In this document: in pieces, positions 1-64,000 of the stretch
How the letters are laid out: every line of letters begins with the position of its first letter
Numbering within the stretch: position 1 is the first letter of the stretch
Origin: Leucoraja erinacea
Lineage: Eukaryota
Assembly: GCF_028641065.1 (NCBI RefSeq)
Contig: NC_073384.1
Span: 29,698,001 to 29,762,000 of the forward strand
DNA length: 64,000 bases
Direction: 5' to 3'
Notes under the pieces: generated by a model
The model's input: only the letters and a program-made list of their open reading frames with translations
What the model was told of the DNA's origin: nothing
The model's database searches: none
Translations under genes and position numbers: made by a program

Positions 1-1907
1 GATCTATATCTCTCCATTCCCTCCATGACCATGTGCCCATCTAAAAGCCACTTGAATGCCATTATTGTATTTGCTTCCACCACTAACAGCGGGCAGCTGC
101 TCTGTGTTCTTTTGAGTTACATGGTACCTACCATTCCTTCCCCTGGTTCAGGAGCAGTTGAGCATGACATCACGTTAAATCCACAATACATCTAGGGATT
201 AGTCATACCTAGTAATTGACACCCATAAATGCATCAGTAAAACGTGTTACTACTAATCCTTAGCTCACCTGCAAATTTCAGGATGGTACTATAACCAACC
301 AATTTACCAACCAAGGCATGTGAGTACTATAGAGTTCGGAATGAAGATTTCATTAAAGATTACATTAAAATTGTTCCAGAAATAATATTTGCATAAATTA
401 TAGAGACTGCTGTATAAATAATAGCTCCACTCAAAGTTGATGATTATGATTTGTTTTCTCTATGTTTAGACAGAGAATAAATGCAGGATCAGGCTTCCCT
501 GTACTTGCTGTTTTCATAGTAACCATGCTTCAAATTACACTTGACATTTTCTATTGTTCTGAAATTCATGGGAATCTGAACTCTCATTTTTAATGTGTGC
601 ATGGTGCTGAGTCAAAATATCCAATACTAAGAGGTATCAAACGATTATTGTATTTATTTAAATAGGATGCCCTACTTATTATGAGTACTCTTCTAATTTG
701 CAGGCACACTGTCCAATATTCCAACAGTGATGTTACCTCCCTGAGCGTAGCATGCTCTAGGGGTCAGGGGTAATAAAATAACCTCCAGTATTAGTAATGA
801 GAGCAAAAGTCATTTTTTTGTAACCATAAACTAGTGCAATTGACTGCTGTCATTTCTCTTTTCAATAACATGTATTTGAGCCCCCTCAAAATAAAAGCTA
901 TCAGCTATATAGTCAAGTTAATAATTCAAACTTAAATCTATAAGATATTCTTCACCCTTGCATTAAAAGTTACTGATTAATGAATTATTTCAGTATCCTT
1001 CATGCGACGATGAAAAACTACATGCTTTATTTTATTTTAAGTATAATGTTCTGGGCTTATAATAAATGTAAAACCGTGCCAGGAAAAATCAATGGTGCTT
1101 AGAGATTTCTACAGAAATATTTGACTTGTAAAAGCTCCTCCTGAATCTTTTAGATTTCTGTAATTTCCATAAAGTGTGCAGAAAACCCATTCCTGGAGGC
1201 ATACCACTACTTCATCCAGCTGTATTTGAGTAATATTTAGTTTTTATCTCAACATCTTACCAAACAGATCTTGCCAGTGAAACATGATTGTCACAAAATT
1301 CCTTAAATTTATTCTTGAATGATTATGTCCTATTGAGCTGCTTTTCTTACTTAAGTTAAATCTTTTAGATTTACATTTTGTTTATGTACTTAATAGTTAC
1401 ATAATAGTTTATGTACTTTGCCAGGATCTCTTTTTTTTCTTTATAGACAGTAGACATTGAGTTCCTTTTTGGCCTTTATCAGAATCCACCGTGGCCAACT
1501 GGGATATTTAGGTTAAGGTTCATTATTGTCACATGTACCTAGGTACAGTGAAAAGCTTTGTTTTGCATGCTATCCAAACTATTTAGATATACAATACACA
1601 GATGCAATCAATTCAAACTCAACTACAATAGATAGAGCAAGAGCTGTATGAGATAGTGAGCAGAAGAGTAATATTAAGTTTTGAAATTTCACTAATAGAC
1701 TGTTCAATCCTGTACCTTCCTGACCCATATTGGTTTAGTCTGCCAAATAATAAACCATTATTTTAATTTCTGGAGTATTTATAATTAATACAAATCTATT
1801 TTGTATATATGATGATGATTATTATATATTCATCATCAAATTTAATTTCCATATCTTGTGCCCATTGTCTACATGGTGAGGCCCCTACTCTCCCCATTTC
1901 TGGTTGC

Positions 1908-2095
1908 CAGATCACATGCAGTTATTGAAATACTAATACAAGACATTATGACTTTAACACAAAGTTGAGAGGCTATGATGTCTGTGTACAAGCCAAAACA
2001 ACAGATCACATGCAGTTATTGAAATACTAATACAAGACATTATGACTTTAACACAAAGTTGAGAGGCTATGATGTCTGTGTACAAGCCAAAACAA
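1908..2095. repeat. Perfect 94-bp tandem duplication (2 copies)
   Basis: 1908-2001 and 2002-2095 read identically (CAGATCACATGCAG...GCCAAAACAA). Confidence 0.95.
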
Positions 2096-2542
2096 TAAAC
2101 TTGAGGTAACATTCCAAGCAAATTTAAATTCCTGAATTGGAAGTGCTTGATTCTGTGGTGAATGCCAAAACTGGGAAAAAAAGGAGTTATTTAGATTGAA
2201 TGCTGTATGGCTGCTTCAGTTCATAAAGTCCAATATAAAGCACATTGTTATAATGTTCCAAGAAAAGCGTGTCCATAATGGCCACATTCCATCTGTACAT
2301 GGTGTAATATAAACTGCTCTATTGGTTCATCAATGTTTCTTAATGGAAACTCAATGCATTGAAAAGTGTACAAACATTCCATTAAGCCAGGCAGCAAATG
2401 TTGAGGGAGAAATCAAGCTAATGTTATGGGTCAATTATCCTTCATCAGAATGCGTTTAGTGCTAGCAAGTGAGATGTTATCATGGCTAATTCTAACATTC
2501 ATATGCAATTTTTTTTTGGTTTATCCTTTCTCTTTATTTAAG

Positions 2543-2632
2543 ATAATAAACAGTTATCCATCACCAAGGGTTTATGGAACGCATTGTCATTATGAAAATT
2601 TACCAGCATCTGTGATTGAGAAGAAAACAAAG
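2543..2632 (+). CDS. SULT6B1: Sulfotransferase 6B1-like, internal coding exon (IINSYPSPRVYGTHCHYENLPASVIEKKTK)
   Basis: Polypyrimidine tract + AG at 2541-2542 and GTAAG donor at 2633; 90 bp, phase 0/0. SPR...TH catalytic-His region of cytosolic SULTs. Upstream exons not seen in the window. Confidence 0.9.
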
Positions 2633-3589
2633 GTAAGATTGCCAGGTTACTATTAATATCAGGATACAGGAACATGCGACTAAACAGAAGCATATTCCCC
2701 CAAACTATTCTTAAAATGACTCATTTAATCTGGTCCTGTGTTATAAATATCTGAAAATTGGGAATGGAAAATCACTAATAAAAAGAAGAGAAACCGGATG
2801 GCAGGTTGTAGGGATTTGGAGAATCAAATGGCACTGACCAGGGGCCCTCATGGAGACATGAGTAACTGCAATTGTTGGTATCTTGTGCAAAAAAACAAGC
2901 TGCTGGAGGAACTCAGCAGATCAGGCAGCATCTGTGAAGGGAAATGGATAGGTGACATTTCAATATCTGAAGAAAGATTCTGATTCAAATAGTTCATTTC
3001 TAGCCACAGTTGTGACCTGACCCATTGATTTCCTCCTGCAGTTAGGCTTTTGCTTGAGTATCCATCAGCACAGATATCAGTTATGCTACTTAAATCTCAT
3101 TGAATGCAACTTTTATTGCTGTATTTCAAGAGACTGTTCACAGATCAATAAAATGAAATCCATTTATCATTAAGTTTCACCACCTTCCAGTACAATTGCC
3201 AGCCAGGAAATATGAATTTGACATTAAGATGCTGTGTATAAGAGATTAGAACCACGTAGTTCTAATTAGTGGTGGCCAGATAATGTTCTATGAAGAGCAT
3301 TTGCATGCCTGATGATGAGAGACCAGATAATGTAACACTCGTTTTCAAAAAGGAGAACATAGCTGAAATGAATAATTGCAGGCCAGTTTTATCAATAATT
3401 GTGCTCGGTAGGGAAACTTTACGCTATAAAATAAGACAGAAAATCATAACCATTTTGATAAATGCAAGAATAAGAAATAGATTGTGTAGATTTTAAAAGA
3501 AACAATTAGGTTTTATGAACATTGCAGCTGTTTGTGAAAAGGACATGGTGATCGAGAAATACAGTGAATGGACCTAAGGAAAGTGACAA

Positions 3590-3729
3590 AGTACCTGTCC
3601 CACTTGGGCAATTTTTGTCCCACTTGGGCAATTTTTCAGGCGATTGCCGGCGACTGTCAAGTTGTTCGGTAGTCGCCTGAAAAAACAGTGACTGGAACAG
3701 CGACTGTCAGAGTGGAACACACACACGCA

Positions 3730-3761
<32 letters not shown>

Positions 3762-4160
3762 CACATCGCTTCCTTCACTAGCCCGCTATGCAGCGGGGGA
3801 CAGGGCAAGCGGGGGGAGTGCTATCTGAGTGAAATTCACATGGTGCAAAGCCAAGGTGATACAGACACACACCGCGATGAACAGGAAGGTTGGCGCTGTA
3901 ATTAAGAGGTTAAAGCACAGTGTATGGTAAGTCCTCTAAAAGAGTGGGAGAGAAGGGGGGGAGAGAAGGGGGAGGAGAGAAGGGGGGGAGAGAGACAACT
4001 TTTAAGAAGCCAAACAACTTTTAAAAAGCCAGAGATACACAGCTGAGAAGCTCGGCGGACATTTAACACTACCGGTCGGTTATCCTTGGTTCTGAAAATT
4101 ACTGCTTACCTTTTTTTTCCCCCAATGAGCCAATGAAATTCACCGGTCAGCACCGGCTAC
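3590..4160. mobile_element. Probable PIF/Harbinger-type non-autonomous element fragment with (CA)/(CACG) microsatellite
   Basis: Starts with duplicated (C)TGTCCCACTTGGGCAATTTTT, resembling the GGGCTGTCCCACT terminus of the MITE at 36737; right end not found. Confidence 0.45.
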
Positions 4161-4164
4161 AACA

Positions 4165-6466
4165 CATGTGAGAGGGCAATGCTGCATCTAGTATTGGGAA
4201 ATTGGGAAGGGCAAGTTAATGAAGTGTTTGTGGTGGAGCCTTTTTGGACCAGTGACCACAGTTCAATCAGGTTTAAGATAGTTATGGATAGGGATGGAGA
4301 GCGTCCATGTGTTAAAATGCTCAACTGGAGTAAGGCAAACTTTGAGGATATGAGAGATGGTCTAGCTCAAGTTGACTGGAGCAGGTTATTTGAGGGGAAA
4401 GGAACATCGGCCAAGTAGGATGTTTTTAAAAGTGTACTGACGAAAGCTCAGGATATATACGTCCCCGTTAAAGTGAAGGGCAAAGCAGGCAAAGGTAAGG
4501 AAGCTTGGCTGACGAGGGAAATTGAGGTGTTGGTCAAAAATAAGAAGGATGAATGGGACAGGTATAGGCAGCTGGGATCAAGTGCATCCCTGGAGGAGAT
4601 TCGGGAACTAAGGAGTAAACTGAAAAAGGAGATCAGAAGGGCAAAAAGGGGCCAGGGGATAGCTCTGGCGGGTAGTATTAGGACAATCCCAAAACATTTT
4701 ATAAATACATAAGGGGGGAAAGGGTAACTAGAGAGAGAGTGGGACCTCTCAGGAATCAAAGTGGTCACCGATGTGTGGAGCCACAGGAGATGGGCAAGGT
4801 CCTCAATGAGTATTTCTCCTCTGTATTTTCCGAGGAGAAAGACAGTAGGACGGAGGAACTTGGGGAAGTCATTGAAGTGGATTGAGAGCAGTCAGGATTA
4901 CCGTCGAAGAAATACTGAAGATACTGTCATGCATGAAGGTAGACAAATCTCCAGGGCCTGATCAGACATATCTGAGGACATTGCAGGAATCTAGAGAGGA
5001 AATTGTGGGAGCCCTGGTTGAAATTTACAAGTCGTCCTTAAATACAGGAGAGGTGCCGGAAGACTGGAGGGTGGGAAATGTTGTGCCTCTTTTCAAGAAG
5101 GACTGCAGGGAAAATGCTGGGAACTGTAGGCCGGTGAGCTTAACATCTGTAGTTGGAATGTTGCTAGAGATATTCTGAGGGGATAGGTTATACAGGCATT
5201 TGGATGGGCAAGGGCTGATTAGGGATTGTCAGCATCGTGTATATGGTAGGTTGTATCTCACAAATCTGATTGATATTTTTTAAGACATGACCAAAAAGGT
5301 CAATGAGGGCAGCTGTAGATGTTGTATACATGGATCTCAGTAAGGCATTCAACAAGGTTCCGCATGGTCGGCTGCTCTGTAAGGTTAGATTGCATGGGAT
5401 CCAAGGAGAGATAGCTGAATGGATAGCAAATTTGCTCCATGGAAGGAAGCAGAGGGTGATGGTTGAAGGTTGCTTCTCAGACTGGAGGCCTGTGACTAGT
5501 GGTGTGCCTCAGTGTTCAGTGTTGGGCCTGTTACTGTTTGTCATCTACATCAATGATTTGGATGAGAACATACAGGGCAAGATTTGCAAGTTTGCTGATG
5601 ATACAAAAATTAATAGTATTACAGATAGTGAAGATGGTTGTGAAAGATTGCAGGAGGATCTGGATCGATTGGCCAGGTGGGCGGAGGAATAGTTGATGGA
5701 ATTTAATACAGCGAAGTGTGAGGTGTTGCAATTTGGGACGTCTAACAAGGGCAGGACCTGCACAGTAAATGGTAGGCCTCTGTCTAGTGTTGTAGAGCAG
5801 AGGGATCTAGGAGTATCAGTGCATGGTTCCTTGAAGGTCAAGACACAGGTAGATAAGGTGGTCAAAAAGGCTTTTAGCACTTTGGCCTTCATCAGTCAAA
5901 GTATTGAGTATAGAAGTTGGGAGGTCATGTTGCAGTTGTATAAGACATTGGTGAGACCGCATTTAGAATATTGCGTTCAGTTCTGGGCACCATGTTATCG
6001 GAAAGATATTGTCAAGCTTGAAAGTGTTCAGAAAAGATTTACGAGGATGTTGCCAGGACTAGAGGGTGTGAGCTATAGGGAGAGGTTGAGTAGGCTGGGT
6101 CTCTATTCCATGGAGCGCAGGAGGATGAGGGATGATCTTATAGAGGCATACAAAATCATGAGAAGAATAGATCGGGGAGATGTACAAAGTGTCTTGCCCA
6201 AAGTAGGGGAATCGAGGACCAGAGGACATAGGTTCAAGGTGAGGGGGAAAAGATAGGAATCCGAGGGGTAACTTTTTCACACAAAGAGGACTATCCCATC
6301 GTTTAAGAAACAGGGAGACAGGTACATGGATAGGACAGGTTTGGAGGGTTATGGACCAAGCGCAGGCAGGTGGGACTAGTGTAGCTGGGACATTGTTGAC
6401 TGGTGTGGACAAGTTGGGCTGAAGGGCCTGTTTTCACACAGTATCACCCTGACTCTATGACTCTAT
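4165..6466 (+). mobile_element. 5'-truncated, frameshifted CR1 LINE (ORF2 endonuclease end + RT + 3' UTR) in a SULT6B1 intron
   Basis: SDH, KSPGPD, PEDWR..NVVPLFKK, DxSKAF, SGVPQ and KFADD motifs across broken ORFs; ends in (GACTCTAT)n tail. Confidence 0.95.
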
Positions 6467-6813
6467 CAAGCGAGGAATTAAAACAATGAATGGAGCAAAC
6501 TGCTTGAAAGCCTGTTCATCCAGGAAAGGGAGAGTAGGGAGGGGGGAAACATGAAGGGAAAATGGTGTGGCTACAGAGCAGACTTACCTCATGAATAGTT
6601 GAGTTTGGCAAATTGGTATTATTGCACAGCAGCAAAATGGCTGCTATTTCCTAAAATCCTGCATATTTATTGATTTGGTTCTGATTGGAATCAGGTTTGC
6701 AAGCCATGCTGATGGATTGTGAAGATAATATATATTATACTGTTCTTCTTGCTCTGCCTAGCATTGTTGCAGAAAAAGTTTCAATCTAAACTTTGCTTGT
6801 GACCTTTCCCTAG

Positions 6814-6940
6814 GTGCTGGTGGTGTTTCGCAACCCAAAGGATAACGCAGTTTCGTATTATCACTTCTGTCAGAAACACCCGCTACTGCCCAACTCTGCA
6901 TCCTGGGATGAGTTCTTCAAGGAGTACATGGCTGGAGAAG
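6814..6940 (+). CDS. SULT6B1: SULT6B1-like exon (VLVVFRNPKDNAVSYYHFCQKHPLLPNSASWDEFFKEYMAGE)
   Basis: TAG acceptor 6811-6813, GT donor 6941; 127 bp. Contains the RNPKDxxVS 3'-phosphate (PAPS) binding motif. Not in the ORF track. Confidence 0.95.
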
Positions 6941-7649
6941 GTAGATGTCTTTAGTTACTTAGAGCAACTTTAAATGCATGGACTTTATTGTGTTTTATTA
7001 TCAAAACTGGTTCTAAGTACAGGAGATGCTAATGCAAAACCTATACTTGCAATGGCAGATTTTCTTTACATTTTTTACGCAGTGAGCAGTTACAACCTGG
7101 CACCCAGTGCTTATGAAAGTGATTTAAATGATTTCAAAAGAAAATTAAAGAGACACTTGAAGGAAGTAAACTTGCAAGGCTATAAGGATGGGGGAAGGGA
7201 ATGAGACTGACTGAACTGATTTTCAGATAGTCAGCATGGACAACGTGAACACTTCTGTGTCTCAGTGGCTATAGTACTAATTTAGAACTTTAGATGGAAA
7301 AATGTAAAAAAAAGACTGAAGATTTGTCTTTAATATGGGAAAATAAATATAATTCCAGTTACCTCAGACTCAAGTCCATTTTACCTCGAGGCAGGTGGTG
7401 TAGTGGCCATTTGGCCTGTTTTGCATGTCATTGTGGATGGCATGTGCCTTTAAATTTTAGACTGCCCATTATAATGTGGGTGGGATTTATGACGTGTCTT
7501 TGGGCGTGTTTGCAGCTTAACTGCTTGCACAGAAGTTTAGTTTATTAAATTAGTTTGGAGAGACGATGAAGAAGGTTAATCCTTCGACCATGTCATTGCA
7601 TGTCATTGTTACGGAGACACGAGGAGGCTTTTTTTTTTTTTTTTTCATT

Positions 7650-7897
7650 TTTTTCCCACACAGAGAGTGGTGAATCTCTGGAACTCTCTGCCACAGAGGG
7701 TATTGAGGCCAGTTCATTGGCTATATTTAAGAGGGAGTTAGATGTGGCCCTTGTGGCTAAGGGGATCAGGGGGTATGGAAAGAAGGCAGGTATGGGATAC
7801 TGAGTTGGATGATCAGCCATGATCATATTGAATGGCGGTGCAGGCTCGAAGGGCCGAATGGCCTACTCCTGCACCTAATTTCTATGTTTCTATGTTT
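7650..7897 (+). mobile_element. CR1 3'-end fragment
   Basis: FKRELD-type C-terminus, GATCAGCCATGATC 3' UTR and (TTCTATGT)n tail; same family as 39111-39657 and 62097-62300. Confidence 0.85.
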
Positions 7898-8519
7898 CTA
7901 ATATCTGAAGTAATGAGCTGGAGTTTGAAGAAGATTGCCGTAACAAGTCGGAAAACCTTGGATGTATCTTGCTGTTTTCTATCTACAATAAAGAAAATAT
8001 TCATCAAAAGACTGTGTGCTGAAGCTTTATGAATTGAGAAGCTCTGAAGGTCTCTGAGGCAGCTTGCATGCGTACCGAAGATATTACCCATATCTATTCT
8101 CATCCAATTAGCGGCTAGGATGCTAATTACCTAAAAGATCTGAAAAATCTGCCGCTTCAGGTGTTATATGGCTGATTTCTTGGATGGATTACTATAACTA
8201 ACGGATAACTAATTCTAATCACAGTTAAGTTTCATAACTTTGCTTCTGTAGATTTTAGTCTAAGATACATCATTGCATCCTACTAATCTACAGGAAGATC
8301 ATTTGCAAGAAACAAATTGCACCAAGGAGGGTGTTTGCTGTGTAACAGTGATTGCTGTTTCATTGCTAGATATTGTGAGAGATATTGCTAGATATTCACC
8401 TTCTTATTGTGAATAGTTACAAACGGGCAGGTGTGACACTGATATTGAAGAAATATGACCCAACAATCATAACAGACCCACAAATTATTAATATTTTCCT
8501 CTGACACTTTTCTAAACAG

Positions 8520-8614
8520 TTGCTTGGGGATCTTACTTTGATTCTGCACTCATCTGGGAAAAACACATTGATGATGAACATGTGATGATTATTACGTATG
8601 AAGAGCTGAAAGAG
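8520..8614 (+). CDS. SULT6B1: SULT6B1-like exon ((V)AWGSYFDSALIWEKHIDDEHVMIITYEELKE)
   Basis: CAG acceptor 8517-8519, GT donor 8615; 95 bp; the phase-1 join to the previous exon makes Val. WGSYFD and YEELK motifs. Confidence 0.95.
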
Positions 8615-9279
8615 GTACAGTGGTTTGTTTTATCTCTTACTAACCCTAAACCATACAGGTTAACAAAGAGGATTAGCAGGCACATTTACCTCTGCAAGAA
8701 AGCATTGCAATTGATTGTTTGTCAGTTGGTTCATTTCGTTCACCACCAACCACCCATTTACTCTATTCCCATTTATTACCTAATATTTTCATCAACTCCT
8801 CCGACAGTCTGCCACTCTCCTGCCCACTGGGGGGCAGTGGTCAATTAACCTACCAATCTGCATAGAATGTGGGAAGAAACCAGAGCACTGGGAGAAACCT
8901 ACAGTATGTGGCCACAAAGAGAATATATGTCCCCTGTTGATATCTGAGGTAGATCTCACCTGGCCCTGGGATTTATCAATTCTTAAGCCTCCTGTGATAT
9001 CTAACATCTACACCCCAAAAATGACCTGCACCAGAACTCCCTTATCTTCCACATCCTTCTCCTTGGTAAAAATGGTGCTCTTACACCTTTATGTGATTAA
9101 CTTGCACATCTGTTCCTCTAATTCCCAGTGACTATCAGGAGGCCTGTGTTATTATCCAGTAAAGTCATATTACACTCTTATTCCTAAATTTTACTTTGTT
9201 CTGCCTGTTTGCAGATTTATTAAAATGTTTAATGTTCCTTCCTCTCTCAACACCCACCCACCCCATCCCCACCCTCCAG

Positions 9280-9436
9280 AACCTGATAGGGGGAGTGCAG
9301 AAGATAGCAGAGTTCTATGGCTTCTCACTGAGTGTTGAACAGATTGAAAACATTGCTCGTAAGGGCACCTTCCAGGCGATGAGTGACAACTGCCAGGAAA
9401 CCCATTCAATATTTGGCAACTTCTTTTTCCGAAAAG
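9280..9436 (+). CDS. SULT6B1: SULT6B1-like exon (NLIGGVQKIAEFYGFSLSVEQIENIARKGTFQAMSDNCQETHSIFGNFFFRK)
   Basis: CAG acceptor 9277-9279, GTAGGT donor 9437; 157 bp; ends in RK-G of the RKGxxGDW motif. Confidence 0.95.
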
Positions 9437-9749
9437 GTAGGTATAATTCCATGTTGCGGCACAGGAAACTGCTTGTGTGACTTATTTTCTGGGAAAGCCT
9501 TGTGAATGTTCTTTGATGTGAATTGTTACATTAATCATCTGGGCAAAGCTGATTCACTGCCTGATTTGTTAACGTTTCTTACTAGCAATTACGTTCCTGG
9601 ATGTTGTAACATAGGAAAAAGATGTTTTGTAAGATCAACACAAAGACTCAGCAGGTCATGACTTATCAGGTCATGAAATTTAACTTCATATAGCCTTGCT
9701 GCCAGCTTTAGAGAGTGAGGGTATGTGAATAAGAATCTGGGAGTTAAGT

Positions 9750-10275
9750 GGAGTCAAGTCAAGTTTAATGTCTTTAATAATCATTAATAAGATGAGGTAG
9801 AGGCAGACAACTCACAAAATCATAAATTATACTTACTGTAATTTGCACATAAATACAAGATGGTAAAATGAGAAGAAGACTGCAAAAAAACTAGACATTA
9901 GTGCAAAAATACACAATTGGACAAAGATCAAGTCCATGATATTGTAAGAGGTGATCCATAGTGTTCCATTGTTATGGTAGGTTTAGGGTTGTACAGGCTA
10001 TATTCTAGAACCTGATAGTTGTAAGAAAGTAGCTGTACCTGAACCTGGTGTTGCGGGACTTCAGGCTTCTGTACCTCATGGCCAATAGTGACAGCAGGGA
10101 GAGGACATGGCCTAGATGGTGGGGATCCTTGATGATAAATACCACTATCTTAAGGCAGCACCTCATGTAGATGCTTTTGAAGGTGGGTAGGCTTGTGCTC
10201 TTGTGCCTGTGATGGATGGGGCTGAGTCCACCACTCTCTACCTTCTGCTCTAGTTGGTGAGAAGCCTCTGATCTC
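9750..10275 (-). mobile_element. Decayed Rex1/Babar- or L2-type LINE 3' fragment
   Basis: Minus ORF IIKDPHHLGH...RYRSLKSRNTRFRYSYF and (CTTGA)n tail; related fragments at ~21450-21690, 27140-28350 and 43330-43880. Confidence 0.7.
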
Positions 10276-11121
10276 AATCTTGTGGTATCTTTGCTTCAGT
10301 CACTGAATTGGACTAGGTAGTTGGGTAGTTCTTTTTCATGTTAAGGTTAAGAGGCGATTTGATGGAGGTGGACAGAATCATCTGGGGTGTAGGGAAAGTA
10401 AGTAGATGGTAAATCATCAGTGGATGGTTAGTAGAGCAGGTGACACAATTATAATTTGGGGAGTGGTTCTCTCAAAATATGAGGAAATAATGTTTTAATT
10501 AGAAACTGCTCATGATCTGGAATTCTCATACAATATAGAAACCCTGTGGCCCACTGGATCCGTGCTGCCCATTAGACATCCATCTAGACTCAATCCATTT
10601 TTATTCTCCATACATTTCCATGAACTCCTCCCAGTTTCCACCACTCACCTGATATAGACCAAATTACAGTGGGCAATTAGTAGGCAAATAGGACTAGTTT
10701 AGATGAGTTCCCTTGGTCAGCATGCACAAGTTTCTGTTGAAAGGCCTGTTTCCATGTTGTATGGCTATCCGATTTTATGACGCTATGACACTTAAGATTC
10801 TGCTAATGGAAGATTAGGTCCAAAATGTGCAAGAAAGTTTCCAATTAATGTTTCCATATAATTCCAGAGAGGTCACTTTCATGAAGAGTGAGCGATATTG
10901 GAAAAAAATATATGAAAAAGTGGTGGTGGTGTAGATGTGTAGGAAGTTCAAACATCATTGGATCTAATTCAAAACAATGGCACTTTTTGCCAGTGGTGCA
11001 CAAAACAGCACTCTCCTTATCTAAACCCGTCCATTCACTCTGCTCTGAGGGAACCAGACAACAATTCTATTTATTTGGCTGAACATTGCATTTAATCAAT
11101 TTAAATTTGTTTTAAATGTAG

Positions 11122-11252
11122 GTGTGGTGGGTGATTGGAGAAATCTTTTCACAGAAGAACAAAGTCGAGAGATGGATGCCAAGTTTGAAGAATGTTTAGC
11201 AGGCACAAAACTGGGAGCAAAACTGAAATATGACCTGTACTGTAAGACATAA
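11122..11252 (+). CDS. SULT6B1: SULT6B1-like last coding exon ((G)VVGDWRNLFTEEQSREMDAKFEECLAGTKLGAKLKYDLYCKT*)
   Basis: TAG acceptor ending 11121; completes RKGVVGDW; stop TAA 11250-11252. The C-terminal CLAGTxLGAKLKY..YC tail matches SULT6B1 as recalled. Confidence 0.93.
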
Positions 11253-11275
11253 AAAAATATCGCAGCAAGTATTGT

Positions 11276-11281
11276 AATAAA
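11276..11281 (+). terminator. Candidate polyadenylation signal of the SULT6B1-like gene
   Basis: AATAAA 24 nt after the stop codon; usage not demonstrable from sequence. Confidence 0.35.
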
Positions 11282-13149
11282 CAAGGACTTGTTTTAAAAA
11301 AAAGGAACAATTCATTTGAACTGTGCTTAGAATGCACAGGCTTGAAGCCCAAATCATTAAAATATGGAAAGATCCATTATATCCACCAGGAAAAGACAGC
11401 TTGATGTTACGGATTCAGAGCCAAGTTGCCTGTGACTTTTCAATTCCGTGACTATAATGTTAAGCATATTCACCCCTCGGCTCTATCACCATCCCTACCC
11501 CCAACATTAGCAGCTAAAGCAATCATCCAGACCCCTTTGTTCCTCCTTGACAGAAACAAATCCAATCAGAAATCTCTTGCAATTCATCATAAAGGTGAAT
11601 GCTGCCTGAAGTGCAATACTGCGATATCGCGGCCTCCCAGACTCTCTGCAGCTGTGGCATCAAAATGGCATGCCCTGGACAAGGACAATTATAGGTCATT
11701 GCAGTGAGATTCAGTCATCTACATCCACAAAAGCAAAGCAGTTGTCATTAGCTTCGATGCCTGGTGGAGATTATCTGGGTGCTCCCTTGGGACTTTGTTG
11801 ATCAGCGGGATTGAAGAAGGGAATAACATTCTTTGAAATATAGTTGCATTTTAAATTATTTTTTAAATCCAAAGCAGCTGGGAATACATAAGTGCATTAC
11901 AAGTGGCCTTTTTTTTATTAGCTTTCTGAAAAATAATAATATAAAAATCCACAAACAGAACGACTGTCATGGGCATTATTGTATATTTCCTCCTGATATT
12001 GAAAGTTGCACTAGCAATAATGTGGGGGTGTGTGACTTTGAAAACTGTAATTTCCGAACAATAGCTGGAGGGTTAAAATTGCAGAGTTAAACCAGCAAGC
12101 CTGCAGAATTTTATCTTCTGTCTTCTTTCAAATTGATTTTATTCTTTAGCAGTTTCAACACAGTTTTCTCTTTAGAAACTGCTTAGAATGATGAAAAGTC
12201 TAAGATGAAGAAAATAAAATTAATTATTTAGAATGCGTGTGCTTTTGATTTGAGGATTTAAAATGTTCCTGCTGTGTGAATAGCCCATGATATTGCATTG
12301 TTTAAATGTAACATTTACATGACATCATGGATTATTGTTGGAAATGAATCTGTGAGTGCTGTATCTGGACATTTGCTGTTTGGAGCTTGGCCACAATGTT
12401 AGCAGAAATTACTGATGAAGATCGCTGCCATATTTATTTCATAAAGGGAGTAACAAAGGAACAGCGCTCAAAGGAGAACATTCTGGCATTGCTGGGGAAT
12501 AAGAAGTTAAAGATGGGATTCTGCCTGTGTCCACTGGGTGGAGCTATCACTCTAATACAGGAAGGGAGCAAATGAAGATCGTGCTGAAAGGCACATTTCT
12601 GCAAATAGGCCTCCTAAAATGGGGCTCTGAGGGAGATTTGCAGGGATTTCCCCTCAAAAATTAAAGTATTAAAAATTAAAATGGTACCCATCTGCTTTGT
12701 ATTTCCCTGCCGTTTCAAAAGTAGCCAGAGATCTCAGCATATGGATTTTACTTTCTGGAAGAATTGCGTGTGTTTAAGGCAGGCTTATTGTGATTGAATG
12801 GATATCCCAGCTGTGAAGCATTTAAAGAATTACAATTGAAGGGATGATTTTGATGTTGGCTCGTTATTACTTGGTTTAGATGGAGTATTGAGTCAAGTGC
12901 ATTCATGTATTGCCATCAAATTGATTTATACATTTCTGGACTCCACACTGATACATTTTAATACATTTCTGGTGCTGCATTGAAAATGCCAATTGATCAA
13001 AATTGTAAAGGGAACAGATCTAATTAATAGCAGCCACTCAGCTGTTCATTGAAATCTGAAAGTATTTGCCCTGGGTGTGGTGACAATGCAGTTGCAATTC
13101 CCATAAATTGTATAGAAGAACAGATCAAGACATATTACACTACTCACAC

Positions 13150-13545
13150 TAGACAATAGGTGCAGGAGTAGGCCATCCGGCCCTTCGAGCCAGCATCGCC
13201 ATTCAATGTGATCATGGCTGATCATCCCCAATTAGTACCCCGTTCCTGCCTTCTCCCCATATCCCCTGACTCCGCTATCTTTAAGGGCCCTATCTAGCTC
13301 TCTCTTGAAAGCATCCAGAGAACCTGCTTCCACCGCCCTCTGAGGCAGAGAATTCCACAGACTCACCACTCTGTGATAAAAAGTGTTTCCTTGTCTCTGT
13401 TCTAAATGGCTTACTCCTTATTCTGAAACTGTGGCCCCAGTTTCTGGACTCCCCCAACATCGGGAACATGTTTCCTGCCTCTAGTGTGTCCAAACTCTTA
13501 GCAATCTTATATGTTTCAATGAGAATCCCTCTCATCCTTCTAAAG
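13150..13545 (-). mobile_element. CR1 3'-end fragment
   Basis: Minus ORF MRGILIETYKI...FPMLGES; closely matches 62097-62460. Confidence 0.9.
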
Positions 13546-13859
13546 GACAGTTGGAGAGTGACTTGTAAAAGAATTGAAATAAGGCAGAAAATGCTGGAAA
13601 CTGAGTGGGCAGGTTATACTCAAGGAGAGGTTGGTGTAGTGTGGCCTGGCTGCTGGGCATCTCCCACAGTCATCATATTAGCAACACATAGGCAAAGAAG
13701 CATGTTGTGTTTCCAGCAACCAGATTAAACTTTGTAGTTTCATTCTATCAGAGATATTCCCCTTGTTCTACCCATCTGTCCATCAACTTATCTTCACCTG
13801 TATTCCAAATTTGTTTTCTCCTCTCCCCCATTGTGATGAAGGGGAAAAGAGAAAACAAG

Positions 13860-14132
13860 ACCTCAACGGCGGATCAGGCGGACAAAGTTATCTTGAACTC
13901 AACGGCTATGAAGGCGAATGAAGGCTGCAACAGGTCTATCAGCTCCAATCGTCTTGGTTCCCTTGCCATTGGAATGAGTTGATTGATTTGTGAAGGACCG
14001 TGCGCTTCTCGGAGTGCCAACATCAAGTACACATTAAACAAACACACGCACAGGTGTCTTCATTCTGTGAGCAGAAAAACAACGGAACGTAGACCATCAT
14101 CCTCGACCTCGAGGGATAGCCACAACGACGAT
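13860..14132 (+). mobile_element. Short RTE-derived non-autonomous element (probable)
   Basis: CpG-rich 270-bp island in AT-rich DNA, ending ACCATCATCCTCGACCTCGAGGGATAGCCACAACGACGA, a trinucleotide-tailed end like RTE-clade 3' ends. Confidence 0.45.
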
Positions 14133-15869
14133 CAGACTTGAAATGTTAATCATCTCTCTTTCCACAGATGCAGTCTGGTCTGCTGAGTGTTTTGGTACTT
14201 ACTGCTTTTATTTCAGATTTCTTGTTTCTGCAGCTCTGGGATTTCCAGAAGTGACAATTCTTGGCTGTTTTGCTTACCCTTAGGCTAACCATCTGGAAGA
14301 TTAAGGACTAAGAATATGGTTCAAAGTAATGATTTATCATGTGCTTTTTTGACCGACTGTCATACAAGAACGCATTGTGGGGTGTGTTCAATATCTGTAG
14401 ACTTCCTGTGAACATTTTGCTTTATCTATCACGCAAAATTTGTAGATGCAACATATTCTGTCCTCAGATTACTATTCCAACATGATAATACCATCTATTG
14501 TAATCCTTATACATCCCACAGACCATTTCAAGTTGACTGTAGTCCCTTATTTTCTTTCACGACTTTCAACGGACCACTGTGCTCAACTTTAGGAGTGACT
14601 ACATTGAAAATATTAATGAAGTAGTAACCAAGCTGTTGTCTGACAGCTCAGAATAAATTTCAACTTTAATTATTTCTCCTTTGTGATAAAGCACACTGTG
14701 CTGATAAACCCAGCTAATGAATTGAACATCTCGGGAGAATTCAAGGGAACACAACTTTGCATTCAGCCGCTCACATTCTTGCCCCCTCTCTTATACCAGT
14801 TCTTTCCTTTCTTTTATCTTTACATCTCATACCTTACCCAGTGTTTTTCTGAGCTTTTTTCACGTGCATTCTCAGGTGCCAACACATTCTTCTCTTGGGA
14901 TGTTAATGTGCAGAGCTCATTGGATTAATCAATTGTTTTGGGTTTTGCAATCAGTTGTGAAAATGTACTTAAAAAACCCATCTGCCCTGGGATTTATGGA
15001 TCAGCTGAGGCTTAGTTCGATTTTAGGATTCCTTCTATTCCAATTGACAAGAGTATTAAGGACACTGTACTGAGACACACAGTGGTGCAACACCATGGAT
15101 CCAGGTTCATTCCTGATTCCCATGTGTGTATTTGCCCCTTCTCCCTTTGACTGTGTGGTGTATCCCATGTGCTCTGGTTTCCTCCCACTTCCTCCCACTT
15201 CCCATGAGTTGGTAGGTTAATTTAGTAATCTAAGTACCACAAGTGCAGGCAGTAGCTACACTTATCAGGGTGGTATTGAAGGAGTTGTGAGAGTACAGGT
15301 TACAAGGAATATGTTAGGCAGGTGGAGTTAATGGGATTATGCTATGATCAAGCATGAACTAAATAGGTTGTAAGGCATCATTTGTTGTAAGAACATACAT
15401 TTTGGAAATAGAAAGAAAATGTCACTGGAGAAACCCATTCCAAATAATAAATTGCTTCTTAGGACATTTTAATTCCAGGATTATTGCTCTTGACACAATA
15501 CTGTTGGCAATAGTTGCCCTTTTTTACTGGAACCATTGAAGAATTAGCTTAGCGCTAATGCTATTTTTTTGGACCCCTATCAAACTAATTCCAGAGTCGA
15601 AATAGAATTGTGGGTTGAGAGTACCTTGCGATCTCAGTTCTAAATTGCTTTAATCTGTTAACAAAAGGGCCATTACCACAGCCCACCTGAATGGATGAGC
15701 TAATCATTACCACAACACCACTTCACATTCCACAATTGACACCAGCTCCCCTTGACAAGGGGAAGAGGGACATGACAGGTAACAGTAGGGATGGAAAAGC
15801 TACACTAAACCTCAGCAAATGCTTCAATAGTATTGCTGCCGTAAACACTAGTTATTGAAGTCAGCCACT

Positions 15870-16000
15870 GGGGTACCTACTTGAATTCCAGAGGAAAGAG
15901 TTCAATACTCACATGTGCCACTGCAGTTGAGCATTGAGAGAGTGCCACACTGTCAGAGGTGCTGCTTATTGGGGGATTTTAAAATGGATGAGATTAAAAG
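15870..16000 (+). mobile_element. DeuSINE-like relic (Deu domain)
   Basis: GAGAGTGCCACACTGTCAGAGGTGC...GGATGAGATTAAA resembles the Deu domain as recalled; a second copy on minus at ~48240-48400. Confidence 0.5.
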
Positions 16001-16269
16001 TTTTGAAACATAGATTTTATCGACATCGGAAATGGTTGGGAAAAATCATCGCCATTTTTAAGGAAAAAAATTATAAATTTGAAACAGGAAGCCGCAGGAA
16101 CTTTGAGGAGGGCAAGGAAGGGCTGTCAAAACAGCCAGTCAGAATGTAGGAATTATAGACTGGGCATAGCCTTCACATTATCATTTATTTTGAAACCCCA
16201 GAAAGATGCTGTTTACTCCCAATGAGCCATAACTCTGTCTTCTTGAAACATCCCATATACCAAAACTAC

Positions 16270-16455
16270 TTACACAAAAAAGCTGGAGAAACTCAGCGGG
16301 TGCAGCAGCATCTATGGAGCGAAGGAAATAGGCAACGTTTCGGGCCGAAACGTTGCCTATTTCCTTCGCTCTATAGATGCTGCTGCACCCGCTGAGTTTC
16401 TCCAGCTTTTTTGTGTAACCTTCGATTCTCCAGCATCTGCAGTTCCTTCTTAAAT
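16270..16455. mobile_element. Penelope terminal-repeat foldback element
   Basis: 74-bp inverted arms 16270-16418 with one mismatch, centred at 16344; flanked by a 16-bp direct repeat ATACC(A/T)AAACTACTTA. Confidence 0.85.
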
Positions 16456-16984
16456 ACCTAAACTACTTAACCAGCTAACTTTCACAAATATGCTCCAGAG
16501 CATACACTGCCAAGGAGCAACGTATAGGGGAATATGGGGTATTTATCTTCCATTTTGTTTCTTTGCTTACTTCATTATCTCATTTGAGCTATGATGCTCT
16601 ATTAAAACATTTTAATTAAAAATGGTATTCATGTGTATACATTGATATGGGAACCGCTGACATGTCCAGCATTTAATGCCCATCCATAATAAGGAATTGT
16701 TAAATCACCGTTTTTAATCTCTGCAGATCGTCTCATGAATACAATCCCAGAATGCCACAATCCCAGAATGCCATCAACGATGGAATAATATACTTGCAAG
16801 TCAGCATGTGCGACTTCAAGGAGAACATGCATGAGGTGGTGTTCCCATGTGTCCGAAGCTCTTATCCTTCTTGGTGGTAGAAGAGGTAATTTGTCAGGTA
16901 TTGACGGATTAGTCTGGGTAATTGTATTTTGTCGCTGGTATGCACCGTAGCCACGGTGCGTCAGTAGTGCATAGAATACAGAAC

Positions 16985-18030
16985 GTATGATGAGCGTTTG
17001 ATGGCATAGGGCCTGTACTAGTTGGAGTTTAAAACAATGAGGAGGGACCTTGTTGAAACTTATGGAATAGTGAAAGGCCTGGATAGAGTGGATGTGGAGA
17101 GGATGTCTCCACTAGTGGGAGAGTCTAGGACCGACCTCAGAATAAAAGGACATACCTTTAGAAAGGTGATGAGGAGGAATTTATTTAGTCAGAGGGTGGT
17201 GAATCTGTGGAATTCTTTGGCACAGATGGCTGGGGAGGCCATGTCATTGGGTATTTTTAAAGCAGAGTTTGGCAGATTTTTGATTAGTAATTGTGTCAAG
17301 GTTATGGGGAAAATATAGGAGAATGGGGTTGCGAGGGAAAGATAGGAAAGCTATGATTGAAAGGCTTAGACTCAACGGACTGAATGGCCTAATTCTGCTC
17401 CTATGATTTATGAGAACAGTACATAGAACATTACACTATAGGAATGTTCTTCAGCGCACAATTTCTGTGCTAAACATGATGCTACATTAATCTCCTCTGC
17501 CTGCACATGATCCATATCTCTCCATCCCGTGTATATCCATATGCCTATCTAAAAGCCTCTTAAACACAATCACCATCCCTGGCTGCTTCCATCACCACCC
17601 CTGGAAGCACATTCCCAGCATCTATCACTCTTTGTGTAAATAAATTTGCCCGTCAAGTCCCCTTTAAGACATTCTCTCTCTGACCTTAAAGCTATGGGCT
17701 CTACCCTTTGATATTTCTACACTGAGAAAGAATGTTCTGATTGTCTATCCTATCTATGCCTTTCATAATTTTATATACCTCTATCAGGTTTCACCCTCAA
17801 CCTCTGATGCTTGGGAGAAAACAATCCAAGTTTGTCCAATACTGATACCTTCCGGTCCAGGCAGCATCCTGGTAAACCTCTTACCTTCTGCACCCTTTCC
17901 AAAGCCTCGATTACTCCTGTAATGGGGCCAGAACTGCACACAACACTTCAAATGCAGCCTAACCAGTTTTATAAAGCTACAACATGACTTCCTGACTCCT
18001 AAACCTTGACCGATGAAGGCAAATGTCACC
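16985..18030. mobile_element. Two tail-to-tail CR1 3' fragments (+ 16985-17415; - 17420-18030)
   Basis: ORFs RRDLVETYGIVKG...FSQRVVNLWNSL (+) and LVRLHLKCCVQFWPHY (-). Confidence 0.85.
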
Positions 18031-19398
18031 TTCTTTATTTCCCTTAGTTTCGTTTTAGTTTTATTTTATTTTATTATTGTCACGTTTACTTTTTGCTGTG
18101 TGTTATCCAGCCAATGAAAATACTATACATGATTGAGGATAGAGGCAATCAAACCTCTAGCTTTGTTGCCGCTGTCGGGAGAGATGGACTTGGGCCCCAA
18201 GATCCCTCTCGGCATGTTTGCTGTTAAGGGTCTTGCTATTAGAGATAATAAAGTTTTAAGATATCAATGAAATGAGGTGGTGTTGAACTGTTTACATGTT
18301 GCTGGAGTGGCGCTCATCCAGGCAAGTGGAGAGTATTCCATCATACCAAGTACAGTATTGACCACATTATGTTTATTTGTGCATTCTCAATACTCCTAAA
18401 GAATAACAATAAATTATTGATTATGTCTTACAATTATTATTTTCATGTTGGTTTGAATGCATGAATTCTATTTTTATCAAATGCATATGAATTGCTTTGT
18501 TTATGATGGATAACAATATTTTGTGTACAATGGATGCATAACTAACGGATTTTTTCCCCACAGAATCAATCTTTTTTTACTGTTTGGAATAAATGTCATC
18601 ATCTACCAATTTTCTAGCACTATTCTTCAATTAAATGGGCTTTGCTGAATGAGTCATGCTGTTTGGTTAATATAGTAATAAGAATATTAGAACATCTACA
18701 ATAAGCATATAATCATGCTAATCATTCTTCATTCTGCTTTATAATCTGTATTTCTGATTGATGTTTTTTACTGTAAAATGTAGCTAAATCTTTGGAGTGA
18801 AATGTAAGGTTAAGTGAATCTAACACAAGGTCATTAAGACTTGAGCAATTAATTTAGCAGCTTTAAAAATACAGCTTATGAAAAAATCTTTACCCATCAT
18901 TCTTTGCAGTTAAAAGATAGACTCAATTTTGCAGCACATCTTTAGGCTAACTAATGATTTTCATAAAAAGCAATGGAAGTCCGACGGGAATTCGTAGCAT
19001 AGTAGCTAATATGTGAAGGCCTGGGTTATTAATATGGACACTTGAGATTGAATCTGTGTGCAGCAGCTAGAGGATTGAAATGAATCTGCTATCAGTAATG
19101 GTAACCATGAAATTACTTGATTGTCATTAAAACTTCATCTGAGTCAGAAAGCCTATTGGAGAATGAAAGATCCACCAGCATGGTTGAAATTTGACTCTTG
19201 ATTGTACTCTGCCATGCTAGTCAGTAAACTCTAGGAACAATTAGTGACATAGAACAAGCACAGGTATTGTCAGCAGCATTCACTTCCCATAAGCAAATAT
19301 GACACAAAGTGACTATACATACAGTAGATCATTAAAATGTCATGGAGCGGTAAAGAAAATAGCTCAGAAGTCCTTTAGAAGTAAATGGAACTCAAGTA

Positions 19399-20076
19399 CA
19401 GGCATCCCCCAATTTACATAGAGTCATAGAGTGATACAGTGTGGAAACATGCCCTTTGGCCCAACTTGCCCATACCGGCCAACATGTCCCAGCTGCCTTA
19501 CCTGCCCGGGTTTGCTACATATCCCTCCAAACCTGTCCTATCCATGTACCTGTCTAACTGTTTCTTATGTTGGGATAGTCCCTTCCTCAACAACCTCCTC
19601 TGGCAGCTTGTTCCATACACCCACCAACCTTTCTGTGAAAAAGTTACCCTTCAGATTCCTATTTCCCCTTCATCTTAAACCTGTCCTCTGGCCCTCTGGC
19701 GCCTACTCTGGGCAAGAGATTCTGTGCATCTACCCGATCTATTTCTCTCATGATTTTATACATAATAGGCGACTTACATAGATTCCCACTTACATAAGCA
19801 ATCTTTTAGCCCACTGACCCCCATGCGGTCTCCGTGTTGGAGCTCCTGTGTGCTTTCCGTGTCAAAGCTCCCACATGGTCTCCACCTCGGAGCTTCCCCA
19901 TGGTGTCCACATCAGAACTCCCACGTTGTCTCTGCATTAGAGCCCTACCCCATGGTCTCTGTCTCAAATAGTAAATTTACACGCAGGCCGTAGCATTAGC
20001 GTTTCCGATTTACAAAATATGCGACTTACGCAAGGGTTCACAAGACATAGCCCTTACGTAAGTTGGGGAGTGTCTG
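19399..20076. mobile_element. Tc1/mariner-pogo (Tigger-like) MITE interrupted by a CR1 3' fragment (~19420-19762, minus)
   Basis: TA|CAGGCATCCCCCAATTTAC ... CGTAAGTTGGGGAGTGTCTG|TA: imperfect TIRs with TA target duplication. Confidence 0.7.
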
Positions 20077-20439
20077 TATAAGGAAGTAGAAATTATGCCA
20101 CAGCATTTCACAGATCCATTTAGGACATACCGTGAGAACTGCGGGTACCATAGAACTTTGTGTCATTTAAAAAAAAAAACAGCATCTGCAGTTCTTTGTT
20201 TCTACATAGAATAGTACAACACAGGAATAGGCTTTTTGGCCCACAATGTCCATGCAAAACATGATGCCAAGTCAAAGAAATCGCCTCTGCCTGTACACAT
20301 TCCATATTCTTCCATTCCCTGTATGTCCATGAACCTTTCCCCCCCTCCTCCCCTCTCATTTCACAGCTGTGCTCTCTAGTCTTTGACATTTCCATACTAG
20401 GAAAAAGGTTCAGAATGATGATCCTATTTATGCCTCCCA

Positions 20440-20810
20440 ATGTTAGCGTTTGGCCTCCTGTACATCGGTGAAACCAAGCATAGACTCGGCCACTGTCTCA
20501 CCAAACACTTATGCTTAGTCCAGCAAGGCCTGCTGGATCTCCCAGCTACTAAAGATTTTAACTCGTCTTCCTATTCTCATACTGACCTTTCTGTCCCGAG
20601 CCTCCTTTGTTGCCAGAATGAGGCCACATGCAGAACACCTAATTTCCCTCTCCCTTCTTTCTCCCCACATTGCCCCCCCCCCCCCCCTTTTCTTCACCCC
20701 CTTTCCCCTGTGCCCCCACCTGGATTCACACCTATTTCTTCCCTCTCCTCCTCCATCCACCTATATTCATACTTCACAATTCACAACTCTTCAATCGTTT
20801 TGTCTTACAA
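20440..20810 (+). mobile_element. Penelope-like element fragment (GIY-YIG C-terminal half)
   Basis: GLLYIGETKHRLG...FNS.S.SHTDLSV; homologous to 38361-38700. Confidence 0.85.
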
Positions 20811-22337
20811 ATAAAAACAAATAGGATTGTATCTCCATAACATACTGTGATTTACTTTTGAATGATAACAGCACTGAAGGAGATATTTGAATCTGCACTG
20901 TCTGCAGTAGCAATTCATTTAATCACACACCACTCCCTTTCCCAACAACTGTGCAATGTTTGTCTTTCAATCACTATTTGTGAATCACCATTGAGCCTGT
21001 CTTCATCAGGCAATGCATTCTGGATCCTGCCTGCCTGCATTCCTGGCCACTATCACAATATATTAATACCATTAGATCTTTTCTTGTAAGGGAGCGTGCT
21101 GTGCACAAGTTCACTGCTTAGTTTTCCACATATCAACGGGGACCATGTCTCAAAAGTACATGTAGAAACACAGAACTACAGACGCTGGTTACACAAAAGG
21201 ACACAAAGTGCTGGAGTAACTCAGCGGGTCAGGCAGCATCCCTGCAGAACATGGATAGGAGATTTTTCAGGCTGAGACCCTTCTTCAGGCTGAATGTGGG
21301 GGGGGGGGGGGGGGGGAAAAGAGAAATTGGGAGGTGGGTTGGGTTGAGAAGTTTCCCCTAAAATTGGAGAATTCAACAGTCATACCGTTGAGTTGTAAGC
21401 TACCCAACTGGAAAATGAGGTATGATCATTGAATTCTCTACTTTTAGGCCTTGCCAAGACAGCTTGAGGTTTAAATGGAGTCAATGGGCAGGAGGTTGGT
21501 TTGTGTGATGGTCTGGGCTGCGCCCACAGTTCGCTGCAATTTCTTGCGGTCTTGGATGGAGCTGTACCCAATCCAAACTGTTATGTATCCTGATAAAATG
21601 CTTTCCATGGTACCTCTGTAGAAGTTGGTGTGTATTGTAGGGGACATGCCAAACCTACTAAGCCGTCTAAGGAAGCAGAGGCCTATTCGTAGAGGCTTAT
21701 TAGTATTTAATTGGTTGTAAAATGCCTGGATGTCCCACAATGAAAGATGTGACACAAATACATACACTTCTGCATTATGTATAAATATGGGAGTCATAAG
21801 ATGATTAATGGCAGAAAATTAAATTTGAAAATATAGTTAATCCTTCCCTCTCTTTCTTCTCTTCCTGGCTCGATCGTCCGTGGGATGTGCACTAGTAAAC
21901 ATGTAAATACCTGCAATTACATGTAATTGCCTTTTTTTGTAGATGTCACTGACAGCAGGAGAGCTTGTACAATGTGGCATGTCAATATATGCAATGTTTT
22001 CCTAAATGGGTCTGTTGTAGCTGCTGCATTTTCCAGTCACAGACACAGGAAAGGATACTTTAATGTTCAAGTCCTCATATTGTACTTCATGGTTCCACCA
22101 ATGAATCTTTTCAATTTTATAATAGCAGAAATGAAGTTTTTTAATATCATATTATGAGGTAGTTCTAGTTCGATGCAGAGATGGATAAAAAAATTGAAAT
22201 TATGAGACATAATACATTGCAAAATGAATGTTTCTACAAAAATAGAATTGTTGTAGAGCCTATCATTTTGAAATAAAAAAAGGAAAATTATGAAAATACT
22301 TAGCAGGCCCAGCAGCATCTGTGGAGAGACCATCAAT

Positions 22338-22365
22338 CTGAAGAAGGATTTTGGCCCGAAACGTT
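22338..22365 (+). ncRNA. Minimal hammerhead-ribozyme core in a Penelope terminal repeat (stem II mismatch)
   Basis: CUGAAGA-AGGAUUUUGGCCC-GAAA-CGUU. Confidence 0.5.
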
Positions 22366-23632
22366 GCCTATTTCCTTCGCTCCATAGATGCTGCCTCACA
22401 TGCTGAGTTTCTCCAGCACTTTTGTCTAGTCAATTCAATTATTCAGTTGTTAATAGAACTAAAATAATCAGTCTGTTCTTCACTCCCATTATATCAGTTT
22501 GATTGATGACCTGTGTTTTTTAAGCACTGATGAATGTAAATGTTATCCTATTGTCTGGAAATCTCCTGTACTTGGGCCCATGGGTACTTTCTTGACAGGA
22601 TAGACACAAAATGCTGGAATAACTCATAGGAATAAATGTGTCTCGACCCAAAATGTCACCTGTTGCTTTTTTCCAGAGATGCTGCCTGACCCGCTGAGTT
22701 CCTCTAGCCTTTTGTGTCTATCTTCGGTGTAAACCAACATCTAAAGTTCCTTCCTACATTTTCTTGGCAGAGAATTTGGGTTGGGACTGGTCACATCTCT
22801 GGATGAGATTAATCATTACTGCATCAAACTCTGGCATTGGGAGAAAAATATTAATAGGTGGTGTTGAGGTACGTACAATTGTGGATTTTACTAATAGGAG
22901 ACTCCATGAGAATAAGTGCCATCATTATGGATTCATTCTATAACTTAAATCATTCATTGTTTCTTTCTCTTTATGTACTGTATAAATGCATTAAGTGTTA
23001 AGAACATTTTCCATTTTCTGTTTTTCTGTTATGTGGCCCTAGTTTTTCTCATCCAACTCATTTGTGTAGCCTCTTGGGAAAGTCCCACCACCTTACCATT
23101 AACAACTCATTACTGACCAAGATGAATTGTAATGAAGCCATTTGGACTCATTTTATCTCCGACATTATTTTTATGCTACACATTCCTCCCCCACCTTCTC
23201 TCCGACAGAAACTAACCTACACAAAATACAAAGTGCTGAAGGTACTATGCAGCATCTGTGGAGGGAAATGGACATATGACGTTTTGGTTCTGATGGAGTG
23301 GGGGGAGAAAGCTGCAAAAGAGGGAGAGGTGGGGCAAAGTTATCATTTAGTTAGGAAAAGTTAGTTCGAAAACCAACTTGTATTTCTTTCTTTCCCAATT
23401 CTGGCAAAGAGTTGCAAACCTGAAATTTAACACAGATCTCTCTTTCCACAGATGCTGCCTGATCTGCTGAGCTTTTCCAGTATTTTGTTTTTGTTTTGCA
23501 ATATTTGAACATAGTTATCAACAGCAACAAGTCAGCCTATGAGCTAGAGGGGTGGGTCACATGGCTGACGGCAAACAGTCTATGGCTCAGCAAAGAACCA
23601 CTGTGCCGTAGTCTATGGCTCAGCAAAGAACC

Positions 23633-23942
23633 ACATGGTGGCGCAGTGGTAGAGTTGCTGCCTTACAGCGCTCGCAGCACCGGAGACCCGGGATCAAACC
23701 CGACTACGGGTGCTGTCTGTACGGAGTTTGTACCTTCTCCCCATGACTGCGTGGGTTTTCTCCGAGTACTTTGGTTTCCTCCCACACTCCAAAGACATAC
23801 AGGTTTGTAGGTTAATTGGCTTGGTATGTGCAAATTGCCCATAGTGTGTGTAGGGTGGTGTTAATGTGCGAGGATCGCTGGTTAGTGCGGACTCGGTAGG
23901 CCGAAGGGCCTGTTTCCACGCTATATCTCTAAACTAAACTAA
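23633..23942 (+). mobile_element. tRNA-derived V-SINE (HE1-like), near full length
   Basis: Box A TGGCGCAGTGG, box B GGATCAAACCC, V-domain GGTTTCCTCCCACACTCCAAAGAC, CR1-like tail GAAGGGCCTGTTTCC and (TAAAC)n. Decayed copies at ~8760-8910, 10540-10690, 15075-15230 and 58380-58600. Confidence 0.85.
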
Positions 23943-25569
23943 GCCAATTCATCTAGAAAGTGAAGCAATTAAGAGACTGGAGGAGATAGAAACTTCCAAC
24001 TATTCCCAATAAAAGCAGTGACACAAGAAACTGCACATGCTGCAGTCATTTCTCCAGAAAAATACAGTGGAAGATAGTTACATATAAATGATATGCTAAA
24101 AAATGTTCTCTGTATTGTAAACATTATGCTTGATACCCCTATTATCTTAAGTTGCCAAATTGCAACATGCCACTGGATGCTGTCTTTCCAATAGTTCAAC
24201 CACTGACATGACGTACAAAATCCAGCAACCAATTTGCCCTCCAACCAAGTCCCACATATAGCAACGTAACAATAAGCTGAAAATGTGTTCTGAAGAGTGG
24301 CTTGAGGGACAGATATTGGCAATAGGAGTTGAGCCAGAATCAGACAGCGAGGAGATTGTCTGCAGAGCTAAGCTGGCAGCAGAAGAGACAAAGACCATCT
24401 GGCATGCCAGAGAAAAGATCAAGGGAAATTCTGGTCCTGCAAATGGGATAAAGTGCAGGGAAGCTGCTGTGGAATCAAGCATGGCCATGTTGTTATCCTT
24501 CCCAGACCTCATCGGTGTCAGCTGCCATCTGATCATCACATGTTCCCCTTCAGATGAACCACAATCTGTCATTAATCCATCAAAATGCCAAAACCAGCAG
24601 TGATAATGACAGTAGAATATTTGCTATTTTTCTCCAGCTGGTACCATAGAGAGATTTACAGATTAACCTGGCTGAGAAAGTAGCAGACATTACATTTCCA
24701 GAAAAAAAATTATATGACCAAACAATTTAAGTAACTTTCCACCCTAAGTTTAATATATTAGTGAATACCATTCACCAAATTTCTTGACAGAAACAATATA
24801 CCAAGTCAAGTCAAGTCTAGTTTATTCGTCACATACACAACCGAGATGTGCAGTGAAATGAAAAAAGGCAATGTTCGCGGACTTTGTGCAAAAAAACAAG
24901 CAAATGAACAAACAAAACAAACAAACTTGTGCCCAGCTTTATACTGGCACAGCGGGGTAAATAAATTGTACTGTACACTGACAATGACAATTAAAATTGA
25001 ATCTGAATCTGAATCTGAATCTGAAATTAAGACTGCAGCTATAATAGTCCATAATAAATCACACATCAGCAGTACACTGTAAAGCTAGAAGGTCTGCCAT
25101 AAACATAGAATTCCAAATACACGAATGAAGGCACCATTAATACCTGTCAGATGAGTGTGAAATCACCAGTATTATCCCCTTCACCCCCCATCCCACACCG
25201 GCAGTCTGTGGCTGTTGCGCGCCCACGAGCAATAAATGCAGCAAATAAAGACACAGGAGTCTGCAGATGCTGGAATCTTGAGTAAAATACAAATTGATGG
25301 AGGAACTCAGGTAGCATCTGAGGAGAGAATGGACAGGTGATGATTCGGGTCTGAAGAAGGATCCCGTCCCAGAATGTCACCTGTCCATTCCCTTCCCTTA
25401 TGCTGCTTGACCTGCTAAATACAGCAAATAATTCAGTGGTCATGTACTTGCTGAGCATGTTGCTGACATGTGTCTGGGTTCCAAATGAATGAAAGATGAC
25501 TTTGTCACAGGCTGTGAGAACATTGCGTAGACCTGCTTGGTGACCTTCATTAATAGGTCTGTAGGACTT

Positions 25570-26675
25570 CTTTCTTTCCTTTTCTTTCAAAATCTTTTTA
25601 TTAGCTTTTTTTCCAAAAACAAAGACAAAACAAAAAAACAAAACAAAAAGAATAATGATAAACATAACAATGATATTGATACATAGGGATCAGGATTACA
25701 TTAATAACAGGTATAACCTAAATATGAGTCCAGTATCAAAATACACATTGAATATAGACCTCCCGGTCTCTATGTAAATTTAGTTAACTGTTTAAAAGAA
25801 AACTTATATATGTAAAAAAAAACAAAAAGATAAAAAGAAAAAAAAGAAAAAAGAGAAAAAAGAAAAAAACAAAACCCCCCTAAACTAGAAAAAAAAGGCA
25901 AAACAGAATCTGAGCTGAGAATTTCAACAATTTAAGTCCCTGTTTGTCATCAAGTCCGTTCCACCATATAAAGGTAAAATATTTTTTATAACAGTTGGAG
26001 AGGGAACAATTTATGTTGTGTGAAAATGTTGAATAAATCTTCCCCAAGCCCTATCAAATTTAACCAAGGGTTCAACAATGTCACTCCTGATTTTTTCTAA
26101 ATTTAAACATGATATCGTCTCAGAGTACCAATGGAGTGTGGTCAGAGGGTTAGAGTCTTTCCATTTAAATAAAATCTTGTATTGCTGGAGTGCTCGAGTA
26201 TTTTCATTCATTCTCTGTTCCAGTTTTTCAATCTTCAAATCTCTCTCCTGGCGTAGGGTTTGCAAGTTATCAATTTGTTCCTTCTGTTCACGAGATTCAT
26301 CTTGTAACACAATCAGCTTGTCTTGAACTTCCTTCAATTTGCTCGAAACTCCTTTCATCATTTCTTCCAAACTGCAAAATCTTGTTTTCATTTCATTTTT
26401 CAGTTCATCGTTCATTTTTGATATTGCTTCTAAAATACTAGTCAGAAGCTGTGGCTGCGCCTGTGGCTTTCCCACGTTCCTTCCTTGGGGAGCCTCCTTT
26501 CCCTCTTGTCTCCATCCTTTTCACGATTAAGGCGTATAAAAGTTATGAAAAGTTAGACCGTACCTTGAAGTCAAGTAATAACAAGTAACATTGAAAGAGT
26601 GGTAAGTAAAAGTTAAAAGTTAAGGGAGCAAACAAATTTGCAACCTTTACAGCATGCTGCCACTAGGAGAGTCCT
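25570..26675 (-). mobile_element. Internally deleted L1-clade element (ORF1 coiled coil joined to the ORF2 C-terminus)
   Basis: ORF 26011-26475: heptad coiled coil, then ILFKWK...W...L.LEK...F...W..F (L1 ORF2 end). U-rich 3' UTR, AATAAA and A-rich tail near 25570-25605; imperfect 14-bp flanking repeat GG(T/G)CTGTAGG(A/C)CTT. Confidence 0.75.
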
Positions 26676-26772
26676 GGGCTGTAGGCCTTTATTAGTGCCT
26701 GTGGACCTTCTTGGGTTGAATTCAATGGGGGAAAGGTACATTCTGGTCTCTGGCAGTACACATAAAAGTGAG

Positions 26773-26965
26773 AAACTCAGCGGGTGCAGCAGCATCTATG
26801 GAGCGAAGGAAATAGGCAACGTTTCGGGCCGAAACCCTTCTTCAGACGGTTTCGGCCCGAAACGTTGCCTATTTCCTTCGCTCCATAGATGCTGCTGCAC
26901 CCGCTGAGTTTCTCCAGCTTTTTTGTGTAACCTTCGATTCTCCAGCATCTGCAGTTCCCTCTTAA
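26773..26965. mobile_element. Penelope terminal-repeat foldback element with 15-bp TSD
   Basis: Inverted arms around 26840-26850; TSD ACACATAAAAGTGAG at 26758-26772 and 26966-26980. Confidence 0.9.
26818..26845 (-). ncRNA. Minimal hammerhead ribozyme core, intact
   Basis: Minus strand CUGAAGA-A-GGGUU(UC)GGCCC-GAAA-CGUU; GUU triplet; palindromic AACGUU in place of stem III. Confidence 0.7.
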
Positions 26966-29764
26966 ACACATAAAAGTGAGTATCAACTGTGTATTTGCTC
27001 CACTAATTTCAATGCACATATATTCTGCTTGCATCAGTGATGAAAGGTAAATCTGATCCCTTAAGTTGTGCACAGAAACATTCCCGTACAAAATTATTGA
27101 CTAATTTTTTACTATTTTCAAGGAAAGGCAACTTACATATTGGTATTAGTATATTATTGTTACGTGTACTCAGATACAGTGAAAAACTTAGTTTTGTGTA
27201 ATAGGTAGACAAATATCATATGAGTACAATCATACTAAACATGAATACCACAGGCAGTTCACAAAGAGAAAGGAAACAGGATGCAGAATATAGTTTAGTT
27301 TCTTGTTACATGTACCGAGGTACAATGAAAAGCTTTTGTTGTGGAAATACTATATATGATTACAATTGAGACATCCAGTGTACAGATACATGATTACAAT
27401 CAAGTATGAATATAGTGTTGTAGCTGCAGAGAAGGTGCATTAAAAAAGTACAATTTGCACAACAAGTTAAATTGGGAGATCGGAAACGTCTGATAACAAT
27501 GGAGGAAGAAGCTGTTCTTGAATCTGGTGATATGTGCTTTCAAGCTTTGGTATCCTCTGCCTGACTGAAGAGGAGAGAAGGGGGAATGATTAGGGCGTGA
27601 GTGGCCCTAGATTATGTTGGCTTTTTTCCCCTGAGGCAGTATGAACAGCAGATGGAGTAGAGGGTGGTGGAGGCAGGTTTGCAAGTTGGACTGGGCTGAA
27701 TCATTGGGAAGATGGCAAATTTAATTTACCTAAATAGAAAGTAGAGTGTGTTTTCTTGGCCTTAGCTTCAGTGTAATTGGTCCAGGTCAAATTGTTGGTA
27801 ATTTACACCTAGGAACTCAACTATTACCACTACAGCAACATTGATACAGCTTGACTGGTACTCCACACTGCTTCTTGTTGAAAGTTGATGACCAGCTCCT
27901 CAATGTCATTGACACCGTGGAAGAGGTTGTTGTCTTGACATCATGCTACTATGCTCTCGATCTCCTTCCTGTACTTTCTCATCATTGTTCAAGATCCAGC
28001 CCACTATAGTGATGCCATCTGGAAACTTCTAAATGGAACTCGGGCAGAAATAACACAGCTCTGAGAATAGTGTAAGGGGCTGAAATACAGCAATGTGGGG
28101 CACTGGTGTTGAGAATTATTGAGGAGGATGTTTTGTCACCTATCATTACTGATTGTGGTCTTTGGATCAGGATGTTAAGGTTTAAGTTGTAGAGGGGTTG
28201 CTGAGGCCTGGGTCCAGGGGTATGGCGATGAGTTTGGTTGGAATAATGCTGTTGAAGGCAAAGTGATAGTCAATAAATGCAACAAAATTTCGTTCAAGGT
28301 GCACTGTGTCTAGGTGTATATCTGAATGACAATAAAGTTTTCATTCATTCATTCATGCTTTCATTCATTCATTCATTCATAAGTAGGATAGACACAAAAA
28401 GCTGGAGTAACTCAGTGGGACAGGCAGCATCTCTGGAGAGAAAAAATGGGTGATGTTTTAGGTCGAGACCCTTCTTCAGACTGGTTAGGGATAAGGGAAA
28501 CAAGAGATATAGATGATGATGTGGAGAGATAAAGAACAAGGAATGAAAGATATGCAAAAAAGTAACGATGATAAAGGAAACAGGCCAATTTAAACTGTTT
28601 GTAGGATGCAAATGAGAAGCCAGTGAGACTTAGACTAATCTTCTGGGATTTCCAATATTGGTGTTTGGTTTGAAGTTTCAACTACAGCAGTGAACTCCAT
28701 TCACATCTTTAATGCGTCCCTTTGTTTTCTCTCTCTCTCTCTAACCTTTGAGTGTCCACCAGATCTTCTCTCTTCGGCCGTTACATCCCCTGGCTTTCTG
28801 ACCACATCTGCCCACACTTTCTGACCCTGGATATAATAAAACTCTCAGATTTCAATACCACAGTACCAGTTACATTTTGGTCAATGCTCCCAATTCCAGC
28901 ATGCTCTGGTCCCCATTCCTGATGGTATAGTTGCCCCCGCTCCCATCCATACACTTGCTCTCATTCACAGCCAGAATCTGACATTCTGATTCCTGTTTCC
29001 AGCCATATTCACCCCCCCCCCCCCCATCCATACACCAGCTCACCTTCCTGTCCAGTCTCCATCTGCACATCAGCTCATATTCCATTTCTGAACCACCCAC
29101 ACACCAACCCATGTTCCTGGCCACATTCCATCCACATCCCTGCCTATGTTCCCATCCACTCTCTATCTGAAAACCTGCTCACATTCCATCCACCCACGTA
29201 CCCACATTCCCATCCACTCTCCATCGGCACATCTGCCCAAGTTCCAGCTGATAGTCATCCACAAGCGATTCATCCACCTTCAACCCTGTGTGCTCTTGTG
29301 CAGCCATCAGTCATTGAATGTCTTCTGGAAGTACAAATGCGCTATATTGGCTCATCCTGTATCCATTCTACTTGTCACACAAAGTTCCACAAAGAACTCG
29401 AGCAAATTTGTTGAAGAAGTTTGGAATAAGTATGGGAGTTTGATGCTGACATAGAAATGATGTTACCAGCCTATTGGGCCAAACTGAATGCTTGGATGTT
29501 GGCTTGGGAGAGGATCCTGAGGTCAGTCTGCTTTAAGTTGGAGGGAATTCCAGTGGATTTGAATGATCTCGCGGGTACATTGATAATACCTCTCCAGTGG
29601 TTTGAGTTACCTGCTGTAAATATACATGGCAGTATTTCTATTATTATAGACATACACATTTACAGTGAATTTCTAAATCTAAACAAAAAACTAAACAAAA
29701 AGGAAGCAAAGCAATAGTCATCGGATAACAATGAAGAATTAACCAAAAATGTTCACTTGGGCAA

Positions 29765-30705
29765 AGCTATAGGATAGAGTCTACAGGGACTTCAGCAAAG
29801 CCTCTGATAAGGTTCCATATGGTAGGCTGCTCTGGAAGGTTAGATTGCATGGGATCCAGGGAGAGCTCACTGACTGGATAGAGAACTGGCTTCATGGAAG
29901 GAAGCAGAGGGTGATGGTGGAAAGTTGTTTTTTGGACTGGAGGACCGTGACAAGCAGTGTGACTTGGGGATGAGTGCTGGGCCCACTGCTGTTTGTCATT
30001 TATGTCATATTGGATGAAAATGTACAAGACAGGATTAGTAAGTTTGCAGATGGAAATGGCACTAACATTGGTGGTATCATAGATAGTGAAGGTGGTTATC
30101 AAAAATGAAATCAGGTTCTTGGTCAACTGGGCAAGTGGGCTGAAGGGTGGCTAATCGAGTGGCAAAGAAGACCTTTGATACGTTGCCTGTCAATACTCAG
30201 GGTATTGAGTATAGAAATTGGGACATTATGTTACAGTTGTATAAGATATTGGTAAGGCCGCCTTTGGAGTATTGTGTTCAGTTTTGGTAATCCTACTATA
30301 GGAAGAATGCCATTAAGCTGGAAAGAGTGCAGAATTTGAGGGCCTGATCTTGGGGAGAGGCTCGAGGCTAGAACTTTATTTCTTGGAGTGCAGGAGGTGA
30401 GGGGTGATCCTATAGAGGTATATAAAATCATAAGGGGAATAGATAGGGTGATAGGAACCTGAGGAGTAACTTTTACACAGAGAGCGGGCCGTGAGTATAT
30501 GGAACAAGCTCTCAGAGGAGGTAGAGGGGGAAGACAATGTAATGACATTTAAAAGACATTTGGACAGGCACATGGATAGAAACGTTTTAGAGGGATATGG
30601 ACCAAACATGGGCATGTGTGACTAGCATACAGTAGATGGGGCACTTTTGTCGGCATGGAGAAGTTGGGCCGAAGGATCTGTTTCTATGCTTTATGATTCT
30701 AGGAT
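29765..30705 (+). mobile_element. Old CR1 LINE fragment (RT + 3' end)
   Basis: Decayed DFSKA.DKVP, LGPLLF, KFAD and LVRP.LEYCVQFW equivalents; colinear with 5310-6460. Confidence 0.9.
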
Positions 30706-31940
30706 TCTTAGCCTAGTCAATAAATATTGTTTCTAATCTCAATCAGTCAAATTATTCTCAGGAATACTTTATGATGCAAAATTTGGGGAAAGAATACACA
30801 AGGCTTCTTTATATTTACAATCAGAGGAGATGGAAAACTTAATTTAGAGAGGATTGGAAAACAATCAGTTTCTACCTCTTTGTGTTCTGTGCGTAACACA
30901 ACAGGAAGCATATATTATGCTTGGAGGAGGTGTCCAACAGGTTTTTCAGAACGATGCAGATAAATAAATTTATAAGCACAGATTGTATATACTGTATCAA
31001 GCTTGTATTTTGTTTTGATGATTAAAACCTTGATCTAACTCAACATAAGATGATTAAAGACATAAAAAGAATGATAGAAGCTATTACCTAGAAATACATC
31101 AGCACCAAATGTGTTTTATGATAGCAGCAGCACTTCTCAAATTAGTTACAGCATAGTCGATATACTGTAATTGATCATTGGCATCATACTGTAATACCGA
31201 GCCACCATCATCGAGCATGCATTGTTTAATGTTACCATCCAATCATGCTGGCTGACGGTGCTATGAATCTGACAGGTCACATCCAGGTAGGAGAGAACCA
31301 GGATCTATGATAAGAATCTAATTGGCTGCTGCTGAGGTCAACCCCACCTCACCTAGATCAACCTTTAATTTGTTAGCTGTTGCCCTACCCTTTCCCCACA
31401 CCTCTTTCTACAAGCTATCTCCCCTATTCTCCGTTGGTCAAGTGAAGGGCCCTGACCCGAAATATCATCTTTTTATTTCCCTCCACAGATGCTACCTGAC
31501 CTGTTGTATCTTGTCCTAATATAATGCAGTCAGTCCCATTCCCGAGGACCGGTCTCTCTAAATTTGCCTATTCAATTCCTATTTGAAGGTAATTGATTCA
31601 ATTGTCACAACGTTCTAAAGCAGTGAGTTCCAAATCATTGAGTCATAGAGTGATACAGTGTGGAAACACCCCTTTAGTCCAACTTGTTCACACTGACCAA
31701 CATATCCCATCTACAATAGTCCCACCTGCCTGCTTTGGCTCATCTATATAACTAAAAGTCTCATCTTGACCACTTCCTGTCTGCGTTGTATAATGATTTT
31801 AGAAAAAACGCTACCATATATCACTATGATCTTTGGACATCTTACTCACAGTTCTCCTCCACTGAGGCAGCCCCGAAGATTTTTCCGATCAATGAAAAAT
31901 AAAAAAGTTATGAATATTTTAAAAATCTTGAGATCAGCTG

Positions 31941-32041
31941 ATTGGTCCTCTCGCCTGTCAATCACCATGATGAATGTAACGCCCCTTCTGGGGGGGGGGG
32001 GCAGGACTATAAAACCCCAGATGCCTGGACGTGACTCAGTC
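31941..32041 (+). promoter_or_regulatory. Pol II core-promoter architecture inside H1
   Basis: ATTGG at 31941, G-run/GC box, TATAAAA at 32008, Inr TCAGTC with A at 32038 (30 nt after the TATA T), overlapping TGACTCA. Confidence 0.5.
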
Positions 32042-32080
32042 ACTCTGGAAGATCGCGAGGGAGAGGCCACAACTGTGATT

Positions 32081-32144
32081 CTACTGAACTGTGAATCTAC
32101 TGAACTGTGAATCTACTGAACTGTGAGTCTACTGAACTGTGTGT
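32081..32144. repeat. 16-bp tandem repeat x4 (CTACTGAACTGTGAAT)
   Basis: Read directly from the sequence. Confidence 0.9.
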
Positions 32145-32209
32145 CTACTCTTTATGTGCTTTATGTGGTTGATGTGGTTACGTAATTTATGTGGTTATGT
32201 GGTTAATCT

Positions 32210-32523
32210 TTTATGTGCTTGCAATAAATGATTTATTAGCCAGCAATGTGCTTGCAATTAATGATCATTTGTTAACCCTTAATGTGCTTGCAATAAATGA
32301 TTTGTTAGCCAGCAATGTGCATGCAATGAATGATGATTTGTTAACCCTTAATGTGCTTGTAATAAATGATTTGTTAGCCAGCAATGTGCTTGCAATGAAT
32401 GATAATTTGTCAACCCTTAATGTGCTTGCAATAAATGATTTGTTAGCCAGCAACATGCTTGCAATGAATGATCATATGTTAACCCTTAATGTATTTGCAA
32501 TAAATGATTTGTTAGCCCTTAAT
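32210..32523. repeat. Minisatellite with alternating 33- and 36-bp units (69-bp higher-order repeat)
   Basis: AATGTGCTTGCAATAAATGATTTGTTAGCCAGC alternates with AATGTGCTTGCAATGAATGATGATTTGTTAACCCTT. Confidence 0.9.
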
Positions 32524-32529
32524 GAAATG

Positions 32530-32960
32530 AAATGAGTTGTTTGGCCTGCCCTGTGCTTGAAATTGAAATGGAAATGGAAATGAAATGAGTTGTTTGGCCT
32601 GCCCTGTGCTTTTGCTTTGCTTGACCTCACCTGAAATGAAAGCAAATGGATTGTATTGTTGGCTGGTCGCGCCTGCCCTGTGCTTTTGGTTTTGTCTTTG
32701 CATTGCTTGAGCTCACCAGAAATGAAAGCAAACGGATTGTATTTTTGGCTGGCCCCGCCTGCCCTGTGCTTTTGCTTTTGCTTTGCCTTTGCTTTGCTTT
32801 TGCTTTGCTTGAGCTCATCTGAAATGAAAGCAAATTGATTGTATTGTTGGCTGGCCCCGCCTGCCCTGTTCTTGACTTGACTTTACTTAAAATGGATTGA
32901 CTTGACATGCAATTGATTGTTGGCCCTGCTTGACTTGTCACTGTGCTTGACTTGACTTGA
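32530..32960. repeat. Degenerate ~85-105 bp repeats (GAAATGAAAGCAAA...GCCTGCCCTGTGCTT)
   Basis: At least 3 full and 2 partial copies visible. Confidence 0.8.
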
Positions 32961-32969
32961 CACCCATGC

Positions 32970-34170
32970 TACCTCCTCCCCCCGCGCCCCCTCCCCCCTC
33001 TCACCGCACACCCCTCTACTGCACACACACCCCCCCCCCGCACACAATTCTCCCCCCGCACACACCCCCTCCCCCACAAAAATCTCCTCCCCCACACACA
33101 CCCCAATGCCGCACCGCCCTCTCCCTCCCCCCGCACGCCCTCTCCCTCCCCCGCACCCCTCTCCCTCCCCCGCACACCCTCTCCCGCACACACCCCCTTT
33201 CCCCCTCCCACACACCCCCCACACCCCCCCCACCCCCCCCCCCCCCCCCCCCCCCAGCCCCCCCCCCCCCCCCAATGCTCTGGATTGAAGCCGCTGAACA
33301 CGCAGTATTTTTGGTTGGGCTTCCGAAGTCTTCCCCCCCCCCCCCCCCTCTCTCCTCACACCCCTTCCCCCCCCCCCCCTCTCCCAATCCTCTCCCACTC
33401 CCCTCTCCCCCCAGTTCATCTCCCCTCATCCCCCTCTCTCCCCCTCTCTCTCCTCTACTCCCCCCCTCTCTCCCCTCTCTCCCCCCCCCTCTCTCCCCCC
33501 CCCCCCCTCCCCCCCCCTCCCCCCCCCCCTTTCTCCCTTTCTCCCCCTCTCTGCCCCCCTCTCCCTCTCTCCGCCCCCCTTCTCTCCCCTCCCTCTCTCT
33601 TCCTCCTCCCTTCCCTAGACCCCCCCCCCTCCCCTCCATCCCCCACCTCTCCCCCCCCCCATCTCTCCTCTCCCCCCATCTCTCTCCCCCTCCCATTCCC
33701 CCCCACCCCTCCCAACCCCTCCTCTCCCCCCTCTTCTGCCTCCCTCTCTCTCCCCCCTCTCCCCTACGCTCTCCCCCCCTCTTCGCCTCCCTCGACCCCT
33801 CCCGCCTCCCCCCCCCCCCTCCTCCTCCCCCCCCCTCTTCCTCCCCCCCCCTCCCCCCCCTCCCTTCCTCCCCCCCTCTCCTCCTTCCTCCCCCCCTCCT
33901 CCCTTCCCCCCCCCTCTCCTTCCTCCCCCCCTCTCCTTCCTCCCCCCCTCTCCTTCCTCCCCCCCCTCTCCTTCCTCCCCCCCCTCTCCTTCCTCCCCCC
34001 CCCCCTTCCTCCCCCCCCCTCCTTCCCCCCCCCCTCCTCCTCTCCCCCCCCCCCTCCCTCCCTTCCCCCCCCCCCTCCCTCCAACCCCCTCTCCCTTCCC
34101 CCACTCTCCCTCTCTCTCTCTCTCTGCTCTTCTGTCTCTACCCCCCTCTCTCTCTACCCCCCCCCCTCTC
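32970..34170. repeat. 1.2-kb C-rich polypyrimidine low-complexity tract
   Basis: Almost only C/T on +; source of the spurious Pro- and Gly-rich ORFs. Confidence 0.95.
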
Positions 34171-35476
34171 TGGATGCGCCTGCGAGGTGAGGGCTATACG
34201 TCAGTGGACAGGGCGGCGATGGGGTAAAAGAAGCCAATGAATAATATTGATTTAATATCAAGGGGGATGGTTAGAGTGTGTGGGAGGGGGGGTGGTTAGT
34301 GTGTGTGTGATGCCGCAGACCGCCCCCCCCCCCCCCCCCCAACCTCCGCAACCGCTCGTTGAGGGGACGGGTCCCAATGGGTCCCCCTTGGTCGAGTAAC
34401 CTCTAAATTCTTCCTATCTTATATCTGCCCAAATGTCTATGAAAAAAATCCCAAAAAATTACTTGTCAAGGGCATGTTTGTTAAATCCATGGACATTTAT
34501 AATTTATCAATTTTAGCAGTGTAAACATCACTTTTTAAGCTAATTTGACTGATCTGTTCAATGACTGCATCTTTGTAAAAATTAAATTTGTATTTCCTGG
34601 ATTGGTGTATCTGATGATTTTGCATGCAATTGTCTGCAGCCTCTGGGCTTCAACGTGGAAACTGATAACAATCCATCCATGACATTGTAAGAGGAACCCT
34701 CAGTACAATTTCTCAAGCAATCTCAGGTTGAGGTGAAGTAAATCTCTGAAAGATACATTTCAAGGCGAATAGATTCTGGCTGCACTGACTGTCAGCTAAC
34801 AAAATTATAATTCTTAATAACCTCAGGGTCTTCAGTGGGAACATGAGGTGCAGATGGTATAATACATTAGAAACAGGTTAATTGACTGCTACATACAGGG
34901 GAAATGATTCAGTGAATATGAATGAGGTTGTGATCCTAATAACATAAGAGATTAACTCACATAAAGATCTCTTGCAGTTCAGATGTGTACCTGGCATGGA
35001 GCCGATTCACGGGGTGCTACATATGCAGTGTGTATGAAGCAATGTTGACAGTCTGGCAACTAATGTATGCTGTCGTTATTACAGACAGGGCAATGAACAA
35101 GATCCATTCAGAGCACACACGGGCTGTGTATCTAGCACGGCAACCACTTACTATAACCACCTCTCACATACCATTTTTTCTAGACAGAACACATTATTTA
35201 TGAATCCCTTATCAGCACAGACTCCATGAAAAATGCTGGCTTCGTAACATGATCATATGTATAACACATTTAATGGTATTCAATGCATGTCCATCAAGAG
35301 TGATTAGGTTACTTTTTCAGTCTCTCTTTCACCAGTATGGCAGCTAAAGAACAGCCAAATGAATTACAGCCATATCTGTGACCTCAGCTTTTCCCGCAAG
35401 CCTACAGAGAAAAAAATGATTAATGCAGGCAAAATCAAACGGGGCAAATGTCCTGTGATTCTGAAGGGGTGACTTA

Positions 35477-35922
35477 CAGTGCCCTCCATAATATTTGGGA
35501 CAAAGACCCATCATTTATTTGTTTGCCTCTGCATTCCACAATTTGAGATTTGTAATAGAAAAAATCGCATGTGGTTAAAGTGCACATTGTCAGATTTTAA
35601 TAAAGGGTATTTTTATACATTTTGGTCTCACCGTGTCGAAATTACAGCAGTGTTTACACATAGTCCCCCCAATTCAGGGCACCATAAATTTTGGGACACA
35701 GCAATGTCATGTAAATGATAGTAGTTATGTTTAGTATTTTGTTGCATATCGTTTGCATGCAATGACTGCTTGAAGTCTGCGATTCATGGACATCTCCAGT
35801 TGCTGGGTGCTTTCTCTGGTGCTGCTCTGCCAGGCCTGTATTACAGCCATCTTTAGATGCTTGTTTTGGGGGTTAGTCCTTTCAGATTTCTCTTCAGCAT
35901 ATAAAAGGCACGCTCAATTAGG
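35477..35922. mobile_element. Tc1-like DNA transposon end fragment
   Basis: TA|CAGTGCCCTCCATAATATTTGGGACA terminus with an internal direct repeat (CACCATAAATTTTGGGACA ~35680), as in IR/DR Tc1 elements; truncated at H2. Confidence 0.75.
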
Positions 35923-35923
35923 G

Positions 35924-36355
35924 TCTAGTACATAACTAAAACTCTGATCTTGTTATCTTCCGGTTTGGTGGTCTTTCTATTTGCGCAAAAATGGTTTGCG
36001 ATAGCACTACGATTTTTTACCAGTTCACTTACCGTTCTCCTGTGCCAAGTTTCGTTCCGATCGGTTGAATGTCGTATAAGTTAGCGAGGTTTAAAAATCT
36101 TAAAAACCATGTGTGCACAGATCGATCTCTTCTCCTGCCAGTCGGCGCTGTGTGAATTAGTCTCTTCCCCGTCACTCCCTGGGATGGTCTGCCCCTTCCC
36201 GCATCATCGCATCTTTACTGGAGCTGAGGGTGGCTGGCGGAGATTTCCAACCGGAGTTTCGGAGGGACCCAAAGCAGACCCAAACCTCCCCCACAAACCA
36301 CTCCGCACTCACAACCCCCCCCCCCCCCCCCCCCTACAGGTCCTACTTGGTCTAG
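35924..36355 (+). mobile_element. Short non-autonomous Helitron-like element H2
   Basis: 5' (TC)TAGTACATAACTAAAACTCTGATCTTG; shared core AAGTTTCGTTCCGATC; 3' GGTCCTACTTGGTCTAG|T. Confidence 0.7.
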
Positions 36356-36736
36356 TTGAATTTAAAAAGAAAATTAATGTGCAGAGACTCATTTAGAAAA
36401 AGGAAAAAAAACACTTGTGAAGTGGCTTCATTGATTCCAATGTGAGAAAATAATTGTTTCTCCTTGTTTTCCTTGAACATTGTGCAATGAAATAACGGGG
36501 AAAAAAATCAATATAGGGATGAAATAGTATGTCGATGAAGCATGTAAACATTTCTGGGATGTATGCAACCCTGAGACTACCAGATGTCATTCATGAATAA
36601 TACTCCTAACATTTGCAATTTAGAAAGGAAGTTATTAAGGATGGAAAACTCATGGACATAAATTTGAAGGAATGCAACTCAATCAGTCCTTAATCCTTCG
36701 AATTACAGTCTGGTACATGCCAGATAACATAGCTTA

Positions 36737-36790
36737 AAGGGCTGTCACACTGCAGCGACCTAATTCAGAAGAATGTCTTTGACCTTCAAG

Positions 36791-36843
<53 letters not shown>

Positions 36844-37007
36844 TTTCCGCAACCTAGCTGAGGCCGTAAGTATGTGGGAAATTCCTTCGAGCAAGAAGGA
36901 GAGTTCCAGTGACCTCATAGGACCATGTGTGGACCATGCTGTGAATTTGAGTCACGGGTAAACTCTTCCAAACTCGCAGATTAGGTCGCCGCAGTGGGAC
37001 AGCCCTT
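36737..37007. mobile_element. PIF/Harbinger MITE with internal (CA)n
   Basis: ~28-bp TIR AAGGGCTGTC(A/C)CACTGC(A/G)GCGACCTAAT; TTA target duplication on both sides. Confidence 0.85.
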
Positions 37008-37224
37008 TTATTATATATAGGCAGGACTGAAATTAATGAAAATATAATAAAAATGCAAGTCCAACCTATTTTCTTATTTCAAATGCCAATTGCCATTATA
37101 TGCATTTCCACAAATCCCAACTTCTCCCTCATCAAGACACTATTTAACTTATCCCTTAATCAAGCTATTAATCAACTTCACTGATACCTTATTCTTTGAC
37201 TTATTGTCTCTGTTCTACCTTATG

Positions 37225-38287
37225 TCTCTGATCTCCAGTTTGCTTCCAGTTCCTCGTGCTGGCGAGAGCAGGACCAGGGAGATACAGGACCTGAACGTGC
37301 AGCTGAGGAACTGGTGCAGGGGGCAGGGATTTAGATTCTTAGATCACTGGGATCTGTTTTGGAGTAAGGGGGAACTGTACAAAAGGGACGGATTGCACCT
37401 TTACAGGTGAGGGGCCTGCATTCTGGCAGGCAGGTTTGCCACTGCTACACGGGTGGTTTTAAACTAAATAAGGGGGGGGCGGGGTGTCAAATGGGATAGT
37501 CAAGGACGGAGTTAAAGGGAAAGGGAGTGAAGTGATAGTTAATGACCCCAGAATTAATGGGAAAGAAAGCTCACATAGAGATAGGAGAGTATGGCCAAAT
37601 GTAATAGGGACCGATTTGAAAGGTGAGATGCGGAAGGAATTACAAATTTTGTATATGAATGCGTGAAGTATAAGAAGTAAAGTAGATGAGCTTGAGGCTC
37701 AGTTAGAGGTTGGTAGATATTGTGGGGATTACTGAGACGTGGCTGCAGGAGGATTGGGCATGGGAACTTAATATTCAGGGTTATACATCTATAGAAAGGA
37801 CACGCAAGTGGGCAGAGGAGGGGGGGGGGGGGGTAGCTCTGCTGGTGAGGGATGGAATTCAGACACTTGCGAGGGACGACATAGGGACTGACAAATTAGA
37901 GTCACTGTGGATTGAGTTGAGGAATTGCAAAGGCAAGAAGACACTAATTGGTGTTATCTACAAACCTCCAAATAGTAGCCTGGATGTAGGGTGTAATTTG
38001 CAGCAGGAGTTAAAACTGGCATGTAACAAAGGTAATGCCACTGTGGTGATGGGGGATTGCAGGTGGACTGGGAAAATCAGGTTGGTTCAGGACCCCAAGA
38101 AAGAGAGTTTGTAGAGTGTCTCCGAGATGGATTCTTAGAGCAGCTTGTAATGGAGCTGACCAGAGAAAAGGCAATTCTGGATTTAGTGTTGTCCAATGAA
38201 CCAGATTTGATAAGAGAACTAGAGGTAAAGGAACCGCTTGGAGATAGTGATCATAATATGATTAATTTTAATCTACAATTTGAAAAG
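37225..38287 (+). mobile_element. CR1 LINE fragment: ORF1 esterase end and ORF2 endonuclease
   Basis: WCRGQGFRFLDHWDLFW...YKRDGLHL (SGNH-type ORF1); LYMNA, GITETW, GGGVALLV, ILDLV and SDHN endonuclease motifs. Confidence 0.92.
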
Positions 38288-39110
38288 AAGGTAAAGGAGA
38301 AAGGAAGAGGAGGAGCCAGAGGGCTGAGAGAGAGCTGAGAAGGGGAGGAGACATCAAGGGCTATCGGAAATTTGAGAAGTCAATGTTTATGCCGCTATGG
38401 TGCAAACTGCCCAAGCGGAATATGAGGTGCTGCTCCTCCAATTTCCGGTGGTGCTCACTCTGGCCATAGAGGAGGCCCAGAACAGAAAGGTCGGATTTGG
38501 AATGGGAGGGGGAGTTGAAGTGCTGAGCCACAGGGAGATCAGGTTGGTTAATGCGGACCCAGCGGAGTGGTTCGGCGAAACGATCGCCAAGCCTGTGCTT
38601 GGTCTCACCGATGTAGATCAACTGATATCTAGAGCAGCGGATACAATAGATGAGGTTGGAGGAGATGCAGGTGAACCTCTGTCGCACCTGGAATGACTGC
38701 TTGGGTCCTTGAATGAGTCGAGGGGGGAGATGAAGCGCCAAGTGTAACATCTCTTGAGCTTGTAAGGGAAAGTGCCCGGAGGGGGGTGGTGCGGGAGGGA
38801 AGGGAAGAATTGACCAGGGAGTTACGGAGGGAGTGGTCTTTGCGGAAAGCAGACAGGGGGGGAGATGGGAAGATGTGGCGAGTGGTGGGGTCACGTTGGA
38901 GGTGCCGAAAATGACGGCGGACTATTTGTTGTATGTGACGGCTAGTGGGGTGAAAGGTGAGGACTAGGGGGACTCTGCCCTTGTTACGAGTGGGGGCATG
39001 GGGAGAGAGAGCAGTGTTACGGGGTATTGAAGAGACCCTGGTGAGAGCTTCATTTATAGTAGGGGAGGGGAACCCCTGTTCCCTGAAGAATGAGGAGATT
39101 TTCGATGCCC
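38288..39110 (-). mobile_element. Penelope-like element fragment (RT thumb/linker + GIY-YIG endonuclease)
   Basis: [25 protein letters not shown]...YIGETK, EQHLIFRLG..H.SGINIDFSNFR. Confidence 0.92.
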
Positions 39111-39657
39111 GTGTGTATTGTGTACAGTTTTGGACTCCTAACTTGAGGAAGGACATCCTTGTGATTGAGGCAGTGCAGCGTAGGTTCAAAAAATTGATCC
39201 CTGGGATGGCGGGGCTGTCATATGAGGAAAGATTGAAAAGACTAGGCTTGTATTCACTGGAGTTGAGAAGGATGAGGTGTATCTTATAGAAACATATAAA
39301 ATTATAAAAGGATTGGACAAGCTAAAAATCTTCCCAATGTTGGGCGAGACCAGAACCAGGGGCCACAGTCTTAGAATAAAGGGGAGGTCATTTAAGACTG
39401 AGGTGAGAAAAAAACTTTTTCACCCAGAGAGTTGTGAATTTGTGGAATTCCCTGTCACAGAGGGCAATGGAGGACAAATCACTGGATGGATTTAAGAGAG
39501 CGTTAGATAGAGCTCTAGGAGCTAGTGGAATCAAGGGATATGGAGAGAAGGCAGGCATGGGTTATTGTTTGGGGACGATCAGCCATGATCACAATGAATA
39601 GCGGTGCTGGCTTGAAGTGCCAAATGGCCTCCTCCTGCACCTATTTTCTATGTTTCT
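39111..39657 (+). mobile_element. CR1 3' fragment
   Basis: [14 protein letters not shown]...LERRRM-type sequence, 3' UTR and TTCTATGT tail. Confidence 0.9.
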
Positions 39658-40010
39658 ACTATAAAAAAAATTCCTTAGAACATATTTATATGAAAAAAAG
39701 ATAATTATTTTAATAACAAGCAGCTGTTGCCTAGCACTAACCAATCTACTCATAACATTTCCATTGTTGACATAATTTTCATAACTGTGGCATGACACAT
39801 TCATTTCAGCAATGTTCAATGACAGAGACCTGAATTCCACTTAAATTATTTGTCCATCTTAAACAAAGCTAAAACATAAGATAAGGTAATTGAAAATTCA
39901 ATGTAGACTTCAAGAATTCAAGAGTCAAGAGTGTTTTATTGTCATAGCAAATTCCTTGTATGTGAATACTTGGCCAATAAACTTATTCATTCATATGTCA
40001 CAGATAGAAC

Positions 40011-40114
40011 TATAGCGAAGACAAGTGTTGTGAAACAAAGTGATCTTTATTGTGTTATACAGAGAACAGCTCACACGCGACTGGGGAGGGTTCTCCCAGA
40101 GTTTGTTTGTTCGT

Positions 40115-40181
<67 letters not shown>

Positions 40182-43100
40182 CGTGACCCTGCCAGTCCTA
40201 GGGCCGAGGGTTCGCCCAATAAGTGGCCTAGCCACCAGGTGGAGCCACAGGACCCTCCCAGAACCAGAGGCACGAAAACGAAACAGCAGATGAATGAGGT
40301 GGCCAGGACCTCGTACACACATCCCCCCGCAAAAGGGATGCAACCAGTAAAAGCAAAATCGGAAGTGGCCAGGACCACGGACGCCCCCGACGAGGCTGGG
40401 CCATCTGGTTCAGTAATATCCAAATGGGCCAGCTTCAGGCGAGCCGCTGACGCAGTCTCACTCCGACCCCCATGTCCAAAACAAAAGTGGTAAATTCATG
40501 CTGCAGCACCCGGAAAGGACCCATGTATGGATGCTGCAGCGGCGACTGGTGAGCGTTGTGGTACAGGAACACATACAAACAGTCTTGGAGAGTAGGGGGA
40601 ACATGGAAACGAACCATCCCATGGCAAGACGTCGGGACAGGAGAGAGCATGCCCACCTTCTCCCACAAACGAACCATCACAGACGAGGGCGGCTCCTGCA
40701 ACCCACAGGCTGCCGGAATGAAATCCCCCGGAACCATAAGCAGAGTACCGTAAACCTATTCCGCAGAGGAAGAAGACAAATCCTTCTTTGGGGTAGTACG
40801 AATCCCCAGCAAAACCCATGGCAACTCGTCAATTCACTCCGGGCCCGTGAGCCGAACTTTCAGAGCGGCCTTGTGATGACGGTGGAACCGCTCCACCAAA
40901 CCGTTGGATTGGGGATGATAGGCCGTACTGTGATGGAGCTGGGCCCCCAAACGCTGGACACCAAAACGGGCGATCCAGTGGGCAGCGAAGGCTTTCCAAC
41001 ACCAAGCTGGAAATCGCAGTATGGTAGGCGAGAATCTCCCCATCCTCCAGCTGAGCAGCCACTAAGGCGGTATAGTTAATACCCGGGGCCACATCAAGGA
41101 CGGCACCGATGGCGGACCGAGACAATGCATCAGCGACCCGGTTACTTTTACCCTCGATGTGGCGGATGCTGGTAGTGAACTCCGAGATATACGCCAACTG
41201 ACGCTGTTGCCGAGAGGACCAGGGATCCGACACCTTCGCAAATGCAAAGGTGAGGGGCATGTGATTAGTAAAGGCAGTAAAATCCCGGCCCTTAACTGAA
41301 TGTCCCGCTGATTGCCGGCCAATAACTGAAACAACGGCCGCATAATCCGGGCCACCGTGGGCACGAACTGATGGTAAAAAAAATCGCCATACCCACGAAC
41401 TCCTGGAGCCCTTGCACCGTGAAAGGCAGCGGGAACTGGCAAATGGCCTCCACCTTATCCGGGAGCAGAACTGCACCGTGCAGAGCAAGAAAGTCCAGGC
41501 TGCGACCCACCCTGTCCATCAGGTGCTGGAAAACCTGCGCGGCGTTCTTCAGGCCAAAAGGCATACGGAGAAATGTTAATAGTCCAAAAGGAATGATGAT
41601 GGCCATCTTGGGCACGTCCTCTGGGCCCACAGGAATTTGATGATAACCCCATACCAGGTCGACCTTGGAAAAAAACTTGGCGCCGGCCAGATGGGCGGAA
41701 AAGTCCTGAATGTGTGGGATAGGATATCAATCCGCAGTCGTGGCATCATTCAGGCATCGGTAATCTCCACAAGGCCTCCAGCCCCCGGAGACATTGGGGT
41801 CCATGTGTAGCGGAGAGGCCCATAGGCTGTCAGAGCGCTGTACAATTCCCATGGCCTTCATATGGCGGAACTCCGCCTTGGCAATACAGAGCTTGTAGGG
41901 AGGAAGCCTGTGTGCACGTGCGTGGAGCAGAGGTCCTGAAGTGAGGATGTGATGTACCACTCCATGTTTGGGGCTGACCAAATGAAATTGGGGGGATCGG
42001 AATGTCGGGAAAGTCCGCCAATATCTGAGCATAAATATTGTTTACGGAAGTCACCGGATTACGGATACAGTGTGGTATAAGGAGATCTACTCAAACGTCG
42101 CAGCATGAATGAGTAGCTGCCCCCTCATCCACCAACAGGGATTGGGCCTGAAGCAAATCGGCGCCCAGCAACAACTGGGAGACGTCGGCAACTGTGAATG
42201 GCCAGGTAAAATGGCAGGAGCCAAAGATGAGCGGGACCGTATGGAGCTGCAATTTACTGCAGTTAAAGAGGGCCCCCATTTTCCGGAACGAGTGTCGACC
42301 CCCGATGGGGGCAAAACGTTAACCGTCGTCCCGAATGCCAGTCTCAAGCTTAGAGGCGGTGTATCTGGCTGACCGCCGCAGCGATTACTGGCGCCCGGCC
42401 CTGGCATTTCCTGGATACGAGCAGGGTGGGTGGCATTGACGGGCCGCGGAACCCCAGTGTTGATGATAGTAACACCACTTCCCTTTACCGGCTTCTCCAA
42501 GCGGCGCAGCCAAACTCTCGGTGGATACAGGGCCTTCCAAGGCACTGCCGACACCCAATCGAGCAAACCACCTTGTCCACATGCTCCGCCAGCTGCAGAG
42601 TGTCTTCAAAATTTTCACCCGCGAGAAGCAGGCGGATGTCGTCCGGCATCTGCTCCAGAAAGGCATGTTCAAACAGGAGACCATCAGAGTAAGCATTTCG
42701 CTCTTGAGCACCGACTGCTTGCGATCATCGAGACCGCCCATGTACATGAGGCGTGCTGCTCGATCCCGGCGGCTGAGCCCGAAGATACACAAGAGAAGCG
42801 CTTTGAGACCCTCGTACTTGTCCTCAGCCGGTGGTGTGCGTAGTTAAAGGACCAGGCGACCAGTCGTCTCCTGATCCAGTGCGCTGACCATATAATAGCA
42901 CCGAGTGTCATCAGCCGTGATGCAGCGAATGTGGAACTGGGCCTCGGCCTGCTGAAACCATACTTGGGGCTGCGATGTCCATAATACGGGCAGCGTAAGA
43001 GCGACAGCATTCTGCTGGGCCGGATCGACCGCAACTTCGGGTTAGGCGTTGGCTGCATCCATTATTCAAATCTAAAATAACTGTTTTGGATCGTCGGGGT

Positions 43101-43329
43101 CACCAATATAGCGAGACACGTGTTGTGAAACAAAGTGATCTTTATTGTGTTATACAGAGAACAGTTCACAAGCCTCTGGGGAGGGTTCTCTCAGAGTTCT
43201 ATTTTTTTTTAAGGGCACACCCCTAAGCCACGTAACGACTTCTTCCCGCCAAACCTGGTCACGTGAACCTGCCAGTCCTAGGGCCGAAGGTTCACCCAAT
43301 AAGTGGCCTAACCACCAGGTGGAGCCACA
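40011..43329 (-). mobile_element. Decayed Gypsy/Ty3 LTR retrotransposon (gag-PR-RT-RH-IN, frameshifted, internally deleted)
   Basis: LTRs 40011-40249 and 43107-43329; PBS TGGTGACCCCGACG (tRNA-Trp) at 43092-43105. Motifs WASPLHM, WRPCGDYR.LN, RMPFGLKNA, FTNH.PL and AYHPQSNGLVERFH. TSD GAAC/AAAC inside a LINE tail. Confidence 0.93.
40115..40181. repeat. (TCTA)n microsatellite inside the 3' LTR
   Basis: Read directly; absent from the other LTR. Confidence 0.95.
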
Positions 43330-44220
43330 AAACAATGAAATTCTTACGCTGCAGCACAACAGAATACGTAAACAAAGTACTTCAATGAGAGGAAAAAAGT
43401 TCAGTGTGTATAGATATACACACATACTCAAAAAAAACCCAAATATAGTATTGTAGCTGCACCTACTGGTGCCTGTAGGTAGTCGAACCCTGCAGTTGGC
43501 TACCTCGGACAAGTGACTGCGGGGAATTGTTTTGTTTCGCCGCTTTACTGGGCAAGCCCATTCATTCTGTTGACCACTGTTGTGGTAGTAGCACTGTATT
43601 TAGCTGTCTCAAGATTACCACTGTTTTCACCTTACTTTCATAATAAAGTCTTTGAAATCAACCTACCGTCTCGACTCGCTAAAGTATAATAATAGTCTGC
43701 TGATGTTCAAAGCTTATTTGTTGTCGTGTTTAATAGCCTGATGGCTGAAGGGAAGAAAATGTTCCTGAACCTGGACGTTACAGTTTTCAGGCTCCTGTAC
43801 CTTCTTCCCGATGGCAGTGGTGAAACAAGTGAGGGGCCAGGATGGTGTGGGTCTCTGATGATGTTAGCTGCCTTTTCAGGAAGTAGAGGCGCTGATGTAC
43901 ATTCTTTATAATTGCATCAGTGTGCTGGGTCCAGAACACTTGGGGAATTATTGTCTAGGTCACATTTTGTGTGACCTACAATATTGCATAAAACTGATGG
44001 CACCCATATTGCATGCCAGCATAATCAACCATGTGCAATATTCCCAGGAATCCAGCTGTACAGGTATTGTTTTGCATCTAAACTTTCATGTTGCTTTTTG
44101 AAAAATGGAATGAATGTTGCCATCACTTTAAACAGTATATCGTTAAAGATATAAAAAGTATATCGTGAAGATACAAATGAAGCCCTGTGCTTCTCTCCAT
44201 AAATTTTCAAAGGACAAATA

Positions 44221-44960
44221 TCAAAGGTTTCAAAGGTCTTTTATCGTCACGTGTACAAAGTAAAGTGCAGTGATATGCGAATTACCATACAGCCATACCA
44301 AAAAAGCAACAAGACACACAACTACATAAAAGTTAACATAAACATCCATCACAGCGGATTCCCCACATTCCTCACTGTGATGGAAGGCAATCTTCTTCCG
44401 AATGGCCTACTCCTGCACCTATTTTCTATGTTTCTATGTTTCTTCCCTCATTCGGGGCAGTTGAACCATCCATCAGGGCGCTCAAAGTTCCCGCAGCCTG
44501 CGGTCGAAGCTCCTGCGTCGGGGCAATCGAAGCTCCCACGATCGGGGCGGTTGAAGCTCCCACGGCTTGGAGTTCCTGATGTCGGTCTCTAACCAGAGAC
44601 CGCCAGCACAACGATGTTAAAGTCTGCAGGCACCCGTGGTAGAGCTCAAAGGTCGATCTCTGGCAAAGGGATCGCGGGCTCCACGATGGTAAGACCGCAG
44701 CACCCGCGGTGGAGCTCTCGGTCGGTCTCCAGCAAAGGCCACCAACTCCTTGATGTTACGCCACAGTGCGGACGGAGATATGATATGGAAAAAAATAGTA
44801 TCTCCGTTGAGGCAAGATATTAGAAAAAGTTTCCCCCAACCCCCACCTCCACTCCCCACATAAAACAAGCTAAAGAACACTAAAAACATGCATATAACAC
44901 ATATTAAAAAAAACAACGAAGAAGAAAGGATCAGACAGACTGTTGTCGAGGTGGTCTAAG
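44221..44960 (-). mobile_element. Non-autonomous LINE-derived (SINE-like) GC-rich element, related to 56122-56998
   Basis: Tail-type ...GACGATAAAAGACCTTTGAAACCTTTG on minus; shares AACATCCA.CACAG...CCTCACTGTGATGGAAGGCAA with 56235-56287. Confidence 0.55.
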
Positions 44961-45005
44961 GTAAGTGGCAGGCTTCCTAAGATATTGGAATCAAGGCTTA
45001 AAGAG

Positions 45006-45237
45006 NNNNNNNNNNNNNNNNNNNNNNNNNNNNNNNNNNNNNNNNNNNNNNNNNNNNNNNNNNNNNNNNNNNNNNNNNNNNNNNNNNNNNNNNNNNNNNN
45101 NNNNNNNNNNNNNNNNNNNNNNNNNNNNNNNNNNNNNNNNNNNNNNNNNNNNNNNNNNNNNNNNNNNNNNNNNNNNNNNNNNNNNNNNNNNNNNNNNNNN
45201 NNNNNNNNNNNNNNNNNNNNNNNNNNNNNNNNNNNNN
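45006..45237. other. Assembly gap (232 N)
   Basis: N run. Confidence 1.
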
Positions 45238-46041
45238 TCCCCGCCTGCCAATATTCCAACCCACTATCGGGAATCTGGTTGAGGCTTCAACCCTTGATTG
45301 TTGCTACTGAACCACTGATGAAATGTGCAGGGACTACTATGAGGGATAAAGACAGAGGGTTGGCAGTGTAGCCTGTGTCAGTGCTGTGGGGCTCAGAATG
45401 CACCCTGGCCAAGCAGTGGTGCAGTCATTGTTGGGGACCTCCATCAGCTGCTCCATCTGTCGTATGGTTGCACAGCTCTTCCCTGCCCCAAGATTTCTCT
45501 GTGATAACAAACTCAAAGGTGGCTGCGGCCCATTGAGTTTGTTACAATAGAAGCATCTCTAGATTGGGGGGAGCTGTGTCACATCCAACTAGAGGTCACG
45601 AGAGACACTACAATCTGGGTGGTATGTCAACATATAATGCAGTTGCTGCCATTCCTTAGCAATGGCCAGTCTCACCGTGCTAGCCAAGATGCAGTCTTGG
45701 AAATAGGCACATCTCAAACTAAGACAACATCTCTCACCCCGGCCCTCTGCACACTGGCTCAGTGCTTCATGGCACACCGGGTCTGATGACAATGAGAACA
45801 TTGTCTCATTGCGGGGGCAGGGGCTCACACCAGGCCCCAGCAAAGCAGTGTGTAGCCCAAGCTGAGGTATTTTTTAATAATGCTTTATGGTGTGTATCTG
45901 TAAGTGTTCAGATTCCAAGATCAAGAACACTACAGTAACTTAGACATATGGGATAGTTAGAAATAAAGACTTGGATTTATATGGAAATGTAAGGAACAGC
46001 AAATGGTGATTTACAAATAAAGACATAAAGTGCTGGAGTAA

Positions 46042-46945
46042 TGGGTAGTTTACACGGGGCGACTTGACGCAAGATGTAGCCAGAATGGAGTGGTCGTGGT
46101 CTAGCACGATATCACACGATATAATGGGAGGGTAGACCAAGAGTTCCCACGGTACTCGGCAATTCTGTCATTTGTGCGAGTGACTTGTCCGTCTCCCGAT
46201 CTTTCCCGAATGAACATCGTGGACTGTAGTGTAGTTAATCACGTGGCACAAATGATGTTACTTTGTTGTCACACACTCTATTCGTTTTTTTCACCCGAGC
46301 TCTTTAATGAGCTGAAGAATAATCTGTTTTTTTAGACAAATGTTGTTTGGTGTGATGCACCTTCTCTCAATATGTGCAAGAAGTCGTCTTTTTATTTTGT
46401 CAAATATGAATAAAGACTGTATCTCACATTGACCGTGATTATTGTGTTATTTTATGATCTACTGAGAGGTGAAACTTTCAGTCTGAAGAAACTTTCAGCC
46501 CGAAACGCCACCCGTTCCTTCTCTCCAGAGATGTTGCCTGTCCCGCTGAGTTGCTCCAAGCAACTGGTGTCTATCTTCAAAGGANNNNNNNNNNNNNNNN
46601 NNNNNNNNNNNNNNNNNNNNNNNNNNNNNNNNNNNNNNNNNNNNNNNNNNNNNNNNNNNNNNNNNNNNNNNNNNNNNNNNNNNNNNNNNNNNNNNNNNNN
46701 NNNNNNNNNNNNNNNNNNNNNNNNNNNNNNNNNNNNNNNNNNNNNNNNNNNNNNNNNNNNNNNNNNNNNTCGCTCTCCCTCGCTCTCTCTCTCCGGGACA
46801 GAGAGAGAGAGAGGGGGGGGCTCGCTCTCTCTCTCTCTCTGGACAGAGAGAGAGAGAGAGCGAAGTGGGGGATAGAGAGGGGAAGACTGTAGATGCTGCC
46901 TGGCCCGCTGAGGGAAGGAGGGGGCGAGAGGGAGGGAGAGGGAGG

Positions 46946-46994
<49 letters not shown>

Positions 46995-47840
46995 TCCTGG
47001 TCAGTCCTTTGAAGATAGACACCAGTTGCTTGGAGCAACTCAGCGGGACAGGCAGCATCTCTGGAGAGAAGGAACGGGTGGCGTTTCGGGTCGAGAGCCT
47101 TCTTCACACTCTCCCTCCCTCACTCTCACACAGGCATGAATGGAGGAACTCCGCGGGCCAGGCAGCATTTACGTTCCTTCTCTCCAGAGATGCGGCCCGT
47201 CCCGCTGAGTTGCTCCAAGCAACTGGTGTCTATCTTCAAAGGACTGACCAGGACTGCCTCGCTCTCTCTCTCTCTCTCGTCTGTCCATTTCTCTCTGTAG
47301 ATGCTGCCTGGCCCGCGGAGTTCATCCATTCACGCCTGTGTGGGAGGGAGAGAGAGAGAGAGGGAGAGACGCACACACAAGGTGGATGCGAAATCTTACC
47401 TGCCTGTTTCAGTGACAGACACCCACCGCCAGTAAATGAAGACACCCCCATCTTTCAGACAAAAAGAGACACACTGACATTAATGAAATGCTTAGCTAGT
47501 TTTATTAGATTTGTATGTAAATAGCAAACTGGCTGGATTCACTCTATCCAACTTCCGGGTTCACCGTTGGCAGGAGTTCCCACGGTGACCGCAAGAGTTA
47601 CTACCGATATCGCACGGGACACTTCGTTCATAAAATGTTGCAATGCTTAACCACAAGTGCGCAAGACACTCTTGGACAAATTCAAACATGTTTGAATTTT
47701 CTCCCGAGTACCCAAGGTACACGATTAACTGCCGTTAGCGCCACGGTGGTCCACGAATGCCGTATTGTTACCGCACGAGGTTCCCACGATGTCAAACTCT
47801 GGTTACCTCTTGCGTCAAGTCGCACCGTGAAAAGGGGGTT
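46042..47840. mobile_element. PIF/Harbinger-type non-autonomous element inserted in a Penelope terminal repeat
   Basis: TIR core CACGG(G/T)GCGACTTGACGCAAGA.GTA.CCAGA; TAA duplication; removal restores GCTGGAGTAACTCAGCGGG. Confidence 0.8.
46585..46769. other. Assembly gap (185 N)
   Basis: N run between inverted, GA-rich repeats. Confidence 1.
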
Positions 47841-48835
47841 TAACTCAGCGGGCAGACAGCATTTCGGAAGAACATGAACAGGTGACGTTTTGGGTCAGGA
47901 CCCTTCTGCAGACTCTTGCATCTGAAAGAAGGGTCCGGACCTAAAATATCACCTATCCATGTTCTCTAGAGATGCTGCCTGACCCCCTGAGTACTCCAGC
48001 ACTTTGTGACTTTTTTTACATGGATTTATATACTACTTTACATCTTCCTATCTGGAGGTCCCATAAGAGCTCATGGCCTATTTTTGAAATGTTGTCACTT
48101 TAGCAAAGTACAAACACAGCAGCCACTTTATGAATCAACACTCACAGATACCAAAGAGATAATGGCCAGATGATCTGTTTTAGCATGGTTGGGTAAGTAT
48201 AATACTGGCCGGGAATCCAGCAATGGCTTCCCTACTCATCTTCACCTGAGGTTGTAGATTGTCTCACTTTACCATATCATTCAAAATATGGCACTTCCAA
48301 CCGTGCAGCACTCCATCAGAACTGCAGTGGGATATCGGTCTTGATCTTTGTCTCTTTGGAACTGGATTTGAATCGCCAACCTTATGATAGACCCAAGACT
48401 GACAGATCCGCAGCAATCATTTTTGCAATGTTTAACATTCCTGAAATAACATGATAAGACCATATCTGATTATAAAGACAATATTTTTGCCTTGTTGTCT
48501 AAAACTGCTAATCCCACTGATTCAGCAACCTGAAAGCCCAGGAAGGAAGATTACAAGACCTGGTAAACACTGCCTGGTCCAACAGATTTCGGCCTTCCCA
48601 CCATCGCAGGGATTTATAAGAGGTGTTGTCTCAAAAAGGCAGTCAGCTTCATCAAGACCCTATACCAATCTGGGCATACTTTCTTTTCACTCCTGCAATC
48701 AGGAGTCTGAAAACTACAGCGTCCAGGAACAACTTCCTCCATCAACACTGTGGACTGTGAGTACTGTGCTCACAAACCTGTTTTGCTGCTTCTGTACATA
48801 AGAATTTCAATGTTTCGCTTTGGTATATCTATATA

Positions 48836-51047
48836 TCTATTTACATACTAAAAGTCTCATCTGGTGTCCGTGTGAGCGTGTGTGTGCTTGTATGTTTTGT
48901 ATCTTCCTTAAAATGCTATGCGCTAGTGTTTAAATATTTACATGTTCTAACTAACATTTTTCGCGCCCACGCCGTACTCAGGTTCACTTAAGATTTCATC
49001 TTATATTTCACAAGTTATTCATGATTAAAGTTTTTTTTAAAGCCCAAAATTGCTTCACACAGAGAGCCTTTTTCCAGCAGCTTCCAGTGATGATGTCACA
49101 AAGCCATCAAACAGGCGTCCAATCACAATGGATCTCATTTACAAATAACATCACAATGGGACGTTGCCAACGGTAACCGCAGCTTCTCACAGAGAGCCTT
49201 TTTCGAGCAGCTTCCAGTGATGATGTCACAATGCCACTCACAGTGCACCAATCACAATGGACTATCAGGCGGCCGAGTGCCACCACCCCCCCCCCCCCCC
49301 CCCCCCCTCCCCCCGGGTTATTCATGTTTTAAAAAGTTTCAAAAAAAAGCCAAAACAACCTTTTAAAACACCAGCTTCCAGTGACGTCACAATGCCCCCC
49401 CCACCCCAATGGTAGACGTCAGGGGGAGGGCCACATTTCAAAAACAGCTTAATCAGCTCCCCAACGGTCACTTCTGCACTGCTTGAGGTTGACTCAACAT
49501 CAACTTCTGCAACGCTTGATTCTAACTGCTTCATTTTCGTCATCTTTAAAGATAAGATTTATTTTAAAACACCTCGTGGTGTAAAAAAAAAGATCAACCT
49601 TGCTTTTATTCACTTTCTCGGCGCCGCTCGCTCGGGCTCCCCCGCACAGTCGGCTCGGGTTTGCTCCTGGGCCTAGCCAAGATGCCCATTCGCAGATCCA
49701 GGCAGCGGACAGTCGATGGTCACACCAGAGTCGGTTGCCTGCCCCTCTTCCGGGCCTACATCCGTGCTCGCATTTTCTTGGAGAAGGAACACGCGGTGTC
49801 CACGGGGACACTGGAGGCCTTCCGTAAACGCTGGTTGTCGTGGGGGAGGAGAATGGTGTGTGCTGCCATCAAGGGAGAGAGGGAGGGAGAGGGAGAGTGA
49901 GAGAGAGTGAGAGGGATTGAGAGAAAGAGTACCCGCAACCCCCCTACATGTCGAGTCCACATTGCCCTTACCCCCCCCCCCCCCCCCAGCCTCCGCCACC
50001 CCCCTCCTGACAGCCCCCCCCCCCCCCCACACCCCTCCCCCCCCTCGGGTTAGGGTTCTGGTAACTCTGCCAAATCGGTACATGATAGCGATACAATTAT
50101 TGGCTCACCTTACTCACCATTGTCCTCGCCAAAGTTTTGTTCAGATTGATGGTATATATTACAAGTTATTGACATTTACAAAAAACACTTTTCAAAGCAC
50201 TTGCCCTGCCCGTCAGCCGCATCACTATGATGTCACAATGGGATCACGAATCTCATTTACATAAAAAAATTGCTTTAAAAAAAAAAATCAGTTTTATTCA
50301 ATTTCTTCCACACATTCATTCACAATGATGTCACAATGGGATCCCGATACTCGTTTAAATTTTTTTTTAAATTGCGATTTTCAAAAAAACTCAGTTTTAA
50401 TCAAATTCTTGTTGGGGAGGTTTCATTTACAAAAAATCATAGCAATTTTCATTGTAGGGGAGAGGTTTCATTTTTTTTTAAAACGCGATTTTCATTGTGG
50501 GGGGGGGGGATAGGGGGAGGTGAGGAATGGGGGGGGGGTGGGGGGGATAGAGGGAGAGGTGGGGGGGAGTGTGGAGGTAGGGAGTAGGGGACGGGGGATA
50601 GAGGAAGAGGTGGGGGGGAGTGTGGAGGTAGGGAGTGGGGATAGAGAGAGAGGGGGGCAGTGGGGGAGGTGAGGAGGGAGAGTGGGGGAGTGGGATATAG
50701 GGGGGAGGTGAAGAGTGGGGAAGGTGGGAGATAGATTATGAATGGAGGGAATTACTGAATGTAGGGGGAAGGAGAGGTGAGGGGGGAGGGGAGGAGGAGA
50801 GGCGAAAGAAGAGGGAGGTTGAAGAGGAGGGGGAGGTAGTGCTGGGGTTGAGGGGGGATGGAGGATAGGGGTAGGAAGAGGGATGGCGATGCGTAGTTGA
50901 TGGTGGGTTGCTGTGACTCACATCACAACGGAAATCTCTGGTATCACAACGGGAACCCAACAGCTGCACCTGCGCAGTTGGGGGCTATGGGTGAGTGGTG
51001 GAATGTTGCGTTGGGGAATGGGGCCAAACGGGTCCCACTTGGTCTAG
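48836..51047 (+). mobile_element. Non-autonomous Helitron-like element H3 (nested)
   Basis: A|TCTATTTACATACTAAAAGTCTCATC ... GGGGCCAAACGGGTCCCACTTGGTCTAG|T; no TSD. Confidence 0.82.
49661..49845 (+). pseudogene. Tx1/L1-clade ORF2 C-terminal fragment carried inside H3
   Basis: LLGLAKMPIRRSR...CLPLFRAYIRARIFLEKEHA..TGTLEAFRKRW resembles the Tx1 ORF2 end as recalled. Confidence 0.7.
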
Positions 51048-51560
51048 TATATTACTAAAACTCTCATCTTGTTTGTTTGTATGCGTGCGTGATCCCGAAA
51101 CTACGCCAAAACAGCATGATAGTGCTACAATTACAATACAATAGTGCTTCCACCTTACTCACCACATCTTGTCCTGTGATGTGCTGTTGCAAGTTTCATT
51201 CAGATTGATGGTATAATTTACAAGTTATTCACATTTTAAACTTTACAAAAACCACTTTTACAAAAATCACTTTTGCACTTGCACTGCCCGTTACCCGCGT
51301 ACAACGTCACAATGATATCACAATGGGATCCCGAATAGAATTTACATAAACAAAAAAAAACGTTTTAATCAAATTCTTGGGGGGAGGTTTCATTGAATAA
51401 AACATCGTGATTTTCATTGAGGGAGGGTGGGATAGCGGGGAGGTGAGGAGTGGGGGAGCAGGGGGATAGAGGGAGATGAGGGGGATAGGGAGGGGAGTGG
51501 AGTTATGGAAGGAGGGTGGGAGTGACTGAGGCTCTCCGTGCGTGCGGTTTTAAAAATAAC

Positions 51561-51900
51561 CAGGGTTGCCAACTGTCACGCTTTGAGTGTGAGAATAACG
51601 CATTTTGACAAATTCTCACGCCCTCACGCTGATCACTAATTTCTCACGCTCTGGCATGAGAAATTCTGTGATCAATGAAAATTTCAAACCTCATAAACTG
51701 CATGGGCCGCTGGTGTTGGAGAGCCGGAGCTGATGCAGCGGCGGGAACAGATATGGGGAGCCGGGGCTGGCGAGTGTTTGCGGGGCTGGCGAGTCGCTCG
51801 CTGCAGCTCCAGCCATGGAGCAGCCCCATTGCAAGTGTCCCGGGCCTTCGGAGGCGTTGCGCGGCTGCCGTGAGTCTCTGTGCCGAAGGGACAGAGACTC
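51561..51900. mobile_element. hAT-type left end (CAGGGTTGCCAAC) with TCACGC subterminal repeats
   Basis: Terminal motif plus repeated CTCACGC; matching right end not found. Confidence 0.55.
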
Positions 51901-51904
51901 TCAA

Positions 51905-52498
51905 AGGGAGGGGGAGAGACAGAGGGGAAGGAGACAGGTAAGACAGTGGGGGGAGAGAGAGAGGGGTTGAGACAGAGGGGAAGAGGATGGGGAGAGAGAG
52001 AGAGGTGAGGGAGAGAGAGAGGGGAGGGGAGGGGGGAGAGAGAAGAGGAGAAAGGGGGAAGAGAGAGAGAGGGGGAGAGAGGGGGAGAAAGAGAGAGGGG
52101 GAGAAAGGAAGAGAGATAGGGAGTGGAGGGAGGAGAGAGGGGGGAGAGGGAGGGGGAGAGAGAGGTGGAAGGGAGAGAGGGGGGAAAGAGAGAAACGGGG
52201 GAAAGAGGGAGAGACGGGGGCAAAGAGAAAGAGGAGATAGAGAAAGAGAGGGGAGAGAGAAGGTAGAGAGAGCAAGGGGGAGAGTGAGGTGGGAGGGAGA
52301 AATGGGGGAGAGATGGGGGGGGAGAGGAGGAGAGAGAGTGGAGAGGGTAGAGGGGGAGAGAGAGAGAGAGACTGGGGAGAAAGGGGAGATAGAGAAGGAG
52401 GGAGAAAGAGAGCGGGGGTAAGAGGAGAGAGAGGGGGAGGGAGAGTTTGGGGAAAGAGAGGGGAGAGAAAGTTAGTGGAAAGAGAGAGGGAGAGAGAG
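51905..52498. repeat. ~600-bp G/A polypurine tract
   Basis: Read directly; a further G-rich tract at 50500-50880. Confidence 0.95.
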
Positions 52499-52909
52499 TA
52501 ATTAGCCTGATTTGTAATTAGTTGACAAAACCTTAATTTATTAATCTGGAATATCCAGAGGGACGGGATAAGTGTAATATTAAAATGACATGCAAGGTGT
52601 CAGGCTGTCTGTCACAACATATAGCCCCGATAACCCATTATTTCCTTCAGTTAAATATTGGGAAGGTAGCACTATTGTCATTTGCCACTCAACTATTATG
52701 TTAGCTTACCTCACTGATTATTTCTAAACTCCCCCCCCCCCACCCCCAATTCCTTTGACAGGTTGAATAGAAATATCCCCAATCTCGTTGTTTTATTAAT
52801 TGAACACGTAGATGAACATCCTCAAGGAGTGTAATCAGATGGAAACTGATTCAGATGCGATATTTAAGAGCTTGTTCAAAGAAGGGGAACATTTTAAAGG
52901 AGTGACAGA

Positions 52910-54445
52910 CAGGGCCGGCCCTAGGCCGATTGGACCGATTTTTCCAAATTGGGTCCCGTGTTAATTTTCCGTATTTCATATGGAAATACAAATTTGCTTT
53001 GTTAAATAAAGATTTTTAAAAAAACATTCGCCATACGGATTTTTTTACAAGACTTACATGGTTTTGTACATGGAATACAAGCGCTGTACGGCTATCAGAC
53101 ACAAACAATGTGTTAACGACCGTAGCACTTGTGTTGACAAGTAGTTATCCAATGCGTCATCAATGCATGGATCCCCATTCCTCAGTAAATGTGTAATTGT
53201 GTTTTAGAGGAAGTATTAATGCACTGCGTTCTGGAAGGGGAAGAGTCCTGGCCCGTGGCGGCTCCTGATTAGTGATATGTTCCCTCCGCGGGTGCTGCCT
53301 TGCCCGCTGAGTTTCTCCAGCATTCTGTGTTTTTTGTTTGGCTCTGAAGTTGAAGGTGGACCCCCCTGTGTCTACTTTCAACTCCCTGTCTGTGGTGGCT
53401 CAGCGGGACGGTCAGGGGCTCTGGGGAGAGGGGTGCGTTTCTGGTCGAGACCCTTCTTCAGACAATCACAAGTACTCTCACCGACGAGAGTTCAGTTCAG
53501 TCTGAAGAAGGGTCTTCTCTCCAGAGTCGCTGCGCTGCCTGTCCTGCTGAGCTACTCCAGCTTTTGTCTATCTTCAATTTCAGAGTTAGATAAAATTGCA
53601 GACTTGATTTTAAAAATCTCAAAATTTTGTAACATTGCTAGAAAATGTACCTGCATCTTAGAGGCCGAAGGTTAGGTTGTTAGCCAAGAAGGATAGACTT
53701 TGTTATCCCTCAGTACAGCAACATCAAAATGATGTTGCTGTACTGAGGTATAGCCAAGTCTATCCCTCATTGCTAGCAGCTGATGGGAAGCGGCTGTAAA
53801 GTGATTGCATTCAGGCCCCGCCACAGCTGCCGAACACCTGTCTCATCCTCCAGTTTCGAGCAGAAGTCCCTTTTGACCTTTTTGATGGCCTTACCAAGGT
53901 CGTATCTGGACTTCATGTAGGCCACTGTATCCATGTGTCAGTGCGAGTAACCTCAATTGATCCCTTGTTCGCGGTGACACAGGAGTAAGCTCCAACGCCC
54001 GCCGTGATATTATCTATCACCCGCTGACCCACTCCACTCTATGATCTTCCTCTTGAGCTGGTCTCCTCACTATTCAGACGGAGAGCACTGCCAGCGGTGA
54101 GCGGGCTGGCAGAAGGCGCTGAGATGGCAGTCAGTTCCGCTGGCCGGTGATGGAGGCCGCTCGTAGCCACACGAGCTGCTTCCCTCCCCGACAACAATGT
54201 GGTGGCGCCCGGAGCGCCGTGGCAGCGGTGAGTGAGTGTTACTGGCATGAACCCGACCCCCTCCTTCTCAATGCTCATTCCCTGCTCGCAACTTTACCCC
54301 TGGCTAGACTCCCCACACGCTGTGAAAGGAACTCTCACCCGAATTGTCATGTTACTCACGACACACGACTCATTTATAATTATTTATTTATATTTCTACT
54401 AAAATTTTTCCCAATTGGGCCCCGCACCTCCTAAGGCCGGCCCTG
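52910..54445. mobile_element. Non-autonomous hAT element with perfect 8-bp TSD
   Basis: TIR CAGGGCCGGCC(C/T)TAGG; TSD GTGACAGA at 52902-52909 and 54446-54453. Carries Penelope repeat pieces (53290-53580) and a Rex1-like fragment (minus, KSRYDLGKAIKK...LWRGL, ~53805-53915). Confidence 0.92.
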
Positions 54446-55799
54446 GTGACAGAGATATTTGCAGGGGAATGTGTGAGGAGATTATTATTTGTCTTTAGTT
54501 TTAGCTTGAACCAGGACATTTGAAGATTCAAAGTTTAATATAGTAATTGTACGGATACTGACCCCAACCAACCACGTGATGAATATCATCCATTCTGGAG
54601 GTTTGACTTTTATGATGCCATTTAAACTTCACTTGGATTTCAATCACTTCAATGTAAAAGTAATTGGGAATGGGGAGCATTGGAACAAAAAATTGACCTC
54701 GGTACATATTAAATGTAATATAATAATGTATGCATGTTGGTAGGTGCAATCAAAACAAAGATCTTTTTATCATTGTTGTATTATGAATACCACAGAAAAT
54801 ATTATGTATTTTCAAGATCACATTTAATAGAATAATATTGCTTAAATATATAGTTATTGGACTTTGTATTTCAGAAAAATCCCAGCTGAGAGGAAGACAG
54901 CAAAATACTGAAACTATTGGGGGTGAAAATGACTTCAGGACAGTTTGTTAGGAAAATGAAAGAAATGGTAATGGAATACTTATACAGCTGAGTGAGTATA
55001 ATTTTATGGATGATAAATTGTGTTCAACCAATTGATTACTTATTTGACAAAGTAACTAGCATGTTAGATAACAAGGAAGCCAATGGATGTAGCAAATTTT
55101 GTTATAGATAATTTGGTCTGTGAAGTGCCCCATAAAAGATTACTGCATTAGATAAGAACCTGTGGACTTGAACGTAATAGGTTAAGTCCAGGGGATCAGA
55201 TATGGGGCTTTATGTGAGGTCCAGATATATTGTCAGTGCAGAGGGGCTAGGAGCAAGGCCAAGTGTGCATCCAGAGTCAAGGTCTGGAATAGTCACCCCG
55301 CGCGTGCTGGATTTGGCGTGCGGCTGCTCCGTGCCCACGGGGAGGTAGAAGAGAGCAACCTGGGGCAAGGACTAGGCCTCGGCATCGGCCTTCCCCTCCC
55401 CCAGCTCCAGGCCGCTCGGCGCCTCCCCCCCACCCCCGATAGCCCCCGCCTCAGTGTGGAATTTTGCCATGGGGGACGGGCCCAACAGGTCCGCACTTGG
55501 TCTAGTATAACAATAAAATTCTCTTGACTTGCCTTTACGCCCGACCTCAAGCACGGCCGAAGATAGACATACATAAGCTGGAGTATCTCAGCAGGACAGG
55601 CAGCATCTTTGGAGCGAGGGAATGGGTGACGTTTTGGGTCGAGATGCTTCTCCAGATAGAGAGTTCCTGGGAGAGGTAAACTAGAAATATGGAAGGGTAA
55701 GGCATGAAAAGGACAGATCAAAGCAGATGCTGTTCAAGGAAATGTAGAATGGTTCATTGTTGGCTGAGGGGAAGGTAACAACGAGTCATACAAACAGTA

Positions 55800-57252
55800 G
55801 AGTCAGTCATAGAGTGATACAATGTGGAAACAGACCCTTCAGCCCAACTTGCCCACACCGGCCAACATGTCCCAGCTGCACTAGTCTCACATGCCTGCGT
55901 TTGGTCCATATCCCTCCAAACCTGTCCTATCCATGTACCTATCTGTTTCTTAAACGTTGGGATAATCCCAGCCTCAACTACCTCCTCTGGCAGCTTGTTC
56001 CATACACCCACCACCCTTTGTGTGAAAAGGTTACCCCTCGGATTCCTATTAAATCTTTTCCCCTTTACCTTGATCCTATCTCCTCTGATCCTCGATTCCC
56101 CTACTCTGGGCAAGAGATTCTCAAAGTCAAAGTATCCTTTATTGTCATTCAGACCTTTCGGTCTGAACAAAATTTTGTGCCTTGCAGTCATACATATAAT
56201 AAAAATAACAAAAGCACACAATAAGCACAAATTTAACATCCACCACAGTGAGTTCACCAGGCACCTCCTCACTGTGATGGAAGGCAAAAGTCTTAAAGTC
56301 TTTGTCTCTTCCTCCCTTGTTCTGCTTCTGCGCTGAGGCGATCCAGGCCTCCGATGTTGTGACCCCGCCGGGTGATGGTAAGTAAGTCAGTCCCGCGGCT
56401 GCATCCGAGCTCCGCGAACGGGCCGGTTCAAACTCCGCCGCACGGGGAGCGGTCAAAGCTGCCGAAGCTGCCGCCCGCCAGTCCAGCGGAGGAAGCTGTT
56501 GTTGCGGGAGCTACGGAAAAACAGGTCACCAACCTGTGACCTGCGAGCACCCGACGATGTCGTCCACTGGGCCCGCGGCCGAGCCTCCAAAGTTGGGCTG
56601 CCGCCGCTGGAACGCTGCCCCAGCCCCGACGCCGCCGGAACGCCGCCACAGCTCCAAAGTCGGGTCGCCACCACCGGAACGCCGGAAATCCGCCACAGCT
56701 CCGAAGTCGGGCCGCCGGAACGCCGCCATTGCTCCGAAGTCGGGTCCGCCGCGGGAACGCCGCCACAGTCCCGAGGCCGCCAGCTCCACCATTAGGCCTC
56801 GACGGAGACGGGGGACACGACAAGAAAAAGTTGCATCCCCCCCCGAAGGAAGAGACTAAAACCATGTTTCTCCCACCCATACACAACCTAATAAACTAAA
56901 TTTAACTAAAACAGACAAAATAAAACAACACCAAAAAGAAAAAACAGACGGACTGCAGACGAGCCACAGCTGCCAGGCAGCGCCGCCACTTCCGGTCTAT
57001 TCTGTCCATCTACCTGATTTATTCCTCTCATGATTTTATACACCTCTATAAGATAACCCCTCATCCTCCTGCGTTCCATGGAATAGAGACCCAGCCTACT
57101 CAACCTCTCCCTATAGCTCACACTCCCTATAGCTCACACTCCCTATAGCTCACACCCTCTAATCCTGGTACCATCCTCCAAAATCTTCTCTGAACCCTTT
57201 CAAGTTTGACAATATCTTTCCTATAACATGGTGCCCAGAACTGACCACAATA
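55800..57252 (-). mobile_element. CR1 3' fragment split by a GC-rich non-autonomous element (56122-56998)
   Basis: Matches 5980-6466 in reverse. The insert is flanked by ATTCT, starts (minus) ACCGGAAGTGGCGGCG, has ~33-bp internal repeats and ends AATAAAGGATACTTTGACTTTG. Confidence 0.85.
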
Positions 57253-57384
57253 ATAAAATTAATTAGGACAGTGAAACTAGTAGGAGAACTAGGATGGGGG
57301 AGGGACTGAGAGAGGGAAAGCAAAGGTTACTTGAAGTTAGAGAAATCAACATTCATACTGCTGGGTTGTCAGCAGCCCAAGAAA

Positions 57385-58025
57385 GACCGGGCAGTTGTCG
57401 AGGTCACGTGGGCAGAGTGGTTGTTCGGGAACGCGCATCCACCGCAACCCCCGCCCCCTCCCTCGCGATCCATGCGGACGGAGTGATGTCACGGGGCATG
57501 GGGCGTGAACGCAACGCTGGCACGTCGGCAGTTGGCATGCATGCGCGCGCGCGCGCGCGCTCCCGCCGCTGGGGGACGGACGGACTGACGGAGCGAGCGA
57601 CGGGAGGTCCGATTGCCGCGGCCATGGCGGCTCCCTTGGCGCAGTTCGACGAGGATTGGCAGGATTTCTACGAGTTCAAGGCGCCCTCTGGCAATTTCAA
57701 ACTGGACCAGGTAAACTCCAACGGTGTCCCGGCTCCGGCCGGCGTCCCCGGAACGCTGGAGCAGAGCCTGGAAGATTTCGCCGAGCTTGACAACTTCTCC
57801 GCCGAGATAGTCAGCTTCAAATCGATGGAGGATCTGGTCAATGACTTCGACGAGAAGCTAACCGTGTGCTTCCGCAACTACAACACCAACACGGAAAACA
57901 TTGCTCCGGTCAAACCCATCTCCGAAGAGAGCATAATGAGAGACGACGAGTGAGTGCGGGGCGGGGATCGCGAAAGGGTCCGGGTCCGGGAATGTGTGTC
58001 GGGGCGGGGGAGGTTCTCGGTGATC
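57385..58025 (+). promoter_or_regulatory. FEZ2: CpG island / FEZ2 promoter and exon 1
   Basis: High CpG density; E-box GTCACGTG at 57403, GC box ~57448, (GC)n run 57535-57560, Kozak GCCATGG. Confidence 0.8.
57624..57949 (+). CDS. FEZ2: Fasciculation and elongation protein zeta (UNC-76 family), first coding exon
   Basis: MAAPLAQFDEDWQDFYEF...KSMEDLVNDFDEKLTVCFRNY...PISEESIMRDDE; Kozak ATG at 57624; phase-2 GTGAGT donor at 57950. DWQDFYEF and linkage to SULT6B1 favour FEZ2 over FEZ1. Confidence 0.88.
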
Positions 58026-59639
58026 CGTTGTTGCATCCATCCAGTGAATCTGCATTGATGCAAACTTTGTCCTCGACACTTTGTGGTCCTGTCTTTCAGT
58101 GCAACATCACCGGTGGACTATAGGTCCATGCTTGAAATGTCAGTTTCCCTTCTGCAGATCTTTTCCATGTGATGAGAGAATGTTTAATTATAATAATTCA
58201 CTTTTCAAGCAGGTCAGTATGTTTTGCAGAATACATACTTCTCATCGGAACATGAAACTTTTTATGCAAGGTCATTTGCTGCCTACAATGTGAAAAAAGA
58301 ACATTGATCATACTGGATTTGTTATGGGCTTACATGATATGTCATATTGGCAGAAACATAGAAACAAACGTAGAGGGATACAGTACAGAAACAGGCCCTT
58401 CGGCCCACTGAGTGTATCATCCATCCATTTACACTAATCCAACATTAATCCATAAAACATTTTTATATTGTCCCCTCATACTAATCGATTCACCACAAAT
58501 TCTACCATTCACTTAGACACTAGGAGCCACTTGACAATGGTCAAGTGACGGACTAATCTTTGCAGTGTGGCAGGAAACTGGAGCAACCAGATGCATCCCA
58601 CAGTCATCGGTGTCTAGCTGCAGAATATAAATCTATGATATACACAAAATGCTGGAGTAACTCAGCGGAACAGGAAGCATCTCTGGAGAGAAGGAATGGG
58701 TGGCGTTTCGGGCAGAGACCCTTCTTCAGATGGGTGCGAACATTGTTTCCTCATAGAACTGTAGACGTGGTGCTGCATAGAGATCATCTGGGTGGGTAGC
58801 TAGCCCAGATAAATTATTGTAAGAAAAATAAAAACAAAGTGTTGGAAATATTCAGATATTCAAATATTCAACAAAATATTCAACCTCTATAAAGGGAAGT
58901 AGTGGTAAGATTTCAGGTCAATGACTGTTCATCAGAACTCACCTGAGTATTTCCAGTCATTTCTGTCTTTATTAAACATTTTCATCTTTTTGTTTCATTC
59001 AGTATGCCAAATTCTGTTTGTAAGAAATCCTTTGAGATTCTATGCAATAATGTTTACAATGAATTGTATATTGGAACCAATCTTCGCTTCCGTTATTTTT
59101 AATATTTTAAAATCATATTTTTTTTGTTCATCTTTATCTTTGCTGTTGTAGAGATGTGAATAACATTCTGTGCATGTCATAGCTTACATTTTTCTAAATT
59201 ACTCAATCCATGTCTTTCATTAGTAAAGATGCAAATATGGTAACCGATTTATACAGTCAGAGTGAGGTATTGAATGAGTTTCATTGATTTTAGAAACATA
59301 GAAAATAGGTGCAGGAGTAGGCCATTCGGCCCTTCGAGCCTGCACCGCCATTCAATATGATCATGGCTGAACATTTTCAAACCATATTGTGAGTTACCTC
59401 TTTACTAAGTTCTCAAGTACAACACTTTGTTCCTGTTTTGACCCTGCTCATTTTTCTTAGCACCAAATACTGCTTAAATAATTCAGTAAAGGTGGTTTGC
59501 TTGTTCTGCCTTATTTAAGTAAGTTCCGGCAAGGTAGTAGTACAAGTTCAGTGCACAAATTACACATTTAAGAGAAATCTATCCGGTAGTCGTGTTAATG
59601 TGATTAGTGGTACCAAAGTCAGTTAAGGGTCAATGTGGA

Positions 59640-61435
59640 GGAACTAGGTTTATGGCAGATGCAGGTTTATACCAAATAAATAAACAAAATTGTGGAGTAA
59701 CTCAGGCTAGGCAGCATTCCTGGATGACATGGATAGGTGATGTGTCGGGTTGGGACCCTTCTTCAGACTATTTACGGGGGGTGGGAGGGGAAAGCTAGAA
59801 GAGAGGAGGGGCAGGACAGAGAATGGCCGGGAATAGGTGAACAGGGGCAGGGGGGAAGGGGGGGGGGGGGGGTTTGATAGGCAGATTGTTGGAAAAAAGC
59901 CAAAGATAAAAGAGACAGATGTGAGCCCAAAAGGACAGATATGTGCATTATGGAGGTTGAAGGTTTTGAATTTTGTGGAAGGAATGCAGGCGCAGGGGGA
60001 TGAGAGAAACAGCCAGGGTTCAGGGAAAGGGAGTGGAGGGAAGGATCTTACAGGAGAAAGGAGAGGGGGCAGGGGATTATTTGTGGGATAGTAGTTACCT
60101 AAAATTGGACAATTCAATGTTCATATCGTAGGGTTGTAAACTACTCAAGTAGAACACAAATTTCTGTTTGTTCAGTTTGTGTGGGGCCCCACTCTGGCAA
60201 TGGAGGAGGCCCAGGACAGAACAGTCACTATGGGAATGGGAAGGGGTTCTTAAAATGGTTAGCGATCGGGAGATCCAATAGGCCTTGGTGGGCCGAGTGT
60301 AACTGTTCGGCAAAGCAATTGGCAAGTCTACACATGATCTCGCCGATGTACAAGAGGCCACATCAGGAACATCGGATGCAGAAGATGAAGTTAGAGGAGG
60401 TGCATGTGAACATCTGTCTCAACTGGAAGGATTACTGGGGTCCCTGGATGGGGGCGACGGATTAGGTATAGGGACATGAGCTGCATCACCTGTGGTTGTA
60501 AGGGAAAGTAACATCTGTACATCAGTGTCACATCTTCCCATCTCTACCCCATTCCACCTTCCATAGAGATCGCTCACTCGGCAACTCCTTTGTTCATTCA
60601 TCACTTCCCACCCAAACCATCTCCTCCCCAGGTACTTTCCAATACCCCATCCAGTGTTCCCAAAATGGCCTTGTTCTTTGGTAAACATGGTTTCCCCCCT
60701 TAGATGAATCCTTCACCCGTGTCTCCTCTGTGTCCTATAGTTCTACTCTGCTCTTGCTCGCCTTCTCTTAAACGGAACAAGGATAGAGTTCCCCTGGTCC
60801 TTGCCTTTCACTCCACCAGCCTCTGCATCCAGCACATCATTCTCTAACATTTCCATCACCTCCAACATGATCTCGCCACCAGTTGCATCTTTTCATCCGC
60901 ATAATTTCCACCTTCTGCAGAGACCGCTGCCTCTTCAACTCCTTGGTTCACACATCTCATCTCATCTAATCCCACCTGAACCACTCCTCCCTCATGTACT
61001 TTCCCCTATAACCACAAGCGATGTACACCAATTCTCTTCCTAATCCCATACCGATCTTTCTCTCCTGGGCCTTCTTCTTCGCACACAAACTGGAGGAACA
61101 ACACCTCACATTCCGTTTGGGTAGCTTCCAATGGTATGAATTTTAGGTAACAACAAAAACTTCTCTACCTTTTCCCCCCCCTCCCCTCCCAAACCCCCCC
61201 CTCCATTCACCTGTGCCCCACCTGGACTCTCACCTATTTCAGCGATTATCTCTGGCCTTTGTACACCATCTGCCTACCTCACCAGTATTAACGTATTGCC
61301 TGCAGGCTTTGTCCTGCCCCTCCTCTCGTCCACCTTTCTTATTCTACCCCCTCTCATCCCTACATTAAGTCTGAAGAAGGGTCCTGACCCAAAACGTCCC
61401 CTATCCATGATCTCTAGAGATACTGCCTGACCGAA
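59640..61435. mobile_element. Oppositely oriented Penelope fragments (minus ~59640-60500; plus ~60520-61435) in FEZ2 intron 1
   Basis: Terminal repeat + GIY-YIG end on minus; VPLVL and KLEEQHL.FRLG + terminal repeat on plus. Confidence 0.75.
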
Positions 61436-62006
61436 CAGTGGCAGTTCTTGAGCTATGGGTATACACACAATACTACATTTAAAGAGATGGACAAGTTCTT
61501 TCATTTTATTTGACCATCTTAATTTCTTTATACTTTTTTTAAATAATGAAAAAGATATATTGTAGAAAGAAGGCTGATGATAATTATGATTGCAATAAAT
61601 TTCATGAATGCATTTGTGATACCTATAGAGCATAACTTTCCCTGCAATAATTTTCTGGGGAAAAGCATGAGATCTTGGGAGAAGCATCACATGAGAATGG
61701 ATGCAGATATGCTTTATTTGAAGAATTGCCAGCTGGTGGGGTACTGTATTGGCATTCCTTATTTGGCATATGCTTGGATTAATTGAAGTCAACAAGATGT
61801 CTCCCCCGTTCCAATTAAAGTGTGACATGGGGAGAAGAATTAAGAGTTTTCAGATTTTAAAAAAAAAGTAAAATTAATTGCTGTGATCAAAAAGAGTGGA
61901 CCCTTCAGGAGTTTAATTGAAGAGATAATTACTATTCAGAAAATAGACACAAAAAGTTGGAGTAACTCCGCGGGTCAGGCAGCATCTCTGGAGAGAAGGA
62001 ATGGGT

Positions 62007-62034
62007 GACGTTTCAGGTCGAGACCCTTCTTCAG
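62007..62034 (-). ncRNA. Minimal hammerhead ribozyme core, intact, in a Penelope terminal repeat
   Basis: Minus strand CUGAAGA-A-GGGUC(UC)GACCU-GAAA-CGUC with GUC triplet. Confidence 0.7.
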
Positions 62035-62096
62035 ACTGAAAGTCACGGGAAAGGGAAATGAGAGACAATGACGATGATGTCGAGAGATAAAGAACA

Positions 62097-63810
62097 ATAG
62101 ACAATAGGTGCAGGAGTAGGCCATTCGGCCCTTCGAGCCAGCACTGCCATTCAATGTGATCATGGCTGATCATTCCCAATCAGTACCCCGTTCCTGCCTT
62201 CTCCCCATATCCCTTGACTCCGCTATTTTTAAGAGCCCTATCTAGCTCTCTCTTGAAAGCATCCAGAGAACCTGTCTCCACCGCCCACTGAGGCAGAGAA
62301 TTCCTCGTCTCAGTTCCAAATGGCTTACTCCTTATTCTTAAACTGTGGCCCCTGGTTCTGGTCTCCCCCAACATCGGGAACATGTTTCCTACCTCTAGCG
62401 TGTCCAAACCCTTAACAATCTTAAATGTTTCAATGAGGTATCCTCTCATCCTTCTAAACTCCAGAGTGTAAAAGCCCAGCTGCTCCATTCTCTCAGCATA
62501 TGACAGTCCCGCCATCCCGGGAATTAACCTTGTAAACCTACGCTGCACTCCCTCAATAGCAAAAATGTCCTTCCTCAAATTAGGGGACCAAAACTGCACA
62601 GATTACTACAGGTGTGGACTCACTAGGGCTCTGTACAACTGCAGAAGGACTTATTTGCTCCTATATTCTATTCCTCTTGTTATAAAGGCCAACATGCCAT
62701 TCGCTTTCTTCACTGCCTGCTGTACCTGCATGCTTACTTTCATAGACTGATGTACAAGGATCCCCAGATCCCATTGTACTTCCCCTTTTCCCAACTTGAC
62801 GCCATTTAGATAGTAATCAACCTTCCTGTTTTTGCTACCAAAGTGGATAACCTCACATTTATCTGCATTAAACTTCATCTGCCATGCATCTGCCCACTCC
62901 CCCAACCTGTCCAAGTCACCTTGCATTCTCATAGCATCCTCCTCCCAGTTCACACTGCCACCCAGCTTTCTGTCATCTACAAATTTGCTAATGTTACTTT
63001 GAATCCCTTCATCCAAATCATTGATGTATATTGTAAATAGCTGCGGTCCCAGCACCGAGCCTTGCGGTACCCCACTAGTCACTGCCTGCCATTCTGAAAG
63101 GGACCCGTTAATCCCTACTCTTTGTTTCTTGTCTGCCAACCACTTCTCTATCCATGTCAGCACTCTACCCCCAATACCATGTGCCCTAACTTTGCCCACT
63201 AATCTCCTATGTGGGACCTTATCAAATGATTTCTGAAAGTCCAGGTACACTACATCCACTGGCTCTCCATTGTCCATTTTCCTAGTTACACCTTCAAAAA
63301 ATTCCAGAAGATTAGTTGAGCATGATTTCCCCTTCGTAAAGCCATGCTGACTCGAAACGATCCTGTTACTGCTATCCAAATTTTTGGCTATCTCATCTTT
63401 TATAATTGACTCCAGCATCTTCCTCACCACCGATGTCAGGATAACTGGTCTATAGTTCCCTGTTTTCATCTCCCGCCTTTCTCAAAACGTGGGATAACAT
63501 TAGCTATCCTCCAATCCACAGGAACAGATCCTTAGTCTATAGAACATTGGAAATTATCACCAATACATCCACGATTTCTAGAGCCACTTCCTTAAGTACC
63601 CTGGGATGCAGACCATCAGGCCCTGGGGATTTATCAGCCTTCAGTCCCATCAGTCTATCCAACACCATTTCCTGCCTAATGTGGATTTACTTCAGTTCCT
63701 CTGTCACCACAGATCCTCTAGCCACTACTATATCAGGAAGATTGTTTGTGTCCTCCTTAGTGAAGAACCGATCCAAAGTACCTGTTCAGACAGATCCAAA
63801 GTACCTGTTC
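62097..63810 (-). mobile_element. 5'-truncated CR1 LINE (RT domain + 3' end) inserted into a Penelope element (61943-62096 and 63811-64000)
   Basis: NYRPV.LTS, QHGF, DFQK.FDKV, GVPQGSVLGP, FVDD. The flanks rejoin to match the uninterrupted copy at 28385-28640. Confidence 0.95.
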
Positions 63811-64000
63811 ATGAATGAATGAAAGATAAGCAGAAAAGTAACGATGACAAAGGAATCATGCCATTGTTAGCTGTTTGTTGGGTGAAAACGAGAAGCTGGT
63901 GTGACTTGGGAGGGGGAGGAATAGAGAGAAGGAATGCCAGGGTTACATGAAGTTTGAGAAATCAATATTCATACCACTGGGCTAGAAGCTGCCCAAGCGA

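What the first reader, a model, noticed from the sequence alone, without database searches (positions are those of the whole stretch)
48828..55505. 6.7-kb nested Helitron-like composite carrying captured DNA, 2 kb upstream of FEZ2
Seen: a LINE tail is split at an A^T dinucleotide with no TSD (48827|55506). The rejoined sequence matches the tail of the minus-strand LINE around 39905-40010/43330-43360. The insert starts TC and ends hairpin + CTAG. A second element (48836-51047) sits at an AT inside the first 8 bp of the outer one, giving a CTAG|TATATTACTAAAAC junction. Between the outer ends lie a hAT left end, a complete hAT, a decayed CR1 piece and apparently unique AT-rich DNA. Established: TC...hairpin-CTRR, AT targets and host-DNA capture define Helitrons. 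Inference: a self-targeting rolling-circle family that moved several kb of foreign DNA next to a promoter.
Basis: partly seen in the sequence, partly recalled or inferred. Interest (0 to 1): 0.75.

Follow-up and report, generated by a model that had tools for sequence, protein, structure and literature searches.

The report
Helitron nest filled with common repeats
A rolling-circle jumping element (Helitron-type ends) sits in the tail of an older retrotransposon 2 kb before a FEZ-family gene, but what it encloses is not captured unique host DNA: it is a pile of other very common repeats that likely accumulated one insertion at a time, an ordinary arrangement except for a hint that these elements prefer to land on sequence resembling their own start.

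Summary
The boundaries are real. A LINE tail is split at A^T (48827|55506), the 6,678-bp block has TC and hairpin-CTAG ends, a second Helitron-type element is nested in its first 8 bp, and an inner hAT has an 8-bp duplication. Contigs bridge both outer junctions. The capture claim fails as written. The 'unique' DNA has 1,400-7,000 times single-copy depth in 4 of 4 runs. Other copies lack the inner hAT and run on past 55293 into shared sequence that is not this Helitron arm. So the interior is a right-truncated copy of an abundant, likely hAT-type repeat, and no second copy of the composite was seen. Best reading: a non-autonomous Helitron nest built stepwise (0.55). Rival: end-bypass transposition as one unit (0.3). 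The empty orthologue was not seen. One lead remains: the outer target matches the family's own 5' start at 15/22, reached by 0-1 of 9,772 other AT sites. The scan noted this family and head-to-tail stacking before on other DNA of this genome (e1-9976099, e1-9183853).

The parts
48560..48827 (+). Decayed LINE 3' part; left half of the target site, ending in A
   Evidence: Aligns to minus-strand LINE 43930-43330, score 75 vs shuffle max 41; single-copy depth and contigs crossing into the insert in X1, X15, X3
48828..48835 (+). Outer 5' stub, TC plus three TA units
   Evidence: Sequence; bridged by contigs in 3 of 4 runs
48836..51047 (+). Element A: non-autonomous Helitron-type element, itself chimeric (one 5' arm, a LINE fragment, GA/C tracts, then a body 70-78% like arm B), 3' hairpin 51019-51037 and CTAG
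   Evidence: a contig joint 51091->50070 in X3 (depth 871) links a B-type start directly to the 50070 body in other copies
49643..49880 (+). LINE ORF2 C-terminal fragment inside element A (L1/Tx1-like label recalled)
   Evidence: 80-aa open frame, 81% identical to P0001, E 2.5e-23; P0001 has only a sub-threshold zf-RVT hit, E 0.035
51048..51560 (+). Helitron B 5' arm (family start lacking TC after the junction); low copy
   Evidence: 22/24 match to the 31743 start; depth at 51294 only 7-12 times single copy; 51560|51561 bridged by one X15 contig
51561..55293 (+). Interior: right-truncated copy of a high-copy repeat with a hAT-like left end, GA tract, AT-rich DNA and an old CR1 piece. Linkage across the GA tract and the exact left edge are inferred.
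   Evidence: Depth 1,400-7,000 times single copy in 4 of 4 runs; falls to 0-1 at 55300-55319 while 12-21 contigs per run continue with one shared other sequence
52910..54445 (.). Inner non-autonomous hAT-type element, 16-bp TIRs, 8-bp TSD; inserted after the interior repeat spread
   Evidence: joint 52901->54446 (element absent) in 2, 2, 3 and 8 contigs of the four runs
54990..55145 (+). Decayed, frameshifted CR1-type reverse-transcriptase fragment, part of the high-copy interior
   Evidence: no Pfam hit of its own
55294..55505 (+). Helitron B 3' arm, hairpin 55477-55493, CTAG end
   Evidence: terminus high copy with unrelated flanks behind 55506 (agreement 0.45-0.47), arm of moderate copy; 55505|55506 bridged by an X15 contig
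55506..55531 (+). Right half of the LINE tail (target, starting with T); also 15/22 like the Helitron's own 5' start
57624..57950 (+). First coding exon of a FEZ-family gene in a CpG island (neighbour, not part of the insert)
   Evidence: PF07763 E 1.5e-14; CpG o/e 1.16

Best explanation
The block is a nest of non-coding mobile elements bounded by Helitron-type ends in a split LINE tail, likely assembled stepwise rather than moved as one cargo-bearing unit. Shown: the ends, the A^T target, the nesting, the high copy number of the interior, its truncation at 55293, and the late arrival of the inner hAT. Inferred order: (1) a small non-autonomous Helitron (B) was joined by a RepHel transposase acting in trans into the A^T of a LINE tail; (2) an abundant, probably hAT-type repeat, which already carried old AT-rich and CR1 DNA in all its copies, inserted into B, and a deletion then removed its right end, its target duplication and part of B; (3) a second hAT inserted into that repeat, leaving an 8-bp duplication; (4) Helitron A, already a chimera, inserted into the TA run at B's 5' start. 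The order of steps 2-3 relative to step 4 is unknown. The left junction is shared by three organisms, so steps 1 and 4 predate their split.
For: Interior depth is 1,400-7,000 times the flank in 4 of 4 runs, while the B arms beside it are 7-12 times (51294) and 0-3 times (55354) at 88% likeness. In 4 of 4 runs (one shared) the interior family continues past 55293 with one shared sequence (21, 16, 12, 20 contigs; agreement 0.81-0.95), and depth on 55300-55319 is 0-1, so the join to the 3' arm is not a family feature. The left join falls exactly on a TIR-like motif, as a transposase-made end would. The inner hAT is absent from other copies. A second family member (31743-34396) splits a SINE at A^T without TSD. 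Adjacent and consecutive Helitron insertions are described in maize (PMC2267711, passages) and bats (PMC4778049 section 12).
Against: No clear TSD flanks the interior: many 8-mer near-matches arise in a GCGTGC micro-repeat, and no TIR pairing was found, so step 2 needs an extra deletion. The interior's left edge is only bracketed between 51294 and 51801 by depth. B's two arms were not shown to come from one family. The empty orthologous site was not seen. A donor copy could have been lost or be hidden, since summed contig depth is no copy number and listed pieces are a small subset. The rejoined outer start has five TA units against two in the 31743 copy, so step 4 needs an expanded TA run.
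Confidence: 0.55

Rival explanations
1. End-bypass composite transposition: at a donor site a Helitron 5' arm read through a truncated repeat to the 3' end of a second Helitron, and the chimera (51048-55505, with or without A) was copied once into this LINE tail. This keeps the first reader's 'moved as a unit', but the cargo is repeat DNA, not unique host DNA.
For: Clean A^T outer junctions around the whole block; no TSD around the interior; the arms of B look unrelated in sequence; element A is itself a chimera, so the family does shuffle arms; the mechanism is documented for HelibatN539 (PMC4224331 section 15) and Helraiser (PMC4778049 passages).
Against: No donor or second copy seen: both internal joins show about single-copy depth or none. 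The donor would still need the same truncation at 55293, which is not an A^T site in the family sequence.
Confidence: 0.3
2. Gap-filling (template switch): a break inside resident Helitron B was repaired by copying from an ectopic copy of the interior repeat, with no hAT transposition.
For: [quoted passage not shown]
Against: The left join sits exactly on a TIR-like motif; no microhomology was shown at either join.
Confidence: 0.1
3. One reading: a Helitron captured several kb of unique host DNA from one donor locus.
For: The AT-rich DNA and decayed CR1 look like old genomic DNA and have no match elsewhere in the window.
Against: Thousands-fold depth and many 87-93% alike contigs in all 7 runs laid. 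Any capture of host DNA happened earlier and belongs to the interior family, not to this Helitron.
Confidence: 0.03
4. Assembly artefact joining unrelated repeats.
For: Low-complexity tracts; N gaps 2 kb upstream; no listed contig spans the block; 51047|51048 is not bridged by a listed piece, and 55293|55294 has only 19 letters on one side.
Against: Contigs bridge the left junction (3 of 4 runs), 51560|51561 (1 of 4) and the right junction (1 of 4); the two LINE-tail halves are in register.
Confidence: 0.02

Closest known systems
Non-autonomous HLE1 / canonical Helitrons (definition in PMC11417382 and PMC4778049; passages)
   Same: 5' TC, 3' short hairpin plus CTAG, insertion between A and T, no TSD, no terminal inverted repeats, no coding capacity, AT-rich 3' flanks.
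   Different: No RepHel partner identified here; hairpins weak; two in-window head-to-tail junctions lack the TC that precise rolling-circle junctions keep.
Adjacent head-to-tail Helitrons of maize r1 (PMC2267711, passages) and abutting Helibat copies (PMC4778049 section 12)
   Same: Unlike Helitrons lying end to start through consecutive insertions.
   Different: In maize the TC of the second element follows CTAG directly; here the newcomer sits 8 bp inside the older start.
HelibatN539 compound Helitron (PMC4224331 section 15)
   Same: 5' arm and 3' arm of Helitron type around several kinds of foreign DNA.
   Different: There a parental host region with both ends was found; here no donor was seen and the enclosed DNA is a high-copy repeat, not host gene sequence.
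Multicopy Pack-TIRs, e.g. Pack-hAT-N8_XT (PMC8277862, passages)
   Same: Possible analogue for the interior: a TIR-type element that amplified a stretch of older DNA.
   Different: The interior's right end, TSDs and parental locus were not seen; its depth suggests thousands of copies rather than three; the cargo is non-genic.

Membership tests
HLE1 (canonical Helitron), non-autonomous | 5' TC terminus | tested here: met
   48828 and 48836; also 31743
HLE1 (canonical Helitron), non-autonomous | 3' CTRR terminus that is a true family boundary | tested here: met
   CTAG at 51047 and 55505; contigs of other copies diverge behind 55506 with agreement 0.45-0.47 in 2 of 4 runs' listed rows
HLE1 (canonical Helitron), non-autonomous | Short hairpin 10-15 nt before the 3' end | tested here: inconclusive
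   6-7 bp stems at the right place in both ends, but energy no better than shuffles
HLE1 (canonical Helitron), non-autonomous | Insertion between A and T without TSD | tested here: met
   Split LINE tail (within 1-2 nt) and split SINE at 31742|34397, both by paralogous comparison; orthologous empty site not seen
HLE1 (canonical Helitron), non-autonomous | Ends shared with an autonomous RepHel-encoding element | not testable with these tools
   No genome held; no RepHel-sized frame in the block
Helitron with captured unique host DNA | Internal DNA traceable to a single- or low-copy parental locus | tested here: not met
   1,400-7,000 times single-copy depth
Helitron with captured unique host DNA | Composite present at a second site (moved as a unit) | tested here: inconclusive
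   Internal joins at about single-copy depth or uncovered; a hole in contigs proves nothing
hAT, inner element 52910-54445 | Short TIRs and 8-bp TSD (hallmark recalled) | tested here: met
   15/16 TIR, exact 8-bp duplication; empty form in other copies
hAT, inner element 52910-54445 | hAT transposase or autonomous partner | not tested
   No long ORF
hAT, interior element from 51561 | Paired TIRs and 8-bp TSD | tested here: inconclusive
   Only a left TIR-like motif (label recalled); copy is cut at 55293, so the right end is missing; no pairing found
Rolling-circle tandem array | Near-identical units with precise CTAG-TC junctions | tested here: not met
   A and B are 70-82% alike in patches and the junction lacks TC

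The most novel reading that the evidence does not exclude
This Helitron family picks targets by resemblance to its own 5' start: it joins its 3' end to a T followed by about 20 nt that mimic the left terminal sequence. That would explain both the stacking of new copies into the first bases of old ones and repeated landing at one spot in the tail of an abundant LINE that happens to mimic the start. Support: three of five in-window 3' junctions are followed by a start or a start-like sequence (19-20/22, 19/22, 15/22), against 0-1 of 9,772 other AT sites at 15/22, 20 and 16 contigs fit through 55518 and 15 through 55529 before diverging. Against: two in-window 3' flanks score only 6-9/22, and those contigs were not shown to carry the Helitron end.
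Probability: 0.3. Interest if true: 0.55.

Novelty: new member of a known kind. Interest (0 to 1): 0.24.

Why it matters
As it stands, little: nested Helitrons and transposon pile-ups are known, and the capture of unique DNA that gave the finding its interest is not there. It adds one more locus to an abundant Helitron family that the scan has met many times in this genome, and points to an undescribed (by my searches) high-copy repeat carrying fossil CR1 DNA. If the target-mimicry lead holds, it would extend the known Helitron rule (AT dinucleotide, AT-rich 3' flank) to sequence recognition of a start-like motif, which is directly testable by counting flanks genome-wide and would bear on how the transposase engages target DNA.

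Tried and rejected
Whole-genome search: no genome held. Pattern scans of viral contigs for the junction and the hAT-like end found nothing. The one metagenome hit (L001) shares only the 20-nt pattern and was rejected as chance. Look-alike searches of earlier findings by relatives and by sequence gave nothing. An 8-bp TSD at 51538-45 / 55300-07, and reading 55291-55301 as the right TIR of the interior, were considered and dropped: similar near-matches are many in that micro-repeat and other copies run on past 55293. Empty orthologue: X17's contig stops fitting at 48617 and gives no cover at 55354 or 55554; none of X1, X7, X10, X18 covers 55540-55556; holes in contigs prove nothing, so this is no evidence either way. 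Pfam on the three frames of the CR1 piece: 0 of 3 hits. Rfam over 47000-58200: none. No coding gene in the block among 39 stop-to-stop frames of 70 aa or more, judged by eye; only one was searched. Expression and any effect on the FEZ gene were not examined.
Full report
Observation. The coordinates are right. The block 48828-55505 (6,678 bp) starts TC after an A and ends CTAG before a T. The flanks are two halves of one LINE tail. The left flank aligns with the minus-strand LINE at 43930-43330 (score 75, 200 shuffles maximum 41), and the 26 nt from 55506 are the best match in the window to that LINE's terminal tail (21/26; next best 18 among 127,948 positions). Landmark spacing is 32 nt in the rejoined site against about 31 in the in-window copy, which is itself interrupted by an LTR element and a second insert, so there is no room for a real TSD but a TA slip is possible. 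A second element, A (48836-51047), sits at an A^T 8 bp inside the outer start. The same end motifs occur twice more in the window, at 31743-34396 and 35922-36355. The first of these splits a SINE at A^T with no duplication, an independent check of the family's target rule. Both 3' ends of the block carry a 6-7 bp stem 10-12 nt before the end, but neither folds better than shuffles. The inner element 52910-54445 has 15/16 TIRs and an exact 8-bp duplication. The CR1 piece is real but decayed (no Pfam hit of its own). The neighbour is a FEZ-family exon 2,119 bp downstream; I did not test FEZ2 against FEZ1.

What the interior is. No genome was held, so I used public contigs: 21 runs were listed and 7 of them, one for each of 7 coded organisms, were laid. 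Against a single-copy flank depth of 22, 37, 51 and 78, the supposedly unique DNA shows 1,459-4,504 times (52466-52797), 3,666-6,190 times (54458-54789) and 3,195-6,992 times (54790-55121) in 4 of 4 runs. The tool warns that summed depth is no copy number; I use it only as an order-of-magnitude contrast. Listed pieces are about 87-93% alike. A joint from 52901 to 54446 in 2, 2, 3 and 8 contigs shows other copies without the inner hAT, so the two AT-rich stretches are one sequence and the hAT came later. At 20-bp resolution the depth falls from tens or hundreds of thousands to 0-1 at 55300-55319, and in 4 of 4 runs 12-21 contigs continue past 55293 with one shared sequence (agreement 0.81-0.95). 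The family therefore runs on, and this copy is cut. The Helitron arms on either side are far rarer (7-12 times at 51294; 0-3 times at 55354 at 88% likeness; a few hundred to 2,500 depth units at 82%). The interior is thus a right-truncated copy of an abundant repeat that is not generally tied to these arms. Its left end is probably the TIR-like motif at 51561 (hAT label recalled), but depth brackets that edge only between 51294 and 51801, and linkage across the GA tract is inferred.

Element A is also a chimera. It holds an 80-codon LINE ORF2 fragment (81% to P0001; P0001 has a sub-threshold zf-RVT hit; the L1/Tx1 label is recalled). Its second half (50063-50565) is 70-78% like arm B, and an X3 joint links a B-type start straight to position 50070 in other copies.

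Assembly and age. Contigs bridge the left junction in X1 (0 differences over 769 nt), X15 and X3; the 51560|51561 join and the right junction are bridged in X15 only. 51047|51048 is not bridged by a listed piece, and 55293|55294 has only 19 letters on one side. The insertion is shared by at least three organisms. The empty orthologue was not seen.

Mechanism. Most likely (0.55) the nest was built stepwise: a small Helitron entered the LINE tail; the abundant repeat inserted into it and lost its right end by deletion; a hAT entered that repeat; Helitron A entered the TA run at the older start. The ends, targets, copy contrasts, truncation and late hAT are shown. The order, the deletion and the action of a RepHel transposase in trans are inferred. 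The main rival (0.3) is end-bypass transposition of a ready-made chimera, as for HelibatN539 (PMC4224331, section 15 read; read-through in PMC4778049, passages). It fits the clean outer junctions and the missing TSD, but no donor or second copy appeared. Gap-filling (0.1; PMC8277862 passages) fits the one-sided cut but not the join on a TIR-like motif. Unique-host capture (0.03) and artefact (0.02) are contradicted above.

Self-targeting. Two in-window junctions place CTAG directly on a family start that lacks only its TC (51047|51048 and 35928|35929), unlike precise rolling-circle junctions (PMC5876387 passages) or the maize pair (PMC2267711 passages). The outer target matches the start at 15/22, reached by 1 and 0 of 9,772 other AT sites for the two reference starts. 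In one search, 20 and 16 contigs fit through 55518 and 15 through 55529, the latter continuing like the LINE tail; I could not show that they carry the Helitron end. Against mimicry, the flanks after 34396 and 36355 score 6-9/22, and Helraiser's known taste for AT-rich 3' flanks (PMC4778049 passages) may explain part of the resemblance. I give true mimicry 0.3.

Comparison and novelty. The ends meet the HLE1 definition (PMC11417382, PMC13286980; passages) except for weak hairpins and an untested RepHel partner. Membership in 'Helitron with captured unique host DNA' fails. Searches for Helitron with skate/cartilaginous (1 paper) and with elasmobranch (9 papers) were seen as listings only; none of the titles or abstract openings names such a family, and repeat libraries such as Repbase or Dfam were not available, so the family may already be catalogued. 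Searches (listings) showed no title on targets that mimic the left end; supplements were not read. Earlier notes of this scan describe the same family and head-to-tail stacking elsewhere in this genome; they are leads, not support. Verdict: new member of a known kind, interest 0.24.

Noticed in passing
window 31743-34396: Another Helitron-family member (2.65 kb) with a canonical A^TC start and a variant CGAG end, splitting a SINE at A^T with no TSD; carries internal tandem repeats and a long C-rich tract.
   Followed up: partly
window 35922-36355: Short family member whose start lacks TC and is preceded by a 7-nt remnant of a 3' end, the same junction type as 51047|51048; left and right flanks do not look contiguous.
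   Followed up: partly
window 40012-43329 (minus): Decayed LTR retrotransposon-like element with two LTRs inserted in the tail of the minus-strand LINE; a further small insert interrupts the same tail near 39990-39947. Observed only.
   Followed up: no
window 53800-54300 (minus): The inner hAT carries a stretch that translates like a LINE ORF2 fragment (label recalled, not searched), SINE/MITE-like pieces (53280-53575) and a 101-bp palindrome (53678-53778); this cargo is also high-depth (about 5,000-8,000 times at 53794-54125), so the hAT may be a cargo-bearing family.
   Followed up: partly
window 51561-55293: The interior repeat is itself an abundant family in all 7 organisms laid, carrying fossil CR1 DNA; its right part is unknown beyond about 30 nt. 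Worth its own reconstruction.
   Followed up: partly
window 46770-47380: Near-perfect inverted repeats (77 nt at 97%, 69 nt at 87%) right beside an N gap (46585-46769); possibly an assembly fold-back.
   Followed up: no
table 5c, places 55509 to 55488: Contigs in X7 and X10 show a 3' end followed by a short start-like piece and then another 3' end, i.e. miniature stacked junctions in other copies.
   Followed up: no
window 62900-63400 (minus): Well-preserved CR1-type reverse transcriptase frame (RVT_1, E 4.6e-19).
   Followed up: partly
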